NCBI GenBank assembly: GCA_964540995.1
Contig: CAZIOU010000001.1
Location: 6,742-70,741 of the forward strand
Origin: an uncultured Gammaproteobacteria bacterium
Lineage (GTDB): Bacteria; Patescibacteriota; Patescibacteriia; UBA1558; 2-01-FULL-52-15
Reading direction: 5' to 3'
DNA length: 64,000 bases
Positions 1 through 64,000 of this stretch are shown in pieces. The notes under the pieces are model-generated. The model saw nothing but the letters and a program-made list of their open reading frames with translations. It was not told the origin of the DNA and did not search any database. How positions within the stretch are numbered: the first letter of the stretch is position 1; every line of letters begins with the position of its first letter. Made by a program: the position numbers and the translations under genes.

Positions 1-3
1 AGA

Positions 4-2991
4 TTGGCCAAAGAATCATTACCGTTATTTACTGCTTCAGCTGATTTCACCACCAGCCCCAGCTTCACCAATGCCAAAGTAACAACCTATGACGCTCAAG
101 GCAGACCATTGACCGAAACGACTCCGACCGGCACTACTAGCTATTCTTATGATGGTTTGGTGACAACCATTACCGATCCTCGTACCAAGGTCAAGAAATT
201 GACCAATGATGCTTTCGGCAATCTGGTCAAAGTAGAGGAGTCAAATAGTGGAGCCACCTATACCACCAACTATGAATATAGTCTGACCAATAAGCTCAAG
301 AAGATTACTGACGCTCTGGGCAATATCCGTACTTTCACTTATGACGCTCTGGATAATCTCACCCAGCAAGATATGGTACACACTGCTGGCACGAGCAATC
401 CAGGACATTGGACCTATACCTATGATAAGAACGGTAATGTCTTGAGCAAAGTCGATCTCAAATCCCAAACAAGCAATTACAGTTACGATGCGTTGAACCG
501 TCTCTTGACGGAGAATTTCACGGGCAAGACCGGTACCGAATACACCATGACCTATGATCAAGGTACCAAGCAGCTCGGACGCTTGACTCGCGTGGTTGGT
601 AATGATGGTCTCACGACAGTCTATACCTACGATCCACAAGGCAAACCTCTGACAGTTGTGAGAACGATCGATGGTACTAGTTATACCTTAAGCTACGCCT
701 ATGATTGGAATGGCAACGTTACCTCTATTACCTATCCTGAAGGTGAACGTATCGATTATCTCTACAATGCGGTTGGTCAGATCAATCAGGTGAATAAAGT
801 GAAGAATGGCACGACTACAGTATTAGCTTCTGGTGTCACGTACACGCCGATGGGACAGATCGCTCATCTGCAGCGTGGTAATAATGTCACCACGGATTAT
901 ACCTACGATGCCAATCAGAATTATCGGCTGACTCGTATCCGTACTGTCAGTGGTTCGGTCGTGCTGCAAGATATTGCTTATACCTACGATGCTAATGGTA
1001 ATATCCTGACGATCGTCGATAGTTCACAGACAGCTTTGGCTAAGAACGTCGCTTATGGTTATGATGATTTGAATCGTTTGATTTCAGCCACTGTCACCAA
1101 CTCTGGTTCCGGTGCCAATTATAGTCATACTTATAGCTATGACGCTATTGGTAATATTCTCTCCAGTACACCAGTGGGTAGCTATACCTATACCTTGAGT
1201 AATCCTCATCAAGCTCGTACCGCTGGCTCGACTACCTTGACCTACGATAACAATGGCAATGTAGTCTATATCAATCAAGATCATCAGAGTTACGATTGGC
1301 GCGATCGCATGACCTATAGTGCTGTCGCTGGATCGGCCGATCATACTGAATATGTCTATGATCATGCTAACCAACGAGTCAAGAAACACACGGTAGTCTA
1401 TACTTCGGGTGGCGGAGGAGTCGATTGTGAGAATCATCCAGACCAATGCCCCGATCCAATCTTCGGTATCCCCAGAGAATTACCGCCGGTAGTGACACCA
1501 CCGCCTGGGAAGCTGCCTTTGCCGATTGAAGTGATTGTGCCGACGACGGATGGAGAGGGGCAAGATTCAATAATCAATAATCAAGACTCAAACAATATTC
1601 AAGTTCCAAGTTTCAATAATCAAACAGGAGAGGTGACTGCGCAGACGGTGGAAACAGAAAGTACTTCGACTGCTCCTATATTGACTGTGGAGCCAGTAGA
1701 ACCATTACCAATAGGTATTTTCGAGGCGCCAACTACTACCCCTCAGCCAGAGGCTGATATTGACCCTGTAGTCATACCAGAGCCAGTAGTGATAGAACCA
1801 CTGCCTTCAATGGAAGATGTGGCGACTACGACCGACCAATCAGCCTTATCTCTTGAAAATCCCACCCCAGACGCAGCTCCTGCAGCCCAAGACATTGCTA
1901 CCTATTATATTGATAAATACTACGAGAAAGAGTGGAATGGTGTCGCTCGAAATCACTATTTCTTAGGTAATATCAACCTAGCAGTAGAGCCTTTATCTGG
2001 CCCAAATAGTGGTATATACTATGTCTTGACTGACCACCTTGGTTCAAGTTCTTTGACTACCAATAGTTACGGCAATATGATAGACCGTACGGAGTACACT
2101 CCTTATGGTGCTATCGTAGCTACTGCCACCACCCAAGATATTGGCAATAAGTATAAGTTTACTGGTAAGGAGCTTGATGGAGAGACTAACCTGAGTTACT
2201 TCGGAGCGAGGTACTACAACCAGGCGGTGGGACGGTTTATGGCGGTCGATCCGGCGCTGCAGTTTTTGACAGATCCAGAGAAATTGAAGGGTATTACTAA
2301 CGGTGATCAACGAAAAATTCTTTCAGATCCACAAAATCTAAATGAATATTCGTACGCCAGAAATAATCCCGTTCTACTTGCAGATCCGGATGGTCAGTTT
2401 GTATTCCTAGTCCCCTTTATTGCAATGTATGCTGTACCTATTGCTATAACTACCGTAGCTATGATTGGGTCTATGTATGCCACTGCTGAGTTTAGTCAAG
2501 CCGTTGGTTATACTATGGAAAATGATTATAAAAGCTCACAACAACATATTGATAATGGTATGGTTACTCTGGCAATGACAGGATCGGGCGTAGGCGCAAT
2601 ATATGAAATGGGCAATTACAATCAAAATCTAAGAGATGAGAATGCACGAGCTGAGGCGAAAGCAAATGGAATGCCATACGAACATATAAAAAATGTTCAG
2701 CCTGATACATATATTAAGAGTCAGCTCGATAAAGCAAGTGGTAAAATAGTTAACGGAAATATTGTTGTACCGGAGGAGTATAGTGTTAGACCATCCAACC
2801 TTGGTATGGGTACGAGATATGTTAGTACTTCGAACACGAGTTATAGCTTACGACTCTCCCCTGGCAATAGTACTACTCCATACCCATATATAAGAGTACA
2901 TACCCCACAAGGTTATGTTAATATATATGGAGAACCTACCGGATATAGAGCCGAGGAGAGTCATATGAGAATCTTTTCAATAACTAAATAG
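4..2991 (+). CDS. RHS/YD-repeat polymorphic toxin (5' end cut by window edge); YD-repeat shell, Pro/Thr/Glu-rich linker, RHS core, then a ~200-aa unassigned C-terminal toxin tip
   Basis: Many YD repeats (YTYDALDNL, YSYDALNRL, YTYDANGNIL...). RHS-core signature YYVLTDHLGSSSL...YTPYGAI...FTGKELDGETNLSYFGARYYNQAVGRFMAVDPA...LLADPDGQF, followed by an unrelated C-terminal tail. The frame is open to nt 1. Confidence 0.85.
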   Translation: MAKESLPLFTASADFTTSPSFTNAKVTTYDAQGRPLTETTPTGTTSYSYDGLVTTITDPRTKVKKLTNDAFGNLVKVEESNSGATYTTNYEYSLTNKLKKITDALGNIRTFTYDALDNLTQQDMVHTAGTSNPGHWTYTYDKNGNVLSKVDLKSQTSNYSYDALNRLLTENFTGKTGTEYTMTYDQGTKQLGRLTRVVGNDGLTTVYTYDPQGKPLTVVRTIDGTSYTLSYAYDWNGNVTSITYPEGERIDYLYNAVGQINQVNKVKNGTTTVLASGVTYTPMGQIAHLQRGNNVTTDYTYDANQNYRLTRIRTVSGSVVLQDIAYTYDANGNILTIVDSSQTALAKNVAYGYDDLNRLISATVTNSGSGANYSHTYSYDAIGNILSSTPVGSYTYTLSNPHQARTAGSTTLTYDNNGNVVYINQDHQSYDWRDRMTYSAVAGSADHTEYVYDHANQRVKKHTVVYTSGGGGVDCENHPDQCPDPIFGIPRELPPVVTPPPGKLPLPIEVIVPTTDGEGQDSIINNQDSNNIQVPSFNNQTGEVTAQTVETESTSTAPILTVEPVEPLPIGIFEAPTTTPQPEADIDPVVIPEPVVIEPLPSMEDVATTTDQSALSLENPTPDAAPAAQDIATYYIDKYYEKEWNGVARNHYFLGNINLAVEPLSGPNSGIYYVLTDHLGSSSLTTNSYGNMIDRTEYTPYGAIVATATTQDIGNKYKFTGKELDGETNLSYFGARYYNQAVGRFMAVDPALQFLTDPEKLKGITNGDQRKILSDPQNLNEYSYARNNPVLLADPDGQFVFLVPFIAMYAVPIAITTVAMIGSMYATAEFSQAVGYTMENDYKSSQQHIDNGMVTLAMTGSGVGAIYEMGNYNQNLRDENARAEAKANGMPYEHIKNVQPDTYIKSQLDKASGKIVNGNIVVPEEYSVRPSNLGMGTRYVSTSNTSYSLRLSPGNSTTPYPYIRVHTPQGYVNIYGEPTGYRAEESHMRIFSITK

Positions 2992-2993
2992 AT

Positions 2994-3362
2994 ATGAATA
3001 TTAACGATTCTTCAAAAAAATTAATCAAGGAGGTTATTGAAACCTTTGCGTCTGAGGAAATTCAAAATCGAGCCTGGTTAAAGAAAGATCCTAAAATTCT
3101 TCTGGATCCTGAGGATTTTTTCGAGTGGTTCGGGGATATAGGTATCACAAAGAATGCAAAACCTGATTATTTGACGCAAGAGGAATGGGAATTAATAAAT
3201 AATTTCTTGAATGACCAAGAGAAATTTATTAATGATTATGGTGATTATGTATTTAATAATATAGGTCGCCATCTAGAACGGATGTTGACATTTGACCCAT
3301 GGATCGATTTTCGTGGCAAAGCTCAGAAAGTATTATTCGAGTTAGAGAAGTTGGGTTGGTAG
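2994..3362 (+). CDS. putative cognate immunity protein for the RHS C-terminal toxin
   Basis: 122-aa acidic ORF starting 3 nt after the RHS stop, AT-rich like the toxin tip. The position is typical of RHS immunity genes. No recognisable family. Confidence 0.45.
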   Translation: MNINDSSKKLIKEVIETFASEEIQNRAWLKKDPKILLDPEDFFEWFGDIGITKNAKPDYLTQEEWELINNFLNDQEKFINDYGDYVFNNIGRHLERMLTFDPWIDFRGKAQKVLFELEKLGW

Positions 3363-3381
3363 AATTTTAATCTACTATCCT

Positions 3382-3410
3382 ATGTATTGATTGATCACCT
3401 TGGCTCTAGT
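3382..3410 (+). pseudogene. short remnant resembling the start of an RHS core (YVLIDHLGSS), possible relic of a displaced RHS C-terminal cassette
   Basis: tatgtattgattgatcaccttggctctagt translates to YVLIDHLGSS, versus YVLTDHLGSSS in the intact RHS core at ~2020-2050. It stops after 5 more codons. Confidence 0.3.
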
Positions 3411-3722
3411 TTTTGGTTCAAAACATAATTTGTGATTCCTATCAAAAAACCCTCAAATCCCCAGAATTCCTCCCCCTAGGAATTCTTGTGGTTGTCGGCC
3501 TTATCTTACGCTTCTGGAATCTCGCTATCACCGAAGTAGCCTTCGATAATGCTACCAATACTTTTCGTGCGGTGGGATGGTCTGGGATCCAGGCTAGTTT
3601 CGAGGCGCAAGGTATAACGCCGAAACAAATTATCCCTGACAGTCTGGGCGCCGAAGCCTTCCGAGTATATTTCGTCGCACTGCGCTAGTCAGAGCGAAGC
3701 AAACTTGGTATAATAACCAAGT

Positions 3723-4172
3723 ATGAGCCCTGTCAAAGACAAGAAAAATATTATTCCTGCCAACGTTGCCTCTGCTCACAGAGTTCGACGTTTTTTTGTT
3801 GCTATTATTCACCAACAGTCATTCACCTTTCTCTTGTTAATACTAGTTATCGTTGGATTAGCTAGTTATTTCTATCCGGCCAGTCTCAAGCCATCGCAGC
3901 AAGCGCATATTGGAGATACGTTGGGTTGTAGCACTGCCAAAGCTAGTGATCGTCTGAAACAAACCCAGCTAAGAGCCAGCGATCAGCTCAAAGTACTGAT
4001 TAGTTTCCGTCAACAACCAAGTGCAGAGCAGATTCAGGGCTATGCATCACAAGGTATTACCTTATACCCTGATTCTTGGCTGTTTGATTATCTGATGGGC
4101 GAGACTTCCTATAGCCATCTATGCAATCTGTTATCTGATAACGCTATTACGTACGTTGATCTCGTAAACTAA
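3723..4172 (+). CDS. hypothetical membrane-anchored protein
   Basis: 149-aa ORF with one hydrophobic segment. A TATAAT box 12 nt upstream of the ATG (possible leaderless transcript). Its stop overlaps the pgk start (TAATG). Confidence 0.3.
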   Translation: MSPVKDKKNIIPANVASAHRVRRFFVAIIHQQSFTFLLLILVIVGLASYFYPASLKPSQQAHIGDTLGCSTAKASDRLKQTQLRASDQLKVLISFRQQPSAEQIQGYASQGITLYPDSWLFDYLMGETSYSHLCNLLSDNAITYVDLVN

Positions 4173-5332
4173 TGAAATTACGCACTCTCAAAGATATCAA
4201 GTCAGTCCGCGGACAGCGCGTATTGATCCGTCTCGATCTCAATGCGCCAGTTATCGGTGGTCACCTCGAATCGTCGGATTTGTGGAAATTACGAGCCTCG
4301 ATTCACACGGTAGAACATTTGGCCGAGCACGGTGCCAAGGTGATCATTGTGTCACATTTTGGTCGTCCGGACGGCAAGAAGGTTGTTGCTACCAGCTTAC
4401 GACCCATTATTCGTAAGTTTAGTCAGATGGTGGGGCGACCGATTGCACTCTGGTCAGATCATCCATCCAAGCTGGAAGCGAGAAGTAAGAAGCTAGAAGA
4501 AGGTCAGATAGTTGCCTTGGAGAATATTCGCTGGTATCCAGGGGAAGAGAAGAACGATCCTACGTTTGCCAAGACTCTAGCAGCGTTAGCAGACATCTAT
4601 GTTAATGATGCTTTCGGTGTTATTCAGCGCACGCACGCTTCGACTGTCGGCGTAGCCAAACTAGTGCCTTCGTATGCTGGATTTTTGCTTGAATATGAAG
4701 TCAAAGCGCTGTATAATGTAGTATCCCGTAGTAAACGGCCTATTGTTGTAGTTCTGGGAGGATCCAAGATTAGTACCAAGCTAGGACTGCTCAAAGTACT
4801 CCTAACCAAAGCTGATTTCATCCTTCTCGGTGGCGCTCTTGCCAACAATGTCTTGCAGGCGCGAGATGTCGAAGTCGGTAAGTCGCTGATCGATAAGGAC
4901 GCCAAGCTGTTACGGCAGTATATTTATAGCAATAAGCTCAAAGTCCCGATTGATGTCCGCGTAGCTACTTCACGTACGTCCAAGAGTCGGCTGACAGCGG
5001 TGTCACAAGTACGCAGTAACGAGATAATTTATGACATCGGCCCAGATACAGTCGAGTGGTATGCCAAAGTATTGCGTCATGCCAAGACCGTGATCTGGAA
5101 TGGCCCGTTAGGCTTATTCGAAGATCCGCGTTATGGTGCGAGTACACGGGAGCTGATCAAGATTTTGGCGCTGTCACAGGCCAAGGCCTACGTCGGCGGA
5201 GGAGAGACAGTCAAAGCTGTTTTGCAGTCGCGCTTGGAAGATAGTTTGCACTTTGTCTCGACCGGTGGAGGCGCGATGTTGGCCCTGCTAGAGAAGAATG
5301 ATTGGTCAGCGTTGAAAGTGTTGAAGAAGTAG
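4172..5332 (+). CDS. pgk: phosphoglycerate kinase
   Basis: 386 aa, typical PGK N-terminus (RVLIRLDLNAPV...) and overall length and motifs. Confidence 0.95.
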   Translation: MKLRTLKDIKSVRGQRVLIRLDLNAPVIGGHLESSDLWKLRASIHTVEHLAEHGAKVIIVSHFGRPDGKKVVATSLRPIIRKFSQMVGRPIALWSDHPSKLEARSKKLEEGQIVALENIRWYPGEEKNDPTFAKTLAALADIYVNDAFGVIQRTHASTVGVAKLVPSYAGFLLEYEVKALYNVVSRSKRPIVVVLGGSKISTKLGLLKVLLTKADFILLGGALANNVLQARDVEVGKSLIDKDAKLLRQYIYSNKLKVPIDVRVATSRTSKSRLTAVSQVRSNEIIYDIGPDTVEWYAKVLRHAKTVIWNGPLGLFEDPRYGASTRELIKILALSQAKAYVGGGETVKAVLQSRLEDSLHFVSTGGGAMLALLEKNDWSALKVLKK

Positions 5333-5337
5333 ATCGT

Positions 5338-5450
5338 TATTCGTTATTCGTTATTAGTTATTAGGGAGAACTCTCTTCCCGAATAACTAGTAACTAATGA
5401 CTAATCACATTCCCCAAATAACAAATAACTAATAACTAATAACTAATTCT
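5338..5450. repeat. AT-rich intergenic spacer built from inverted/direct copies of the TAACTAATAAC (GTTATTAGTTA) motif; probable terminator hairpin for pgk
   Basis: gttattcgttattcgttattagttattaggg...cccgaataactagtaactaa, then aaataacaaataactaataactaataactaat. The same motif recurs at 16163, 41241, 46923 and 46978. Confidence 0.5.
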
Positions 5451-6203
5451 ATGAACCAACTGACAGCCTGGCAGAAAACGTTACTTATCGTTACTGCCGC
5501 CTTCTTCCTACTCATGGGAGGATTCGTCAAATTACGCGAACTTAATTTTGTCGGTAAATCGCCTGATTTCCAGCCTACTATTTACGTCAGTGGCGAAGGT
5601 AAGGTGCAAGCCGTGCCTGATGTGGCCAAGATTAGCTTCGGTTACACAGTAACCAAGCCAACAACTGCCGAAGCCCAGAAAGATAATACCGACAAAATGA
5701 ATGCCTTCATCGCTGCCGTCAAGAAGGAAGGTGTCAATGATAAAGATATTAAGACTGCCAATTTCAATATCTATCCTGAATATAACTATGTTGATGGTCG
5801 ACAAGTACCTCGTGGTTATACCGTTAATCAGAATGTCGACGTGACCTTACGCGACACTTCCAAAGCGCAACGTCTGATCCAGCTGGCTGGTGAACAGAGT
5901 TTGAATCAAGTCGGTGGACTCAATTTCGTCGTCGATAACCAACAGAAATATTTAGACGAAGCGCGCGCTATTGCTCTTAAGCAAGCCAAAGCCAATGCCG
6001 AATCGATCGCCAAGAATGCCGGCTTCCGCTTGGGTCGTCTGATGAACTATTCCGAAAATACCCAACCCTATCCACAGCCAATGTACGCTGATAAAGGTGC
6101 TATGGGTATGGGTGGTGCCGCTTCGGTCCCAGCTCCAACCATCGCCGTTGGTAGTAACGAAATCTACGTTCAAGTCAGTCTAAATTACGAAATCAAGCAG
6201 TAA
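5451..6203 (+). CDS. SIMPL/DUF541-family secreted protein (26-kDa periplasmic immunogenic protein-like)
   Basis: N-terminal signal/TM segment, then VSGEGKVQAVPDVAKISFGYTV. Architecture is typical of PF04402. Confidence 0.6.
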   Translation: MNQLTAWQKTLLIVTAAFFLLMGGFVKLRELNFVGKSPDFQPTIYVSGEGKVQAVPDVAKISFGYTVTKPTTAEAQKDNTDKMNAFIAAVKKEGVNDKDIKTANFNIYPEYNYVDGRQVPRGYTVNQNVDVTLRDTSKAQRLIQLAGEQSLNQVGGLNFVVDNQQKYLDEARAIALKQAKANAESIAKNAGFRLGRLMNYSENTQPYPQPMYADKGAMGMGGAASVPAPTIAVGSNEIYVQVSLNYEIKQ

Positions 6204-6210
6204 AACCGGC

Positions 6211-7488
6211 ATGCCGGATACTATCAAGCGCGTCACAGCCAGTGAGATTCTCGATTCGCGCGGCAACCCTACAATTGAAGTCACAGTAGAATTGCAAAGC
6301 GGTATCGGAGCTAAGGCTTCGGTACCGTCTGGTGCGTCTACGGGTGCAGCGGAAGCCTTGGAATTGCGCGATAATGATCCTAAGCGTTATGGTGGCCAAG
6401 GAGTGCTTCGAGCTTGTCATAATGTGGAGACAGAAATCAATCAGGCGCTACAAGGTGTGCGTGTCACCGAACAGAAGAAGATCGATGATTTGATGCGTCA
6501 GCTTGATGGTACGCCCAATAAGTCTCGTCTCGGCGCCAATGCTATCCTCGGCGTCTCGCTGGCTTGCGCTCGCACTGCCAGTAAATCGTTAGCTGTACCT
6601 TTGTATCGTTATATCGGTGATTTGATCGGCAACAAACATTTCGTCTTACCGATCCCACTGATGAATGTGATAAATGGAGGACTGCACGCCAGCACCAATC
6701 TCAATATTCAAGAGTTCTGGGTCATCCCCAAGCAGCAGACTAGTTTCCATGATCGACTGCGTTGCGGTAGTGAGATTTTCCAGCATCTTGGTACGATCTT
6801 ACGTCAGGCTGGCCGTGATACTGACCTGGGCAACGAAGGCGGCTATGCGCCTGATCTGGATAGTCATAAGCAGGCTTTTGAGTATTTACTGCAAGCGATT
6901 GAAAGTTCCGGCTATCAGGCTGGTCGGGATTGTTACTTAGGTATGGATGCGGGTGCTTCGGTATTTTATAACGTTGATAAAGCAACCTACAGTTTGAAAT
7001 TAGAAGATAGTGAATTTACTCGTGATGAATGGATTGAGTATGTCATGAATCTGTTACACACCTATCCTATGGCCGCTATCGAAGATCCGCTAGCCGAAGA
7101 AGATTGGACCAGCTGGCAACTACTGACTCAGCAAGTGAAAGAGAAGTTTCCGCAGCTACAACTCATTGGCGATGATCTATTTACGACCAATGTTACGCGA
7201 CTACAGAAAGGTATAGATATGGGTGTTGCTAACGCCATATTGATCAAACCCAATCAAATCGGCACCTTGAGTGAGACCTTAGACTGTATTACACTAGCCA
7301 AGAAGCAGGGTTATCAGACAGCAGTATCGCATCGTAGCGGTGAGACAATTGATAGCTTCATTGCTGATCTCGCGGTCGGCGTAGCGTCAGAGTTTATCAA
7401 GACAGGTTCAGTAGCTCGCGGTGAGCGTTCCGCCAAATATAATCGACTGTTAGCGATCGAACAAGAACTCTATGGCATCCAACGATAA
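6211..7488 (+). CDS. eno: enolase
   Basis: MPDTIKRVTASEILDSRGNPTIEVTV..., 425 aa, canonical enolase. Confidence 0.95.
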   Translation: MPDTIKRVTASEILDSRGNPTIEVTVELQSGIGAKASVPSGASTGAAEALELRDNDPKRYGGQGVLRACHNVETEINQALQGVRVTEQKKIDDLMRQLDGTPNKSRLGANAILGVSLACARTASKSLAVPLYRYIGDLIGNKHFVLPIPLMNVINGGLHASTNLNIQEFWVIPKQQTSFHDRLRCGSEIFQHLGTILRQAGRDTDLGNEGGYAPDLDSHKQAFEYLLQAIESSGYQAGRDCYLGMDAGASVFYNVDKATYSLKLEDSEFTRDEWIEYVMNLLHTYPMAAIEDPLAEEDWTSWQLLTQQVKEKFPQLQLIGDDLFTTNVTRLQKGIDMGVANAILIKPNQIGTLSETLDCITLAKKQGYQTAVSHRSGETIDSFIADLAVGVASEFIKTGSVARGERSAKYNRLLAIEQELYGIQR

Positions 7489-9031
7489 AAAATTATGTGT
7501 CTTGGTAATTGTTGACGGGTGGGGTATCGGCCCGGCCGCCAAAGGTAATGCTATTACCACTGCCAAGTTGCCGCACTACCATCAATTGGTGAAGAAATAT
7601 TCCTATACCACCTTGAAAGCTGCCTCCAAATCAGTTGGTTTACCAATGGGACAAGAAGGTAATTCTGAAGCGGGTCATATGAATATTGGCGCTGGTCGCG
7701 TGGTGGAGCAGGATGCGGTAGTTATTTCCAAAAGTATCAATAATGGCACTTTTTTCCGCAACCCGGCCTTCATGGGAGCTTTGGCTCATGTCCAGAAATA
7801 TAATTCTGATGTTCATCTGGTTGGTATGATTACCGGCAATCAGAGTGCGCATTCTGACCCGGATCATTTGATTTCGCTCATAACCCTTTTCAATCGCAAG
7901 AAAGTACGTAATGTCTATCTGCACTTATTTACTGATGGACGCGATGCTCCGCCGTACTATGCTCAGAAACTTTTCCAATCCTTTCACGGTGTTTTCAATT
8001 CGTATGCTACAGTGGCGACGGTCATGGGACGCTTCTATGGTATGGATCGCAAGAAAGAATGGTCCCGCACCCAATTGGCGTTCGACGCCATGGTGTCTGG
8101 CAAGGGGCTCAAAGAAACAACTCCTGAAGACGCGGTACTTCATGCCTATGCTCGCGGTGAGAGCGATGAGTTTATCAAACCAACGATTATTGTCGATGAG
8201 GCGGGTAAGCCCAAGGGGCTGATCAAGAATAATGACGCCGTAGTATTTTTCAACTTACGATCTGATCGTGCTCGGCAAATGTGTAAGCCGTTTGCCCAGA
8301 CCGATTTCTACCAAGCCAACAAAGGATCGTTCAAACCAACGGCCAAACCCAAGAATCTGTTCCTCGTGGCCATGACTGATTTCGGTCCTGACATGCCCAA
8401 ATTGATGACTGCCTATCCCAGCCGTGAGATTGTCGAGACGTTACCGATGTCACTGCCGGGATACAGGCAGCTAGCGATCGCTGAAAGTGAGAAGTTTGCT
8501 CACGTGACCTATTTCTTCAACGGCGGCTATGACCATATCGTGGCTGGTGAAGCGCGCGAGATGATACCATCACCCAACCTGAAACATTACGAAGATGAAC
8601 CTTTGATGAGTCTGGATAAGACGACAGCTCGAGTGGTAACGGCTATTCAGAAGCGAGAGTTTGATTTCATCGTCATGAACATTGCCAACGCCGATATGAT
8701 AGCTCACAGCGGTAAATTCTGGGCCACGGTCAAAGCTTGCGAATATACTGATGCTGCTCTGGGGAAAATTACCAAAGCAGTTCTGGCCAAAGACGGCATC
8801 TGTATCATCACCGCCGATCATGGTAATGCCGAGATGGTGATCGATCCCAAGACCGGCGAGCCCGAGACTGAGCATTCAACCAATCCAGTGCCTTTCATCG
8901 TGGTCAAATCAGGTCCTAAACTCAAATTACGCAAGAACGGTATCTTGGGTGATATTGCTCCAACAATTTTGGAATTGCTGCAGCTGGAGAAACCGCATGA
9001 TATGACCGGCAAAACTTTGATCACACACTAA
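7472..9031 (+). CDS. gpmI: 2,3-bisphosphoglycerate-independent phosphoglycerate mutase (copy 1)
   Basis: LVIVDGWGIGP, GNSEAGHMNIGAGR (catalytic Ser), DGRD, AHVTYFFNGG, ADHGNAE; 519 aa. Confidence 0.9.
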   Translation: MASNDKKLCVLVIVDGWGIGPAAKGNAITTAKLPHYHQLVKKYSYTTLKAASKSVGLPMGQEGNSEAGHMNIGAGRVVEQDAVVISKSINNGTFFRNPAFMGALAHVQKYNSDVHLVGMITGNQSAHSDPDHLISLITLFNRKKVRNVYLHLFTDGRDAPPYYAQKLFQSFHGVFNSYATVATVMGRFYGMDRKKEWSRTQLAFDAMVSGKGLKETTPEDAVLHAYARGESDEFIKPTIIVDEAGKPKGLIKNNDAVVFFNLRSDRARQMCKPFAQTDFYQANKGSFKPTAKPKNLFLVAMTDFGPDMPKLMTAYPSREIVETLPMSLPGYRQLAIAESEKFAHVTYFFNGGYDHIVAGEAREMIPSPNLKHYEDEPLMSLDKTTARVVTAIQKREFDFIVMNIANADMIAHSGKFWATVKACEYTDAALGKITKAVLAKDGICIITADHGNAEMVIDPKTGEPETEHSTNPVPFIVVKSGPKLKLRKNGILGDIAPTILELLQLEKPHDMTGKTLITH

Positions 9032-9032
9032 T

Positions 9033-10616
9033 ATGGAAGCCACACCACGACCCAAACCATTGGTACTCATTATTTTGGATGGATGGGGGATTGCACCTCC
9101 GTCTCGTGCCAATGCTATCTCGCTAGCCAAGACACCCAACATGGATGCTTATATGAACAAGTATCCGACGATGTCACTGCAAGCCGGAGGAGAATCAGTC
9201 GGACTGGCGTGGGGTGAGATGGGTAATTCGGAAGTTGGTCACTTGAGTATTGGTTCTGGACGCATCCTGTACCAGAGTTTACCGCGTATTACCCGTGCTA
9301 TCTATGATCGTAGCTTTTTCACCAATCCAGCCTTCTCGGCTGCTTGTGAACAGGTCAAGAAGAATAAGAAGAAATTGCATCTGATAGGTTTGGTTAGTTC
9401 TGGTGGTGTGCATAGCTTCAACGAACATTTATATGCCTTGTTAGAATTAGCGGCCGAGCAGAAGATTGATCAAGTCTATATTCATGCCTTCCTTGATGGA
9501 CGCGATACTCCTTATAATAGCGGCAGTAATTTCATCGCCAAATTGAAAGATAAAATCAAACAAATCGGTGTCGGCAAGATCGCTACTTTGTCCGGACGTT
9601 TCTATGCTATGGATCGTGACAATCATTGGGAGCGTGTGGAGCAAGCTTATAAAGCGATGGTCAATGGTGAGTCAGCTATTCAAGCCGAGGATCCACTGGC
9701 AGCGATTGAAGCTTCTTATGCTAAGCAAATCTATGACGAGCAGTTAGAGCCGACGGTCATGACTGAGAAAGGTGTCCCCGTGGCCAAAATTGAAGCTGGC
9801 GATGCTATCATATGTTTTAATTTCCGCGCTGATCGGGTACGACAGATTACTAAGGCCTTTGTCCTGCCGGGATTTGATAAATTTCCTCGCACCTACATGC
9901 GGGACCTGGTCTATATCACCATGACCGAGTACGAGAAAGATTTGCCAGTGCAGGTAGCTTTCCCGCCGGAGAAGGTAGAGACGCCAGTAGCCAAAGTTGT
10001 CAGCGAAGCGGGCTTGAAGCAAATGCATATTGCCGAGACAGAGAAGTATGCTCACGTGACCTATTTCTTTAACGGCGGACAGGAGAAGACCTTCCCCGGA
10101 GAAGATCATGTCTTGATACCGTCGCTCAAGGTTTCTTCCTATGATCAGAAGCCGGCCATGAGTGCGCGGGAGATAACCAACCGAGTGATACAGGAGATTC
10201 GCGAAGTCAAATACGATTTCATTGTTATCAATTTTGCTAACCCTGACATGGTAGCGCATACCGGCAACTTACAAGCCACGATCGAAGCTTGTGAAATTAC
10301 TGATGATTGTATTGGTAAGATTACCGATGTCGTCTTATCGTATGATGGTGCCGTTATCGTTACGGCTGATCACGGTAATGCCGAAGGATTGTTTAATTTA
10401 CAAACCGGTGAGATCGATAAAGAGCATAGCAATACACCGGTGCCTTGTATCTTCATCGGTCGCCAATGGGAAGGTAAGAACGTGGCTGGCGGTGTGACTG
10501 GTACCGATCTTTCTAGTATGGTTTCTTCGGGGGTCTTATCAGATGTCGGCCCGACCGTCGTCAAAATATTAGGCCTCAAGAAGCCGACGGAGATGACGGG
10601 AGTCCCGCTAATATGA
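9033..10616 (+). CDS. gpmI: 2,3-bisphosphoglycerate-independent phosphoglycerate mutase (copy 2, tandem paralog)
   Basis: LVLIILDGWGIAPP, GNSEVGHLSIGSGR, DGRD, AHVTYFFNGG, ADHGNAE. All catalytic motifs retained. Confidence 0.9.
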   Translation: MEATPRPKPLVLIILDGWGIAPPSRANAISLAKTPNMDAYMNKYPTMSLQAGGESVGLAWGEMGNSEVGHLSIGSGRILYQSLPRITRAIYDRSFFTNPAFSAACEQVKKNKKKLHLIGLVSSGGVHSFNEHLYALLELAAEQKIDQVYIHAFLDGRDTPYNSGSNFIAKLKDKIKQIGVGKIATLSGRFYAMDRDNHWERVEQAYKAMVNGESAIQAEDPLAAIEASYAKQIYDEQLEPTVMTEKGVPVAKIEAGDAIICFNFRADRVRQITKAFVLPGFDKFPRTYMRDLVYITMTEYEKDLPVQVAFPPEKVETPVAKVVSEAGLKQMHIAETEKYAHVTYFFNGGQEKTFPGEDHVLIPSLKVSSYDQKPAMSAREITNRVIQEIREVKYDFIVINFANPDMVAHTGNLQATIEACEITDDCIGKITDVVLSYDGAVIVTADHGNAEGLFNLQTGEIDKEHSNTPVPCIFIGRQWEGKNVAGGVTGTDLSSMVSSGVLSDVGPTVVKILGLKKPTEMTGVPLI

Positions 10617-10747
10617 TTAGCGAAGTTTCAATACCCAATATCCAATTTCCAAACAATATTCAAGTATCAATATTTAAACGTTGATTATTTTTTTAATTAA
10701 ATATTGTTTGGCACTTGTAGCTTGAATATTGATTATTTCCTCACACT

Positions 10748-11602
10748 ATGCCCGAATTACCTGAAGTAGAAACTATTCGCCGTGGTCTCCAGACGATCTG
10801 CCACAAGCGGATCGATACCGTCCAAGTCTTGGTGCCAAGTATTGTCAAACCCAAAGGTTTGGCTTCTTTACTTGTGGGTCATTCGGCCAGTTCGCTTGAG
10901 CGACGAGGTAAATTATTAATTGCGCATCTTTCCAATCATACTGTTCTGTTGATCCACCTCAAGATGACAGGACAATTGGTCTATCGTCCCGAGAAAGGTA
11001 AGTTGATCGTGGGAGGTCATCCGATCGATAACGTCACCGAAGTTCCTAATCGGTTCACCCATATCATCGTTCATTTCGTCGATGGTTCTTCTTTGTATTT
11101 CAATGACGTGCGGCGGTTTGGCTATTGGCGTTTGATACAGCCAGAAGATTTACCGACCATTATTGCCGATTATGGACCGGAGCCGTTAGAACGATCGCTG
11201 ACCAATACCTTGTGGCTGGATTTACTCCGTCATCGGGAGAAATGGCTAATCAAGAAATTCCTACTCGATCAGACGGTGATCGCTGGCATTGGTAATATTT
11301 ACGCTGATGAAGCTTGTTTCCTGACGGGCATCAGGCCGGACAGGACGATCAAGAGCTTGAAGCCGAAGGAACGGTTAGCCTTATTAGCTAGTATTCGCCT
11401 AGTTCTGCGTAAGTCGATCAAGCACGGTGGTACCAGCTTCAATAATTACGTTCAAGTGCAGGGCGTCCCAGGAAATTTCAGTAAATTGCTCATGGTGTAT
11501 GGTCGCAAGGGAGAGTTGTGTAGAAAATGCCAAAAAGAACGAATCACGAAGATTCGTCTTGTTGGTCGGGGGACACATTTTTGTCCGGGATGTCAGAAGT
11601 AG
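10748..11602 (+). CDS. mutM: formamidopyrimidine-DNA glycosylase
   Basis: MPELPEVETIRRGL N-terminus (catalytic Pro2/Glu3) and a C-terminal zinc finger CRKCQ...CPGCQK. Confidence 0.9.
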   Translation: MPELPEVETIRRGLQTICHKRIDTVQVLVPSIVKPKGLASLLVGHSASSLERRGKLLIAHLSNHTVLLIHLKMTGQLVYRPEKGKLIVGGHPIDNVTEVPNRFTHIIVHFVDGSSLYFNDVRRFGYWRLIQPEDLPTIIADYGPEPLERSLTNTLWLDLLRHREKWLIKKFLLDQTVIAGIGNIYADEACFLTGIRPDRTIKSLKPKERLALLASIRLVLRKSIKHGGTSFNNYVQVQGVPGNFSKLLMVYGRKGELCRKCQKERITKIRLVGRGTHFCPGCQK

Positions 11603-11607
11603 GGAAG

Positions 11608-11692
11608 GGGAGCTATCCGCGATCCGGACTCCGAGTTCCGGATACCGATTTCCGAGCACCAAGTGACGAGCTCCGAGTACCGGCTATATCCA
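11608..11692. repeat. GC-rich imperfectly palindromic intergenic element (family copy 1)
   Basis: ccggactccgagttccggataccgatttccgagcaccaagtgacgagctccgagtacc. Near-identical to the reverse complement of the copy at 18998-19114. Confidence 0.7.
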
Positions 11693-12115
11693 CGGCAAGA
11701 AATACACCACTGAATAGGTCAACGCTATCCCAGCAACGGTCCCTACAATCACCTGCGCCGGTGTATGACCCAAACGCTCTGTCAGCACCGGATATTTATA
11801 TTCTTCAGCGTCTGGTAACTCTTTGACTAAGCGGTTAATCATGCGAGCGTGCACTCCGAGCTGACGGCGGAAACCACTGGCGTCACGGATGATCACGATG
11901 AAGAGGACAAAAGCTACGGCCAGCGCAGCATCACCTAATCCTTGATCAAGGTAGAGGAGTGTGACTAATGAAGAGGCCAAGGCAGAATGAGCCGAAGGCA
12001 TGCCACCGTATTCATTCAAATGTTCCCAAGAGAAATTACCACGGAAGAACTCCAGCAGCAGTTTGGCTAGCTGGACGACGACCATGATCCCGAAAGGTAA
12101 TAGTAATAGACGCAT
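11684..12115 (-). CDS. divergent PAP2-family (DUF212/PF02681-like) membrane phosphatase
   Basis: GGMPSAHSA motif, characteristic of the divergent PAP2 / acid phosphatase-vanadium haloperoxidase-related family; 143-aa membrane protein. Confidence 0.55.
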   Translation of the reverse strand: MRLLLLPFGIMVVVQLAKLLLEFFRGNFSWEHLNEYGGMPSAHSALASSLVTLLYLDQGLGDAALAVAFVLFIVIIRDASGFRRQLGVHARMINRLVKELPDAEEYKYPVLTERLGHTPAQVIVGTVAGIALTYSVVYFLPWI

Positions 12116-12165
12116 AGGTTAAGGTTAGGTATAATTGGTAAGCCTGTTAATTATAACATATTTAC

Positions 12166-12921
12166 ATGAATTCATTTTTTCAATATGCGATTCTAGGCAT
12201 AGTTCAGGGTATAACTGAATGGTTGCCTATATCGAGTGATGGACATCTGGTCTTGGCCCATGCTTGGCTGGGAGTGCCGACCAATCTGGCTTTCGACGTT
12301 TTCTTGCATCTGGGAAGTCTAATTGTTATTTTGATTTATTTCCGTACTGATATTGTGCGTCTGATACGAGCTTTGGGTCGGCCGAGTGAAGTGGCTGATC
12401 GCAATCTCATCGGACGTATTATCGTGGCTACCTTTTTCACCGTTGCGATCGCACTCCTGATCAATCCTTATATGGAGCAACTGCAGACGGTACGCGTAGC
12501 AGCTATATTCTTTATCGTTACCGGTATATTCGTCGGTATGCACAAATTTATCCGCGCTAAGGCTAGCTCCCTGACCTGGGGCAAAACTATTTTCCTCGGT
12601 CTGGCGCAAGGACTGGCGGTATTACCTGGGTTGTCACGGAGCGGCTCCATGCTGGGCTGGGGACTGGCCTTGGGTCTGAAGAAAGAAGAAGCCTTTCGTT
12701 TTACTTTCCTAGCAGCTATCCCGGCTATTGCGGGCGCTTTTTTATTTGAGATACGTCACTTACAAATTCAACCTATTTATTGGGTAGGATTTATTGTCAC
12801 GATTATCGTTGGTTATCTATCGTTGATGGCTCTGGAATTGGTGTTGAAACGTGATCGCCTGTGGATATTCTCCTTGTACACAATAATTTTGGGCGTTGTG
12901 TTGCTATGCTTCGCGCGATAA
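12166..12921 (+). CDS. uppP: undecaprenyl-diphosphate phosphatase
   Basis: GITEWLPISSDGHL motif, polytopic, 251 aa. Confidence 0.9.
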   Translation: MNSFFQYAILGIVQGITEWLPISSDGHLVLAHAWLGVPTNLAFDVFLHLGSLIVILIYFRTDIVRLIRALGRPSEVADRNLIGRIIVATFFTVAIALLINPYMEQLQTVRVAAIFFIVTGIFVGMHKFIRAKASSLTWGKTIFLGLAQGLAVLPGLSRSGSMLGWGLALGLKKEEAFRFTFLAAIPAIAGAFLFEIRHLQIQPIYWVGFIVTIIVGYLSLMALELVLKRDRLWIFSLYTIILGVVLLCFAR

Positions 12922-13913
12922 AAACATTGGCGATCGTCATATTGCTTCTGCTGATAGCAGGAGTGATTTGGTTTGGTTGGGAGTTAGTACGTCCGGCCGC
13001 TTCACCAGCACGAGATATTGGCTTCACGGTCGAGTCAGGTCAGGGAGTGAATCTCATTAGTGCCAATTTACGACGAGCAGGACTTATTCACAGTTCATTC
13101 GTTTTTGAGACCTATATCTGGGCTATCAAGTCGGAGAACAAAGTGATTGCTGGCCGCTATAAGCTATCGAGTGGTATGAATATTCCGCAAGTCACTGCTG
13201 CTCTGATCCGTGGTAGTGTGGCGCAGAATGACAAAGTAACTTTTATCGAAGGTTGGAATCGTAATGATAATGCTGATTATCTGCAGCGTCAGGGTTTCAG
13301 TAGTAAAGAGTATTTGCAACTGACCGCTTCGTCTGTCACCTGGCGCGATGATTATCCCTTGACGCAGGCGATCCCCGATAATGGTAGCTTGGAAGGATTT
13401 CTTTTCCCTGATACCTACGCAGTGACACAAGACACCAAGGTTACCAGTATTATTGATAAACAGTTACAAAATTTTGAATCCAAGCTGACGCCGACGATGA
13501 TCGAGGATATCAGGCATTCTGGTCACACGTTATTCCAAATAGTTACCATGGCTTCAATTTTGGAAAAGGAAGTACCCCAACACGCTGATAAGAAGATGAT
13601 CGCCGATATATTTTGGAAACGGATCAAAGCCAACATTGGTTTGCAGTCTGATGCCACGATTAATTTCATCACCGGTAAGGGCACCACACGTCCCAGCTTA
13701 AATGATCTCAAGATTGATTCACCGTATAATACCTATAAATACAAAGGATTGACCCCTGGGCCTATTAGTAATCCCGGTATTGAAAGTATCCAAGCGGCGC
13801 TATATCCCACAGCCAATCCTTACTACTACTTCCTGACTGATCCGGAGGGAGGAGTGCATTATGCCAAGGATTTGGAAGGGCATAAGCAGAATCGGGCGAA
13901 GTATCTTGAATAA
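12906..13913 (+). CDS. mltG: endolytic murein transglycosylase MltG (YceG-like)
   Basis: N-terminal TM, then a YceG core: LQSDATINFITGKG, SPYNTYKYKGLTPGPISNPG. The tabulated ORF begins at 12861 and overlaps uppP; the Met at 12906 is the more likely start. Confidence 0.8.
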   Translation: MLRAIKTLAIVILLLLIAGVIWFGWELVRPAASPARDIGFTVESGQGVNLISANLRRAGLIHSSFVFETYIWAIKSENKVIAGRYKLSSGMNIPQVTAALIRGSVAQNDKVTFIEGWNRNDNADYLQRQGFSSKEYLQLTASSVTWRDDYPLTQAIPDNGSLEGFLFPDTYAVTQDTKVTSIIDKQLQNFESKLTPTMIEDIRHSGHTLFQIVTMASILEKEVPQHADKKMIADIFWKRIKANIGLQSDATINFITGKGTTRPSLNDLKIDSPYNTYKYKGLTPGPISNPGIESIQAALYPTANPYYYFLTDPEGGVHYAKDLEGHKQNRAKYLE

Positions 13914-14085
13914 GGGTGCTCGGGGCTCGCCTGCCCGACTCGACGCGTCTTCGCGGTCGGGCGGGCGACTCGGTACTCTCGGCCAGAGGCCGATCGGCCT
14001 CTGGCCGAGTTATTAGGGAAGAGGAGAGAGAGCGGGATCCGGAGTCCGGAACCCGGATAGCGGGTAGCGTCCGATTGAGTGTTTC
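13914..14085. repeat. GC-rich palindromic intergenic element (family copy 2; its reverse complement recurs at 23318-23436)
   Basis: ggtgctcggggctcgcctgcccgactcgacgcgtcttcgcggtcgggcgggcgactcggtactctcggccagaggccgatcggcctctggccgag...ggatccggagtccggaacccggatagcgggtagcg. Confidence 0.7.
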
Positions 14086-14121
14086 TGCGCGAGGCGGGGT
14101 CAAAAAATTAAAAAAAAGAAA

Positions 14122-14169
14122 GCGACCATCACGCTTCTTGTCCGCCTTTGGCGGAAGCGTGATGGCCGC
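14122..14169. terminator. bidirectional hairpin terminator between convergent mltG and the FHA gene
   Basis: gcgaccatcacgcttc...ccgcctttggcgg...gaagcgtgatggccgc, a nested hairpin after a poly-A/T tract. Confidence 0.55.
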
Positions 14170-14179
14170 TTGATATTTG

Positions 14180-14488
14180 TCAGGTCTGCACCTGCAACCA
14201 CAGTGTGTACGGCCCCATCTGGACGATGTCATTGGAATAGACGAAGCGGTGCTGGACTCGTTCATCGTTGACGATAACTTCCTCATCACCATTATCTGTG
14301 ACGATGGTGCAGAAACCACTTAGGCCGAAGCGAAACCTGGCTCTTTGGTGAGGAGTTAACTGCTCCAAGTAGATATCGGCCTGAGGAGCTGCACCTACAG
14401 TAACTGTGTCTTGAAGGAAGGTGTAGTCATTGAGCGGAACACCATCAAGCGATATACGAACAGTTAATTTCCTGATATCGTCAGTCAT
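14180..14488 (-). CDS. small FHA-domain protein
   Basis: VTVGAAPQADIYLEQLTPHQRARFRF...TDNGDEEVIVNDERV...NDIVQMGPYTLWL fits the FHA pattern (GR..CDI.L.D..VSR.HA.I...NGT.VNG..V....L..GD.I.IG). Confidence 0.45.
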   Translation of the reverse strand: MTDDIRKLTVRISLDGVPLNDYTFLQDTVTVGAAPQADIYLEQLTPHQRARFRFGLSGFCTIVTDNGDEEVIVNDERVQHRFVYSNDIVQMGPYTLWLQVQT

Positions 14489-14574
14489 GTGGCCTCCTTG
14501 GTAAGGTACGATCTGATTGATTCAGACTAGTATAACACTATAATTCTAGTAATTGTCTAAGTCAAGATCGTGAT

Positions 14575-15033
14575 TTGAGCTTCAATTTGATGGGTGCTAT
14601 AATTGCCACTATGATTGAGTTTAAGAAATATCAGGCACAGTCAGCTGATGGCAGTTCAATGACAGTTACTATTGCCAGTGGCCCAGTAATTATCGAGGAT
14701 GGCAAAGTACTACTCGATCAGCATGGTGACCCTGATATGTGGAAATTTCCAGGCGGCCGGATTCGTGATGATGAGTCGTTGCAACAGACAGCAATGCGTG
14801 AAGTCAAAGAAGAGCTGGGAATTGCTATTGAGATCATATCGGAACCATTTGTTATCACTATCCAGAAAGACCAAGAAACTATTATCTTAGCTCATTATTT
14901 GGCTAAACGCGTGGGAGATATTGTGCCCGGGCGAGATGTGGTTACATGGGCTTGGCATGATGTCGATAATTTGCCAGCTAATTGCGCTCCCAATATCCTG
15001 CCGGTGGTTACTCACTTTAGTAACGAAAAATAA
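14575..15033 (+). CDS. NUDIX hydrolase
   Basis: Nudix box GGRIRDDESLQQTAMREVKEELGI (GX5EX7REVXEEXGI). Confidence 0.75.
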   Translation: MSFNLMGAIIATMIEFKKYQAQSADGSSMTVTIASGPVIIEDGKVLLDQHGDPDMWKFPGGRIRDDESLQQTAMREVKEELGIAIEIISEPFVITIQKDQETIILAHYLAKRVGDIVPGRDVVTWAWHDVDNLPANCAPNILPVVTHFSNEK

Positions 15034-15042
15034 AAAAAGGAC

Positions 15043-15077
15043 CCCGCTATCGAGCATAGCTCAATAGCGGGGTTATT
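15043..15077 (+). terminator. Rho-independent terminator after the NUDIX gene
   Basis: ccccgctat-cgagcatagctca-atagcgggg followed by ttatt. Confidence 0.65.
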
Positions 15078-15970
15078 ATGGACAAACGTATTCCGAAGTC
15101 CGCATTCGGCATTTTCTACGGATGCCGCAAACCGTTGGGCATCGATGCCTTGAGATGTCTCACCGCCCTCGCGATGGCAGTGATTGTCATCTAGGGCAAG
15201 GCTTCGACCGCTCCAAAGGACAACATGCGTTACGGCGGGTGCTGCGAGATCATGGTGTGATCTCCTCCTTCAGCATCATCGTCCGAGTTAGTGCAAATGG
15301 GCCATGGGTGGCACGATTTTGCTCTATCCTGTTGTCATTCGCCCGGGATTTTAGGGAGTCCGGTTCTCCTATGTAGAATTTTTCAAAAGTGCGTAACCTC
15401 TGTCTTCCTTAGACCCTCGAGGTTGAGAAGGGTCGATTACTTTTTTGGCGGTCTTCATATGAAGCTAGAAGACCTTCATGAATCGCACCTCCCTTCGTTT
15501 GTTTCGGTTATGCAAGCCGTTGAGGCTTGCGGTGAGCTTTTCTCTCTTCCATGTGCTCATGCCCAGAGAGTGGAGGCATCGCGCTCCTCTACGCGCGGAT
15601 TTCGTCGGACACTCGAGACCTCCTTTCGGTGGATACCGTTGAGGCTAAATATCAGTCGTCAGTGTGCTAGCAGTAAGCTTTAGTGGCATGGACTCCTGTC
15701 TGAGCCGTGTCGGCTGGTCGGAAAAAGTCTGCACTACTATCGCTTTCTGCTACATGCTTCTAGCTATTCGCCTGAAGCAATATCGGCACCATATCAGATA
15801 TCCTATTTCTTGTCAAGGCTTAGATGACTATTATTGTCAATATTTGGCTAAAGTTAGCCCCTGTATGTCATTGCGAGTCTGTCTCAGACGAAGCAATCTG
15901 TTAATAATGACGGATTGCTTCATCGGATAGCTTCTCGCAAGCGAGTCTCCTACCCTTCGGGGTGGTGCTG

Positions 15971-15998
15971 TTGACTATTAACAACATTGTGGTATACT
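15971..15998 (+). promoter_or_regulatory. sigma70-type promoter for rplJL (TTGACT-16 nt-TGgTATACT, extended -10)
   Basis: ttgactattaacaacattgtggtatact, ~200 nt upstream of the rplJ start; leaves a ~190-nt leader. Confidence 0.5.
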
Positions 15999-16197
15999 CC
16001 TGATACAAATTGAATATTTGCCACAGACAGTGGGTGTCGAGCTCAGCTCGACTCAATATCCTACCGAGGCCAAATCCAGTGATTTCATTGGAAACCTTGC
16101 ATGTCTGCGGCTAAACCGCAGATTTATCGTTATCTGGGGATTGCTACAGAATACTGACTTCCCTAATAACTAATAACCAATAACTAACAATATTCGC

Positions 16198-16719
16198 ATG
16201 CCAAAAAGTAGATCCCAAAAACAAGAAGATTTACAGCTGATCCAGAGTAAGATTGCTGCCAGCCAAGGAGTGGTTTTTACTTCGGACGAAGGTTTGACTG
16301 TCAAAGAAAGCGAAGATTTGCGTAAGAAGTTACGTAGCGAGCAGGCTGGTTATCAAGGTGTCAAGAAGACCTTATTGATGAAAGCTCTGTCCGAAGCTAA
16401 GATCGACGCTGTATTAGAAACCAAAGGTACTGTGGCTGTAGCTTACTCCGAGAATGATGCTGTAGCACCGGCCCGTTTGGTCCGTGCCGCTTCCAAATCC
16501 AACGAAAAGTTAGTTATCCTCGGCGGTATCCTCGAAGGAAGCTTTATTTCCAAAGAAAAAGTTATTGCCTTAGCTGCTCTGCCAAGTCGTCTGGAACTTC
16601 TGGCCAAGACTGTCGGTACCTTGCAAGCGCCGATTTCCGGCTTCGTCAATGTATTGGCTGGTAATGTCCGAGGTTTGGTCAACGTGCTGAACGCAGTCAA
16701 AGACAAAAAGACAGCCTAA
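16198..16719 (+). CDS. rplJ: 50S ribosomal protein L10
   Basis: 173 aa, L10 family (…VVFTSDEGLTVKESEDLRKKLR…). Confidence 0.9.
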   Translation: MPKSRSQKQEDLQLIQSKIAASQGVVFTSDEGLTVKESEDLRKKLRSEQAGYQGVKKTLLMKALSEAKIDAVLETKGTVAVAYSENDAVAPARLVRAASKSNEKLVILGGILEGSFISKEKVIALAALPSRLELLAKTVGTLQAPISGFVNVLAGNVRGLVNVLNAVKDKKTA

Positions 16720-16788
16720 GTCAATTAGTCATTGAATCAATTAATCTATTAGTCAATTAATCAATTAGCCAATTAATCTATTAATATT

Positions 16789-17193
16789 ATGTCCGAAGAA
16801 AAAGTCATTGAAGTCCCGGCTAAGTTTCAATCCATCGTTAGCGAGATTGAAAAGATGTCGGTCCTAGACCTTTCTGAATTAGTGAAAGTTCTAGAAGAGA
16901 AGTTTGGTGTTTCAGCTGCTGCTCCTATGATGATGGGTGCTATGCCAGCTGCTGGTGGTGCTGCCGAAGCTGTTGAAGAGAAATCTTCATTCACGATCGA
17001 GTTAACCGCCGCTGGTGACAACAAGATCGGTGTCATCAAAGCCGTCCGTGAAGCTACTCAACTTGGTTTGAAGGAAGCTAAGGATTTGGTTGATGGTGCT
17101 CCTAAGGTTATCAAGGAAGGTGTCGCTAAGGCTGATGCCGAAGCCATGAAAAAGACTTTGGAAGCTGCCGGTGCTACCGTTACCCTCAAATAA
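16789..17193 (+). CDS. rplL: 50S ribosomal protein L7/L12
   Basis: Ala-rich hinge and a C-terminal [56 protein letters not shown]. Confidence 0.95.
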
Positions 17194-17216
17194 GGTTCTA
17201 GTTCAATTAATCAAAA

Positions 17217-17248
17217 TACTCTGCCAGTAATGGTGGAGTATTTTTTTG
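17217..17248 (+). terminator. Rho-independent terminator after rplL
   Basis: tactctgccagtaatggtggagta + ttttttt. Confidence 0.7.
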
Positions 17249-17357
17249 TTTGTAGTAAATAGAGAGGCTTTTTCTAGACAGTTGACAGTTATATAGAAAT
17301 ATAGTATAAGAAAAAAGCTTTTTGTACCTAGGTCGTTCCCGAACGAGGAGGTTTGGC

Positions 17358-17699
17358 ATGCACTTTCAGATTTTTTGTATCATGGTAAGTGGGGCGGCAC
17401 TCGATGATAGCGTTCGGAGCTTTCTGTTCTGGCAGGGGCGGAAATTGCTTTTGAGCGGAGATCGTCGACTTACTTTCAAGCATCCCAAATGTGAAGGCGA
17501 GATTCGTTCGGATTACACCCCCGCTTGCATGGGAGCAGTCAGTGGTTTGGTTCTACAGGCAAGTGTCGACTGTGCTAACGGTGTCTCCACTAAGGTGGAA
17601 TACCTCATCAGGGAGCGCGACATCGAAGATCTGGATGAAAGTCGGGGAGGTTACTGGCTTTCATTGAATCAGCAACCTGACAATCCGGAATTTAACTAG
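17358..17699 (+). CDS. hypothetical protein (GC-rich, likely acquired)
   Basis: ATG 7 nt after gaggagg. Followed by the hairpin terminator gccctcgaaac..gtttcgggggc + T-run (17711-17750). The tabulated ORF starts earlier, at 17322. Confidence 0.4.
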   Translation: MHFQIFCIMVSGAALDDSVRSFLFWQGRKLLLSGDRRLTFKHPKCEGEIRSDYTPACMGAVSGLVLQASVDCANGVSTKVEYLIRERDIEDLDESRGGYWLSLNQQPDNPEFN

Positions 17700-18039
17700 T
17701 TGAGCATTGAGCCCTCGAAACATAGTTTCGGGGGCTTTCATTATTTTTTGTTATTGACATTTATCGCCCATCATGATTTAATACTTTTCTCGTTCTTTGG
17801 AACTTGATGACCCATTCATCATACAGTTTGAGCGATCTAACCGATCGCACCTGGCCACGAGGTTCGTGGTAACTTTTGCTACAGGGCGGATATGTCAGCA
17901 TTCAAGGAAGGACACGAAGCAGTAACCCTGATCTACAGTGGTGGTCTGCCTCACGAAGAGGAGTTCGCCACAGTAACCGTTCCTGCGAATCACCACTCGC
18001 AGGAAAACCCTCAACCCGAATTGACGGAGGGACAGGACG

Positions 18040-18390
18040 TTGACTGAAGCCGCTTGGCAGAAATTGCTCAAGGACATCACACCTGCGTGGTCTGTCAATG
18101 ACGCGCCTGCACATCAAGTCAACCTCGAAGCCGCCTTCTCTGCGTTGACGCGTCGCGAACAGCAGGTCGTTCTGCACTGGTATCTCCACTTTTCCATGAG
18201 TGGGCAGCGGGACGATCGTCAGATCAACAAGGCAATTGTGCCGCTTCTTCTGACGCCCATGGATCATCGTGATCCGATCGTGATCAATGAACGTCAGGTC
18301 CACGCTTACCGCATGAAGGCGCTGGCCAAGCTCAAACGGCCGGATGTCCAGCGCGTCTTGCGTCGGCAGCCCGACACAGTCGCGGCCTGA
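18040..18390 (+). CDS. small sigma-70 region-4-like HTH protein (TTG start)
   Basis: LTRREQQVVLHWY...RQVHAYRMKALAKLKR resembles the sigma70_r4 helix-turn-helix. RBS ggaggg 8 nt upstream. An overlapping 50-aa upstream ORF (17892-18044) may be translationally coupled. GC ~58%. Confidence 0.4.
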   Translation: MTEAAWQKLLKDITPAWSVNDAPAHQVNLEAAFSALTRREQQVVLHWYLHFSMSGQRDDRQINKAIVPLLLTPMDHRDPIVINERQVHAYRMKALAKLKRPDVQRVLRRQPDTVAA

Positions 18391-18456
18391 CAAGGTTTCA
18401 CCTCCTCGGTATCTACGGGTACCGGGGAGTTTTATTTTTGTGTTACAATTAACTAT

Positions 18457-18996
18457 ATGTTTCTCACTGTGCATGCTACCTTCGGAGCGCTCGTCGCTAC
18501 CCAGACTCCAGGATTAGGAATGGCCTTTGTTGGTGGTTTCCTATCACATTTTCTTCTCGATTTCATCCCTCATGGAGATGAGAAAGTAGGGCAGTGGATC
18601 CTATCTCATAAGAAGAAGTTTATCCTCTTGGCTGGCGCTGATATAACTATTACGGCTTTTATGACGATTGTCATCGCTTCGATAGCCCTAAGCCGTGGTG
18701 ATAACGTGATGAATATACTTTTTGGTATGTTTGGTGCGGTGTTGCCGGACTTTTTGTCTATGGCCTTTCCAGAATTACACCAATTATTCCGTCGCAATAT
18801 TATTATCGACAGCTCATATAAGTTATTACGAGCTTTATCAGTGGCGCAGCTGGTAGCAGTTATCAACGGAATCCATCACCGCATTCACGGTTTCTTCTTG
18901 CGTCGCTATGGTTTCAAATTTTCATTACAAAACGGCTTGCTGTTGCAATCCGTATTCTTGGGGGTGGTGATGTATGTGTTGTTAGGCAGATTGTAG
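18457..18996 (+). CDS. membrane protein, possibly YdjM/DUF457-like membrane-bound metal-dependent hydrolase
   Basis: Polytopic membrane protein; a GGFLSHFLLDFIPHGDEK His/Asp cluster near the N-terminus, as in DUF457. Confidence 0.4.
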   Translation: MFLTVHATFGALVATQTPGLGMAFVGGFLSHFLLDFIPHGDEKVGQWILSHKKKFILLAGADITITAFMTIVIASIALSRGDNVMNILFGMFGAVLPDFLSMAFPELHQLFRRNIIIDSSYKLLRALSVAQLVAVINGIHHRIHGFFLRRYGFKFSLQNGLLLQSVFLGVVMYVLLGRL

Positions 18997-18997
18997 C

Positions 18998-19114
18998 AGC
19001 GGTGCTCGGGGCTCGTCACTTGGTGCTCGGAAGTCGGTGTCCGGATTCCGGGTAGCGGATCCCTGACCCCTCTTTCTTCTCCTCCCAAGTACCTAGTAAC
19101 GAGTTCCGAGTACC
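18998..19114. repeat. GC-rich palindromic intergenic element (family copy 3)
   Basis: ggtgctcggggctcgtcacttggtgctcggaagtcggtgtccggattccgggtagcggatccc...gagttccgagtacc. Confidence 0.7.
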
Positions 19115-21210
19115 TATCTTTTTATTGCCAACTGATACACTTGTGACCCGTTGAGTAAGTAGACGATCTTTTCTTCGCTATCAATGGCGAAGCTTTTCAA
19201 ATTATCAAATTTAGGTGAGGTGAATTGGTCTTTGATATTGCCATTCTTATCCATGATGGCGACGCGTTTATTGGCTGGGTCAAGAATATAGAGCAAATCC
19301 GAATTCTTAGTCGTCATGATCTGGCTGCCAGCACCGAAGGTGGGGAGAGGACGTTGATAGTCGAAGGGCTGTCTCTGGCCTTTGAATAGCTTCACAATAG
19401 TACCTTGATCATCGATCAGCCAGATATTGCCATCGATAGTGATGCTTTGGGTCTTGGCAACCAGCGATTGATCTTGTAGCCAGACTGTTCCGTTACCAAA
19501 TTTACTGCCACTGGTGTCACCACTATTTTTGTAAATAGCACCGCTGATGTGATCGACAACATAGAGATTATCGCCATAGAGCAGTGCTTGATCAATGGCT
19601 TGCATACCGGCATTCCACGTAATAGTAGAAGGAGCAACAGTGGCGCCATTGATAGTCTGGATTTGTCGGTCATTGAGTAATACGAGTGTGCCGTTGCTGG
19701 TATTGAAGAGATAGCCGGTGGTTAGCGGTTGAGTCAGGATTTGTTTGGCCGGTTCGTCAAGTTTGTAGACACCTTGAGCTCCAGAGACATAAGCAGCGCT
19801 ACCGATAAGGGCGAGATGCTTAAATTCTTGGTTGAGACTGGTCAGATCGCGATAGAGTAGTGGTGACTCGACCACATTGATATGGCGTACTTCATTGAGT
19901 TGTCGACCGATCTTCTCGCGTAAATCATTGAGTTGTTTCTGTTGATTACCATCAGCCGGTGACAATTGGTTTAATTTGGTAATCATATCGACGAGGATGC
20001 TTTCGGCTTTCTTGTCGTCTTTGTAGACACGACTGGAGTCTACATCGGATTGCATGGTTCCTAGCTCGGCCAACGTCTCACTGTAGGCTCGGTATTGTTT
20101 GTTAACCTGTAGATCTTGGCCGCGATAGATAATGACATTGAGGATTATCAAGAGGAATATGAAGCAGGCGGTGATCAGCCAACGATGGGTCCAATGTTTC
20201 TCCTTGAAGCTACTATGGAGTGTATCGACGTGAGATTCGAGGCGATTCCATTGGCGATGACTCGCTTCGTTACGATAGCTAGGTTTGGTAGCGAAGTGGA
20301 AGGATTGGATAGCAGTACGAAACACTCCCACGAAGAAGGCGCCAACAAGTTGGAGATAGATCCAAGCATGGACGAAGAAGAAACGGAGTGCCCAACCCAT
20401 ACCTTGGAGTACGGAGTTGGAGATTGGTACTCGGTCCGGACGCCTTGCAGGGATGCGTTGAGTCGGACGATTGGCTTGTTTAGCAGCCGGATTAGTGTTT
20501 CGTGCTGCTACTCGCTGCGTCGTGGCGATGCGCGGGGCCTCTGGTAAGGATTCTTCCTCTTGTCCCTTGAGTACGACCGCTCCGAAGCTGACGAAGCGAG
20601 GTACTTGCTCAAGTAGAAGCTCGAATTTTTCAATTGCTTCAGTAGTAGAGCCAGAAGCGACTATTTGACGTATTTTGATCTCCGAAACATAGTCAGTCAG
20701 CGATGGGGTAGTGAAGAGTAACGTGTCGTCTTCATCCAGATCACCGCTGGTGCAGCTGGAGAAAAGTTTCAAAGGATTTATAACTTTACTGGGTGGGGAG
20801 ACCAAGGTGAAGGCATTGTCATGGAGGATCCAAGCAGCCATCTGGCCGAGGTGTGCGAAGTGTGTCTCACGATCAGCAATGATCGCCACCATGAGATTGA
20901 GCTGTTCGAGCCAACGAGTGTTTTTCTTGGGAGTGATGTGCGGCAACAAGTAGTTGAGTTGCTCTAGAATTTTCTCCAAAGACTGTTCGGGTGGGAGGTT
21001 GGTCGTTTTCAGAAACCACTCATTACATTCTTGACTGATGGCGTCGACTAGATATGACTGATCGAAGCGTGGCAAACGGGCGAAATCAGCAATAACCACC
21101 AAGCGACGTAAGTGGCGGGGGTCGCTCTGAAAGATGCTAATATCACAATGACTCCGGCTGGCGCTGGGGTCATGGATATATAATTTGGCAAGAGAAATGG
21201 GTACAGTCAT
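19114..21210 (-). CDS. large hypothetical membrane protein with a C-terminal beta-propeller-like repeat domain
   Basis: 698 aa. Central TM helices (WALRFFFVHAWIYLQLVGAFFVGVF; WLITACFIFLLIILNVIIY). C-terminal repeats of the type LYVVDHISGAIYK, IWLIDDQGTIVKL, LYILDPANKRVAIMD, IVYLLNGSQVYQL. Confidence 0.55.
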   Translation of the reverse strand: MTVPISLAKLYIHDPSASRSHCDISIFQSDPRHLRRLVVIADFARLPRFDQSYLVDAISQECNEWFLKTTNLPPEQSLEKILEQLNYLLPHITPKKNTRWLEQLNLMVAIIADRETHFAHLGQMAAWILHDNAFTLVSPPSKVINPLKLFSSCTSGDLDEDDTLLFTTPSLTDYVSEIKIRQIVASGSTTEAIEKFELLLEQVPRFVSFGAVVLKGQEEESLPEAPRIATTQRVAARNTNPAAKQANRPTQRIPARRPDRVPISNSVLQGMGWALRFFFVHAWIYLQLVGAFFVGVFRTAIQSFHFATKPSYRNEASHRQWNRLESHVDTLHSSFKEKHWTHRWLITACFIFLLIILNVIIYRGQDLQVNKQYRAYSETLAELGTMQSDVDSSRVYKDDKKAESILVDMITKLNQLSPADGNQQKQLNDLREKIGRQLNEVRHINVVESPLLYRDLTSLNQEFKHLALIGSAAYVSGAQGVYKLDEPAKQILTQPLTTGYLFNTSNGTLVLLNDRQIQTINGATVAPSTITWNAGMQAIDQALLYGDNLYVVDHISGAIYKNSGDTSGSKFGNGTVWLQDQSLVAKTQSITIDGNIWLIDDQGTIVKLFKGQRQPFDYQRPLPTFGAGSQIMTTKNSDLLYILDPANKRVAIMDKNGNIKDQFTSPKFDNLKSFAIDSEEKIVYLLNGSQVYQLAIKR

Positions 21211-21296
21211 AACGACACTATTTTAGCATTTTTTTCCTTTTTGGCCTAGTAATTCCTAGTAGCCAAGAGCAGAAAGTGGTACAATAATCCCGTTCT

Positions 21297-21854
21297 ATGT
21301 TGAAATTACTTTTTGGCTCGACTTTGCGAGCGGGATTGGTACAATTTTTTATTCAAGAGAACCCCGGACCAGTGACGGTTGAGATTTTGGCTCGTCGTTT
21401 GCGCTGCACGACGCGCAAAGTCATGCCTGAATTAGTCTCACTCGAGACAATGGGCTTCGTGATCAAAGTGACAGCCGAAGGTAAGAAAGCTTGGGCTTTG
21501 AATCGGGACTTTCCGTTGTTACCAGAATTCAAATCTCTGATCTATAAGTCATTGATGTTGATGGAGAAAAATCTGGCTTCGTCCCTGGCCACGGTCAAAG
21601 GCGTACAGCTGCTGGTACTGACCGGTATTTTCAATGGCACCGATGTACCAACAGATATTTTCGTCGTTGGGACCGTGGATAAATCGTCCATCCAGCGAGC
21701 TATCAATAAGATTGCTGGAGAATTTCAAGACAGTTTACGCTTTACAGTTTTTAGCAAATCAGAATTTGCCTATCGTCGCAGTATGACTGATAAATTTGTC
21801 TATCAGGTGATGAATCTCAACCCAATCGTGGTAGTCAATAAATTGAACAAATAA
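21297..21854 (+). CDS. hypothetical protein
   Basis: 185-aa ORF, tightly followed (2 nt) by the next gene. Confidence 0.45.
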   Translation: MLKLLFGSTLRAGLVQFFIQENPGPVTVEILARRLRCTTRKVMPELVSLETMGFVIKVTAEGKKAWALNRDFPLLPEFKSLIYKSLMLMEKNLASSLATVKGVQLLVLTGIFNGTDVPTDIFVVGTVDKSSIQRAINKIAGEFQDSLRFTVFSKSEFAYRRSMTDKFVYQVMNLNPIVVVNKLNK

Positions 21855-21855
21855 G

Positions 21856-22263
21856 ATGAAGTCAGCCGTACTCATTATTAGACCGACCAGCGATAATCTA
21901 CTCTACGTCTATACCTTGCGACAGAACGCTCTAAGAAGTGTCTGTGTCTCGGCACCCAAATTGGACTTAGCGCTCCTGCCCTTGGTAGACAAAGTACTGA
22001 AACAGTCTCAGCTCAAATCATCTCATATTACAGCTATTGGCCTGGTGCAGTCGCCCATGAGTCTAGCCTCGCAGCGTCTGGCGGTTTCGGTGGTTAATTC
22101 CTTAGCTTGGGCTTGGGGCATCAAAGTATTTGCTCATCATGGCGATGTCACTGCTGCCGCCATTACCAAGAGCTTGAAGAAAGCTAAGAAAGGCTTTTTA
22201 CAGGGGGAATATAGTTCGGAGCCGAGGATTGGAGCTGATCTATCTAAATTGAAGTCGAACTAA
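21856..22263 (+). CDS. short, degenerate TsaB(YeaZ)-like protein
   Basis: LLPLVDKVLKQSQLKSSHITAIGLVQSPMSLASQRLAVSVVNSLAWAWGIKVFA aligns with E. coli TsaB [54 protein letters not shown], but the GPGSFTG motif is degenerate. Confidence 0.45.
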   Translation: MKSAVLIIRPTSDNLLYVYTLRQNALRSVCVSAPKLDLALLPLVDKVLKQSQLKSSHITAIGLVQSPMSLASQRLAVSVVNSLAWAWGIKVFAHHGDVTAAAITKSLKKAKKGFLQGEYSSEPRIGADLSKLKSN

Positions 22264-22284
22264 AGAAGGTAAAATAAGTTTTTT

Positions 22285-23229
22285 ATGGAGCTAAATTCAA
22301 CCTACGGTATCTATCTGAGCTTGTTAATAGTGATCCTAGTTATTGTAGCTGTAACCGGCGTACTTAGAACGAAAAAACGAATGTCATCTAAAGAAGTAGC
22401 TCTGCATCTGGTCAAAGATTTTTTTGACCTACTATTTGCGGTTGCATCGCCTATCGTTATCACTTTTGCTTACCTTGCTCCCTATACATCATCTGAAGTC
22501 GGAATGGGAATTTTAGTTTATGTCTCTCAATGTGTAATTGCAATTTTTGTATTATTGCTGGCAACCCCTTTTACCATAGATCGTTTTTTAAAAAAGGCAA
22601 AAACACTAAGTAATTTAGCTATAAGGATAGCAATTTTAGTATTATTAGTTATTATCATTGCCTGCTTTGCTTATTACCAAGCCAGCACCAAGAAAGCCCA
22701 ATATGATAATTTTGTGCAGCAGCAAAATGCTGCCTATGAGCTAAAGAGCAAAAACGAATTAAATGTGCTTAATCAAGCCCAGGTAGTAGCTGATTGCCAA
22801 TCACTTTCCTCGGATTATTACTGGCGCGAATGTATTACTAAGACAGTAAAGACAGATACTGATTTTAAGACTTGTAAAAGTCAAAAAATGAGTAGCACAT
22901 ATTTTTGTGCAGCCGCTTTGGCGAAGAAAACGCATGACATTAGCATATGTGACAACCAACTAGATATTAAAACTCGATATATGTGCGTACTCCATTCTTA
23001 TATTTGGAGTTCGTACGAATCTAATCAGATTCTTGAATGTGAGGGGATGCGGAGCTCAGATCAACAATATAGTCAGTGTTTAGTTAGTATTACCAAAGAT
23101 CCTCAAATCGCTAATCAGGGGCTGGGTTTCCAGTCCAAAGTATGTTTGGATTTTCTAGAAGTGAAAACGTTAGATGCAAATTCTCAGAAGGTATTTCACA
23201 GGTACTGTGACACCTTCCAACCTTTGTAA
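22285..23229 (+). CDS. hypothetical membrane protein with a Cys-rich C-terminal domain
   Basis: 314 aa; 4 hydrophobic helices, then a domain with ~16 Cys. Confidence 0.5.
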   Translation: MELNSTYGIYLSLLIVILVIVAVTGVLRTKKRMSSKEVALHLVKDFFDLLFAVASPIVITFAYLAPYTSSEVGMGILVYVSQCVIAIFVLLLATPFTIDRFLKKAKTLSNLAIRIAILVLLVIIIACFAYYQASTKKAQYDNFVQQQNAAYELKSKNELNVLNQAQVVADCQSLSSDYYWRECITKTVKTDTDFKTCKSQKMSSTYFCAAALAKKTHDISICDNQLDIKTRYMCVLHSYIWSSYESNQILECEGMRSSDQQYSQCLVSITKDPQIANQGLGFQSKVCLDFLEVKTLDANSQKVFHRYCDTFQPL

Positions 23230-23317
23230 GTTTTTAAATTTAAGAAGCTGGGTTGCTCCTAAATACAGTGCTGCGCCGAGGATTGGGTAGAAGAGGGGAG
23301 AGATTGCAAATTTAATT

Positions 23318-23436
23318 GGCCTCTGGCCGAGAAATTAGGTATCCGCGATCCGGACCCCGGATAGCGGATACCGACTTCCGAGCACCGAGTCGCCCGCCCG
23401 ACCGCGAAGACGCGTCGAGTCGGGCAGGCGAGTCCC
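23318..23436. repeat. GC-rich palindromic element (family copy 4; inverted copy of the 13914-14085 element)
   Basis: ggcctctggccgag...atccgcgatccggaccccggatagcggataccgacttccgagcaccgagtcgcccgcccgaccgcgaagacgcgtcgagtcgggcaggcgagtccc is the reverse complement of 13921-14060. Confidence 0.75.
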
Positions 23437-23533
23437 AAGTACCCTCTGCCAACATTGACATAGTCCCCAAACTATGTTATTTTAATTTATTCCAAATTTT
23501 TTTGGCTGTTCTCTCACAAATAAAGGAGTATAT

Positions 23534-24046
23534 GTGAATAAGGTTTATGTTATCCTTCGCGGTCTGCCGGGAGCCGGCAAGACTACCTTGGCCGAACTTT
23601 TGGCCAAGCATCTGAACGCTATGGTCGCCAGCGCCAACCATTTCTTCGAACAGAGCGGAACGTTTATCTTTGACCGTACCAAATTGGGTGCGGCGCATGC
23701 CTTCTGTTTCGCGGAATTCAAAAGCGCTTTGGATCAGGGCCAGTCTGTTATCGTTGATAACACCAATTCGACTAAGGCCGAGTATCTGCCGTACATGGCG
23801 TGTGCCGCATTGGCAGGTTATAAGGTTGTCATTTTCGAGATCAACGCAGCCGAAAGGCATTTGCCTCATTTGTTCTTCACTCGCGGCACCCATAATGTGC
23901 CGCTGATCACTTTTGACAACATGTGGTGTCGCTGGGAAAAGGATTCGGGGGCCGTGATGATCAACTGGGATGATTTCCATCCCGATCATCCGCTGCCGGA
24001 AAAGATTCTGAACGCACTCAATAAGGGAGGTGACGATGCTTCGTAA
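23534..24046 (+). CDS. P-loop kinase resembling the kinase domain of polynucleotide 5'-kinase (AAA_33-like), stand-alone
   Basis: Walker A ILRGLPGAGKTT; VIVDNTNSTKAEYLPYMACAALAGYKVV and FFTRGTHNVPLITFDNMW resemble T4 Pnk VIISDTNLNPERR... and [20 protein letters not shown]. GC-rich. Confidence 0.55.
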   Translation: MNKVYVILRGLPGAGKTTLAELLAKHLNAMVASANHFFEQSGTFIFDRTKLGAAHAFCFAEFKSALDQGQSVIVDNTNSTKAEYLPYMACAALAGYKVVIFEINAAERHLPHLFFTRGTHNVPLITFDNMWCRWEKDSGAVMINWDDFHPDHPLPEKILNALNKGGDDAS

Positions 24047-24593
24047 TATCGTACTGCTTTTGATCACCGCTCTGTTCTCTGGTTGCGGTCAGGATTGTCC
24101 GACAGTCACCAAACCGTCGGAACCGCAGCTCGTCTTCCGCAACATGGAGGAGAGTCTGACTTTCATGGGGCAGCCCACGCTGACGCTGGTCGACGGTCGT
24201 ACCGCTTCCGCCGTCAGTTACTGGCAGGAGTTCTACAGTCCTGATGACCATCACATTGGTGGCAAGATCTATTGTGTCATCATCTGGGATGATCATGGTC
24301 AGCGTCTGGCTGAATCCTACGGCATCTACTGCGGTGGATTCGAGCTGAAGCCAGATCTGGGTGAAGTGGACTTCAACGCTTTGATTCACGACTTCGGGAA
24401 TGAGATGAGTCGTATGAGTAAGGTCGAGGTTTTTCTCCAGGCTCATATGCCTGATTTCCAGATTTCCGATCAGCCCCATTTCTACGTCAGGTATCATGCG
24501 GTACTATTCAATACCCTGCCCAACGATTTTCTGGTCGGTTGTGCCCTTCGCAGCGGCGATACCAATAATCCTGCTGCTGGTTGCGGTCCGTAG
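24036..24593 (+). CDS. hypothetical lipoprotein
   Basis: RBS ggaggtg; signal peptide with lipobox LFSGC. Overlaps the stop of the kinase gene. Confidence 0.5.
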   Translation: MLRNIVLLLITALFSGCGQDCPTVTKPSEPQLVFRNMEESLTFMGQPTLTLVDGRTASAVSYWQEFYSPDDHHIGGKIYCVIIWDDHGQRLAESYGIYCGGFELKPDLGEVDFNALIHDFGNEMSRMSKVEVFLQAHMPDFQISDQPHFYVRYHAVLFNTLPNDFLVGCALRSGDTNNPAAGCGP

Positions 24594-24618
24594 GTACTCA
24601 AACCGAAGGAGCTAAGTC

Positions 24619-25113
24619 ATGGGTCTGATCGAGTTGGTAAAAATGCCAGTCGCCATCACCATGTTGACCGATGCACTGGAGTGGGTTTTCCCCAAACTTC
24701 AGCACCTGCGTGATCTTGAGTCTGGAGCTTATGGAGGCTATTTCAGCGTTCGGGATCACTTCACGGGTGAGATGATCTTCGTCAGCGGTGTCGGGTGTGT
24801 CTTGGCGGAGAAGGCCGAGGAGGATTTTCGTCTTTCTTTGGAAAATTCGGCACGTCTGTTCCAGAACCCTGACCATGCTAGTAGCTCGCAAAGCCGGCAG
24901 CCGGATCAGAAACAGTGTGCCGGTGCCGTCAGGACGGTAGGTGGTCTCATTTCCTTCGCTGGGTTATCCGGAGATGATCAGAACGAGGTTTTGGTCCTGG
25001 CGGTAGGTCACAAATCAGGACTGCTCCGTCTGCCTGACGCGCGATACATCGCGAGTCTCTCGGGCAATCAGCTGTTCGAAGCTGCCTTCGACTATTTACA
25101 CCTGAACGGCTGA
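24619..25113 (+). CDS. hypothetical protein
   Basis: RBS aaggag 8 nt upstream; 164 aa; followed by a perfect terminator. Confidence 0.5.
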   Translation: MGLIELVKMPVAITMLTDALEWVFPKLQHLRDLESGAYGGYFSVRDHFTGEMIFVSGVGCVLAEKAEEDFRLSLENSARLFQNPDHASSSQSRQPDQKQCAGAVRTVGGLISFAGLSGDDQNEVLVLAVGHKSGLLRLPDARYIASLSGNQLFEAAFDYLHLNG

Positions 25114-25126
25114 TCAAGTTAGCACA

Positions 25127-25167
25127 CCCCCGTCATCGAGCTGAGCTCGATGACGGGGGATTTTTTT
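25127..25167 (+). terminator. Rho-independent terminator (contains the recurrent 19-mer catcgagctgagctcgatg)
   Basis: cccccgtcatcgagc tga gctcgatgacggggg a ttttttt. Confidence 0.8.
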
Positions 25168-25186
25168 AAATTGCAATTAGTTACTT

Positions 25187-25287
25187 GATGCTCGGAAATC
25201 GCTATCCGATATCTAGGGTTTGCGATCCGGATACCGGGTAGCTGATAGCGTTCTTTAACGAGCCCCAAGTTGCGAGTACCAAGTACC
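25187..25287. repeat. GC-rich palindromic intergenic element (family copy 5)
   Basis: gatgctcggaaatcgctatccgatatctagggtttgcgatccggataccgggtagctgatagcg...gagccccaagttgcgagtaccaagtacc. Confidence 0.65.
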
Positions 25288-25344
25288 ACCCTTATTAATT
25301 GACAATAATGTCAAAAGTAATCCTAGCAATGTGGATCACCGTGG

Positions 25345-25373
25345 TTGAAAAATAGAACCAAGTGGTATATAAT
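25345..25373 (+). promoter_or_regulatory. sigma70-type promoter of the dcw operon (TTGAAA-17 nt-TATAAT)
   Basis: ttgaaaaatagaaccaagtggtatataat; the near-consensus hexamers are 17 nt apart. Confidence 0.6.
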
Positions 25374-25400
25374 GGTACCAAGTGGGAGAAAGTGGGGATA
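25358..25400 (+). promoter_or_regulatory. candidate MraZ operator: direct repeats of (A)AGTGG(G) at ~10-bp phasing overlapping/downstream of the -10
   Basis: ccaagtgg...ccaagtggg agaa agtgggg. MraZ is known to bind direct GTGG-type repeats in its own promoter (E. coli TGGGN, Mollicutes AAAGTGK). Confidence 0.4.
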
Positions 25401-25429
25401 AGTATACGCTTATGTGTATAACTTTGACC

Positions 25430-25464
25430 CTCCTAACTCCTAACTCCTAACTCCTAACTCCTAA
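25430..25464 (+). repeat. perfect heptamer tandem repeat (CTCCTAA)x5 in the mraZ 5' leader
   Basis: ctcctaactcctaactcctaactcctaactcctaa, ending 11 nt before the mraZ GTG. Confidence 0.9.
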
Positions 25465-25475
25465 CTTCACTTCCT

Positions 25476-25907
25476 GTGTTTATTGGCGAGTATCAGTATA
25501 ATCTTGATGATAAGAATCGCTTAATGGTGCCAGCGAAATTTCGAGCGAAACTTGGCAAAGGAGCAGTAGTGACCAGAGGCTTGGATAATTGTTTATTTAT
25601 CTATCCGCAAGCAGAGTGGCTGAAGTTATCAGGTAAAATTTCTGATCTACCTATCGGACAAGCTAAGTCTCGCGCTTTCGCCCGTTTGATGTTATCGGGA
25701 GCGATGGAAGTAGAATTTGATGGCCAAGGACGTATTACCTTACCAGAGTATTTGAAGAAGTTCGCAGGACTCAAGAAAGCTGTCGTAATGGCGGGATTGA
25801 TGAACCGATTGGAAATCTGGGATGAAGCCAAGTGGCGTAAGTATCAGACAGAGACGGAGCGAGATAGTACCGATATTGCCGAAAATCTGGGAAGTCTAGG
25901 AGTCTAA
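25476..25907 (+). CDS. mraZ: transcriptional regulator MraZ (GTG start)
   Basis: MFIGEYQYNLDDKNRLMVPAKFR... duplicated MraZ fold; 143 aa. Confidence 0.9.
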   Translation: MFIGEYQYNLDDKNRLMVPAKFRAKLGKGAVVTRGLDNCLFIYPQAEWLKLSGKISDLPIGQAKSRAFARLMLSGAMEVEFDGQGRITLPEYLKKFAGLKKAVVMAGLMNRLEIWDEAKWRKYQTETERDSTDIAENLGSLGV

Positions 25908-26845
25908 TGGACGAGTATCAGCACATTTCAGTTATGGTGCCCGAAGTCCTGCACTATCTGCAGGTCGGACCGGACAAGAATTATATTGATGGAACGGTCG
26001 GAGGTGGAGGGCACGCAGCTGCAATTTTAGAATCAACTGGACCGCAAGGAAAAGTGTTAGGGTTAGATCTTGACCCTCGAGCCATTGCCGCGGCTTCGAG
26101 TCGGTTACAGCCGTTTGGCGCGCGAGCGATAGTGCGCCGTGAAAATTACAAACAAATAACAAAACTATCAGATGCTATCAGCGCAATTACTCCAATTAGC
26201 GGTTTTCTACTTGACCTTGGTGTTTCCTCGGCTCAATTAGATTCCGCTAATCGGGGTTTTTCCTTTTCTGATCAGGGCCCATTGGATATGCGCTTCGATC
26301 CAGAAGCAGGAGAGACAGCCGCTCAGCTCATGGCCAGAGTTTCGGAAGCAGAGTTAGGAGAGATTATCCGAGATTATGGTGATGAACGGCAGTGGCGCCG
26401 AATTGCTCGATCTTTGAAACAAGCTAGTGATCAGTATGGTGAAGCGTTAGACGCTCCACAGATCGTGGCAGCTGTCAGTAAAGTTATCCCGACCCGTATC
26501 ACCAAGTTGCATCCTGCTACCAAGACGTTCCAGGCTTTACGCATCGCTACCAATAGAGAATTACAGAATATTACGGAAGCCTTACCAACCATAGTTGAGT
26601 TATTGCCTTCCGGTGCGCGCTTGGTAGTGATCGCCTTTCATTCAGCCGAGGATCGGATTGTCAAACACTGGTTCCGACGTGAGTCACGCGATTGTGTCTG
26701 TCCTTCGAGTCAGCCGCGCTGCACCTGTGATCATAAGGCCTCACTTAAAGTTATTACCAAGAAAGCTGTCCTGCCGACAGCAGCCGAAATTAAAATCAAT
26801 CATCGTAGCCGCAGTGCTGTGCTACGAGCAGTAGAAAAAATTTAA
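25907..26845 (+). CDS. rsmH: 16S rRNA (cytosine1402-N4)-methyltransferase RsmH
   Basis: HISVMVPEVL...DGTVGGGGHA; SAM-dependent MraW family; 312 aa. Confidence 0.95.
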   Translation: MDEYQHISVMVPEVLHYLQVGPDKNYIDGTVGGGGHAAAILESTGPQGKVLGLDLDPRAIAAASSRLQPFGARAIVRRENYKQITKLSDAISAITPISGFLLDLGVSSAQLDSANRGFSFSDQGPLDMRFDPEAGETAAQLMARVSEAELGEIIRDYGDERQWRRIARSLKQASDQYGEALDAPQIVAAVSKVIPTRITKLHPATKTFQALRIATNRELQNITEALPTIVELLPSGARLVVIAFHSAEDRIVKHWFRRESRDCVCPSSQPRCTCDHKASLKVITKKAVLPTAAEIKINHRSRSAVLRAVEKI

Positions 26846-26851
26846 ACAACG

Positions 26852-27157
26852 ATGAATACAAAAACAAAAATGTCAGTCCCAGTGGTCCGTCTCAATGTCG
26901 CCGTGGTGGCCTTGGTCGTGGCCTCCTTCTTATTGCGCTTGATCTTTGCCAATATGGCAGCGGCGCAAACCAATGATATCGCTGATCAACAGGATCAAGT
27001 CAAAGATTTGCAGCTAGCCAATGAGCAATTGCAATTAAGCGTAGCCGAATTACGTTCCGTCGAACGCTTGAATCAGGTCAGTAGTGAATTGGCTTTGGTT
27101 CACAGCGATCACGTCATTTACCTCCAGCCACGAGGTTCCGTGGCTTATAACCGCTAG
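26852..27157 (+). CDS. ftsL: cell-division protein FtsL-like (single TM + coiled coil)
   Basis: 101 aa, N-terminal TM helix, then a Leu/Gln-rich coiled coil; positioned between rsmH and ftsI. Confidence 0.55.
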   Translation: MNTKTKMSVPVVRLNVAVVALVVASFLLRLIFANMAAAQTNDIADQQDQVKDLQLANEQLQLSVAELRSVERLNQVSSELALVHSDHVIYLQPRGSVAYNR

Positions 27158-27162
27158 ATCCC

Positions 27163-28893
27163 ATGTTACGGAGTTCGGAAGTGGCCGATTCCGGTCGTAT
27201 CAATAAACGAATAACGATACTTAGTATCGTTATTTTGGTATTCTTTTTAGCTATTGTGACACGTCTTTTCTGGCTCCAAGTCTTGAATTACGAACATTAC
27301 GCTGACCAAGCGACACGTCAACAGCGCAAGATAGCCACTGTGGAAGCTACACGTGGGCAGATCTATGCTCGTGATCACACCAACGTTGGTGGTAGCGATC
27401 TCTATCCACTAGCGGCCAATAAAATATTTTATGAAATTTTCGCTGATCCGACCAAGGTGACCAGACCTGATAATGCCGCCGAAAGCTTAGCGACATTGCT
27501 CGATTTTAAAAAAGAAGACCTAATCGATCGTTTGAAGAAGACTGACGATCAGTATGAATTGATTAAGCACAAAGTTCCGATCGATATCAAAGCTAAGATC
27601 GAAGCTTTGAAACTGCCCGGTATCTATAGCCGTGAAGAAGTGTGGCGTTATTATCCAGACAAAGAAATTGGCGCCCAATTGCTGGGATTTTATGGCTATC
27701 TCAATGATGATAAAACTGGTACCTACGGTCTGGAAGGCTACTGGGACAAACAATTGGCCGGCACCAGCTGGACTGGCAGCTGGTTCAAGTCACCCAATGG
27801 TTCGGCTATCGGAGGACAGAATAACGACAAGGCCATCAACGGTGCCAACCTGATCTTGACGATTGATCGGACGATCCAATATCAAGCTTGCAAAGCTCTC
27901 GACAAAGCTGTCCAAGACCTCGGTGCTTCTGATGGCACTGTTATTATCGAAGAAACAACCACCGGTAGGATCTTAGCTTTGTGCAATAGCCCTAGCTTTG
28001 ATCCCAATAGTTATAACGAAGTCGAGGACGCTAGCCGTTTCAATAATAATATTGTCTATGACGCTTATGAGCCTGGTTCCGTTTTCAAAGTTTTGGCAAT
28101 GGCTGTGGCTATCGACAGCGGCAAAGTTAGTCCAGCTACTACATACGATGATACTGGAATGGTCAAATTGGCTGGATTTGAGATTCATAATTCCGATCGC
28201 AAAGCTCACGGCGTCGTCACCATGACGCAAGTACTGGAGAAGTCACTTAATACCGGTATGATCTTCGCCACTGGAGACGTACCCAATGCCCAGTTCAAGA
28301 AGTATATGAGTAATTTTGGTTTTGGCCAGCGCTATAATATTGAAATCGATCAAGAAGTGGCGGGTGATATCAGCTCCTTATCCAAACAAGGTCAAATCCA
28401 CAAAGCTACCGCTTCCTACGGCCAAGGCATCACGGTCACTGGTTTGCAATTGGTTAATGCAGTTAACGCTATTGCTAATCACGGTAAGCTAATGCAGCCC
28501 TACATCGTAGAAGAAGTGAAGCGTGAGGGAGTGGCGGTGGAGAAGCACGAGCCCAAAGTAATCCGTCAGGTTATCACGCCAGCAACCGCCAGCAAAGTCT
28601 CGGCTATGATGGTCAGTGTGGTGGAAAATGGCTATGGTAAGAAAGCCGGTGTGCCGGGCTACTTCATCGCTGGTAAGACTGGTACGGCTCAAGTAGCCGA
28701 GAACGGTAAGTATGGGGACAAGACGATCCAGACCTTCGTCGGTTTCGGACCAGTCAGCAATCCACGCTTCACCATGGTGACGAAGCTAACTAATCCCAAA
28801 GGTGCCGACTGGGCGGAAGCTAGTGCCACGCCATTATTTGGAGAAATTGCTAAATTTTTGATGAATTACTATCAGATTCCGCCGGAACGATAG
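27163..28893 (+). CDS. ftsI: peptidoglycan D,D-transpeptidase FtsI (class B PBP)
   Basis: SVFK (SxxK), HNSDRK (SxN-like), KTGTA; N-terminal TM + dimerisation domain; 576 aa. Confidence 0.9.
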   Translation: MLRSSEVADSGRINKRITILSIVILVFFLAIVTRLFWLQVLNYEHYADQATRQQRKIATVEATRGQIYARDHTNVGGSDLYPLAANKIFYEIFADPTKVTRPDNAAESLATLLDFKKEDLIDRLKKTDDQYELIKHKVPIDIKAKIEALKLPGIYSREEVWRYYPDKEIGAQLLGFYGYLNDDKTGTYGLEGYWDKQLAGTSWTGSWFKSPNGSAIGGQNNDKAINGANLILTIDRTIQYQACKALDKAVQDLGASDGTVIIEETTTGRILALCNSPSFDPNSYNEVEDASRFNNNIVYDAYEPGSVFKVLAMAVAIDSGKVSPATTYDDTGMVKLAGFEIHNSDRKAHGVVTMTQVLEKSLNTGMIFATGDVPNAQFKKYMSNFGFGQRYNIEIDQEVAGDISSLSKQGQIHKATASYGQGITVTGLQLVNAVNAIANHGKLMQPYIVEEVKREGVAVEKHEPKVIRQVITPATASKVSAMMVSVVENGYGKKAGVPGYFIAGKTGTAQVAENGKYGDKTIQTFVGFGPVSNPRFTMVTKLTNPKGADWAEASATPLFGEIAKFLMNYYQIPPER

Positions 28894-28895
28894 TA

Positions 28896-30188
28896 GTGTA
28901 TAATAGCTATATGAGACCCATTATCACCAAAGTAATAAGCTTTTTAGCTCATCGGATCATCAGTGTCCAGAAGCCTTTTATCATTGGCATTACCGGCAGT
29001 GTGGGTAAGACTTCGACCAAAGAAGCAATTGCTACCGTGCTTAAGGCTCGTTATAGACTGCGAGCTTCGGCCAAGAGTTTTAATAATGAACTGGGGTTGC
29101 CCTTCACCATCATCGGTGTCGATGCTCCAGGCAAAGACCTCGGGGCTTGGTGGAGTATATTCAAGCAGGCTTTCGGCTTGCTACAGAAACGATCTGATTA
29201 TCCAGAATTGTTGGTGTTAGAAATGGGCGCTGACCGCGTGGGCAATATAACTGCCTTGACCAATCTAGCCCCGCTCAATATCGGTGTGCTGACAACCATT
29301 GGTCCTTCGCATTTAGAATTTTTTAAGACTATTGATAACGTTACCAAAGAAAAAAGTGTTATTTTTAAATCATTACCCAAAGACGGTTTAGCGGTGCTCA
29401 ATATTGACGATCCGATTATTGCCACGTTGACAGGTAAGGTTAGTGCTAAATTATTGACGTATGGTTTCCATCCCGAGGCCGATGTCCGTGCCAGCGATGA
29501 TACCTTGAGCCATCAGAATAACGCTTGGGGACTAGCGTTCAAATTGAACTATCGTGGCAACACAGTGCCGGTCTTTCTACCGCAGTCTGTGACTCGCGCC
29601 AATATTTTGGCAGCGTTGGCAGCGGCAGCTATTGGCTTGCATCAGGGGATGAATCTGGTGGAAGTGGCGCAAGCGTTGCAGCAATTCCAGCCCACAGCTG
29701 GCAGAGGCAGGTTAATTGAAGGACGCAATGGTTTATTGATTCTAGATGATACCTATAATGCCTCACCGCAATCGACCAAAGTTGCTCTGGCTAGTTTGCA
29801 GCGTTTGGCTGGTGAAATTAACGCTACTACGGCTGCTGTCCTAGGTGAGATGTTGGAGTTAGGCGATTATACTGTTCATGCGCATGAGGAGATTGGTCGG
29901 GCAGCGGCTGAAGCCAAAGTAGGACTATTGCTGGCAGTTGGTGAGCATGCTGAAGCTATCAGTCGGGGCGCTCAAGCTGCTGGTATGTCTCTGACTTCAA
30001 TAGTTACCCTAGCCACGTCTATCGCTGCTTTGGAATATCTGCAGAAACGTGACCTAGCTGGCACACTGCTTCTGGTCAAAGGTTCTCAAGGCACTCGCAC
30101 CGAACGCATTGTGCGTGGTCTGATGGCTGATCCGTCGCGGGCCGAAGAATTATTAGTTCGTCAGTCAGCCGCATGGTTACAGAAATAA
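28896..30188 (+). CDS. murF: UDP-N-acetylmuramoyl-tripeptide--D-alanyl-D-alanine ligase
   Basis: Mur-ligase P-loop GITGSVGKTSTKE, NIGPSHLEFF; 430 aa; dcw position after ftsI. Confidence 0.75.
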   Translation: MYNSYMRPIITKVISFLAHRIISVQKPFIIGITGSVGKTSTKEAIATVLKARYRLRASAKSFNNELGLPFTIIGVDAPGKDLGAWWSIFKQAFGLLQKRSDYPELLVLEMGADRVGNITALTNLAPLNIGVLTTIGPSHLEFFKTIDNVTKEKSVIFKSLPKDGLAVLNIDDPIIATLTGKVSAKLLTYGFHPEADVRASDDTLSHQNNAWGLAFKLNYRGNTVPVFLPQSVTRANILAALAAAAIGLHQGMNLVEVAQALQQFQPTAGRGRLIEGRNGLLILDDTYNASPQSTKVALASLQRLAGEINATTAAVLGEMLELGDYTVHAHEEIGRAAAEAKVGLLLAVGEHAEAISRGAQAAGMSLTSIVTLATSIAALEYLQKRDLAGTLLLVKGSQGTRTERIVRGLMADPSRAEELLVRQSAAWLQK

Positions 30189-31879
30189 TACAGGCCAGTG
30201 TTTATATAGTTATTCATCTAGCCCTAGGCTATGGTTGGTTTAGCTTCTGGCAGGGGAGAGGTAAATCAGCCATCGACAGTGTCTTGGCGAGTTTGCTTAC
30301 CGTACTGGCGCAGACTATTGCCGGCGTATTTTTGCTAGGATTGTTGGGACTATTCTCAACGCTTACTATCTGGCTGTGGCAAATTATTGTTATCGTTGGA
30401 GTTTATTGGATCAGCCGTAAGCAATTACTAGTATCATGGCGGCTTATCTTGAGACGATCATGGTATGACTATCTGTTCTTGGTTTTGCTTACAACGGTAT
30501 CTCTGGCAACGTTAATCTTATCCTTCCGTTCGGCTGATGTTTCCTTTGATAGTTTAAATTATCACTTACCGTGGGCAGCCTATCTGTTACAAGAGGGTCG
30601 TCTTGATTATTTCCAGACGCTGATCCCGTGGATCAATGTCTATCCCAAAGCGATCGAAGCTTGGCAAGCTTGGCATCTGGCTTTGTGGCACAACCAGTCT
30701 TTGTTGCAAGTTACTAACTTAATTTTCTGGCTCTTGGGATTTGGTTCGGTCTATGCCTTAGCGCGGGAGTTTGGTATTTCTCGTTTCATTTCGTTTGTGG
30801 CAGCTATTACCTATGCAGTTACGCCATTAACTATCTTGCAGCTGCGCACCAACTATATTGATTTGGCTTTGTCGTCATTGGTTTTGCTCTTACTCTATTG
30901 GTCAGTCAAGAAATTTGATGAGTCATGGTGGCTGTGGTCCATCACCGCCGGTATCCTGATCGGTAGCAAAGCCACGATGGTTATCTTGGTGGCGCTGGCT
31001 CTCGTAGTCAAAGTCGTCAGCGGTTGGACCAAGCCCTACAAATGGCCGTGGTATGTGCTAACGATTGCCGGCTTCGGCAGCTATTTCTACGCTCGCAATT
31101 GGTGGGCCAGTGGTACGCCGATCTATCCTATCGGGCCGAAGTTAATTTCTCTCGATCAATTATTATCCGGTTCACAAGCAGCGATTCTCAAAGGCAAGCC
31201 TATGTGGGAGCAGTTGTGGATTAATTTTACTACTGTCTACGGTAATTACAGTTATCAGATGAATCCGGGCGGATTTGGTTGGTTGTGGTTACTGATCTTA
31301 TTACCAGCTTTAATTATCTTTTTATTCTGGGGATGGAGACAGCGACAGTTCCGATTGATGACTGTGGTGCTAGCCCTTGTCATCGGATTTCTGCTTATGC
31401 CGGCTAATTGGTGGTTGCGCTATGGCTTATTTGTTGTCGCAGCTGGGAGCCTATCTCTGGCTTATATACTGGCTACATTGCCACATCATTGGCGTTGGGT
31501 GGGTTGTGGCATTGTTGTGTTATTTATTATCCATAGTTGCCTGATCACTGGTTTTAGTTGGCAACGAACAGAGTTGACGCGGTATTATCCGGAATTTGGA
31601 AGTTTAGCTGCTGTCCAACAAGCGGGTAGTGTCATTGCTTACGATAGTCGGTTACAGTTACCGTTTGTCTTGTGGAATCATGATCTATCCAACCGTGTAG
31701 TCTTCGTCTCGTCAGCTGATAAATCCTACGATCAATGGATGGCAGGTCTACGCGCTTCGAAAGTACAATATATCGTCACCAAATATCCCTCGTTGGAATT
31801 GCAGCAGATCGATAGTCATAAGGCTAATTTTGAGCTGCTGGCTAGTCAGGGGGATGTGAAGGTTTGGGCGGTGAAGTAG
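30173..31879 (+). CDS. polytopic membrane protein, possible GT-C-fold glycosyltransferase (family unassigned), occupying the position where mraY is usually found
   Basis: 568 aa, about 12 TM helices plus a C-terminal soluble domain. No MraY motifs (no NxxNxxDGIDGL or HHH). Terminator hairpin at 31905-31928. Confidence 0.5.
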   Translation: MVTEIIQASVYIVIHLALGYGWFSFWQGRGKSAIDSVLASLLTVLAQTIAGVFLLGLLGLFSTLTIWLWQIIVIVGVYWISRKQLLVSWRLILRRSWYDYLFLVLLTTVSLATLILSFRSADVSFDSLNYHLPWAAYLLQEGRLDYFQTLIPWINVYPKAIEAWQAWHLALWHNQSLLQVTNLIFWLLGFGSVYALAREFGISRFISFVAAITYAVTPLTILQLRTNYIDLALSSLVLLLLYWSVKKFDESWWLWSITAGILIGSKATMVILVALALVVKVVSGWTKPYKWPWYVLTIAGFGSYFYARNWWASGTPIYPIGPKLISLDQLLSGSQAAILKGKPMWEQLWINFTTVYGNYSYQMNPGGFGWLWLLILLPALIIFLFWGWRQRQFRLMTVVLALVIGFLLMPANWWLRYGLFVVAAGSLSLAYILATLPHHWRWVGCGIVVLFIIHSCLITGFSWQRTELTRYYPEFGSLAAVQQAGSVIAYDSRLQLPFVLWNHDLSNRVVFVSSADKSYDQWMAGLRASKVQYIVTKYPSLELQQIDSHKANFELLASQGDVKVWAVK

Positions 31880-31964
31880 GGGAAGGTTAAAATACTTAAT
31901 TAAAAACAAGCCTTTGTAGGCTTTTTTTAAATTTGTCCCTTATGGCTCTCTATCGTGGAAGATG

Positions 31965-32228
31965 TTAGAACTGCGGTATTGGAGCCTGTATATTGAAGTA
32001 ATGAAGAAGCCATCCGACAATGATTAGAAAAGCTATAGTCCCAACCAAAAAAACTAACCTACGATAGACATAACTTGCAACATCCATCAGGAACCGTTGA
32101 ATAAGCTTGATAAGAAGCCAAGCATAATACAGTGGAGGCACTACAACCAAATTGACGACGGTCATTAGAATATCAGTTTTTGAACGATAACTATTGCGCA
32201 TGTTTTTAAAATGTGGATTAACGGTCAA
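31965..32228 (-). CDS. small two-TM hypothetical protein downstream of the nucleotidyltransferase operon
   Basis: 87 aa with two hydrophobic helices; 67 nt after the nucleotidyltransferase gene on the same strand. Confidence 0.25.
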   Translation of the reverse strand: MTVNPHFKNMRNSYRSKTDILMTVVNLVVVPPLYYAWLLIKLIQRFLMDVASYVYRRLVFLVGTIAFLIIVGWLLHYFNIQAPIPQF

Positions 32229-32295
32229 GCTTATACCTTAAGAACTATTTGTCAAGTAACCGGGATGAATTCCGATAGGTATGACACTTGCTTTT

Positions 32296-33624
32296 CTATA
32301 AATAGCGCTTAAGAACTACATATTGTCTGGCTTTAGCAATACAGATTCCATTTTTGATAGCATAACATTCAACAAAATGCATGCCATTAAATTTGGTATG
32401 CTCAGGCATGTTACGCGTGTGATGATCTGTAATCTCTCCGCGCGGCTCTGGAGAATTATCATCATTTTTTACTTTCCATTTATATAAAATCAAATTCCCA
32501 GTGTTGTCTGTGATGGAAAAGTTGATTCTTCTATCTACTTCAATTTGCCCATTTTTATCTAAGACGATCTCTCTGAACCCACCCTGACGAGGGAGAACTC
32601 TCGCGGTGATATTAAGTGAAAGGCTATTATCTGTAAATGTTGGAATATGTTGATCGAATAGATACTCTTCAGTTTTGCTGACACGCTTATACCGTCTACT
32701 CTTAAGTAAATCGGATACACTTATTTGTCCAATGTCTTCCAAACCAATTAAAAAAGCATCACGTGAATAGATTATTGCGTCTCTCTCAATCTGTGATAAA
32801 TGAGCAATATAATCATCAATAAATTTATTTTGGTCAGCTCTATCGGGTATCTGTGGCCTGGAGATTAAATTAGGTAACCTAAAAAAGAATTCAAAAATAG
32901 CATCAGCTGCTGTGATAGTTTTATCCTCCATAAAAATCCTATAGATCGCCTGCTCAATATGGAAAGACTTTAACTTGAACCCTTGATCTGCCTCTTTACA
33001 GTTGTGTCTCCACCTTTTAACAAATTTCACTGCCTTTCTAAAATCCGAGTTCGTTTTATTCAGGTCAGTTGCGTCTTTTATGTATCCTTTAGGATCAGAT
33101 TTTAACCACCACTCATTCTCACTTCCATAGACTCTTGAAAGTTCATCATACCGTAAACTCCTTTTTTTCTTACTTACTTGAATAATCTCTGGTACCCAAT
33201 AAATATCATCGCCATAATCATTGCTATAGCCAGAAGTAAATGCTGGGACAATATCTACAGAAAACTTTTCTTCACCCCCATTCATAAAGGAAATGGTTAT
33301 TGAGTGAGATTGCTTTGCAAATTTTATTTGATAGCTGGTAGGATTTTCAAAATTATTTGATAGCTGGCTTTCTAACTTTGAAAGTATTGATCCGGGATCC
33401 AGATTTTCGGGATCAAATTTGCCGTTTATGTATAGTACATCAATGTCGTGAAGTGGTTTTGATGCTGTGAATCGGGCATACGAACCAATTAAAATACAGT
33501 TCACTCCCAAGGCAAGTTTTAAAGCAGCGTATACACTTGTCGCAAATACTTGTTCCCCATTAGACGGGGAGAGATTTGATTTGACGTAGTCACGGAGTTG
33601 GGAATTTAAACTATCTTTTGTCAT
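32296..33624 (-). CDS. cGAS/DncV-like nucleotidyltransferase (CD-NTase/OAS-like Pol-beta superfamily NTase) with a ~130-aa C-terminal extension
   Basis: G47-S48...D60-I-D62 (ILIGSYARFTASKPLHDIDVLYI), third acidic residue in SVDIVPA (D124, ~62 aa later, as in DncV D131/D133/D193). KFVKRWR helix motif typical of the OAS/cGAS/CD-NTase helical domain. AT-rich gene in an island. Confidence 0.55.
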   Translation of the reverse strand: MTKDSLNSQLRDYVKSNLSPSNGEQVFATSVYAALKLALGVNCILIGSYARFTASKPLHDIDVLYINGKFDPENLDPGSILSKLESQLSNNFENPTSYQIKFAKQSHSITISFMNGGEEKFSVDIVPAFTSGYSNDYGDDIYWVPEIIQVSKKKRSLRYDELSRVYGSENEWWLKSDPKGYIKDATDLNKTNSDFRKAVKFVKRWRHNCKEADQGFKLKSFHIEQAIYRIFMEDKTITAADAIFEFFFRLPNLISRPQIPDRADQNKFIDDYIAHLSQIERDAIIYSRDAFLIGLEDIGQISVSDLLKSRRYKRVSKTEEYLFDQHIPTFTDNSLSLNITARVLPRQGGFREIVLDKNGQIEVDRRINFSITDNTGNLILYKWKVKNDDNSPEPRGEITDHHTRNMPEHTKFNGMHFVECYAIKNGICIAKARQYVVLKRYL

Positions 33625-34138
33625 AGGGCGATACGAGTGCCAGATTAAGAAGAAGCGTTAAGAGACGTGCAGAGGAATTACACATTTCAAAATAGATATG
33701 TTGCTGAAACTTACTCATATGTTCGCTTGAGATTCTATTTTCTGGTTTCGCAAGGATTATCAACGGTATCTTTTTTACTTTTGCTGTCGCAACCAAGTCT
33801 GGGTAAAATTCGTATGAACCAGAGTATTCAGCCACGTAAATCGCAAAATCCTCGAATGTCTGTAATTGATCAAGTCCCGCTGAGATATCATAAACTCGCT
33901 CTACCTTTGAGAAAAGACCGTTCTTATTTAACATCTCCATTTCTGTTTCAAGCGCATCTTGATTTGTTTTTAGAAGATAAACTTTTCGCTTTAAATTTCT
34001 GAACATACGAATTTCTTTCTTAAAGAAAAAACGTAAAAAGACAAAACACGTGATTGTACCGATACTAAAATAGAATAAAAAAGTAAAGAGCGCATAAATA
34101 TCGAGTGCGGTCGTTATATTCTCCCAAGAGAAGCTCAT
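33611..34138 (-). CDS. small N-terminally membrane-anchored protein, translationally coupled to the nucleotidyltransferase (candidate effector or partner)
   Basis: 175 aa; a ~30-residue hydrophobic N-terminus (1-2 TM), then a ~135-aa alpha/beta-looking domain. Its stop overlaps the nucleotidyltransferase start by 14 nt. Confidence 0.5.
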   Translation of the reverse strand: MSFSWENITTALDIYALFTFLFYFSIGTITCFVFLRFFFKKEIRMFRNLKRKVYLLKTNQDALETEMEMLNKNGLFSKVERVYDISAGLDQLQTFEDFAIYVAEYSGSYEFYPDLVATAKVKKIPLIILAKPENRISSEHMSKFQQHIYFEMCNSSARLLTLLLNLALVSPYDKR

Positions 34139-34209
34139 ATTCGCGGTGTTAATAAATTAATTTTTCTCACAAGGGGGAGATATTTACACGATACCTCCCC
34201 CATTTATAC

Positions 34210-35421
34210 TTACTCAATCAGAGCTAACTTAAGACCCTCATAGCAGCCGCGCCACAAGGAAATCTCCTTACCTAATTTATTGGGATTTCTATGTTCAAGC
34301 GCTCTCTCGCAAACTCGCAGTGCCAATAAGGTTCCATGTTTCTCAAATACATCGAAAGGATTGTGTGACCATTCGTATCGATCGCCACGATCTTTAATAA
34401 GAGCTCGAAAAGCTGCAAGTATAGGATAGATAAAACCACTTGGAATCCCATAGTTAGAAGATTCGTCGATGAAGTAGAGATCATAACTGGCTTTCTTTTT
34501 GTAAGTAACACCAGTGAAACGACCAAATCTGCCGCCGCTCTTAAGCTCGGCCACATCCTTATTTGAATCGAGCTGATTAACACTCTTATTATAGAGTTTT
34601 GGCAGACCTTCATAGATCATATCCCTCAAACGCAAGATATCCTTAAGTAAAGGATACAATTTATTCATCTCTTTGTGGTTCTCACTGAAGTGATTTAACG
34701 CAGCAGCCTTTGAAACGTAGGCAACGGATGGTTGCCTATCCTGTCCAAAATTCTTTGCGTCAAAACAAATCAAATAGGAAATGATATCGCGGATATCAAT
34801 CGGTTTTTTTGCATCGTCAGAATACAATTCATTCTCTTTGAATGCTATAAGATCAAAATACGACTCTCCTCGCAAGGCATCTTTGAGTGGATTAAAATCA
34901 CCCTGTAAATTCATCAATGATTGGTCTTTGACCTGAGTAGATGTATTACGCGCGTCCACAATATCGACTATATCTTCGACCTCGCTGAAGCCTTCCATGA
35001 TTTCCAGCTTAAGGTATAGGCTATCTCTTTTTTCTGGCGGTAGATCATTCAACTCGTCGATTAAGATTTTACAGGTGTGACCACCATCAAGTAACCCATG
35101 CTTACTCTTATCAGTCATGGTGAGAGTTAAAACACCACGCTGATTATCAAATTCTATTTTGTCAGCCATCACTACAAGTCCGCGATTCTTAAACATAAAC
35201 ATGTCGGGGCTGTGTTCTGCTGATTCTGCAATTTTCTTTGCTACCCGAGATGTAGTCTTTGGATCTCGAGGGTTAATACCTCGCCAATCATAGAGGTCTT
35301 TAAGGAACAAATCGGCTTTTGCTATTGCCGAATAAAAACGCACACCTTGTTGGTCAAGGGGTGTTTCAAGTCTCCTTACGGAGAATGTATCTATGTTGAG
35401 ATTCATATAATTATGACTCAA
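34210..35421 (-). CDS. hypothetical 403-aa protein with a ParB/DGQHR-like motif (GLLDGGHTCKILI); first gene of the nucleotidyltransferase operon
   Basis: hhDGxH[RT]xxhh resembles the DndB/ParB-Srx DGQHR motif. No other family recognised. AT-rich. Confidence 0.45.
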   Translation of the reverse strand: MSHNYMNLNIDTFSVRRLETPLDQQGVRFYSAIAKADLFLKDLYDWRGINPRDPKTTSRVAKKIAESAEHSPDMFMFKNRGLVVMADKIEFDNQRGVLTLTMTDKSKHGLLDGGHTCKILIDELNDLPPEKRDSLYLKLEIMEGFSEVEDIVDIVDARNTSTQVKDQSLMNLQGDFNPLKDALRGESYFDLIAFKENELYSDDAKKPIDIRDIISYLICFDAKNFGQDRQPSVAYVSKAAALNHFSENHKEMNKLYPLLKDILRLRDMIYEGLPKLYNKSVNQLDSNKDVAELKSGGRFGRFTGVTYKKKASYDLYFIDESSNYGIPSGFIYPILAAFRALIKDRGDRYEWSHNPFDVFEKHGTLLALRVCERALEHRNPNKLGKEISLWRGCYEGLKLALIE

Positions 35422-35588
35422 GTTATTTAATTAATAACTGTGACCCCGACTTAAGGTTACCCTGTAAGCCGATTTAAGAGTCTAAGGGTTGCCCCTGTAG
35501 ACAATTGAGTTTTTAACGATCACTTGGAATTTAGTATCTACCTTTTGTAGAATTTGTCAAGGGTCAGGCTTTATGTTAGCCTGCGTCT

Positions 35589-35843
35589 ATGCCTCAAGAT
35601 CCAACATTCAAAGAAGATGGTAAGCGTCGTATATTCTGTGCCGCTTGCAGGCGTCACATCACTGATAGCTACCTGGGAGAAAAGAATACACGAAATATCC
35701 GCTGTAAAGGCTGCAAGTCAGTAAACATTGTATTCCCTCCCAGAAAAGGTGATATAGATGGCCAGAAGGTAATTTTGTTTGGTCCAGGCCAATCCATATT
35801 TACTGCTGATTTGACAGAATCCGAAATAGAAGATAGTCTGTAA
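35589..35843 (+). CDS. Com-like zinc-ribbon protein (Mu Com translational-regulator family)
   Basis: IFCAACRRH...NIRCKGCKSVNIVF matches the Com pattern (RCPHCNKLL...IKCPRCKALNHV). Divergent from the defence-like operon. Terminator hairpin at 35893-35943. Confidence 0.45.
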   Translation: MPQDPTFKEDGKRRIFCAACRRHITDSYLGEKNTRNIRCKGCKSVNIVFPPRKGDIDGQKVILFGPGQSIFTADLTESEIEDSL

Positions 35844-36815
35844 TTGACTTTAAAAACCGAACAGGGTTATAAAGGGTCGAAAGACCAAAGAGAACCCGCA
35901 AAGCATATACCTTCTCGCAAGGCATAGCTTTGCGGGTTTTTTGTTTGTCATGGGGATTTAGAAATGCTGATTTATCCCCATGAGTCAGCATTTTTTAGTT
36001 CAGTAATGTTACTCAATGTTACCAGTAGAAGCTATAGAAGAATTCAAGATTATCTACTCAAAAATACTTGGGGTTGCGTTGGATACCCCTGAAGCGCTGA
36101 AAAAGGCCGAAAATCTTTATAATCTGATTAAAGTCGTTTATCAAAAACCCATAGATCCCCAAAGAAAAACAGGGGTATAGGGACTACAAAGATGATTTGC
36201 AGAAACCAAAATTGTTCAAAAAAATAGCCAAACAAAGTCAAACAAAAATCGTCGCGGATACGGCCCGCCCGACGTTAAATAGGCTGGACTGCACACTGGG
36301 GAGCGGACTACCTTACATCAGATAAAAACTGATGCCTAACAATTCCGCACGTCACTTTTTTTAAGCAGGTGACGGAGGGAAATAGTTAACTTATGAGTAT
36401 CTATGAAAAATCTAAAAGAAAATCAAGGTTTAGCGATCTTGTTAGGATTGATCCTAAGCAAAAGCTATTTCTCCGTAAGCATAAGGACTGTCGGACTATG
36501 GCGGGGTTCTTGGATAAGATCATTAACCGCTATAAACGGGACATGCGTAGCGCTACAAAAGATTACAAAAACCGACAAAACCGGAGTGTTGATTTCAAGT
36601 CTTAATAACCCCACTTTTAGGGCCAATTATAGAGAAAGAGACTCTGAAAAAGTGTTGGTTGATTTAACCACTTTTGTAGTTTATAATGTTGATACAATTA
36701 AATATCGCACGCTAATGCATTCAGAAGCCCTCATCAGGCCTTGCATTAGCGTGCGGAACGATAGCAATATCGTTAAAACTGGTGGGGGCCTTTTAGTTCC
36801 CACGGAAAGGAAAAT

Positions 36816-37322
36816 ATGAACGAACAAAATCAAGCGAAATCAGGCAAGAAGTGGTATCAAAAATGGTGGGTTATAGCCCTTCTGCTGATGTTTTTCTATG
36901 GGCTCGGTAAAATGGCTCTGGAGCTGCCAAAGACCTCTACAGAGGCGTCACAATCGGCCACAGAGGCTCCCCAAAAAGTTGCCTATGAGGTAACAAAAGA
37001 ATGGGCAATACCTAATGGCGGTAAAGGGATGGTAATAGTGCTTTCGCCGGATAAGGTTAATCTCTCTGACATGGAACGATTGGGAGAGCAATTACGTGAG
37101 GCGGCTAAGTCCGACAGGGTTGGAAATGTGGTAATTTTTTCCGATAAGGCCACTGCTCAACAATATGATAATTCATTGAATTTAATTGAAGAGGAAAAAG
37201 TCAATTACCTCAAGCACTTAGTTGGGGTTTATAACAAAAACGTGAATACTGGTAGTCATGAATTTAGTATTTACTTGGATGGAATTGATGGAGCTGTAAC
37301 AAAAAAGATTCAATACGAATAA
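36816..37322 (+). CDS. hypothetical membrane-anchored/secreted protein
   Basis: 168 aa; RBS ggaaaggaaaat; N-terminal TM (WWVIALLLMFFYGLG); 6 nt before the recombinase gene. Confidence 0.5.
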   Translation: MNEQNQAKSGKKWYQKWWVIALLLMFFYGLGKMALELPKTSTEASQSATEAPQKVAYEVTKEWAIPNGGKGMVIVLSPDKVNLSDMERLGEQLREAAKSDRVGNVVIFSDKATAQQYDNSLNLIEEEKVNYLKHLVGVYNKNVNTGSHEFSIYLDGIDGAVTKKIQYE

Positions 37323-37328
37323 TGTAAA

Positions 37329-38987
37329 ATGTCATCTAAGTATTTTATCTACGCGCGCAAATCCTCCGAAGCTGAAGATCGGCAGGTTTTATCTATTGAG
37401 TCTCAAATCGATGATTTAACTGCTTTAGCAAACAAGCAGGGTTATCAGATTGCTGACATTTTGACTGAGGCAATGTCTGCGAAAGCTCAGGGTAGGCCTA
37501 TCTTCACATCTATGATAGAGAGAATTACAGCTGGTGAGGTAAGGGGTATTATTTGTTGGAAAGTTGATCGGCTGGCGCGAAATATGATAGATGGCGGTTG
37601 GGTTATGGATAGTCTTCAAAATGGTGTTATAGAGCATATAGTGACCCCTGAGCGCGAATATAGGCCCAAAGATAATGTACTACTAATGTCTGTCGAATTC
37701 GGAATGGCTAATCAGTTTATTCGTGATCTAAGCTCAAATGTGAAACGTGGCATACGAAAGAAAATAGAAAAAGGTCAGCTCCCTGGCGTCGCACCTTTGG
37801 GGTATATGAATCAAAAGAATCGAGAGACGGCCGAGAACCAGATTATGCCTGACCCTGATCGTTTTCAGATGATGCGGATGCTTTTTGATGAATTCTTAAA
37901 GGGTACTCACACAATTCGTACCCTGCAGGGGTTGGCACATGATTGGGGTTTCCGTAGTCCACAGAAAAGAAAAGTCGGAGGAAACTTTATGGGATCAAGT
38001 ACTGTCCACAGAATACTCACTAACCCCTTCTATTGTGGTTTTCTAAGATTTAATGGAGACATTCATAAAGGCTCACATCAGCCCATGATTACTGTAGACG
38101 AGTTTGATCGTATTCAGTTAATACTTGGGAGAAAAGGGAAGCCTCGGCCACAAAAGCATAAATTCCCATTTACAGGGATTATGGAGTGTGGCGAATGCGG
38201 AGGCAGTGTGACGGCAGAGATAAAGAAAAAGAGCTTAAAGTCAGGCGAAGTAAAATTCTACACTTACTATCATTGTACAAAGCGACTTAATCCTATGTGC
38301 ACTCAAGCATGTATTGAAACAGCCGAATTAGAGAAACAGATTGAGAGCTACTTAGAATCCATCACTATTCCTGAAGAGTTTAAAGACTGGGCTATTAGAT
38401 GGCTCAATAAGCTTAACGATCAAGAGATCAACCACAGGTCAACAATTTATATAAACCAGCAAGATACGAGAAATAAAATTCAGAACGATGTTGATGAATT
38501 AACAAAGATGAGGTTTAGAAATCTCATCAACGATGAAGAGTATATAAAACAAAAAAACCTACTTCTTAAAGAGTTGAGAAGTATGGACGAAAGACTACGA
38601 GATACTGAAGATCGTGCGTCTAAGTGGCTGGAGCTATCTGAAAAGACTTTCGATTTAGCTTGCTATGCAAAGTCATGGTTTCAAATTGGCGATATAGAGC
38701 AACGTCGCATGATTTTGACCTCACTTGGTTCGCACCAAGTGTTATTTAACAAGAAACTTACAATTACCTTGGATAAACCATTGTCAATCATCAGTGATAC
38801 GGCTGAAGAGATACGCGCAGATTGCACTCGGTTAGAACCAGAGAAAATACTGTCAGGACAAACAAAAAACAGAGCTTCAGACTCCATTTCTTCTCGATGG
38901 CTCCCCACACGGGACGGAGTTCGAACCTTTTCTAATTCAACCATGAAGCCTGAATCTCGTCTAGGCAGGCAGAAAAGAAAGGTATGA
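37329..38987 (+). CDS. large serine recombinase (phage-integrase type, resolvase/invertase catalytic domain + recombinase + zinc-ribbon + coiled-coil)
   Basis: FIYARKSSEAEDRQ...IICWKVDRLARN (catalytic Ser domain); CGECGG...YYHCTK zinc ribbon; coiled-coil C-terminus; 552 aa. Confidence 0.85.
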   Translation: MSSKYFIYARKSSEAEDRQVLSIESQIDDLTALANKQGYQIADILTEAMSAKAQGRPIFTSMIERITAGEVRGIICWKVDRLARNMIDGGWVMDSLQNGVIEHIVTPEREYRPKDNVLLMSVEFGMANQFIRDLSSNVKRGIRKKIEKGQLPGVAPLGYMNQKNRETAENQIMPDPDRFQMMRMLFDEFLKGTHTIRTLQGLAHDWGFRSPQKRKVGGNFMGSSTVHRILTNPFYCGFLRFNGDIHKGSHQPMITVDEFDRIQLILGRKGKPRPQKHKFPFTGIMECGECGGSVTAEIKKKSLKSGEVKFYTYYHCTKRLNPMCTQACIETAELEKQIESYLESITIPEEFKDWAIRWLNKLNDQEINHRSTIYINQQDTRNKIQNDVDELTKMRFRNLINDEEYIKQKNLLLKELRSMDERLRDTEDRASKWLELSEKTFDLACYAKSWFQIGDIEQRRMILTSLGSHQVLFNKKLTITLDKPLSIISDTAEEIRADCTRLEPEKILSGQTKNRASDSISSRWLPTRDGVRTFSNSTMKPESRLGRQKRKV

Positions 38988-39157
38988 ATCTGTCAAAGGA
39001 GGACCTTGACGAACTCAAGGAAATTTATTTTAAGGAGACTAGAAAGAGGCTTACGGATGACGAAGCTCTAGCTATGGCACGTCAGCTGTTTCGAGTCTAT
39101 AGGGTTTTATATAGTAGAAAGCCAAACCAGCCAGCTGACCCCATTCTAGACAAATAA
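38984..39157 (+). CDS. small ORF (57 aa) translationally coupled (ATGA) to the serine recombinase; possible accessory/directionality factor
   Basis: MNLSKEDLDELKEIYFKETRKRLTDDEALAMARQLFRVYRVLYSRKPNQPADPILDK. Below the 60-aa cutoff of the ORF track. Confidence 0.25.
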   Translation: MNLSKEDLDELKEIYFKETRKRLTDDEALAMARQLFRVYRVLYSRKPNQPADPILDK

Positions 39158-39245
39158 CCCAATCTCTGGTATTGCTACTTTGTTGTTAATTCTCTCCAGC
39201 CTTCTGCCTACGCATGGTGCGCAGTCAGCATTTCTGGAGGGAATT

Positions 39246-39644
39246 GTGAAACGCTTTGCTCTTCTGTCCTTTAGCTTACTCTGCCTAGCTTTCACGGCTC
39301 TGGTCGGATTCCACATCGGACAAGGAACTGCCACGGCCCAGAGCGGACTGATGTCGACCTCGGCAGTCGTGACCGTCGGCTTTCAAAAAGCTCTCCTGGT
39401 CAATGGCGAAATCTGGAAACTCGAAATCGGCGCAGGCTGGTTAAATACCGGCCAGTCTTCACCAGTCCCGGTCACAGACGTTGTCTTTCTCTTCGAAACA
39501 GATGGCTCCGACCCGGCCATTATCGATCGAAGTGGAAACGGATGGGGTTATCGCAATAATCACTGGACAAACTACGGACCGCCACCCGTTGCTGTGACAA
39601 CACAGCCGACCACCTGGAGCGCCATCAAGGCGCAGCACAGGTAA
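39246..39644 (+). CDS. GC-rich secreted hypothetical protein (GTG start)
   Basis: RBS ggaggg; signal peptide KRFALLSFSLLCLAFTALVG; perfect hairpin terminator cggccagcttcgc gat gcgaagctggccg at 39652-39680. Confidence 0.4.
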   Translation: MKRFALLSFSLLCLAFTALVGFHIGQGTATAQSGLMSTSAVVTVGFQKALLVNGEIWKLEIGAGWLNTGQSSPVPVTDVVFLFETDGSDPAIIDRSGNGWGYRNNHWTNYGPPPVAVTTQPTTWSAIKAQHR

Positions 39645-39822
39645 AACCAAGCGGCCAGCTTCGCGATGCGAAGCTGGCCGTTGAACATTTTAAATACAGT
39701 TAGGTAGGATGCTCTTGAAGAGCTTAAGAAGATTCATCTCGAGGAAACCGTGAAGATACTGGCTGAGAATCAGGCGCTGACTATTGCAAGGAATTTGTTT
39801 GCTCTGGTTAAAGCTCTTGGCT

Positions 39823-40818
39823 CTAGGCGCGACCCTGACGCCTAGCGTCAGACCATGGCTTCTCATATTTCTCGTAATACTCTCTTTCAAGTAATCCGGG
39901 GTGGAGACTTCCATCAAGCATTTTCTGCATAACTTCTCTGTTACTACCATAAGCAAACTCAATAGCATGGGACGCAATCAGAATGTTGAACAACCTCACG
40001 ACCTTATCTTGCGCGGAAAATAGTGCCTCTCTCTTGATCTTCGTTGAACCCATCGGATATGTCAATTGAATTAGAATCTCTGGCGTGAGTGCGAAGTATT
40101 TATTTCTATCTAAAAAAGTTGGACCATAAAAAGTCTTTGGTGGCAGCCACCACTCCACGATTGGAGAGTCAGAAGTGATGAATTGCTCATTGCCCTTAGC
40201 AATATATATTTTCCATTTCATTCCATAGAACATATTCGCGAAGCCCGGACCACCAAACCCTAAGTGTGTGGTCATAAATTTGAGATGTTGCGCGTTACTG
40301 ACACGCAAATCCCAGTTATCACTTCTCATAAACTCTAAGAGGTCATCTTTTTCCTTCTCTGTCATGACTTTCCCGGTATCCTTCAGATATTTGTTAATGG
40401 TCTCACGATCAAACCAGTTAATCATAACTTTCGCTGCCTGCTTTTCATAAGATTGGATTTGCTCTCTCATGGCTGGTGAACGTAGCCACATCAAACTCAT
40501 AAAGACTGAAAGAATGTATTTGTCCGTGTCGTCTAAATATTGATAGTCAACAATCTTCTTAATGATTACTGGAAGTTCCTTGGCGATCGCATCCTCAAAT
40601 TGATTTAGCCAGGATTCAACTTGCTGTGACACCTCATCTGGCTCACCTGTTCTTCCGGCATAATAGTAGTGTTTATAACCAATGCCTGACGTCGGTTTCG
40701 GATTGCTTAGACGTTTATTCTTTAGGTCTAGCGGATGCAGCTTACCATCTTCATCAGTAAACCTTCTCAGATAGAACTGAGGCACATAATGTTGTTTTTT
40801 TGTTTCCGTGTCCGCCAT
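39823..40818 (-). CDS. DUF4238-family protein
   Basis: N-terminus KQHYVPQFYLRRF, typical of DUF4238; 331 aa. Confidence 0.55.
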   Translation of the reverse strand: MADTETKKQHYVPQFYLRRFTDEDGKLHPLDLKNKRLSNPKPTSGIGYKHYYYAGRTGEPDEVSQQVESWLNQFEDAIAKELPVIIKKIVDYQYLDDTDKYILSVFMSLMWLRSPAMREQIQSYEKQAAKVMINWFDRETINKYLKDTGKVMTEKEKDDLLEFMRSDNWDLRVSNAQHLKFMTTHLGFGGPGFANMFYGMKWKIYIAKGNEQFITSDSPIVEWWLPPKTFYGPTFLDRNKYFALTPEILIQLTYPMGSTKIKREALFSAQDKVVRLFNILIASHAIEFAYGSNREVMQKMLDGSLHPGLLEREYYEKYEKPWSDARRQGRA

Positions 40819-40961
40819 AGAGTCGTAATAGCAAGTTATTACGGCAGGGTCAACCTAATAGGTTGAGATCTCTATCGCCCTTTTTTGGTTATCCACACCT
40901 CCCCGTACACATTCTACTTTAACCCATCTAGACGGACATAAAAAAACAGCCTTTTCAGACT

Positions 40962-40990
40962 TGGCTCACCATTAGGGATTCGAACCCCTA
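40962..40990 (-). pseudogene. orphan tRNA 3' fragment (T-arm + acceptor 3' strand + CCA), possible integration-site remnant
   Basis: Reverse complement TTAGGGGTTCGAATCCCTAATGGTGAGCCA; no complementary 5' acceptor strand or D/anticodon arms could be found upstream. Confidence 0.35.
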
Positions 40991-41048
40991 ATTATGAATT
41001 GCGTATTCCCAATTACGCCTTACGCTTTACGTATTACGATCTATAAAC

Positions 41049-41123
41049 TGGTGACCCTACCGGGAATCGAACCCGGATTGCAAGGTTGAGAACCTTGTGT
41101 CCTAACCGTTAGACGATAAGGCC
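41049..41123 (-). tRNA. tRNA-Glu (anticodon CUC), CCA encoded
   Basis: Hand fold: acceptor GGCCUUA/UAGGGUC, D-stem GUCU/GGAC, anticodon stem CAAGG/CCUUG with loop UUCUCAA, T-arm CCGGG-UUCGAUU-CCCGG, A73, CCA. Confidence 0.85.
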
Positions 41124-41130
41124 GTATTTG

Positions 41131-41244
41131 CGGTGCTTGGTACTAGCTGCTTGGTGCTCGGAAATCGTTACCGGATCGTGAATACCGAATTCCTCTCTTC
41201 CCAGTCCCGAGTAACGAGTACCTAGTACCTAGTACCTAGTACCG
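41131..41244. repeat. GC-rich palindromic intergenic element (family copy 6), with (CCTAGTAC)x3 tandem and a TAACTAATAAC tail
   Basis: ggtgcttggtactagctgcttggtgctcggaaatcgttaccggatcg...cccgagtaacgagtacctagtacctagtacctagtacc. Confidence 0.65.
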
Positions 41245-41337
41245 AACTAACTAATAACAAATAACACTTTCTTCAATTCTTTTCAAGTCCCAAATAAAAC
41301 CCGCCTAAGTTGTTTAGGCGGGGATAGGTTCGGCTCG

Positions 41338-41730
41338 TCAGCTGAAGCCTTTCTTGGCTGGTATCAGCCACAGCGGTTGACGCAGGATGACCGACAGTGA
41401 GTCACCGAAATAGAAGTAGGGATCGCTCGTCAGACCGATAGTACGACCATACTGACGCAGTGCCTTTGCTTCTGTCGGCCCATGCGCCATTTCGATCTGA
41501 TAAATGACGGCCTGGAAGGCGATAATGGCCTGCTTGCGCTGGACTCGGAGGCTGTCAACTTGTGTTTGCAGTGACTGCACACGATGCCGATACTGTTCGG
41601 TCTGCGCAACGGCTGCGAGGCCAGTGAGACCGAGGACGTACCCGATGATTATAACCATGTTGCGACGCACGGCTTGGCTCCTTCGGATAGGTAGAGTAGT
41701 AAGGAACGATACACTGAAATCGTAGTCCAA
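41338..41730 (-). CDS. hypothetical small membrane-anchored protein (GC-rich)
   Basis: ORF with an internal Met followed by a TM segment, MVIIIGYVLGLTGLAAV. Confidence 0.3.
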   Translation of the reverse strand: MDYDFSVSFLTTLPIRRSQAVRRNMVIIIGYVLGLTGLAAVAQTEQYRHRVQSLQTQVDSLRVQRKQAIIAFQAVIYQIEMAHGPTEAKALRQYGRTIGLTSDPYFYFGDSLSVILRQPLWLIPAKKGFS

Positions 41731-41797
41731 CAGGCTACTTTGTCAATGCTGGATTAAAAAAAAGGGACTCGATTACTCAAGTCCCTTGCGTCATAGG

Positions 41798-42022
41798 CTA
41801 GCCTCCTGGATCGTTGCAGTTGCAGGGTCCGGATGGAAATCGGCGTTGATTACATGTGGAGCAGATAGCGTAACTACAGCGGCCGTTCGGCAAACTTCTC
41901 CAAGCAGAGAAATAATATTCTGCACCGCAGGAGCTACAAACAAAAGTTGATTCCCAGTCGTTGGTATTTGTCTGTCGATCTGCTTCACATTTGGTTACAT
42001 ATCCGGTGCATTGATAGCTCAT
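41798..42022 (-). CDS. hypothetical Cys-rich small protein (10 Cys in 74 aa)
   Basis: CTGYVTKC...CSSC...C..C..C...CNC pattern. Confidence 0.3.
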   Translation of the reverse strand: MSYQCTGYVTKCEADRQTNTNDWESTFVCSSCGAEYYFSAWRSLPNGRCSYAICSTCNQRRFPSGPCNCNDPGG

Positions 42023-42103
42023 ATGACACTCCTTGGAGCAAAGAAAGCGGGACAGCTGTCGCTGTCCCGCCCAAGTGTACTACTCCAACTAGTTTGTCGG
42101 AGA

Positions 42104-42466
42104 TTACAGGTCATCATCGAGGTCGAGCTCGAAGACATCGTCTCGCAGTTTTCGTTTTGAACCAGGGATTTGATTCAGATCGTCATCAAGATCGAAACGT
42201 GTCTTTGTTGCTCCGAATGCTTGAGGATGGCTGTCACTAGAGTGCCGATGAAGTCGATCAAATCGATCCTCGAAACGATCGCCATCGACGTCGAAAGTGA
42301 CTCGTTCAACAATGGGCAGATCGAGAGGTTCTGGGTCGATGGGCTCGATTGGTTTCACCAAGTCATCCTTGAATTTCCGGCTGCGCTGACCGTAGGGGTC
42401 GGTTGCATCAACTGGATTCAGTTCGTGGGTGACGTGTGGTCTCATGTCTCTCATCGGGAAGGGCAT
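42104..42466 (-). CDS. hypothetical acidic, low-complexity protein
   Basis: 120 aa, Asp/Glu-rich (DLDDDL repeats); GC-rich. Confidence 0.3.
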   Translation of the reverse strand: MPFPMRDMRPHVTHELNPVDATDPYGQRSRKFKDDLVKPIEPIDPEPLDLPIVERVTFDVDGDRFEDRFDRLHRHSSDSHPQAFGATKTRFDLDDDLNQIPGSKRKLRDDVFELDLDDDL

Positions 42467-42698
42467 GGTGAACTCGCTTTGCTGATATTGACCGGTATCA
42501 TCTACTCAGACATTTGCCGAGTAGAAAAATTGTTAAAAGATCTAATAATTATATTATGGTATATATGCTTTAATCCGTCAATGTTATTGTCAAGAGCTAT
42601 TTTACTAGCAAAAATCACTAGTTTTGACCGATGAATTTGGTGGTGCAAATAGACTGTAAATTGATTTTTGCCAGCGTACTTGATAATATCAAATAACT

Positions 42699-43388
42699 AT
42701 GTCTGAAATTATTAGCGTACCTCGACACATCGGCATCATCCCCGACGGTAATCGTCGCTGGGCCAAGGCCAAGGGCTTACCAAGCCTCAAAGGCCACGAG
42801 GCTGGCTTCAAAGTATTGCCATCAGTGGCTGAAGCGGCCTTTGATGCTGGAGTGGAGGTGTTCTCAGCTTGGGGCTTCTCGACTGAGAATTGGAATCGTA
42901 CTGCTGAAGAAGTGTCCTATCTGATGGATCTTTTTATTCATTACTTAGGTCAAGAAGCCAACGAATTGCATCAGAAAAATATCAAATTATTAGTGAGCGG
43001 TTCACGAGCAGAGTTGAGCGACAAGCTGGTGCAGGCTATCGAGCAGGCAGAGCAACTGACAGGTAATAATAGTAGAGGAGTGATCAACGTTTGTCTGAAT
43101 TATGGTGGTCGACAGGAATTGGTAGATGCGGTCAATGGATTAATCAAAGAAGGCAAGACGGCAGTTACGGCCGACGATCTTACACGCCATTTGTATCATC
43201 AATTACCTGACTTAGACCTGATTATCCGCACAGCAGGGGAGCGGCGGTTGTCTGGCTTCATGCCGTGGCAGGGAATCTACAGTGAACTGTATTTTAGCGA
43301 CAAGCTATGGCCAGATTTCTCACCTGATGACTTGCACGCGGCGCTGCAAGATTTCGCCAATCGTAAACGCACCTTTGGTGGAAATTGA
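42699..43388 (+). CDS. uppS: ditrans,polycis-undecaprenyl-diphosphate synthase
   Basis: IPRHIGIIPDGNRRWAKAKGL... cis-prenyltransferase signature; 229 aa. Confidence 0.9.
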   Translation: MSEIISVPRHIGIIPDGNRRWAKAKGLPSLKGHEAGFKVLPSVAEAAFDAGVEVFSAWGFSTENWNRTAEEVSYLMDLFIHYLGQEANELHQKNIKLLVSGSRAELSDKLVQAIEQAEQLTGNNSRGVINVCLNYGGRQELVDAVNGLIKEGKTAVTADDLTRHLYHQLPDLDLIIRTAGERRLSGFMPWQGIYSELYFSDKLWPDFSPDDLHAALQDFANRKRTFGGN

Positions 43389-43508
43389 ATTAGAACCAAG
43401 TATAAAGTAGAAAGTATAAGGTATAAAGTATGTGGCCTAAGGTAGGAACAGAACGTAACAATACATTATACATTCTACCTAATACCTAATACTTTTTAAT
43501 AATATTTT

Positions 43509-43832
43509 ATGACGCCAGAACGCTGGGAACAAGTCAAACGATTACTTCAAGACCAGTTTGAGATCGCTGATGAGTACGATGAGCAGCTCGATCCGGGTTC
43601 GGCCCACTGTCTCGAATGCATCTCGCCGCTCGGTACATTAAAAATTTGTTTTGTTACGCAACCGAAACTTCTGGACAAAAAAACCAATTATTCTCATCGT
43701 GCTGGCGGTGAAACTTCTGTTTCGTATGAATATGACTCAAATGAGCAATCTTCGCACTTAGAGATTTCTCGTTGGGATGAAGCGTCGGGCAGCTGGCAAG
43801 AAATGTCGCCCGACACGCTACCGCTGACTTGA
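43509..43832 (+). CDS. hypothetical protein
   Basis: 107-aa acidic ORF. Confidence 0.35.
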   Translation: MTPERWEQVKRLLQDQFEIADEYDEQLDPGSAHCLECISPLGTLKICFVTQPKLLDKKTNYSHRAGGETSVSYEYDSNEQSSHLEISRWDEASGSWQEMSPDTLPLT

Positions 43833-43874
43833 CTAAGTGTGGTATAATTTCTGATGTTGAAAGGAGGTGACATT

Positions 43875-44291
43875 GTGAAATTATCAGAACAATTAAAACT
43901 TTTAGAAATTACCATTGCCTTCACGGCCATATTGTATGTGGCTTCGATTGTGATGACGTATTATTTGAGTCCTCTTTATAGCTCCTTTGATACTACGATT
44001 TGGTTCGAACCATCGACCAATTGGAAACTCGGCAGCTATTTTGTGCAATCCTTACTGTTTGTCCTTGGTTATTCCTTGTTATATAACGGTATTCCGGGCA
44101 AAGGTATTCAGAAAGGCGTTCAATACGGTTTCTGGTTATGGATGATCGGTACGTTACCGACTTTATTCCTCTGCTTATCAGCTTTGGCTTTGCCTCTCGA
44201 ATTAACCATATCCTGGATGGTGACCTGGTTAGCTGCTAATGTATTATTTGGTCTCCTGATCGGTTGGATGTATCAGCCTCATAAGAAATAA
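43875..44291 (+). CDS. hypothetical membrane protein (GTG start after aggaggtg)
   Basis: Strong RBS aggaggtgacatt GTG; 4 predicted TM helices. Confidence 0.45.
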   Translation: MKLSEQLKLLEITIAFTAILYVASIVMTYYLSPLYSSFDTTIWFEPSTNWKLGSYFVQSLLFVLGYSLLYNGIPGKGIQKGVQYGFWLWMIGTLPTLFLCLSALALPLELTISWMVTWLAANVLFGLLIGWMYQPHKK

Positions 44292-44294
44292 TCA

Positions 44295-44726
44295 ATGTTT
44301 CATCGGATTAGAGTAATAGCTTTTATTATCGTGTTGGTCGCTATCGGCGGCGCGGTGGCTTGGTATCTTCAAGTCAATCACACTGGCACCGCTTCGCAAG
44401 CTTCGGGTGATCAGGCTACCCGACCAATCTTATCGGCTGGCGATTATCAGCAACGTGTGACGACCGTTTTGTCACGAGTATCAGCTGCGCCCGCTGATTC
44501 GCTTCCGGCAGCCATTACAGCGGCCCAGACAGAGCTCCAGACGCTGGTAGTCAATGATGATGTCAAATACGACCATCTGGCTCTATTTATGGCCTTTGAT
44601 CTCTGGGCACGTAAGACTCCTAATTATGACGAATTGGTCAGGAGTAAATTGGCGGCCTTTGCCCAACATCAGACCTGGTCAGCTGCTTCAGTGCAGGCCG
44701 TGATCTCCAAGCTTCCTACTTCCTAA
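44295..44726 (+). CDS. hypothetical membrane-anchored/secreted protein
   Basis: N-terminal TM/signal IRVIAFIIVLVAIGGAVAW; 143 aa. Confidence 0.45.
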   Translation: MFHRIRVIAFIIVLVAIGGAVAWYLQVNHTGTASQASGDQATRPILSAGDYQQRVTTVLSRVSAAPADSLPAAITAAQTELQTLVVNDDVKYDHLALFMAFDLWARKTPNYDELVRSKLAAFAQHQTWSAASVQAVISKLPTS

Positions 44727-44727
44727 T

Positions 44728-45486
44728 ATGACGCGTCGTCTCTTGTATTACAGCTCATTGCTTTGGGTTTTTCTTGGCTTCTTCGCTGCTGTTACCTGGT
44801 GGCACTGGCTGCTCTATATCATGGCGGCTATTTTTATTATCACGGTATTGGGTTTTCGTAGTTTTAGTCGTAAGCCGTTCCGCACCGATGGTTGGCTGTG
44901 GGTCTCCTATGCTTTCTTAGTAACCTTCGCCTATCCGCAGTTTCTCCAATTTGCCGATACCGAATCGCCAGTCTTGTCTTGGTTGTATGCCTTATTAATC
45001 TTATTTCTTTGGTGGTGGCTGCTTTTTTCTGTTAGTCAATATTATAGCTCCAGCAAGATCTTCTCTTCCCAACAATACATTGAGGTCAATCAATTTATCC
45101 AGCTGCTGACCTTCTGGCAGATAAGTAACCTAACCTATTTTTCTTTAGTTAACTTGAATTTTCCCTTCTGGTTGGCGGTCTTGATCATAGCGGCCGTGAC
45201 GTTCTTATTCACTTGGCAAATGATCCGGGTGCATGGGCAGAAGAAAGGTTCTCTCTGGCTGATCCTGACTGCTTGCACGGCAACTACGGTAGAGCTATTT
45301 ATCGCTATCAACCTATTACCGATGAGTTATTATATGCAGTCGGTATTTGTCAGCTTGTGGTTCTTCTTCGTCACCTATCTGACGGTGGCTGGGCAGGATG
45401 TCTCTAGTAGGCGTAAACTCTTCTTCCGAAGCTTGATTTTTATCCTTCTGGCTGTTATGGTCTTAGTCCTAACACGACTGTACTAA
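44728..45486 (+). CDS. hypothetical polytopic membrane protein
   Basis: 252 aa, about 7 hydrophobic helices; tightly packed with its neighbours. Confidence 0.5.
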   Translation: MTRRLLYYSSLLWVFLGFFAAVTWWHWLLYIMAAIFIITVLGFRSFSRKPFRTDGWLWVSYAFLVTFAYPQFLQFADTESPVLSWLYALLILFLWWWLLFSVSQYYSSSKIFSSQQYIEVNQFIQLLTFWQISNLTYFSLVNLNFPFWLAVLIIAAVTFLFTWQMIRVHGQKKGSLWLILTACTATTVELFIAINLLPMSYYMQSVFVSLWFFFVTYLTVAGQDVSSRRKLFFRSLIFILLAVMVLVLTRLY

Positions 45487-46562
45487 TGGCTAATTTCAAA
45501 CATTTTATCCGCCCCACATCAGAGAAACCACCATCATTGGTAAGTGTTACTATTGTTAGTGCTTTGGTTGGTTTGGCTACAGGAGCAGCTGGATTTAGCC
45601 TACTACGAGCGCTCTACCCCAGTGAAACCATCATTACAGGCACTACCGGTGATCTGAGTTCGCTCAAAGTTACTTTTGACGAACCTTTGACTGCTGTAGC
45701 AGCGCAGCTTGATGATCATATAGTACCTGTGTATAACCACATAGAAACCTCAACTACCAATTTATATACTGACCGTGATTACGTGGCTACTGCTTTGATT
45801 GTTACCTCCGATGGTTGGCTGATGGTACCGTCCACCGTGTCAGTACCGGCGCAACCAGATGTCATCGTTAATAACAAAGTCTATCGTGTCACCGAACAGC
45901 ATCTTGATACGGTGGCGCAAGTTCGTTTCTTGAAAATAGATGCCAATAATCTCTCACCGATTCGCTTCACCAAAGATGACGAAGTCAAGCAAGGTGCGCT
46001 CTTGGTCTATGAGCAGGCGCGGATTGCTGGCGGATCACTCTTTAACCGCTCATTAGTTCGGCAGATAGATACCATTGATATGACTAGTCGTATGACGCAG
46101 ATTCACGGTGCTAGCTTGGTGGATCAGACTATTGCTATCGATCAAAATGCTTCTGAGTCGGTTTTTTACTTTACAGCCGGAGGAGCGGTGGCAGGAGTCG
46201 GGCAGGGCGGACAGCTAGTCCCCGCCTACTATATTCGCACGGCTGTGGATAAGTTATTAGCCAAAACTTCCTATGTATCGTTAGGGATTTCCTATGTCGA
46301 TCTCTATCGTCTTCCCGGGCATCAGGATGACGAAGGTGTCTTGATTACTTCCGGTTTACGCGCTGCTATTATCCCAGGATCTCCCGCCGCCAAAGCCGGC
46401 CTCAAGCTCAATGATCATATCGTAGCAGTCGCTGGTACTCCGATCGGCTACACCAACAATAATAGCCTCGGCAAACTGATGCTGGGCTATAAGACTGGCG
46501 ACAGCGTTGTTCTTGATATTGTCCGTGACGGTAAGAAGCAGCAGGTGACAGTACAGTTCTAA
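45486..46562 (+). CDS. membrane-anchored protein with a C-terminal PDZ domain (HtrA-like but without an obvious Ser-protease GNSGG motif)
   Basis: N-terminal TM. C-terminal GVLITSGLRAAIIPGSPAAKAGLKLNDHIVAVAGTPI...GDSVVLDIVRDGKKQQVTVQF = PDZ. Confidence 0.55.
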   Translation: MANFKHFIRPTSEKPPSLVSVTIVSALVGLATGAAGFSLLRALYPSETIITGTTGDLSSLKVTFDEPLTAVAAQLDDHIVPVYNHIETSTTNLYTDRDYVATALIVTSDGWLMVPSTVSVPAQPDVIVNNKVYRVTEQHLDTVAQVRFLKIDANNLSPIRFTKDDEVKQGALLVYEQARIAGGSLFNRSLVRQIDTIDMTSRMTQIHGASLVDQTIAIDQNASESVFYFTAGGAVAGVGQGGQLVPAYYIRTAVDKLLAKTSYVSLGISYVDLYRLPGHQDDEGVLITSGLRAAIIPGSPAAKAGLKLNDHIVAVAGTPIGYTNNNSLGKLMLGYKTGDSVVLDIVRDGKKQQVTVQF

Positions 46563-46900
46563 TCAAGGTCATCGACGGGCGTATCGGGCAGAGGAATATA
46601 GTGAGGAGCCGCTAAGGGCTTCTTTTTGTTTGGTTGCTCGTTGATAACGGGAGGATGAGGGGAATACTTGGGATTAGAGATTTTCCACTTATCAACATAT
46701 TGACCCAAGCCTTGGCTCGCCAGAAGGTTACGGCGGCGCGTACTGACCTGACTCCACTTCACCAGACTATTGAAGTTGATCTTGTAACGTCCTTTGACGA
46801 TGATATAGCGAAGCTGACCAGCATAGATCGCTTGCCTTATAGTTTTGGTCGAAACACCAAATAATCTGGTAGCTTCAGAGATTGAGACTCGAATATCCAT
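46559..46900 (-). CDS. helix-turn-helix DNA-binding protein (excisionase/MerR-like HTH_17)
   Basis: SISEATRLFGVSTKTIRQAIYAGQLRY. Confidence 0.5.
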   Translation of the reverse strand: MDIRVSISEATRLFGVSTKTIRQAIYAGQLRYIIVKGRYKINFNSLVKWSQVSTRRRNLLASQGLGQYVDKWKISNPKYSPHPPVINEQPNKKKPLAAPHYIPLPDTPVDDLD

Positions 46901-47037
46901 GGGAGGTAGGTATTAGTTACTTGTTATCCGTTATTAGGGAAGATAAGATGATATCTCATTTTTATGTATTTCTACCCTAATAACAAATAACTAATTACAT
47001 TTAACTATTATAGTATACACTATTCTATACTTTAATG

Positions 47038-47260
47038 GGTGCTAGGGGCTCGTCACTCGGTACTCGGAAGAGGAGGGGAAGAAACTAGAAACTTGGAACT
47101 GGAAACTAGGAAGAGGGTATCCGCTACCCGCTATCCGGGCGGATTCCGGGTAGCGGACTCCGGACCCCTATTTCAAGTTCCTAATTTCTAGCTTTTAGGC
47201 CCTAGTCCCTACTTCCTACGTCCTAAGGCATACTGCCTTATCCCTAGTACCCAGCACCAT
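47038..47260. repeat. GC-rich palindromic intergenic element (family copy 7, longest)
   Basis: gggtgctaggggctcgtcactcggtactcggaag...gggtatccgctacccgctatccgggcggattccgggtagcggactccggacccc...ccctagtacccagcacc. Confidence 0.7.
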
Positions 47261-47427
47261 TTCTTCCTATCCTTGTCAAGTTTACAAAAATGCCTTATTT
47301 TGTTACTATTTTGTCAATCTGACAGTGAAGGCGTCAGAGTACATTGTGAAAAGGGCCTGTATTTAGGCTTTTTTTCGCTATTTGTGCCGTTAACTGTAAT
47401 ATTTAAACCAATAATCCGACTACTTAA

Positions 47428-47991
47428 GTGAAGGGAGTTCGTAAAAGCTTAAAGGAGAGAATCGCGTATTTACGGCTATTAGCAGGCGATACCGATGCTT
47501 TTGGCTATTTCTACGATCAGTACGCTCCCAAGATTTATAGCTATATCTATTTCCGCACCTCGGACCAGGAAGCGGCTCAAGATATCATGCATGACGTCTT
47601 CCTCCGAGCTTGGCAGTATATAGTAGATAAGAAGAAGGTAGATAATTTCCGCGCGCTGCTCTATCAGATAGCTCGCAACAAAATCGTTGATTTCTACCGC
47701 GCCAAGGAAATCGCCCCCACCTTATTAGATGAGACGGTGGCGGTCATCGTACAAGATCAAGGCGGTGTAGCTCTCGATATCGACATTCTCCGCCAGCGCA
47801 TCGTTTCACTTAAAGACGAATATCAGGAAGTCATCACCTTACGTCATTTAGAAGGATTAAGTATTGATGAGATAAGTGTAGTGCTCGGTAAGGATAAGAA
47901 TAATGTCCGCGTCACCTTACATCGAGCTTTGACTAAATTAAAAGAATTATACCAAGCCCCTCCACATGATTCATCTGATCAGCAAAATTAA
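47428..47991 (+). CDS. ECF-type RNA polymerase sigma-70 factor
   Basis: Region 2 (AQDIMHDVFLRAWQY) and region 4 (EVITLRHLEGLSIDEISVVLGKDKNNVRVTLHRALTKLK). Confidence 0.85.
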   Translation: MKGVRKSLKERIAYLRLLAGDTDAFGYFYDQYAPKIYSYIYFRTSDQEAAQDIMHDVFLRAWQYIVDKKKVDNFRALLYQIARNKIVDFYRAKEIAPTLLDETVAVIVQDQGGVALDIDILRQRIVSLKDEYQEVITLRHLEGLSIDEISVVLGKDKNNVRVTLHRALTKLKELYQAPPHDSSDQQN

Positions 47992-49228
47992 GCAGCAACC
48001 CGACCTTGTCCCTGACAAGCAGTGGTTACGTCTTCAGAAGGCGGCTCTTTTGTCTGAAATTTCTGTCATGCAGAAGGAACGACAGGCTCAACGTTTGTCC
48101 TTGGGGCAGAGAGCGGAGTTGATTTCTTTGCGTATTACCAGACGCTTCGTACCGTCTACTATGAATGTAGCGGTTTTTGCCGTTTTATTACTCATTGTTT
48201 CTTCCGCTGGTTTCATGGCTCAAGCTGCAGTACCAGGTGACATCCTCTATACGGTCAAGATTTCCTTAGAGAAGGCCGAGTTAACCTTAGCCAACGATCC
48301 AGTATCCGAAGCCGAGATCTCTATGAAACACGCCGATGTCCGTTTACGAGAATTGGCCGTTATTTCTTCCAACGATAATATCGATACCCAGACCAAAGAC
48401 CAAGCCATGGCTGAAGTGGTTCGTCGTCTGGAGAAGAATATCGTCGCCGCCGACAGTAGCTTGAAGATTGCTCGTTCGAGTGGTGATAGCGATCGTATTT
48501 CCAAGACGCTCATCCTAGCCCGCGATCTGTCGCGCCGCGCCGAGACTACTGCCAAGACACTAGAGAAACAAGTCAAAGATATTGCTGGTGTAGTGGTCGT
48601 CGATGGACGAGTGATCGCTAGTAACCAGAAGATTTATAAACAAGTAGCAGTCAATCCTTGGAGCGGTATCAATCCTCAGAACGAAGCTGTCCGCGGCAAA
48701 GATGTAGTCACCGCTCTGACGGAAGCTATCAAGCTCCATGAAGGTGTCTCTACCAACGCTGCTAATACCGTATTAGAAATCAAGGATCAAGAACATAACT
48801 CGGTAGCTCAAGAAGAAGTTAATGATGTACTGACCAATCGTATCGCTACGCAGCAAGCTAAGCTGGATAACGTCAAGAAAGTTATGGCTAGCATTGATGA
48901 GCAATCCGTCCGTAAATTAATTCTGGAAGATCCCACTAAGTCTGTTATTTACTCCCAATACATTCGCCTCGACGTCCAAGTCAAAGAAGCGGAGACCAAT
49001 CTGGCAGCTGCTGCCAAGCTCTTGACCGAGAAGAAAGAGGACGAAGCGAATGTGAAGTTAGAAGCCAGTAGGCAGGTTATCGATGCGATAGCGGGAGTGC
49101 TGGCCAAAGTAAATATCATTGGTACTAAGCAAGATGAGAAAGATGCAAGTGCCGGTGGTACGACGGGAACCGTGAAGATTGAGACTGTTACCAAAGGGGC
49201 AACTACGACTGATCCGTTAACCCGTTAG
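47966..49228 (+). CDS. membrane-anchored anti-sigma factor-like protein (DUF5667-type)
   Basis: Overlaps the sigma gene by 26 nt; single TM (VAVFAVLLLIVSSAGFMAQAAVPG), then DILYTVKISLEKAEL and a long helical domain. Confidence 0.55.
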   Translation: MIHLISKIKQQPDLVPDKQWLRLQKAALLSEISVMQKERQAQRLSLGQRAELISLRITRRFVPSTMNVAVFAVLLLIVSSAGFMAQAAVPGDILYTVKISLEKAELTLANDPVSEAEISMKHADVRLRELAVISSNDNIDTQTKDQAMAEVVRRLEKNIVAADSSLKIARSSGDSDRISKTLILARDLSRRAETTAKTLEKQVKDIAGVVVVDGRVIASNQKIYKQVAVNPWSGINPQNEAVRGKDVVTALTEAIKLHEGVSTNAANTVLEIKDQEHNSVAQEEVNDVLTNRIATQQAKLDNVKKVMASIDEQSVRKLILEDPTKSVIYSQYIRLDVQVKEAETNLAAAAKLLTEKKEDEANVKLEASRQVIDAIAGVLAKVNIIGTKQDEKDASAGGTTGTVKIETVTKGATTTDPLTR

Positions 49229-49907
49229 TTCATTTCACTGTCTGGTTGGTATAGTTAAATTCCCTATTCCATAGTGTCGTTAAACTTATGGTCAGGCGTT
49301 ACTGGCCAAGGATAGCGAAAATTCGCCTATGTCCTTATACGACTAGGGCGAAACGCAGTTGTTTATTAACAAATTCATCGAGCTGAGCTCGATGCAAACG
49401 TTCTACCGTAATCATGCGCAATAGACACGATTACGTCATGGGGTCCCCTGTTAACACTCGGGACTGCGGACGTCTTCGCCGTCCTTGGTTAAGGTTCTAG
49501 TCTCTACACGGTGCTTTGTCACGGTTGGGGGCTAGGTCCCTTAACTAATCAGCCTGTAAAACGTGCAGGTTGGTGGCCTTGAAATACCGAGCGGAGTTCC
49601 ATTTATGGAATGAAGCGAGGTATCTAAGGGTGTGCTTATTGCGCGCGCATTAAGGGAACGTTTGTACTCACTCGTATCTTATGATCGAGTGGGCCGTTAT
49701 GTCACTAGGCCTCTGGCCCAAGAACATAACTCTAATAACTCGTTCTAATACTGTTCCGCTTTTGATAAATTATCGCAGTACTCCATGATGGCTTCCGACC
49801 AGCAAGGTCGACTCATCCGAAAGGGTGATCGGGGAGGAGTCCAACGTGATACAGGGTGCCGAGATAATGAAAGCGCTGGTACTAGAACGTAAGGAGATAG
49901 ATTCTAA

Positions 49908-52900
49908 ATGTCTAATTTAGCTAAGAAGTTCTTCGTCGTCTCTTTGGTTTTTGCCACTGTGATGTTGAACGTAGCATCGGTACTCGTACCGTCTGCTCAC
50001 GCTTTGGCAGCTGGTGACTTGATCAAAGGTCCTAACTCCGATGCAGTTTACTACATCGGTGCGGACATGAAGAAATACGTTTTTCCTGATGGCAAAACAT
50101 ATTTCACTTGGTACAAGAATTTCAATGGTGTTAAGAAGGTAACCGTCAATGATTTGGATATGTATCCAAATGGCGGTGCCGTTACTTACCGTCCTGGAAC
50201 AAAATTGGTAAAGACTGTTGATTCCAACAAAGTCTATGCCGTTGAACCAGGTGGTACGCTTCGCTGGATCAAGGATGAAGCGACAGCTATTGCCCTTTGG
50301 GGTAGTAACTGGGCCAAGAATGTAAATGATGTAATCCCAGGTTATTTCTCAGCCACTTATAAGGTTGGTGCTGACCTCGGATCCATGTACCCAACTGGTC
50401 AATTGATCCAAAAGAATGGTGATTCTACTATCTACTTCGTAGATGGTTCCACTATTCGTCCGTTTGCCTCTGGTGACGCCTTCACTGTAAACGGTTTCGA
50501 CTATGCCTTCATCGTGAAGGTTGCCAATACCACTGGTTACACCACTGGTAGCTCGATCACCGGTCAAGAGAGTGCTTTGAGTTCAATCAACGCTTCCTCT
50601 TCTGTCCCAGCTGTTGCTGGTGCTTTGACCGTTTCATTGGCCGCTGATACGCCAGCTTCTGGTGTCGTAGTGTCCAATGTTTCTCGAGTTCCGTTCACTA
50701 AGGTCAATCTGACCACTGGTAACAACCCTGTTACCATCGATACGATCGTCGTCAAACGCGGTGGTATTGGTCAGGATGGTGCATTTGCTTCCGTCGACAT
50801 TTTAGACGGTAAGACCATGTTGCCATTTGATCCGAATTCCAAGAGTTTCAATTCCAATCACGAAGCTAATTTCACCAAGGATATTACCATCCCTGCTAAC
50901 ACTACTTGGCCAATTTACTTGGCTGGTAATATTGGTGCGGTTGGTAATACCTACGCAGGTGAATTCCCAGCTTTGGGTATTTCAGCTATTACATTGACAG
51001 CTGGTTCATCCTTGAGTGGCTCTTTGCCAATCATGGGTAACACACAGACCTTGAATGGTACGATTAACGTCGGAACGGTTGCCGTCTCTCGAGGTGCATA
51101 TGCAAATGCGACATCAACTCAAGAGGTGGGCAAGACCAACTATACCTTCTTTTCGTTTGCAGTCGCTGCTAATACAGAAGACATGAATATTACTAATGTC
51201 TCTGTATATCAAAGAGGCAATGCGACTCTTGGAACTGATTTGGTTAACGCCAAATTGTTGAAGGATGGTACTAAGATTGCTGATGGAACGTACTCTGACA
51301 AATATATCAACTTCACTTTGGCTACGCCATTGAAGATTGATAAGGGTCAGACGGCTCAGTTGCAGGTACAGGCTGATATAGCAGGCGGATCTACCCGCAC
51401 CGTTCAGTTAGCTTTTTATAGAGCTACTGATTTGGTATCAAAGGGTATGACTTATGGCTATAATGTAACACCAACCTTCTCGGGTACAGGTTACAAAGGT
51501 TCGGTAACGGCTACTCCGATATTCACCGCCGAGACCACTACAATCTCTAAAGGAAGTTTAGTTATTGAGAGAAGTAATACAGTTGGCTCTAACAACATCG
51601 GTATCGGTAATGATCAGGTATTAGGCGCGTTTAAGTTTACAGTAAAGGGCGAACCAATTGATGTTTCGGCTCTCACTGTATATATTGCATCTTCTACCTC
51701 AGCTATTACTGACGCTTCTGCTGCTTTACAGAATGTAAAGTTGATAGATTCTAACGGTGTAACTGTAGCCGGTCCTTCTGACTTTACTACTCACACTCTA
51801 AACATTGCTTTCACGGATACCTTTACGGCTCCGGTGGGAGAGAATGTTTACAAGATTGTTGCTAATGTAATGAGTAACGGTGGTTGGACTTCTAATGATA
51901 CGATTTGGGCTGGAATTAATACTCCGTCCAATAAGATCACAACACGCGGTCAGGTAACTGGTGAGTCAATCACAGCCACCCCCGGTAGCGACATCTCAAC
52001 TAACACCCAGACAATTAGAGGTGCTAAGTTGACTGTAACCCGCAACACCTTGCCGTCTACTGGCACTGTCGTGAAGGGCAGTCAAGATGTGCTCCTGGGT
52101 TCTTGGACCTTCGATGCTGCGTCTGCTGGTGAGGATATCCGCATCACTTCATTACTCTTCGCTGCTTCTTCCTCCAATGCAACTAACTTGACCGTCTATG
52201 ATGGCAAGTACGGTTCTGGCGGTGTAGCTAAGAGTCCTGTCAACGATGCTCCTTCTAGCGATGATGACAACGCTACTTCAACCTTTGCTTTTGACACACC
52301 TATCGTTATTACGAAGGGTACGACAAAGACAATTGAATTAGTTGGTGATATCAATACTGGTGCCAACACTGGTGACTCTGCTCAGTTTGGATTGACCGAT
52401 ACTGTTGCTGCTACTAACGCTTCAGTTGTTGCTTACGGTGTCCAGACAGGCAACCGCGCCAATATTACCTTAGTCGCTGATAACGGTGCTGTGCTCAGCT
52501 ATGCTGGTGCTGGTGCTGTAACTGTAAGTTCTTACAATAACCCAAGTAATGGATTGGTTCGCGCTGGCGCCACTGGTGTTACCTTTGGTTCCATCAAGTT
52601 TGACGCTTCATCTGCGGAAGATCTAGACTTGGATCAGTTGGTTATTGGTGTTGCTGATGGCGGTATCACTGGTACTGCTACTGGTAACTACCAGGATGTG
52701 ACTAAAGTTTACATCTATGATGGTTCTACCAAGTTAGGAGAAGCCACCATTCCGTCAACTGGTACCTATACTATTGACTTCAATAACGGTACTTTGACAG
52801 TTCCGAAGGGCGCTTCTAAAACCCTGACTATTAAGGTAGATGTAGGTACGATTGATACCTCTGCTGATGATAGCCCTGCTACACCAGCCGCAGATATCCT

Positions 52901-53681
52901 CTTCAAGTTAGACGGCGGCACTGCTGGCTTCAAGTTCACTGGTGTTTCCAGTAACGCGACAGCCACAGAAACCAACAATGGTTCCACTACTTCATCCATG
53001 GTCATACATAAGTCTCTTCCTTCTGTCACCTTCTCTCAGAGCGGTGCTACATTAGGAGCGGCTTCATCCTTGGCCAATGGCAGCAATGACCTGTACAAGT
53101 TTAAGGTTAGCGCTGATGCTGCTGGTGGCGATGTCTTGCTCTACCGAACGTCGTTTGAATTGACGACTGGAGGAGGCGCAGATACAACCCTAACCAATTG
53201 TTTCGTCAAGGATCAGAACGGATCGACTATCACTTCAGTTACCACCCCAACCTCACGCGGTGAAGCTGGTAACGGTAAGAATGTCGTATCTTTCGTCTTC
53301 GATAACCCATCTATCTCGGTAGGTGATACGAAAGAAGCTCTGTCAGTATCTCCTGGCGATTCAAAAACCTATACCTTGAATTGTACGGTTGCTAATGCCG
53401 GATCCGGTGACTTCGTCGCTGTATCTCTGCTTGGCGACACCGCTTCCAGTACTCCGGCTGCCTCTCATGGTACTCCGGCTGCTACTGGTCAGAACAAAGC
53501 TGATGCTTGGTCTGCATACCAACAAGGTAACTTCATCTGGTCAGATAACTTTAAGAACCTTGGACTCGCTACGAACGATGCTAATGCTACCGCCTATGGT
53601 CAGTGGTACAATGGTTACTTAGTCAGCGGTTTGGGACAGAATTCAACCACCACTGCTTACACAGTTGGTTGGTCATCCTAA
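49908..53681 (+). CDS. large secreted Thr/Ser/Gly/Ala-rich surface protein (S-layer/adhesin-like; candidate glycoprotein)
   Basis: RBS aaggagat; signal peptide MSNLAKKFFVVSLVFATVMLNVASVLVPSAHALAAG; 1257 aa of beta-rich Ig-like repeats; no TM anchor. Confidence 0.8.
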   Translation: MSNLAKKFFVVSLVFATVMLNVASVLVPSAHALAAGDLIKGPNSDAVYYIGADMKKYVFPDGKTYFTWYKNFNGVKKVTVNDLDMYPNGGAVTYRPGTKLVKTVDSNKVYAVEPGGTLRWIKDEATAIALWGSNWAKNVNDVIPGYFSATYKVGADLGSMYPTGQLIQKNGDSTIYFVDGSTIRPFASGDAFTVNGFDYAFIVKVANTTGYTTGSSITGQESALSSINASSSVPAVAGALTVSLAADTPASGVVVSNVSRVPFTKVNLTTGNNPVTIDTIVVKRGGIGQDGAFASVDILDGKTMLPFDPNSKSFNSNHEANFTKDITIPANTTWPIYLAGNIGAVGNTYAGEFPALGISAITLTAGSSLSGSLPIMGNTQTLNGTINVGTVAVSRGAYANATSTQEVGKTNYTFFSFAVAANTEDMNITNVSVYQRGNATLGTDLVNAKLLKDGTKIADGTYSDKYINFTLATPLKIDKGQTAQLQVQADIAGGSTRTVQLAFYRATDLVSKGMTYGYNVTPTFSGTGYKGSVTATPIFTAETTTISKGSLVIERSNTVGSNNIGIGNDQVLGAFKFTVKGEPIDVSALTVYIASSTSAITDASAALQNVKLIDSNGVTVAGPSDFTTHTLNIAFTDTFTAPVGENVYKIVANVMSNGGWTSNDTIWAGINTPSNKITTRGQVTGESITATPGSDISTNTQTIRGAKLTVTRNTLPSTGTVVKGSQDVLLGSWTFDAASAGEDIRITSLLFAASSSNATNLTVYDGKYGSGGVAKSPVNDAPSSDDDNATSTFAFDTPIVITKGTTKTIELVGDINTGANTGDSAQFGLTDTVAATNASVVAYGVQTGNRANITLVADNGAVLSYAGAGAVTVSSYNNPSNGLVRAGATGVTFGSIKFDASSAEDLDLDQLVIGVADGGITGTATGNYQDVTKVYIYDGSTKLGEATIPSTGTYTIDFNNGTLTVPKGASKTLTIKVDVGTIDTSADDSPATPAADILFKLDGGTAGFKFTGVSSNATATETNNGSTTSSMVIHKSLPSVTFSQSGATLGAASSLANGSNDLYKFKVSADAAGGDVLLYRTSFELTTGGGADTTLTNCFVKDQNGSTITSVTTPTSRGEAGNGKNVVSFVFDNPSISVGDTKEALSVSPGDSKTYTLNCTVANAGSGDFVAVSLLGDTASSTPAASHGTPAATGQNKADAWSAYQQGNFIWSDNFKNLGLATNDANATAYGQWYNGYLVSGLGQNSTTTAYTVGWSS

Positions 53682-53753
53682 TCTCTGATTCTCATTTCGG
53701 GTAATCCACCCGAAATAACAATAACTACCCTCGAGCGAAAGCTTGGGGGTAGC

Positions 53754-54470
53754 TTGTTTTTTGGCCAGAAATATACTATTCTTCAGGAACATATGATTAG
53801 AAATATAAAGAAACAATGGCTTATTATTGCCGTAACCGCGGTACTTGTGGTGGTCGCCGTTATGCTGTATACCAGCTCACGAATGTCACAACTTCTCAAT
53901 CGTCCATATGAACTCAAAGATTTTCCTCAGGTTCAAGGTACAGCAGAATATCAGATAGTCGTGGATGGGTTGAATAAGTCAAGAGAGAAGATACTGTCAA
54001 AACCAGAAGATCAAGTAGTACTCTATGATCTGTGGAATGATGTTGGCGTACGAAAGCTTGCGCTCAATGATTATTACGGCGCTGAAGCTGCCTGGAAGAA
54101 AGCCGAAAGTATCAATTCGAAGAATCCATTAGCTATCGCAAATCGGGCCAATCTGTATAAGGCTTTTTTACATCGTTTCTATGAATCTGAGAAATTATAT
54201 TTGCAAGCTATCGCTCTGAATAAGACAGCTGAACCATATTTTCCTGATTATGAAGGGTTAGCTGATCTGTACCAAAATTATTGGCAGGACAAGAAGTCCA
54301 AGGTTGAATCTCTGATGCTTTCAGCTATTGATAAAGCTTTTGATCCGCTTAATAAAGCGCGCTTTTATCTATTCTTGGCTAACTATATGAGATCTACTGA
54401 TCCCGCAAAGTTCGAAATGTATCGAGCTGAGACGATTAAATACGATCCATCATTATCAAGTCAATTTTAA
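53754..54470 (+). CDS. membrane-anchored TPR-like repeat protein
   Basis: N-terminal TM (WLIIAVTAVLVVVAVMLY), then helical repeats. Confidence 0.45.
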   Translation: MFFGQKYTILQEHMIRNIKKQWLIIAVTAVLVVVAVMLYTSSRMSQLLNRPYELKDFPQVQGTAEYQIVVDGLNKSREKILSKPEDQVVLYDLWNDVGVRKLALNDYYGAEAAWKKAESINSKNPLAIANRANLYKAFLHRFYESEKLYLQAIALNKTAEPYFPDYEGLADLYQNYWQDKKSKVESLMLSAIDKAFDPLNKARFYLFLANYMRSTDPAKFEMYRAETIKYDPSLSSQF

Positions 54471-54473
54471 ATT

Positions 54474-56771
54474 ATGAAATCTCTTCAATTGATCGGTCGT
54501 TCATTCGTTTGGACAGCAGTAGCGCTTATGCTTCTTGTTCCGATATATGTGAACAGTGACTTTTTCTTTCCGTTTATTTTTTCCAAGGCACTCGTCATCC
54601 GTATTGTTGTGGAGATTGGCTTGGCTGTATTATTGCTAAATGCTGCCTGGCTCATCAAAGATAAGATCAAGATTGATGTCGTGACAATTATTTTTGCCGT
54701 GTATTTATCTGTAATGTATGTGAGCTCCCTGCTGGGCGGAGATTTCTATCTTAGTTTCTGGAGCTATATCGAGCGTTCAGAGGGCTTACTATTGTGGACA
54801 CATCTTTTCTTATTGTATGTCATTATTCGTAATACAGTCACGTCGGAAAAGATGTGGATGATCATTTTTGATATTTTTTTTGCTGCAGCCCAAGTCGTGG
54901 CACTTGTGGGACTAGCTCAGTATCTTAACTGGGATTTCATCAATTCTCCTGGCATGGGAGAAGAACGTGTGGCATCTACCATTGGTAATGCTGCCTTTTT
55001 GGCTGGATACCTGCTATTTGCATTTTGGATCGGCATGTTCATGATCCTGAAACGATCGAAACGATGGTATGTCTACTATATCGCTGGCATGCTCGTGGAT
55101 ATATTCGTCATGTTTCAGACTGGTACACGCGGCGCCGTTCTTGGATTATTAGTAGGTATCGCCATCGCAGGCGTATATACGGTTGGTCGTTCATCAGTGA
55201 AAACAATTCGTCGTACAGGATTGATAGCGCTAACTATTATTATTGGATTTGTTGGGTTGGTATTTGCATTCAAAGATAGCTCAGTTGTGCAGTCAAATCT
55301 CGGTTTGCGTCGCTTAGCTAGCATTTCGGCTACCGATACCACAGCGCAAGCTCGTTTCCAGACTTGGGGTTCGGCTTGGCAGGGTTTCCAAGAGCGACCG
55401 CTATTAGGATATGGGCAAGAAAATTTCTATCTCGTATTTAATAAATATTTCAACCCATTGATTTATCGTCATGCGAATTCTCGTGTATGGTATGATCGTG
55501 CGCATAACATATTTATTGATCATTTGATTACGGGCGGTATCGTCGGTTTCATATTATATTCACTATTATTGGCGATTCCGCTGTGGTGGTTGGTACGCTA
55601 TCAGATACAAGAACGTCAGAAGCGGGGTGGTATTGATAAAGAACTATTACGTGAACAGATGATACTTATGGCACTTGTCGGGTTTATCGTACAAGGATTA
55701 TTTGTATTCGAGTCATTACCAGTGTATATTGGATTGTTATTATTGCTAGCGTATGTGAGCTGGCGCTATGGGCAAAAAACATGGCACATTCCGACTGTCA
55801 TTACACGTATAGCATCTATTGCTGTTATTATCGCCCTGATACCGGCTATGTATTTCTTCAATATTCGTGAAGCTCAAGCAAATCTGGCATCTATCGAGGG
55901 TATTACTGCTCAGTCGACAGATCCCGCTGCCGCCGTCGATGCTTATGATCGAGCAATTGAATATCAGTCATCGGGTACACAAGAATATCGTCGTCGATTG
56001 GCTGAATATGTAGCAGGGCTAGTTGCTAATCGATCATTATCTCCAGCGCAGTTAATCCCATTTGTGAGAAAAGTTGACACGGAATTGCAGCAGCGCGTTC
56101 AACAGAGTCCGCGTGATGTTTCGAATTATTTATTATACATGCGTTTCTTGAATACTACCTATGTTCTGGATCCGAATCGTTTATTATTAGTGCAAGCTCT
56201 TGCCGATAAAGCGCTGAATAATAGTCCAACACGTCCGCAGCTATACTATGAGTTAGGATATACTAACTTCTATCTTTATAAGTGGTATCTGCAAGAAGGA
56301 AAGATTGTAGAAGCGGCCGATGTTTATAAAAAAATGAAGATTAACTTTCAAAAATCGATTGATCTGAACCCCGGCGTAAAGGAGTCGTATGTAAATCTTG
56401 TAATGGTCCTTCTAGCCTCAAATAATAGTACTGAAGCTGATGAGTATTTGCATAGAATGGACGACCTTAAGATTACTTACACTGATAATGACACGATAAA
56501 TCGTGTTGTGAATGCTGCTATAGAGCAGAAGAATTACCTTTGGCTTAAGGATTTCTACCTGTTACTAAAGGCTCGATATCCTGAAGACCCAAACTACTAT
56601 ATTGGAGCGGCATTATCATATGCCAATCTTAGAGATTTTTCGAATGCTATTAAATACGCTACAGAAGCTAAACATTTTGGGGGTAATGTTGCAAAACAAT
56701 CAGAAATATTTATCAGTTGCGTCAATAATAAGACATATACATTTGAGCCTTCGTTTGCCTGTAAGCCATAA
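54474..56771 (+). CDS. O-antigen ligase (Wzy_C/WaaL)-like membrane protein with a C-terminal TPR-like domain; candidate O-oligosaccharyltransferase
   Basis: FQTGTRGAVLGLLVG and HNIFIDHLITGGIVGF match WaaL/PglL Wzy_C motifs (GSRGA..; H-N-x-x-L-x-x-x-x-E/G-G). Confidence 0.7.
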   Translation: MKSLQLIGRSFVWTAVALMLLVPIYVNSDFFFPFIFSKALVIRIVVEIGLAVLLLNAAWLIKDKIKIDVVTIIFAVYLSVMYVSSLLGGDFYLSFWSYIERSEGLLLWTHLFLLYVIIRNTVTSEKMWMIIFDIFFAAAQVVALVGLAQYLNWDFINSPGMGEERVASTIGNAAFLAGYLLFAFWIGMFMILKRSKRWYVYYIAGMLVDIFVMFQTGTRGAVLGLLVGIAIAGVYTVGRSSVKTIRRTGLIALTIIIGFVGLVFAFKDSSVVQSNLGLRRLASISATDTTAQARFQTWGSAWQGFQERPLLGYGQENFYLVFNKYFNPLIYRHANSRVWYDRAHNIFIDHLITGGIVGFILYSLLLAIPLWWLVRYQIQERQKRGGIDKELLREQMILMALVGFIVQGLFVFESLPVYIGLLLLLAYVSWRYGQKTWHIPTVITRIASIAVIIALIPAMYFFNIREAQANLASIEGITAQSTDPAAAVDAYDRAIEYQSSGTQEYRRRLAEYVAGLVANRSLSPAQLIPFVRKVDTELQQRVQQSPRDVSNYLLYMRFLNTTYVLDPNRLLLVQALADKALNNSPTRPQLYYELGYTNFYLYKWYLQEGKIVEAADVYKKMKINFQKSIDLNPGVKESYVNLVMVLLASNNSTEADEYLHRMDDLKITYTDNDTINRVVNAAIEQKNYLWLKDFYLLLKARYPEDPNYYIGAALSYANLRDFSNAIKYATEAKHFGGNVAKQSEIFISCVNNKTYTFEPSFACKP

Positions 56772-56779
56772 CGAATTGT

Positions 56780-58480
56780 ATGCCGGCATGGTTTCGAGCT
56801 CAACGATCAAGTTTGATAATATTCGGCATTGTAGCTATTGCGTCTCTCCTGCGGTTCTATGATTTAGGTCGGGCCGATCTGATTACTGATGAAGCCTCGA
56901 TAAATTGGCGGGCGATCGGCTACTTAGATTTCCTCGGAACTCCCTATCAGACCACGCCAGTCGAATGGCTCCAGACGTGGCCTTGGTGGTTGTCTATTTC
57001 CTTCCATGATCTGCCGCCCTTATTTTTCTTGATCCAACATTGGATATTCTCTCTTTTTGGAGTATCAGTCACAGTCATGCGTCTATTGCCAGCACTGGCC
57101 GGTGTAGCTTCGGTAATTATGGTGCATGTCATCGGTCGCCGCTTGGTAGGACGGGCCTCTGGCTTGGTGGCCTCAGCCCTGATAGCTATCAATAGTTATC
57201 ACCTGTGGATATCTAGGATCGCGATGCAGGAGTCGTTGGTTATCTTGTGGATCTTGTTGGCGTTCTGGTGCGCTCTGCGAGTAAGAGAGGATAAACGTTG
57301 GTGGTATGCCTTTGGTGTGATTACTGGACTGGCCATCATGACCAAGATACACGGTATCATCATTATCCCTATCGTCTTGACCTATTATCTGTGGCAGCAG
57401 CGATCAGTCTGGCGGACCAAAGAGCTGTATCTATCATGGTTAATTATTGCCATCATTGTAAGTCCCTACATTGTCTATAACATCATGATGTATCGGACGT
57501 TTGGACATTTTGATTATCAGTTTTCTTATCTCTTTCATCAGTCAGTCGATGCCTGGAAAGTTCGACCGGGGAGAGAAGAGTTTTCCACTTTAGCAGCCTC
57601 ATTTCAGTATTTTTTCGTCAATCTACGAGAATCCTTTACCCCACTATTTTCAGTTGTTCTCTTGCTAGCTGTGGTATATCCTCTGCTCCGCTGGCGCGAC
57701 TTGAGTGATCAGCGACGTCAGGCTATTGGCTGGCTAGGAGTAGCGATGCTATGGACCTTTGTGCTGTTGATGGTTATTGGTTCGAGTCGTCGGTTTCTGA
57801 CCTTGATGTTGCCGTGGGTCTTCTTGTGGCTCGGTGTGGTGTTGAGTTCTATTCGTTTTCGACGATTCCGTTGGCTATTTTACAGTCTGGGAGTTGTTTG
57901 GGTGGTTTACGAGCTTGTATTTGCTATCAATACCAGTGTGGCCGATCTGAAATGGGGCTCTGAAGGGTGGGGCTATTCTTGTCTACGTTATCAAGTGATG
58001 CCCTATGGCTACCGTCAGCTGGAAGCGTCTGTTGATAATATCTTAGCTGGCAAGAAGCCGGCAGTTACCTTGCCAATCGCTAATGCTAATTTGCGTCACG
58101 TGACTGAGCAAAGATATGCCAGTTTAACTGGGCAACCCGAGCCGGCAATGATCATTTATGATCCACGAATGTACGGCGAAGAAGTATTCTGGACTTTGAC
58201 ACGACGCCTCATCTATCAAGGTTGGCCAGTATTGTCCTATGGAGTCTATCAAGAAGCGCAGGCGGGGAATGGACCAGACTTTTTCCGTAAGTTGGGAATC
58301 ACTGACTACTATTTTATCGATGCACATCAAGCAACGTTGCAGTCACCGTCATTTGACGAGTCTGTCGCTGCGGCTGATGCCTTTATCCAACAACTACAGT
58401 CCAAAGCAGAAGTTGTTCAGGAGATTAAGGACACCAGCGGCCGAGTAGTATTTACTATCTATCATTGGCAAACACTATGA
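56780..58480 (+). CDS. GT-C glycosyltransferase of the GT39/GT83 PMT_2 family (ArnT / protein-O-mannosyltransferase-like)
   Basis: DE motif in the first extracytoplasmic loop (LITDEASINW); 12-13 TM helices; C-terminal soluble domain. Confidence 0.75.
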   Translation: MPAWFRAQRSSLIIFGIVAIASLLRFYDLGRADLITDEASINWRAIGYLDFLGTPYQTTPVEWLQTWPWWLSISFHDLPPLFFLIQHWIFSLFGVSVTVMRLLPALAGVASVIMVHVIGRRLVGRASGLVASALIAINSYHLWISRIAMQESLVILWILLAFWCALRVREDKRWWYAFGVITGLAIMTKIHGIIIIPIVLTYYLWQQRSVWRTKELYLSWLIIAIIVSPYIVYNIMMYRTFGHFDYQFSYLFHQSVDAWKVRPGREEFSTLAASFQYFFVNLRESFTPLFSVVLLLAVVYPLLRWRDLSDQRRQAIGWLGVAMLWTFVLLMVIGSSRRFLTLMLPWVFLWLGVVLSSIRFRRFRWLFYSLGVVWVVYELVFAINTSVADLKWGSEGWGYSCLRYQVMPYGYRQLEASVDNILAGKKPAVTLPIANANLRHVTEQRYASLTGQPEPAMIIYDPRMYGEEVFWTLTRRLIYQGWPVLSYGVYQEAQAGNGPDFFRKLGITDYYFIDAHQATLQSPSFDESVAAADAFIQQLQSKAEVVQEIKDTSGRVVFTIYHWQTL

Positions 58481-60906
58481 AGCAGCTTGATTGGATGCGT
58501 TCGGTATTGGCAGAGCGACCTGACTGGTATGAGTCGGTGTTGCTGACGTGCTTTCGTGTTTGTGTTGGGTTGAGCTTATTGGTGCCGCTAATTTATTCAA
58601 CACAATTGATGTATGGAGTATCAACGGCGAAGCACTTTTTCTTTCGCACGATTGTCTCCTTGATGGCGTTATTCTACGCGCTCTTGGCGAGTCACAATCG
58701 CAAATACCTGCCACGACCGTCGCTGATAACCTTTAGTCTCTTAGGCATATTTCTAGCCTATACCATCTCGAGCGTTGTGGCTGGTACAGCTATCAGCAGC
58801 TTCTGGGGTAACTATCTGCGGATGGACGGACTCCTCGGGTGGGGCTATCTCTTGGTCTATTATCTGACATTGACTCATGTCTTGGTTGATAATGATTGGT
58901 GGCGGTTATTGGTAGTGGTTATTACTGTTGGCTATTGGGTTTCGCTGGTAGCTGTCAGTCAGTATCTGGGAGCTTCTATAATCTTGGTGTCGACTGGTGG
59001 CGTGCGATCAACGGCCACCTTTGGGAATGCGGCTTATTATGGCTGGTACCAAATGATAGTGGTCTTCTTATTGCTCTTACTCTGGGTGCAGAAGCAACGT
59101 AAATTGTATTCTGCTTACGTGTATAGCTTCCTGCTAGCCGATATTATAATCGTATCCTATGTGGCGTGGTCGCATTTTGTTCGTCATCAGCCCAATGATT
59201 TTGACTATCTATTCCGCAATATATTTCTTTTATCTGTAACGATTTGGATTCAATGGCTGGCCTGGCGCTATTGGCGGAGCCGCAGAGAGATTTATCGATC
59301 GGCGTTATTAGTGTCATTAATCATCGTTGGTTGTTTTGGTATGTATGCCAGCCAAAGCAAGGCGGCGCTGGTGGCAACGACCGTTGGCTTGGTTACTGCG
59401 GGCGTAGTGACGTTGGTCGGTCGTAGGCAGCTGACTCGACGTAGCTATGGCTGGCTCGGTCTGGTTATCCTAGCCATGGTAGTAGTACTAGCTTCGAGTG
59501 CGAGTAGGCCAGTATCGTCTGTGATGTCCTCGGTAGTACAGTCCAAATCTTTCCACGATCGAGCGCTGGTCTGGGGTGCTGCTACACAAGCATTCCTAGC
59601 CAAGCCATTGCTCGGGTGGGGTATGGACAATTTCCCGGTCGCTTTTGATCGTTATTACCCGAGCGATCTCTACGATTCTGCTAATGCTCCGATCTGGTAT
59701 GACAAAGCGCATAGCATTTATGGTCAATATGCTGTCGAGGGTGGAGTGTTGGTAGTACTGGGATATCTGGTGCTGCTATACGCGTTGGTACGAGCGGTCC
59801 GTCGATGGACCACAGGATCTCGGGCTATAAAATATGTCTTAATAGGATTTGGCCTAGCCTATCTCTGTATCGGGTTGGTCTACTTTGATACTGTTGCCAA
59901 TGCACCGCTGCTATTCTTGCTACTAGCCATGATTCGTCAGCAAGCGCGACCCGATCGAGTTGTAGCCCTGCAGTCACCCTTAGAACTCCTGATACCGCGA
60001 GCCGCCACCGGTGTGCTGATAGTCTTGGGCTCGCTGCTCTTCTGGTACAATTTCACCGCTCGTCAGCTCATTACTAATGCCAATTATATGAAGCAAGTGG
60101 CCTCAGTTCAGGCTGCTATTCAGACAGACTCTCCCGTCGCCTTGGATTTGCTCCATGCGGTCGTTACCAACTCACCTACAATGGGGAAGACAGACCTACG
60201 TTCGCAATTTGGCACTATTATGGGTGATCTGATGGTCGCCAAGCCTGATGATCCAGAAGTTCGTCGTTATGTGCCGATCGGGCTGACTGATTTGCAGAAG
60301 AATTCTGGTAAGCGTACCAATCTGGTTCTACCTGTGGTAGAGATTGCCAATTATACGATTATCGCTGGCCGATTGGACCCGCAGTACTGGTCTTACGGTC
60401 AAGAGGTGGTAGATCGTCTGCTCGTAGCTGCTCCGTCTCGTATTCAGCTCTATTATTTGGCTGGCAGACTGCATATCCTCCGAGGTCAAACAGCTGAAGG
60501 TTTGGCTTACTTTCAGCGAGCGATTGATCAGAAACCAATGTTTGATACCTATTTTAATTATTATAAGCAAATGGTGACCTTGGTGCCGGAGCAGGAGAGC
60601 GAAGTTTTCTTACATGATCATTTGCAAGCATATTCGCTTGGTGAGCGTTTTCAAATTATTAACTTTGATCTATCGCTCAATCAGCCTCAGCGAGCTCTAA
60701 CGCATTTGATGGCTATGGCTAGCGATGTCAATCAGGATCGTACCAATCAGACGCAGCAAGTTGCCCATTGGCAACGATTGGCGGCGATCGCTTACTCGCA
60801 ACTAGGTGATAATGAAAAAGCTCTGACGGCTGCCCGTCAAAGCTACATGCTTGATCCTATTACTAATGCTGATCTGCCTCACTATTTTCCGCAGCTAACT
60901 CAATAA
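58465..60906 (+). CDS. second O-antigen ligase (Wzy_C/WaaL)-like membrane protein with a C-terminal TPR-like domain
   Basis: ASQSKAALVATTVGLV and HSIYGQYAVEGGVLVV motifs; paralog of 54474-56771. Confidence 0.7.
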   Translation: MANTMKQLDWMRSVLAERPDWYESVLLTCFRVCVGLSLLVPLIYSTQLMYGVSTAKHFFFRTIVSLMALFYALLASHNRKYLPRPSLITFSLLGIFLAYTISSVVAGTAISSFWGNYLRMDGLLGWGYLLVYYLTLTHVLVDNDWWRLLVVVITVGYWVSLVAVSQYLGASIILVSTGGVRSTATFGNAAYYGWYQMIVVFLLLLLWVQKQRKLYSAYVYSFLLADIIIVSYVAWSHFVRHQPNDFDYLFRNIFLLSVTIWIQWLAWRYWRSRREIYRSALLVSLIIVGCFGMYASQSKAALVATTVGLVTAGVVTLVGRRQLTRRSYGWLGLVILAMVVVLASSASRPVSSVMSSVVQSKSFHDRALVWGAATQAFLAKPLLGWGMDNFPVAFDRYYPSDLYDSANAPIWYDKAHSIYGQYAVEGGVLVVLGYLVLLYALVRAVRRWTTGSRAIKYVLIGFGLAYLCIGLVYFDTVANAPLLFLLLAMIRQQARPDRVVALQSPLELLIPRAATGVLIVLGSLLFWYNFTARQLITNANYMKQVASVQAAIQTDSPVALDLLHAVVTNSPTMGKTDLRSQFGTIMGDLMVAKPDDPEVRRYVPIGLTDLQKNSGKRTNLVLPVVEIANYTIIAGRLDPQYWSYGQEVVDRLLVAAPSRIQLYYLAGRLHILRGQTAEGLAYFQRAIDQKPMFDTYFNYYKQMVTLVPEQESEVFLHDHLQAYSLGERFQIINFDLSLNQPQRALTHLMAMASDVNQDRTNQTQQVAHWQRLAAIAYSQLGDNEKALTAARQSYMLDPITNADLPHYFPQLTQ

Positions 60907-62106
60907 TTCTTCATAGACCTGACTGGTTTTGTCTATCATATGCTCGGCCGAGAACTCGCTACGAACGAATCGTTCGAGTGCAGCAGCACACTGACTGCGT
61001 TGGTCGCTGCCCGTCAGAGCTTGGCGGATCGTGTCGGCTAAAGCCTGACTATGAGCTGGTGGCACGAGCCAACCGGTTACTCCGTCTTCGATAATTTCGG
61101 GGATACCACCGACGCGAGTGGCGATGACTGGTAATGTGGCTAGTCCAGCCTCTAAGAGAGCGTAGGGATGACCTTCTTTGACCGAAGGCAGGACGAAGAG
61201 GTCAAAAGCTTTCAAATATTTCCACGCTTGCGGTTTCTCACCGAGGAGATGAAAACGTTCGGTCATCTTATGACTGTCGATTAAGAATTGCAAGCGAGCC
61301 TTCTGCGGGCCGTCACCGATTATAGCGAATTGCAGTTGTTGATCATCAATTTTGGTTGCGGCTTCGATTAGGTAGGTCAAACCTTTGGTAGGATAGTGGG
61401 AGGCGATGGAACCGACGATCGTAGCTTCTGGTGACAATCCGAGTTCTTGTCGGGCTTGTTCACGCGTCAGAAATATACTTGTGTCAGGCGTTAGACCATT
61501 ATGAATAGTAGTAAATGATTCCAATGGCGCGATACGATGCTTGATACCACTTACTTTGGATTGATCAGACACCGTGATGATGCGATCTTTCCAGCGTGCG
61601 CCGAGTCGTTCGACCCAGATATAGAGTTGTCTGACTAGTGCTGGCAATGGTTCATCGAAGACAAAGCCATGCGCTGTGTAGACGACGGCTATTTTCTTGG
61701 CGGCTGTTCGATTGTACCAATGAGCAGCCAGACTAGCGGTAAAACCAGCCATAGAGCTATTGATATGAATAATTTCTGGCTGGAGCTGACGGTAGAGGCG
61801 CTGTAACTCCCAGATGCTCTGCAGATTGCGGATAGGATTAATGCCTCGCTGCAAGTAGGTTAAGCGGTGCACAGTGATTTCGGGATGAAGGTCTAAGGGC
61901 TGGAAAAATTTGGGATCTTGGTCATTTAACTCTCCGACAGCGACACTGACCGAATTATGAGCAGCAAAAGCCGTCGCCAATTCCAAGACATACTTCTGAG
62001 CACCGCCAAACTTACTTTGGGTGATAATATAGAGAATTTTGTGACCGCTAATCATAGGCATATTCGTTGTATACTGTACCAAATAGGCTAGGCTTTGTAT
62101 AGACAA
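60895..62106 (-). CDS. GT4 family glycosyltransferase (GT-B)
   Basis: EGHPYALLEAGLATLPVIATRVGGIPEII (E-x7-E region). Confidence 0.85.
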   Translation of the reverse strand: MSIQSLAYLVQYTTNMPMISGHKILYIITQSKFGGAQKYVLELATAFAAHNSVSVAVGELNDQDPKFFQPLDLHPEITVHRLTYLQRGINPIRNLQSIWELQRLYRQLQPEIIHINSSMAGFTASLAAHWYNRTAAKKIAVVYTAHGFVFDEPLPALVRQLYIWVERLGARWKDRIITVSDQSKVSGIKHRIAPLESFTTIHNGLTPDTSIFLTREQARQELGLSPEATIVGSIASHYPTKGLTYLIEAATKIDDQQLQFAIIGDGPQKARLQFLIDSHKMTERFHLLGEKPQAWKYLKAFDLFVLPSVKEGHPYALLEAGLATLPVIATRVGGIPEIIEDGVTGWLVPPAHSQALADTIRQALTGSDQRSQCAAALERFVRSEFSAEHMIDKTSQVYEELLS

Positions 62107-62186
62107 AAGGGCTTGAAAAATGCTAGGAAATCTGGCATAGTCATACGGTATATTGGATAGCTTCTAAGCTCACTATTTGGCTAACT

Positions 62187-63335
62187 ATGGCGAAAAGACT
62201 GCTAATATTTTCTCTTACTTACTACCCTTTTGTCGGAGGAGCAGAGGTAGCGATCAAAGAAATTGTTGATCGTTTAACGGATTTTGATGCTGTTTTATTG
62301 ACGGCACGACTTCAAGCTGACCTGCCAGCAGAAGAAACTTTGGGACGTATTCAAGTGATTCGTCTCGGTCGGGGTAACCGTTGGGATAAATACTTCTTTG
62401 CCTTCCGCGCTGCTAGACGCGCTTACCAGCTGCACTCATTTCAGCGATTTGATCTCGCCTGGGCCATGATGGCCAATTATGCCGGCTTAGCTGCTTGGCT
62501 TTTTCGTTTACGATCACGTGTCCCGTATCTCTTAACTGAACAGAGCGGTGATTCAGCTTGGTTTATCTGGAAGCGAGTTTGGTTCTGGTTACCGATTTAT
62601 CGCTCGATGTATAAGAAAGCGGTGCGTATTCAAGCCATCAGTAAGAGCTTAGCTCGTCGGGCGCGTTTCTTCGGTCATAAGAAAGAAATAGCCATCATTC
62701 CTAACGGCGTTGATTTGGAAGTTTTTCACAATACGGTAAGTCCTGACCAACGACAAGCTTACCGCCATGAATTGGGTATTAGTGATGATGAATGGGTAGT
62801 GATCACTACCAGCCGATTGGTTTTTAAAAATGCCATCGATGATCTACTCAAAGCGATTAACGACGCTCGTTATAAGCTGGGAGTGCCTGCTCGGTTGCTG
62901 ATTGTCGGTGAAGGACCGGATCGGCGAGCCTTAGAATCTCTCGCAATTCAGAAGGGTGTGGCACAATACGTGTCTTTCTATGGTCACATTGATCATTTGG
63001 ATATGACCAAATATATGGCAGCCTCTGATGTCTTCTGCCGTCCGTCTTTGACTGAAGGATTGGGTAATTCATTTCTGGAAGCCATGGCTTACGGCTTACC
63101 AATTATCGCAACACCGGTTGGTGGTATTGTTGATTTCTTGACCGACGGTGAGACTGGTCTTTCTTGTCAGGTTCGTAAGCCGATGACTATCGCTCAAGCT
63201 ATCGAACGCTATTATCGCGATCGGGAATTGTATCGACATATCCAGTCTCGTGGTCAGGAGTTGATTCGTGAACGCTATGATTGGAATAAAGTGGCAGCCG
63301 AGATGAATAGTCTATTCATTAGTTGTATTCGGTAA
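62187..63335 (+). CDS. GT4 family glycosyltransferase (GT-B)
   Basis: EGLGNSFLEAMAYGLPIIATPVGGIVDFLTDGETG. Confidence 0.85.
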   Translation: MAKRLLIFSLTYYPFVGGAEVAIKEIVDRLTDFDAVLLTARLQADLPAEETLGRIQVIRLGRGNRWDKYFFAFRAARRAYQLHSFQRFDLAWAMMANYAGLAAWLFRLRSRVPYLLTEQSGDSAWFIWKRVWFWLPIYRSMYKKAVRIQAISKSLARRARFFGHKKEIAIIPNGVDLEVFHNTVSPDQRQAYRHELGISDDEWVVITTSRLVFKNAIDDLLKAINDARYKLGVPARLLIVGEGPDRRALESLAIQKGVAQYVSFYGHIDHLDMTKYMAASDVFCRPSLTEGLGNSFLEAMAYGLPIIATPVGGIVDFLTDGETGLSCQVRKPMTIAQAIERYYRDRELYRHIQSRGQELIRERYDWNKVAAEMNSLFISCIR

Positions 63336-63336
63336 T

Positions 63337-64000
63337 ATGAAATCAGCTTCAGATCTACGTATTCTCATGATTAGCCTCGACCCGGCTTTTTTGGGACAAG
63401 GCAGTGGAGATGTGTTGCAACGACACATCGATTATGCTGCCAGAGTTAAATCCTTGGATATAATCCTCATCGGAGGTAATCAGGCTGTTTCCAAGAAGAT
63501 AACCGACCAGCTCACTATTCATAGTACTGGAGGGCAGGGGTTATTTAAGGCCTTCAAAGCCTATGCCATCGGTCAGCGACTAGCTGCTCAAGGTATTGAT
63601 CTGATCGATACCCAAGATCCTCATATGACGGGACTTATCGGTTGGTTATTGAAACGCAAGTTTGGTCTGCCTTTGGAAGTTCACTGTCATGGTGACTTTA
63701 TTGCTAATCCCTACTGGCGGGCAGAATCTTGGAAAAATCGCTGGTATGAGCTGTTGCAAAATTTTATTTTTAAGCGTGCCGATGGTATTCGTGTGGTGTC
63801 ATCTTTGATCGCCGCCAAGATTGAACAAGCTCAATTGACCAAGGCTCCGGTGGTGACGATCAATACCCCGGTTAATATAGAAACATTCATACCAATACAG
63901 GGTCAACCAGAGGATAATCCCAAACGAATTGCATTTGTTGGGCGGTTGGTAGCAGCAAAGAATCTCTATTTATTGCTTCATGTTATTAGGGTGCTGCAAC
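63337..64000 (+). CDS. GT4 family glycosyltransferase, 3'-truncated by window edge
   Basis: ATG 1 nt after the previous stop. N-terminal Glyco_trans_4-like domain (MKSASDLRILMISLDPAFLGQG...; FVGRLVAAKNL start of the GT1 domain). Confidence 0.65.
   Translation, partial: MKSASDLRILMISLDPAFLGQGSGDVLQRHIDYAARVKSLDIILIGGNQAVSKKITDQLTIHSTGGQGLFKAFKAYAIGQRLAAQGIDLIDTQDPHMTGLIGWLLKRKFGLPLEVHCHGDFIANPYWRAESWKNRWYELLQNFIFKRADGIRVVSSLIAAKIEQAQLTKAPVVTINTPVNIETFIPIQGQPEDNPKRIAFVGRLVAAKNLYLLLHVIRVLQ

Follow-up and report, generated by a model that had tools for sequence, protein, structure and literature searches.

A predicted Type I CBASS pair and a separate AIPR abortive-infection gene as the probable cargo of a small serine-recombinase element

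The low-GC region studied here, part of a 64,000-nt stretch of DNA (the window), very probably carries a Type I CBASS pair and a separate AIPR abortive-infection gene, both as cargo of a small mobile element. A first-pass annotation had grouped the minus-strand genes concerned, all of which exist and lie where it had placed them, as the three or four members of what might be a single signalling-based defence system of undescribed architecture. The trio or quartet is not one conserved system and, since the cargo of the element consists of a CBASS pair and an unrelated AIPR gene, there is no new multi-gene defence system to be described. Both defence modules belong to known kinds, and the part that is under-studied is the predicted flavodoxin-like cytoplasmic domain of the CBASS effector. 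An apparently novel multi-gene system is thus resolved as a catalogued Type I CBASS beside an independent Abi gene, and the main value of this work is the removal of a false lead. There is also modest value in bringing to light a large, barely studied effector family in the Patescibacteria, whose defence biology is itself little studied, and in the description of an element with exchangeable cargo.

The cyclase and its membrane effector

The nucleotidyltransferase gene (32296..33624, minus strand) encodes a 442-aa protein, the predicted CBASS cyclase, with an N-terminal nucleotidyltransferase core and a C-terminal AGS-C (Ig-like) domain at approximately residues 318-437. Its original designation as a CD-NTase is upheld by an end-to-end match to a PADLOC cyclase model (PDLC00785; E = 1.2e-165, model positions 1-442 of 443), its catalytic residues and its relatives of known structure. 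The CBASS catalytic signature, GS ... [DE]x[DE] ... [DE], can be read from the sequence as G47-S48, D60-I-D62 (the DxD motif) and D124, all of which are invariant in 13 homologues. The relatives detected by sequence in the PDB were all CD-NTases (CdnC, at 6.6e-8, and one CdnD chain), the other matches being several chains deposited merely as 'Nucleotidyltransferase'. Among domain models, AGS_C passes its Pfam threshold (3.3e-14; 53.4 bits vs a GA of 26.7), SMODS falls slightly short (23.9 bits vs 26.5) and two NCBIfam CBASS_cyclase equivalogs score below their cut-offs (NF041117, 86 vs 200 bits; NF041116, 53.8 vs 200 bits); the models that fail are built for other cyclase clades. The AGS-C domain is carried by approximately 40% of Type I CBASS cyclases, and Type I CBASS operons bearing it conferred phage protection when tested in E. 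coli. Close relatives of the locus have a second cyclase of 257 aa; we considered whether a remnant of it persists downstream of the NTase gene and found no similarity there.

The adjacent gene (33611..34138, minus strand) encodes the putative membrane effector, a protein of 175 aa that is modelled as a helix spanning residues 2-48, which includes the N-terminal TM segment, followed by an alpha/beta domain at residues 52-169 with a predicted five-stranded flavodoxin-like (receiver-like) fold. It matches the PADLOC models C3a59 (PDLC01057, 1.8e-14) and 1TM (PDLC00664, 4.6e-7), and profile comparison with the main family by hhalign gave a probability of 93% (E = 3.5e-7); its identity to that family is only approximately 20%, and it has the C-terminal motif NSSARLL where the main family has NFRGRLLND. 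We regard the protein as a divergent offshoot of the already catalogued '1TM' family of effectors, and clustering assigned 26 of 93 loci to this sub-branch. The family as a whole numbers over 1,200 proteins and lacks both a Pfam model and a solved homologue; a search of the literature found no biochemical characterization of this effector class. When the PDB was searched with the TM protein sequence, merely two unrelated chains were returned (E = 1.2), and a Foldseek search with the structural model gave nothing at E <= 1e-3, the neighbours being three-layer alpha/beta folds of a generic kind, REC, SIS and DNPH1 among them. The possibility that the domain is a true phospho-receiver was considered and dropped, because the family has neither an invariant acidic residue nor a conserved phospho-acceptor Asp.

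The stop codon of the effector gene and the ATG of the cyclase gene overlap by 14 nt (33611..33624, minus strand), so that the cyclase ATG falls within the Tyr-Asp codons of the effector. This overlap, reported in the first-pass annotation, is confirmed by direct reading of the sequence; it recurs in 83 of the 92 related loci having an upstream effector and likely serves translational coupling. Conservation of the pair was assessed in a survey set of 104 related cyclase loci (816 kb) falling into 83 non-redundant clusters; for 45 non-redundant loci the available sequence extended 1.5 kb or more upstream. Effector and cyclase were kept together in 75 of the 83 non-redundant loci, and the pair spans the Patescibacteria and Alphaproteobacteria. 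Searches of neighbouring ORFs with Pfam, PADLOC and NCBIfam models found no Cap2/Cap3 (E1/E2/JAB), HORMA/TRIP13 or type IV genes, and ancillary CBASS genes were likewise absent from the related loci. As no Cap2/Cap3, HORMA or TRIP13 genes adjoin the pair it falls in Type I, and we classify effector and cyclase together as a predicted Type I CBASS. The resemblance to Type I CBASS noted originally, and the proposal that the 175-aa protein is the membrane effector of the NTase, are therefore both supported, by the PADLOC matches and by retention of the pair across loci, but the view that no described architecture was matched is not, since cyclase and TM protein each match existing PADLOC CBASS models. 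The combination of a CD-NTase-AGS-C protein with a small TM effector is, moreover, a frequent arrangement among Type I systems.

The related pairs are patchily distributed over unrelated phyla, occur on low-GC recombinase elements and have defence genes as neighbours, among them RM systems and Gabija-like genes; this effector family dominates the CBASS loci that we recovered from Patescibacteria. No relatives were found in phages, either by tblastn against INPHARED GenBank phage records or in a scan of IMG/VR, and there is therefore no sign that this CBASS is phage-borne. LexA-like genes were seen near many of the related loci, and none lies within the window.

The AIPR gene, the 66-aa gene and the mobile element

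[quoted passage not shown] Its product has 398 aa if translation begins at the ATG at 35406 and 403 aa if it begins at the upstream TTG at 35421, the ATG being the more likely start. The 403-aa protein had previously been considered impossible to place in a known Cap family; it matches Pfam AIPR (PF10592) over residues 50-368 with 105.8 bits vs a GA of 25 (E = 4.7e-30). This match, together with an N-terminal domain of ParB/sulfiredoxin fold carrying a GLLDGGHT motif, substantiates the ParB/DGQHR-like core that had been recognized in it; the C-terminal half is helical. [quoted passage not shown] An N-terminal HEPN domain has been described for AIPR proteins; Pfam detected the AIPR domain alone in the present protein of approximately 395 aa, which is a short, core-only form, and there is thus no evidence for an N-terminal HEPN domain in it. 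A PDB sequence search with the AIPR protein found nothing, and comparison with all PADLOC models gave no match.

A linkage between AIPR and CBASS was considered and is rejected on the survey: neither tblastn with the 403-aa protein nor the AIPR HMM detected an AIPR gene in any of the 104 related cyclase loci. Conversely, no CBASS was present in the three distinct contexts of AIPR homologues that were examined, and AIPR homologues elsewhere stand alone. The first-pass annotation had itself made its single-system reading depend on co-occurrence of the three genes in other genomes, and no such co-occurrence was found. We take the AIPR gene to be an independent defence module outside CBASS. An 11-bp stem-loop (34173..34201, minus strand) lies in the 71 nt that separate the AIPR stop codon from the effector start codon. 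It was identified by RNA folding (-19.8 kcal/mol, z = -2.9 vs shuffles), lacks a canonical U-tract and might act as a weak terminator or attenuator between the modules. As no U-tract terminator separates the AIPR and CBASS genes, the trio is perhaps co-transcribed here.

A small gene at the left end of the element (31965..32165, minus strand) encodes a two-TM protein of 66 aa and corresponds to an 87-aa ORF that had been proposed as a possible fourth member of the operon. Among 1.84 billion representatives searched, the only matches were the 66-aa sequence itself (P0253) and a single relative of 44% identity (P0254), and no homologue was found in the related CBASS loci. P0254 is encoded in a sister element, L031, beside a serine recombinase that is 75% identical to that in the window, and its other neighbours are homologues of the backbone genes p168, p70, p54 and the Zn-ribbon gene along with a KAP NTPase gene as cargo. 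Because its sole relative sits in a sister element with this different cargo, the 66-aa gene is assigned to the mobile-element backbone, outside CBASS, and its inclusion in the proposed system is not sustained.

The element itself is a low-GC integrative element of approximately 7.2 kb, its approximate extent (31930..39160) being drawn from the GC profile, from Pfam matches in the flanks and from homology to L031. To its left lie cell-wall genes, one for a Mur ligase and another for a membrane protein of 568 aa, and to its right a GC-normal segment. A bidirectional terminator-like hairpin found by consensus scan (31908..31923) lies at the left edge, and nucleotide homology to L031 starts at approximately 31949. 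The remainder of the backbone (35589..39157, plus strand), identified from Pfam, PHROG and L031 homology, comprises an 84-aa Zn-ribbon gene (35589-35843), p54 (36016-36180), p70 (36393-36605), p168, encoding a 168-aa TM protein (36816-37322), a large serine recombinase gene (37329-38987; Pfam Resolvase, Recombinase and Zn_ribbon_recom; PHROG integrase, 1.8e-75) and p57 (38984-39157), all on the plus strand. All save p57 have clear homologues in L031, and these are in matching order once the L031 sequence, which was fetched reversed, is flipped. The 84-aa gene had been called 'Com-like', a label that we do not retain, as it has no Pfam Com match; its weak zinc-ribbon Pfam matches, all above E = 0.05, are the only ones it has. 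The serine-recombinase island recognized in the first-pass annotation is nevertheless corroborated by the Pfam domains of the recombinase, by low GC and by homology to the sister element. No direct repeats of at least 10 nt flank the island. A lack of flanking direct repeats is usual for serine recombinases, and as the element has such a recombinase their absence here is uninformative. Taken together, the window and L031 point to a small element of the serine-recombinase type whose slot for defence cargo is exchangeable, containing AIPR and CBASS in the window vs a KAP NTPase in L031, and the two elements provide a clean example of the movement of defence genes in reduced genomes.

Proposed mode of action and alternatives

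Our working model is built by analogy with known CBASS. The CD-NTase-AGS-C cyclase would be inactive until a phage cue is received and would then synthesize a cyclic oligonucleotide; the effector, co-translated and single-pass, would bind this product through its flavodoxin-like cytoplasmic domain, oligomerize, compromise the membrane and abort infection. The AIPR/AbiU1-type protein, with its NTP-binding fold of ParB/sulfiredoxin type, would act alone, and the 66-aa membrane gene would be part of the element and of neither module.

An inhibitory mode of signalling, as in Hailong or Panoptes, would have a constitutively made nucleotide hold the effector closed until its depletion by phage allowed the effector to open. 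The order of the two genes, TM protein then NTase, is that of HalA-HalB, and tight translational coupling would guarantee that a potentially toxic membrane protein is always accompanied by the NTase. However, the NTase matches CBASS CD-NTase models over its full length and carries the AGS-C domain, operons with which have protected E. coli against phage as Type I CBASS, its PDB relatives are CD-NTases alone (in a copy of the PDB that may lack Hailong structures) and the TM protein yielded just the two unrelated PDB chains already mentioned; we consider this mode improbable. More improbable still is a composite system of three or four genes in which AIPR cooperates with the CBASS pair, either as an additional sensor or as another effector, and the small TM protein has an accessory role. 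It would account for the layout, in which all four genes share a strand, the spacers measure 71 and 67 nt, no canonical terminator interrupts the series, and the whole is framed by a promoter-like site ahead of AIPR and a terminator beyond the small gene, but it is at odds with the absence of AIPR from all 104 related cyclase loci and of the small gene from every related CBASS locus, with the solitary occurrence of AIPR homologues elsewhere, with the 11-bp hairpin between AIPR and the pair, and with the fact that the sole relative of the small gene travels with the recombinase backbone and a different cargo.

We attach the least credence of all to the idea that in Patescibacteria the pair is a housekeeping second-messenger pathway, concerned for instance with membrane or osmotic signalling, rather than phage defence. 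In its favour, reduced CPR genomes carry the family very frequently and the effector is predicted to fold like a receiver; against it, a conserved phospho-acceptor Asp is missing from that domain, the pair matches defence-system HMMs, and its patchy occurrence across unrelated phyla, on low-GC recombinase elements and near defence genes, argues for a role in defence. The Type I CBASS pair acting by activation of its effector, with AIPR as a separate module, is much the most probable reading.

Comparison with known systems

The AIPR protein shares with AbiU1/AIPR (PF10592) the core found over residues 50-368 of its 403-aa form and differs in being a short form of approximately 395 aa confined to that core; it is distinct from MzaE, the AIPR member of the MZA system, against whose model it scores 13 bits vs a cut-off of 1050. 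Hailong resembles the CBASS pair in being a two-gene operon of a TM protein (the HalA ion channel) and a nucleotidyltransferase (HalB), the latter making oligodeoxyadenylate constitutively as a negative regulator. The NTase of the window differs as a CD-NTase-AGS-C protein matching CBASS cyclase models end to end, a comparison made with a 2023 release of PADLOC that may predate Hailong models.

Membrane proteins are the largest class of CBASS effectors, accounting for more than 40% of them; the effector classes are those of Millman et al. (2020), in the form in which citing papers use them. Type I CBASS with a '1TM' effector provides the closest parallel, as it too is a two-gene operon without Cap2/Cap3 or HORMA/TRIP13, with a GS/DxD/D CD-NTase bearing a C-terminal AGS-C domain and an effector of approximately 170 aa in which an N-terminal TM segment is joined to a small globular domain; the window effector differs in belonging to a divergent sub-branch with a changed C-terminal motif. 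Cap15 and Cap14 are likewise small membrane-anchored effectors encoded beside a Type I cyclase, whose product activates them so that the membrane is disrupted or permeabilized, and a like activation is proposed for the window effector. Cap15 senses its ligand via a beta-barrel and Cap14 via a SAVED domain, whereas the cytoplasmic domain of the window effector is predicted to have the five-stranded flavodoxin/receiver-like alpha/beta fold, and we saw no sequence or fold match between this effector and Cap15 or Cap14.

There is also a likeness to membrane proteins associated with type III CRISPR systems. All members of the effector family, including that in the window, match C3a59, and relatives from the main family, though not the window protein, match Mem_04 (1e-5 to 3e-8), described in PADLOC as '2TM at N-terminus and a globular domain ... 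could be a CARF domain diverged'. The partner differs, being a CD-NTase in the window and not Cas10, yet the matches suggest a shared membrane effector module that senses cyclic oligonucleotides. We tentatively put forward, as somewhat less than an even chance, that the flavodoxin/receiver-like domain represents a distinct class of cyclic-oligonucleotide receptor, especially plentiful in Patescibacteria and found both in Type I CBASS and in the accessory membrane proteins of type III CRISPR systems, standing apart from SAVED/CARF, STING and the Cap15 beta-barrel, with the window copy as a divergent sub-branch. If true, this would add a new mechanism of ligand-gated membrane disruption within a known type of system.

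The cyclase and its membrane effector

The first-pass annotation proposed a CBASS-like operon of three to four minus-strand genes, and all four ORFs were found at the positions it gave, with two of the sizes revised: in the protein database the 403-aa gene (34210-35406 (-)) encodes 398 aa (P0133, start ATG at 35406) and the 87-aa ORF (31965-32165 (-)) 66 aa (P0253, start ATG at 32165). The 14-nt overlap between the stop of the TM protein, or effector, gene (33611-34138 (-)) and the start of the NTase gene (32296-33624 (-)) was read in the sequence, where the NTase ATG is embedded in the effector codons TAT GAC.

Several lines of evidence agree that the NTase is a CD-NTase. It matches PDLC00785, a PADLOC model for CBASS cyclases, along its full length (1.2e-165), and residues 318-437 match Pfam AGS_C above the gathering score. 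A PDB search for similar sequences gives CD-NTases only (CdnC at 6.6e-8, one chain named CdnD and several deposited only as 'Nucleotidyltransferase'), and an alignment with 12 homologues of 43-59% identity shows no variation at G47-S48, D60-x-D62 and D124. Scores against Pfam SMODS and the CBASS equivalog models of NCBIfam stay below threshold, which we read as probable divergence of the clade and not as non-membership, because the PADLOC match runs end to end. A Type I CBASS preprint puts the share of Type I cyclases with an Ig-like AGS-C fusion at about 40% (10.1101/2023.05.21.541620). Residues 353-438, within the AGS-C part, also match phrog_17525 (5.3e-22), an uncharacterized family of phage proteins; AGS-C-like domains thus occur in phage-encoded proteins too.

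The 175-aa effector has no Pfam match and is recognized by two PADLOC membrane-effector models, C3a59/TM (PDLC01057, 1.8e-14) and Effector '1TM' (PDLC00664, 4.6e-7). Immediately upstream of the cyclase, related genomes encode a protein of 166-205 aa that has a TM segment at its N-terminus and a common C-terminal ...RLLNDI...SYEKK motif. These main-family effectors reach about 1e-60 and 1e-50 with the two PADLOC models and also match Mem_04, a membrane protein associated with type III CRISPR, for which the annotation gives the globular domain as a possible diverged CARF; profile-profile comparison connects the window's sub-branch with this main family (93% probability, E = 3.5e-7, 130 columns). 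A profile search gave a family of 1,241 members; no Pfam domain occurs in those listed. The invariant polar residues are R44, K120, N154 and R158. Since no acidic residue is invariant in the family, a phospho-receiver role for the cytoplasmic domain was ruled out. We infer that this domain is a nucleotide-binding sensor, and it is the sole part of the region deserving experimental attention.

Linkage of the pair and the place of AIPR

The comparison drew on 93 loci from scans of representative genomes and metagenome contigs, with more from look-ups of closer relatives; 111 loci were screened with HMMs on six-frame ORFs. The cyclase was found in 104, with the effector directly upstream in 92 of these and an identical 14-nt overlap in 83. 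When cyclases were collapsed at 95% identity, 75 of the 83 clusters had the effector; the other eight comprise five that end at a contig edge, one fragmented cyclase, and L062 and L063, related loci with about 1.2 kb upstream of the cyclase and no effector match there.

The 403-aa protein matches Pfam AIPR (4.7e-30), which accounts for the DGQHR-like motif noticed earlier; it matches neither MzaE nor any PADLOC model and belongs to an established Abi family. Its inclusion with the TM protein and NTase in one conserved system did not hold up. The AIPR HMM matched at none of the 104 cyclase loci (816 kb covered, with 45 non-redundant clusters having at least 1.5 kb upstream of the effector, AIPR's place in the window), and among the 678 homologues of the protein (about 394 aa, about 45% identity) no CBASS was seen in the three distinct contexts examined. 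That AIPR and CBASS lie side by side here is a one-off case of shared cargo. The spacer from the AIPR stop codon to the start of the effector gene contains an 11-bp hairpin (34173-34201 (-), -19.8 kcal/mol, z = -2.9) that may serve as a weak terminator or attenuator, or as a processing site; as it lacks a U-tract, the AIPR and CBASS genes may be co-transcribed in this genome.

Recurrent neighbours of the pair include N6/N4 methyltransferases (15 loci) and serine recombinases (10, window included). A LexA-like gene, absent from the window, occurs in 18-22 related loci (e.g. L009:6702-7367, L013:5399-6061, L018:5720-6346 and L014:6086-7951), usually divergently transcribed, sometimes fused to an N6/N4 methyltransferase, and ending 470-850 nt upstream of the cyclase start, directly beside the effector gene; it could reflect SOS-linked regulation or merely a common RM/defence-island neighbourhood. 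In the closest relatives (nine loci) the AGS-C cyclase is followed by a second, minimal CD-NTase of 257 aa (PADLOC Cyclase PDLC00803, 9e-77; L014:9859-10632, L019:4803-5576, L001:8289-8891), giving a two-cyclase, one-effector operon; the window has no second cyclase. A Henriciella locus (L012:3269-6932) combines the pair with a serine recombinase, a 633-aa protein with an OLD-family-ATPase-like N-terminus and a helicase-like 593-aa protein, by eye a Gabija-like pair, and is a further defence-island context.

The mobile element and its surroundings

The proposed serine-recombinase island is supported by a GC trough (0.36-0.41 over 32-39 kb, about 0.46 in the flanks) and a large serine recombinase at 37329-38987 (Pfam Resolvase, Recombinase and Zn_ribbon_recom; PHROG integrase 1.8e-75). 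A terminator-like hairpin (31908-31923) marks the left edge. Aligned with window 31930-39160, a sister element (L031:1-6201) has a 75% identical recombinase and homologues of p168, p70, p54 and the Zn-ribbon gene, in the same order once flipped; in the slot that AIPR and CBASS occupy in the window, it carries a KAP NTPase of 1,019 aa. From this one sister, the two seem to belong to one family of elements whose defence cargo is exchangeable. The 66-aa protein, first annotated as a possible fourth operon gene, has a single relative among 1.84 billion representatives (44% identity), and that relative lies in the sister. Since the backbone is common and the cargo different, we assign the small gene, judging by this single sister element, to the end of the backbone. 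The 84-aa gene (35589-35843 (+)) loses its 'Com-like' label, having no Pfam Com match; it has two CxxC pairs and only weak zinc-ribbon matches above E = 0.05. It is kept in the sister at 32% identity and is thus a backbone gene, which may be a regulator.

Just outside the element, in a second low-GC patch (0.41) beside tRNA-Glu(CTC) (41049-41123 (-)), a DUF4238 protein (39823-40818 (-); Pfam 5e-40, PADLOC DUF4238-Pers 2.3e-15) may be a further defence gene in a separate islet. Between a Mur ligase gene and the island, a polytopic-looking 568-aa protein (30173-31879 (+)), with no Pfam match at E <= 0.1, is probably cell-envelope glycosyltransferase-like.

System class and proposed mechanism

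Cap2/Cap3, HORMA and TRIP13 genes are absent near the pair, which places it in Type I. The pair, described earlier as matching no known architecture, is Type I CBASS, a class already catalogued through PADLOC cyclase and effector models. Families, catalytic residues, folds, linkage and mobile context come from our results; activation, synthesis and binding are taken from established CBASS biology, by which a phage cue would activate the cyclase, the cyclase would make a cyclic oligonucleotide, and its binding to the effector's cytoplasmic domain would lead to membrane damage. For other CD-NTases, phage capsid-maturation proteins and prohead proteases are among the cues implicated. AIPR, with its ParB/Srx-type fold, would act apart from CBASS. 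Type I CBASS operons tested in the preprint protected E. coli against phage (10.1101/2023.05.21.541620). Hailong resembles the pair in gene layout only, its own components being a TM channel and an NTase that makes oligo-dA constitutively.

What the first reader, a model, noticed from the sequence alone, without database searches (positions are those of the whole stretch)
49908..64000. Candidate surface-protein O-glycosylation locus: giant Thr/Ser-rich secreted protein, two WaaL/PglL-like ligases, PMT/ArnT-like GT-C enzyme and three GT4 transferases
A 1257-aa signal-peptide protein very rich in Thr/Ser/Gly/Ala (S-layer/adhesin-like) is followed co-directionally by a TPR membrane protein and two paralogous Wzy_C (O-antigen-ligase/PglL-type) proteins, each fused to a C-terminal TPR-like domain. 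These flank a GT39/GT83 PMT_2-family enzyme with the DE motif. Then come three GT4 glycosyltransferases. WaaL/PglL-like enzymes transfer lipid-linked glycans en bloc to proteins, and PMT-family enzymes O-mannosylate Ser/Thr (established knowledge). The arrangement suggests the large protein is a heavily O-glycosylated surface layer. Having both routes, plus TPR fusions on the ligases, is unusual.
Basis: partly seen in the sequence, partly recalled or inferred. Interest (0 to 1): 0.7.

Follow-up and report, generated by a model that had tools for sequence, protein, structure and literature searches.

The report
CPR surface protein with glycosylation genes
An uncultured ultra-small (CPR/Patescibacteria) bacterium keeps the gene for a very large, uncharacterised, S-layer-like surface protein next to membrane enzymes of the kinds that attach sugars outside the cell, and this arrangement recurs across many CPR lineages, so it gives a testable candidate for how these bacteria build and sugar-coat their surface.

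Summary
The window holds a 1257-aa secreted, Ser/Thr-rich, all-beta protein, a membrane-anchored TPR protein, two Wzy_C (WaaL/PglL-type) enzymes with C-terminal TPR domains flanking a PMT_2 GT-C enzyme, and three GT4 genes. One GT4 is on the minus strand and one is cut by the window end.

The new result is synteny. Of 29 non-redundant related loci with at least 9 kb downstream, all 29 have the TPR protein and a Wzy_C-TPR and/or PMT_2 enzyme after the big gene (14 Wzy_C only, 8 PMT_2 only, 7 both). 27 have GT4 genes. The loci span several Patescibacteria lineages.

The closest precedent is the S-layer glycosylation (slg) cluster of Geobacillus and Paenibacillus, which also has a Wzy_C transferase with a fused or adjacent TPR protein. 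The TPR fusion is therefore normal, not unusual.

Glycosylation of the big protein is plausible but unproven. No initiating phosphoglycosyl transferase was found and no flippase recognised, and an envelope glycopolymer or lipoglycan is a real rival.

A 360-700 nt, highly structured, unannotated RNA leader lies upstream of the big gene (z -7 to -12, compensatory base pairs). An ECF sigma/DUF5667 pair lies upstream and an intrinsic terminator follows the gene.

Verdict: new variant of a known kind, moderately high interest.

The parts
47428..47991 (+). ECF-type sigma factor, in the conserved upstream neighbourhood
   Evidence: Pfam Sigma70_r2, Sigma70_r4_2 and Sigma70_ECF. An orthologue lies within 3 kb upstream of the big gene in 24 of 33 loci with enough upstream sequence.
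47966..49228 (+). DUF5667 membrane protein, a candidate anti-sigma partner (inferred)
   Evidence: Pfam DUF5667 1e-8. It has a short N-terminal segment, one hydrophobic helix, then a long soluble part. It overlaps the sigma gene and is present upstream in 23 of 33 loci.
49229..49907 (+). Long, highly structured RNA leader of the big gene. The core is 49741-49889: a closing helix CGUUCUA (49741-49747) with UAGAACG (49883-49889), abutting the Shine-Dalgarno AAGGAG (49891-49896). It contains the invariant AAGGUCG (49804-49810), which is followed by a variable hairpin.
   Evidence: MFE -260.5 kcal/mol, z -8.3 for the whole region. The upstream 517 nt give z -9.56 and the core gives z -3.75. Conserved blocks are seen in 10 loci. 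RNAalifold finds 24 of 52 and 21 of 43 pairs with compensatory changes in two clades. 83.8% of cells are paired against 36-47% when partners are slid, and 0 of 500 shuffles reach this. No Rfam match.
49908..53681 (+). 1257-aa secreted surface protein: signal peptide, a portable N-terminal module (aa 35-215), about six Ig/cohesin-like beta-sandwich domains, and a conserved Trp-containing C-terminal tail
53725..53762 (+). Intrinsic terminator after the big gene
   Evidence: 12-bp stem with a GAAA loop and a T-run. A GC-rich hairpin plus T-run (at most -13 kcal/mol) lies 18-70 nt after the stop in 17 of the 25 loci scripted; the window itself scored poorly in that script, and its terminator rests.
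53793..54470 (+). Membrane-anchored TPR protein. The ORF runs from TTG 53754 but the likely start is ATG 53793. The N-terminus is inside, there is one transmembrane helix, and the TPR part is outside (inferred).
   Evidence: One transmembrane helix at aa 23-41 of the long form. The family profile matches TPR structures and the Wzy TPR domain. An orthologue lies within 5 kb downstream of the big gene in 42 of 46 loci, and in all 29 loci with at least 9 kb downstream.
54474..56771 (+). Wzy_C (WaaL/PglL-type) membrane enzyme with 13 transmembrane helices and a C-terminal TPR domain (aa ~484-751)
   Evidence: Pfam Wzy_C at 71 bits. AF2 pLDDT 93, pTM 0.90. The best PDB fold match is WaaL 7tpg (TM-score 0.64 normalised to the target) and the tail matches TPR superhelices. 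R219, R294 and H344 align to R191, R265 and H313 of 7tpg_B. R165, R294, W298, D341 and H344 are invariant in 48 homologues.
56780..58480 (+). PMT_2-family GT-C glycosyltransferase with a 183-aa C-terminal tail
   Evidence: Pfam PMT_2 1.9e-21 and PMT 8.4e-13. In 21 orthologues D33, D37, R44, D50, Q57, T58, P60, W63 and LSFHD (73-77) are at least 95% conserved, and residue 38 is E or D in most. There is no sequence-level PDB relative.
58465..60906 (+). Second Wzy_C-TPR paralogue. The likely start is ATG 58477, overlapping the PMT_2 stop codon.
   Evidence: Pfam Wzy_C 1.9e-15 plus TPR_9, TPR_2 and TPR_8. It is 23% identical to the first paralogue over the full length and keeps the WYDKAH motif. 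The same Wzy-PMT-Wzy order is seen in L013.
60895..62106 (-). GT4 glycosyltransferase on the minus strand, divergent from the next gene
   Evidence: Pfam Glycos_transf_1 2e-36 and Glyco_transf_4. An orthologue is present in the same minus orientation in nearly all loci.
62187..63335 (+). GT4 glycosyltransferase
   Evidence: Pfam Glycos_transf_1 1.5e-36. All NCBIfam hits are below cut-off and include glycolipid synthases.
63337..64000 (+). Third GT4 glycosyltransferase; only the N-terminal 221 aa lie in the window
   Evidence: Pfam Glyco_trans_4_4 1.2e-12 and Glyco_transf_4.

Best explanation
The locus is a conserved cell-envelope module of Parcubacteria-type CPR bacteria. It encodes the major surface (S-layer-like) protein together with the machinery that glycosylates it outside the membrane.

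Proposed mechanism, with each step's basis marked:
1. The big gene is its own transcription unit. It has a long structured leader, a strong Shine-Dalgarno sequence and its own terminator (shown by sequence and folding). It may be controlled by the adjacent ECF sigma/DUF5667 pair (inferred).
2. The protein is exported by Sec through its signal peptide. It is held at the envelope by its portable N-terminal module (inferred).
3. On the outer face of the membrane, the anchored TPR protein and the extracytoplasmic TPR domains of the Wzy_C enzymes bind the substrate (inferred from topology and from TPR precedents).
4. The Wzy_C enzymes transfer an undecaprenyl-pyrophosphate-linked glycan en bloc to Ser/Thr. 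They use the Arg/Arg/His set shared with WaaL (residues shown by alignment; acceptor inferred).
5. The PMT_2 enzyme adds single sugars from a polyprenyl-phosphate-sugar donor through its loop-1 Asp (motif shown; chemistry inferred).
6. The cytoplasmic GT4 enzymes build the lipid-linked glycan (inferred, and the weakest step).
For: - Synteny. Among 54 non-redundant loci, all 29 with at least 9 kb downstream have the TPR protein and a Wzy_C-TPR and/or PMT_2 enzyme, and 27 have GT4 genes. The big protein in these loci has diverged to 29-73% identity.
- Tight co-directional packing in the window. Gaps between the TPR, Wzy, PMT and Wzy genes are 3 nt, 8 nt and an overlap.
- The big protein looks like a structural surface protein. 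It is secreted and has 22.5% S+T. It consists of tandem Ig/cohesin-like domains. Each genome MAG in the scan gave one locus. Length is stable at 1111-1307 aa across the 116 long homologues listed.
- Wzy765 has the WaaL fold and aligns R219, R294 and H344 to R191, R265 and H313 of 7tpg_B. The family profile also hits a PDB 'Oligosaccharyltransferase', 9rmk, at 1e-7.
- Counting helices and applying the positive-inside rule puts a 13th transmembrane helix before the TPR domain, so the TPR lies outside the cell.
- Published precedent: S-layer glycosylation clusters have a Wzy_C O-oligosaccharyltransferase with a TPR motif (WsfB), or a small TPR protein (WsaA) just upstream of it (WsaB), next to the S-layer gene (PMC2943079).
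- A small GT2 gene sits beside PMT_2 in L032 and L055 and within about 1.5 kb of it in L024 and L033, as expected for a lipid-phosphate-sugar donor pathway.
- A distant Wzy_C-TPR relative sits next to a Bac_transf initiating transferase.
Against: - There is no direct evidence that the big protein is glycosylated.
- No initiating phosphoglycosyl transferase was found in the window or within about 10 kb in the 39 loci held at that search. The 28 metagenome loci were searched with the same query and none of their listed ORFs has it as best match. No flippase or ABC exporter was recognised in the genes scanned against Pfam.
- The GT4s resemble glycolipid and exopolysaccharide enzymes as much as protein-glycan enzymes, and all those hits are below cut-off.
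- In relatives, the genes downstream of the GT4s are SAM methyltransferases and B12 radical-SAM enzymes.
- Wzy_C proteins also include polymerases and ligases for non-protein acceptors. PMT_2 includes ArnT-like lipid glycosyltransferases.
- Distant Wzy_C-TPR homologues occur away from any big protein.
- A terminator separates the big gene from the enzymes.
Confidence: 0.5

Rival explanations
1. The enzymes build an envelope glycopolymer or lipoglycan (secondary cell-wall-polymer-like or lipomannan-like), not a protein-linked glycan. GT4s would make a glycolipid or lipid-linked primer in the cytoplasm. PMT_2 and Wzy_C enzymes would extend, polymerise or ligate it outside. The big protein would sit next to these genes because it binds or is anchored by that polymer, as S-layer genes sit next to their wall-polymer genes in Firmicutes (my own knowledge).
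For: - No Bac_transf-type initiating transferase was found in the loci searched, and no flippase was recognised in the genes scanned.
- The GT4s hit glycolipid-anchor and diacylglycerol glycosyltransferase models as well as others, all below cut-off.
- A GT4 plus GT-C combination is the logic of mycobacterial PIM/LM/LAM synthesis (my own knowledge).
- A terminator isolates the big gene.
- The N-terminal module is shared with unrelated secreted proteins, as an anchoring domain for a common envelope ligand would be.
- UDP-glucose dehydrogenase and epimerase genes occur in many loci.
Against: - TPR domains, fused or as a separate protein, are protein-binding modules. In the described cases they accompany protein O-oligosaccharyltransferases.
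- No LCP-type ligase was seen among the genes scanned.
- Wzy_C and PMT_2 replace one another between loci while the big protein and the TPR protein stay constant. This fits a shared protein acceptor better than one defined polymer.
Confidence: 0.3
2. The enzymes form a general, broad-spectrum protein O-glycosylation system, like PglL in Neisseria or PMT in Actinobacteria. The big protein would be only one of many substrates, or simply a neighbour.
For: - Wzy_C-TPR proteins are very common in CPR (943 hits). More distant ones lie in unrelated contexts.
- PglL-type and PMT-type enzymes are typically promiscuous (my own knowledge).
Against: The orthologous subfamily is adjacent to the big gene in every locus long enough to judge. 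A general system has no need for this.
Confidence: 0.12
3. The big protein is a host-attachment adhesin rather than an S-layer. This concerns the protein's role and is compatible with any of the glycan models.
For: - Tandem Ig/cohesin-like arrays are typical of adhesins: PrgB, the CLIPPER domain, Bap-like hits.
- CPR bacteria are thought to be episymbionts (PMC6744442).
Against: - Length and domain number are nearly constant across the homologues listed, and each MAG in the scan gave one locus. Adhesins usually vary in repeat number.
- The leader, strong Shine-Dalgarno sequence and own terminator suit a very abundant structural protein.
Confidence: 0.25

Closest known systems
S-layer glycosylation (slg) gene clusters of Geobacillus stearothermophilus NRS 2004/3a (sgsE, wsaA-F, wsaP, wzm/wzt) and Paenibacillus alvei CCM 2051T (spaA, wsfB and others)
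   Same: - A surface-layer structural gene lies next to glycan genes.
- The transferase carries a Wzy_C domain.
- A TPR element is either fused (WsfB) or encoded as a small separate protein just upstream (WsaA/WsaB). Here both forms occur together.
- Several cytoplasmic glycosyltransferases are present (PMC2943079).
   Different: - The host is a CPR bacterium.
- The structural protein has no SLH or other known anchoring domain and belongs to an unannotated family.
- No WsaP-type initiating enzyme was found, and no Wzx or Wzm/Wzt exporter was recognised, in the window.
- A PMT_2 GT-C enzyme is part of the module and can fully replace the Wzy_C enzyme in some lineages.
- There are two Wzy_C paralogues in this window.
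WaaL O-antigen ligase and PglL/PilO-type O-oligosaccharyltransferases (Pfam Wzy_C)
   Same: - Wzy_C domain above the Pfam cut-off.
- WaaL-like fold (7tpg).
- Arg/Arg/His residues aligned to positions 191, 265 and 313 of 7tpg_B.
   Different: - An extra 13th transmembrane helix and a roughly 270-aa extracytoplasmic TPR superhelix.
- CPR bacteria are not expected to make LPS (my own knowledge), so the acceptor is unlikely to be lipid A-core.
- Only 17% identity to 7tpg in the structural alignment.
PMT / ArnT / TMTC-type GT-C glycosyltransferases (GT39/GT83, Pfam PMT_2)
   Same: - PMT_2 and PMT hits.
- A conserved acidic D-E (or D-D) motif in the first outside loop.
- A small GT2 gene beside it in some loci, as for lipid-phosphate-sugar donors.
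- TMTC enzymes combine this fold with TPR repeats to pick protein substrates (my own knowledge). Here the TPR is supplied by a separate protein.
   Different: - No MIR domain as in eukaryotic PMTs.
- No solved relative detectable by sequence.
- The acceptor is unknown.
Long 5' untranslated leaders of S-layer genes in Firmicutes and other bacteria
   Same: A long, stably folded leader precedes a gene for an abundant surface protein (my own knowledge of slpA-type leaders).
   Different: - It is much larger (360-700 nt) and far more structured (z -7 to -12).
- It has an invariant AAGGUCG junction motif and compensatory pairs across clades.
- There is no Rfam family.

Membership tests
Wzy_C / O-antigen ligase-like family (PF04932) | Significant match to the Wzy_C profile above the curated cut-off | tested here: met
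   71.1 and 57.4 bits against a cut-off of 31.7.
Wzy_C / O-antigen ligase-like family (PF04932) | WaaL-like polytopic fold with a large outside loop between late transmembrane helices | tested here: met
   AF2 pLDDT 93. The top PDB match is WaaL 7tpg, E 2.7e-6, TM-score 0.64 normalised to the target.
Wzy_C / O-antigen ligase-like family (PF04932) | Conserved Arg/Arg/His set of the pyrophosphate-binding and catalytic site | tested here: met
   R219, R294 and H344 align to R191, R265 and H313 of 7tpg_B. R294 and H344 are invariant and R219 nearly so. That these WaaL residues are the essential ones is from my memory of the WaaL structure paper and was not re-read here.
Protein O-oligosaccharyltransferase (PglL/PilO/WsaB/WsfB type) | Transfers a lipid-linked glycan to Ser/Thr/Tyr of a protein rather than to lipid or polysaccharide | not testable with these tools
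   Sequence does not separate ligases, polymerases and O-oligosaccharyltransferases. The only indirect support is adjacency to a candidate substrate and the TPR domain.
PMT_2 GT-C glycosyltransferases (GT39/GT83) | PMT_2 profile match and an acidic motif in the first extracytoplasmic loop | tested here: met
   PMT_2 at 77.4 bits against a cut-off of 26.1. D37 is at least 95% conserved among 21 orthologues, followed by E or D in most.
PMT_2 GT-C glycosyltransferases (GT39/GT83) | A partner GT2 that makes the polyprenyl-phosphate-sugar donor | tested here: inconclusive
   None was found in the window. A small GT2 lies beside PMT_2 in L032 and L055, within about 1.5 kb of it in L024 and L033, and about 3.9 kb away in L026.
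S-layer glycosylation (slg) gene cluster | Structural surface-protein gene next to a Wzy_C transferase with a TPR element and glycosyltransferases | tested here: met
   the definition is taken from PMC2943079.
S-layer glycosylation (slg) gene cluster | Initiating phosphoglycosyl transferase (WsaP-like) and an exporter (Wzx or Wzm/Wzt) in the cluster | tested here: not met
   No Bac_transf homologue was found in the window or in the 39 loci held at the time (L001-L035 plus the short window fragments L036-L037). The 28 metagenome loci were searched with the same query and none of their listed ORFs has it as best match. No exporter was recognised in the window genes scanned against Pfam. The exporter test is weak: there was no flippase query sequence and the window ends inside the cluster.
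S-layer protein | Forms a two-dimensional lattice and is among the most abundant cell proteins | not testable with these tools
   The only support is consistency: secretion, beta-sandwich array, stable length, a Foldseek hit to the Nitrosopumilus S-layer among many generic Ig hits, and expression signals.
S-layer protein | A known anchoring domain (SLH, CWB2 or similar) | tested here: not met
   No Pfam or NCBIfam domain. Instead there is a portable N-terminal module shared with CPR cupredoxin proteins.
Rfam RNA families | Leader matches a curated covariance model | tested here: not met
   Nothing at gathering score. Only a chance-level miRNA hit (E 8.8) at the permissive threshold.

The most novel reading that the evidence does not exclude
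This module would identify the long-sought S-layer protein of Parcubacteria-type CPR bacteria together with a dedicated glycosylation apparatus. In that apparatus two mechanistically different outside-the-membrane transferases, en-bloc Wzy_C-TPR and single-sugar PMT_2, would be evolutionarily interchangeable around a constant TPR adaptor. Expression of the surface protein would be governed by a new class of large structured RNA leader, riboswitch-like or protein-binding and carrying the invariant AAGGUCG, working with a dedicated ECF sigma/anti-sigma pair.
Probability: 0.3. Interest if true: 0.8.

Novelty: new variant of a known kind. Interest (0 to 1): 0.6.

Why it matters
- CPR/Patescibacteria are a large part of bacterial diversity, are almost all uncultured, and are thought to live attached to other cells. 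Their surface is therefore central to their biology.
- Ten literature searches of the held library found no description of this protein family, of DUF5667, or of Wzy_C/PMT_2 function in CPR.
- A surface protein with its own glyco-enzymes, conserved across lineages, gives concrete targets for glycoproteomics, cryo-ET fitting and heterologous reconstitution.
- The swap between Wzy_C and PMT_2 enzymes around a constant TPR partner is a natural experiment on how substrate recognition is separated from glycan-transfer chemistry.
- The large structured leader is a candidate new cis-regulatory RNA.

Tried and rejected
- Scanning genome contigs with an 18-sequence alignment failed because no stretch was conserved enough. 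A 7-sequence alignment worked.
- Attempts to read beyond the window end failed. The GT4 and PMT proteins are on record only on short Logan contigs. Neither start of the second Wzy_C gene is on record.
- The AFDB50 fold library was unavailable.
- Single-sequence PDB searches of the big protein, Wzy765 and PMT566 gave nothing useful. Only profiles reached WaaL.
- MAFFT-based RNAalifold on mixed clades of the leader collapsed to 3 pairs because of misalignment. Clade-wise alignments worked.
- The covariance model built from 5 sequences was too narrow. It scored the window leader only at E 0.056 in a 1.2 kb search.
- I considered AAGGTCG as an ECF promoter -10 element. I rejected that as the sole explanation because the motif lies inside long-range helices that have compensatory changes.
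- My first impression that the leader is more conserved than the coding sequence holds only against the closest relative: 89% for the leader against 75% for the big gene. In the two more distant loci the leader is 55-57% identical against 64-67% for the big gene, with conserved islands.
- The ORFs upstream at 43854-45486 are membrane proteins, not pilins.
- Searches for DUF5667 and for CPR S-layer or O-glycosylation papers found nothing relevant.

Full report
**What is in the sequence**

- The big ORF is 49908-53681 (+), 1257 aa. It starts with a hydrophobic signal sequence with AHA|L at residues 30-33 (read by eye). S+T is 22.5% and G+A 21.3%, against 11.8% and 16.0% in 21 other window proteins. 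It has no Pfam or NCBIfam domain.
- Five co-directional genes follow:
  - a 238-aa single-pass membrane protein;
  - a 765-aa Wzy_C protein;
  - a 566-aa PMT_2/PMT protein;
  - an 813-aa Wzy_C protein;
  - after a divergent GT4 gene on the minus strand, two further GT4 genes, the last cut by the window end.
- Corrections to the finding:
  - The first GT4 is on the minus strand.
  - The small protein probably starts at ATG 53793.
  - The second Wzy_C gene probably starts at ATG 58477, overlapping the PMT_2 stop codon.

**The organism**

The big protein has 432 homologues. The 116 long ones among the 120 listed are 1111-1307 aa. Those with source names are all Patescibacteria (Komeili-, Falkow-, Buchanan- and Doudnabacteria) and all are annotated 'hypothetical'. 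The rest of the window has glycolysis genes, MraW, a PBP, a Mur ligase, UppS and BacA. This is consistent with a CPR bacterium that makes peptidoglycan.

**The big protein**

- AlphaFold2 on residues 58-1257, using 92 homologues, gave mean pLDDT 88.8 and an almost all-beta chain.
- Self-comparison shows an internal repeat of about 155-165 aa, giving about six domains.
- The N-terminal module (aa 35-215) also occurs fused to small cupredoxin proteins of other CPR bacteria. A shared envelope-targeting or anchoring domain would behave this way (inference).
- The nearly constant length fits a structural surface protein better than a variable adhesin, as does finding one locus per MAG in the genome scan (inference).

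**The enzymes**

- Wzy765 was modelled with pLDDT 93 and pTM 0.90. It has thirteen long helices and then a helical repeat domain at 484-751.
  - Its best PDB match is the WaaL ligase 7tpg (E 2.7e-6, TM-score 0.64 normalised to WaaL). The tail matches TPR superhelices such as the OGT TPR.
  - A profile of the membrane domain finds only WaaL in the PDB (1.9e-10). It aligns R219, R294 and H344 with R191, R265 and H313 of 7tpg_B. R294 and H344 are invariant in 48 homologues. My recollection is that these are the residues shown to be essential in WaaL; I could not re-read that paper here.
  - The full-length profile also hits a PDB chain named 'Oligosaccharyltransferase', 9rmk, at 1e-7.
  - Counting helices with the positive-inside rule puts the 13th helix, and hence the TPR domain, outside the cell (inference).
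- The second Wzy_C protein is a full-length paralogue at 23% identity and keeps the WYD(R/K)AH motif.
- The small protein is a genuine TPR protein at family level. Its 17-member profile matches the OGT TPR at 1e-28 and the Wzy C-terminal domain at 97.9% hhalign probability.
- PMT566 has at least 95%-conserved D33, D37, R44, D50, Q57, T58, P60, W63 and LSFHD in its first outside loop region across 21 orthologues. It has no solved relative detectable by sequence.

**Synteny: the main new evidence**

I fetched 31 loci from species-representative genomes, 28 from metagenomes and several by exact protein look-up. I scored their ORFs against the window proteins with phmmer. After removing duplicates, 54 loci remain.

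| Feature | Count |
|---|---|
| Loci with at least 9 kb downstream of the big gene | 29 |
| ...with the TPR protein within 5 kb | 29 |
| ...with a Wzy_C-TPR and/or PMT_2 enzyme within 10 kb | 29 |
| ......Wzy_C only / PMT_2 only / both | 14 / 8 / 7 |
| ...with GT4 genes | 27 |
| Loci with at least 3 kb upstream of the big gene | 33 |
| ...with the ECF sigma factor upstream | 24 |
| ...with DUF5667 upstream | 23 |

Buchananbacteria-type loci have two PMT_2 genes flanking the TPR gene and no Wzy_C gene. The constant core is therefore the big protein, the TPR protein, at least one outside-acting membrane transferase and the GT4 pair. The big protein in these loci has diverged to 29-73% identity, so this adjacency is selected rather than inherited by chance.

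**Comparison with what is known**

- The S-layer glycome review (PMC2943079) describes the same logic in Gram-positive bacteria. The predicted O-oligosaccharyltransferases WsaB and WsfB carry Wzy_C. WsfB and PglL have a C-terminal TPR motif. WsaB lacks one, but a 168-aa TPR protein, WsaA, is encoded just upstream, in a cluster next to the S-layer gene.
- The TPR fusion is therefore not unusual. It is also the standard architecture of this enzyme in CPR, with at least 943 homologues.
- Differences from those clusters:
  - The host is different.
  - The structural protein has no known anchoring domain.
  - A PMT_2 enzyme is part of the module and can substitute for Wzy_C.
  - The initiating transferase and exporter seen in slg clusters are missing.

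**Weak points of the glycoprotein reading**

- A Bac_transf query found no homologue in the window or in the 39 loci held at the time. The 28 metagenome loci were searched with the same query and none of their listed ORFs has it as best match.
- No flippase was recognised in the genes I scanned.
- In the closest relatives with longer contigs, the genes after the GT4 pair are a SAM methyltransferase and B12-binding radical-SAM enzymes. Other clades have UDP-glucose dehydrogenase and an epimerase.
- The GT4s score, below cut-off, against glycolipid synthases as well as polysaccharide and protein-glycan enzymes.
- A GT4 plus GT-C combination also describes lipoglycan synthesis.
- More distant Wzy_C-TPR proteins sit in unrelated contexts. 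One lies beside a Bac_transf gene, which does support an undecaprenyl-PP-linked donor for this enzyme type.
- A small GT2 gene lies beside PMT_2 in L032 and L055 and near it in L024 and L033, as expected for a lipid-phosphate-sugar donor.

I put the glycoprotein model at about 0.5 and the envelope-polymer model at about 0.3.

- A 12-bp GC-rich hairpin with a T-run follows the big gene at 53725-53762. Comparable terminators follow it in 17 of 25 loci.
- Upstream, the 679-nt gap between DUF5667 and the big gene is not ordinary spacer.
  - It is 89% identical to the closest relative, against 75% for the big gene. In more distant loci it keeps conserved islands.
  - It folds far better than dinucleotide shuffles, as the table below shows.
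- In the window, a closing helix CGUUCUA/UAGAACG (49741-49747 with 49883-49889) ends two bases before the Shine-Dalgarno AAGGAG. An invariant AAGGUCG (49804-49810) is followed in every clade by a hairpin of different sequence.
- RNAalifold on two clades gives 52 pairs with 24 compensatory, and 43 pairs with 21 compensatory.
- On a model-based alignment, 83.8% of cells pair against 36-47% when partners are slid. 27 pairs show double changes against 11-14, and 0 of 500 shuffles reach this. This alignment was fitted to the model, so it leans towards the structure.
- AAGGTCG is found upstream of the big gene in 26 distinct loci (27 counting the window). 24 of them show the ECF sigma and/or DUF5667 genes upstream; the other two are cut too close to the big gene to tell. 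It is absent from the nine Doudnabacteria-type loci that lack those genes. It was also not found in a few loci that do have them, such as L016, L026, L046 and L060.
- Rfam has no match.
- I regard this as a real, undescribed structured leader of unknown function.

| Region folded | z-score |
|---|---|
| Window, whole intergenic region | -8.3 |
| Window, upstream 517 nt | -9.56 |
| Ten Komeilibacteria-type loci (including the window) | -6.8 to -12.3 |
| Seven Buchananbacteria-type loci | -3.4 to -4.6 |
| Three Doudnabacteria control regions | -1.1 to -2.8 |

**Verdict**

Two of its 'unusual' claims are wrong, and glycosylation of the protein remains an inference.
- The system is best filed as a new variant of the S-layer-glycosylation kind, in a phylum where nothing of the sort has been described in the literature I could search.
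- It has two features worth following up: the Wzy_C/PMT_2 interchange around a constant TPR adaptor, and the large structured RNA leader.

Noticed in passing
window 49229-49907 (core 49741-49889); also L005-L013, L001, L022-L035, L040, L043-L051 upstream of the big gene: A large structured RNA leader (360-700 nt in the Komeilibacteria-type clade, z -7 to -12). It has an invariant AAGGUCG junction motif, a GCGCGCG loop inside a CCCUAA/UUAGGG helix, and many compensatory pairs. No Rfam family matches it. It mostly co-occurs with the ECF sigma/DUF5667 genes.
   Followed up: partly
window 32296-41123: A low-GC island (0.37-0.41 against about 0.46). It holds a SMODS+AGS_C (CBASS-like) gene, an AIPR abortive-infection gene, a large serine recombinase (37329-38987), a DUF4238 protein and tRNA-Glu (41049-41123). 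This looks like an integrated defence island next to a tRNA gene.
   Followed up: no
window 4-2991: A 995-aa RHS-repeat protein, running in from the window start, lies at the left edge followed by small ORFs. It may be a polymorphic toxin locus.
   Followed up: no
window 7472-9031 and 9033-10616: Two tandem paralogues of cofactor-independent phosphoglycerate mutase (iPGM_N plus Metalloenzyme) lie within a PGK-enolase glycolysis cluster.
   Followed up: no
window 50010-50552 (big protein aa 35-215): The N-terminal module of three short repeats is a portable domain. It is also fused to roughly 265-aa cupredoxin/plastocyanin-like secreted proteins in Uhrbacteria and other CPR. It is a candidate new envelope-anchoring domain.
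   Followed up: partly
L003/L004 19156-19506; L011 17057-17626: Mobile or diversity elements are inserted inside the module in relatives. A bAvd gene (accessory protein of diversity-generating retroelements) lies between Wzy_C and GT4 in a Doudnabacterium. An IS200-like transposase lies at the same position in a Komeilibacterium.
   Followed up: no
L008 17621-20502; L009 19991-23326; L011 20042-23466; L040, L048, L060: B12-binding radical-SAM enzymes and a SAM methyltransferase are interleaved with the GT4 genes downstream of the module. This suggests a methylated sugar or lipid product.
   Followed up: partly
L032 19456-20148; L055 10629-11336; L033 6514-7239; L024 16888-17643: A small GT2 gene lies beside PMT_2 in L032 and L055 and within about 1.5 kb of it in L033 and L024. 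This is the classical pairing of a lipid-phosphate-sugar synthase with a GT-C enzyme. No such GT2 gene is in the window.
   Followed up: partly
L005, L006, L010, L013, L016 (record titles): Several public MAG records that carry this typical CPR locus are titled 'uncultured Gammaproteobacteria bacterium', L017 is titled 'Saccharibacteria', and L029 'archaeon'. These are probably taxonomic mislabels in the source records.
   Followed up: no
window 45486-46562 and orthologues: A PDZ-domain protein is conserved a few kb upstream of the ECF sigma gene in many loci. In relatives it also carries a Trypsin_2 domain, making it HtrA-like. In L001 it is preceded by type IV pilus-like genes (T2SSE ATPase, N_methyl pilin).
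   Followed up: no
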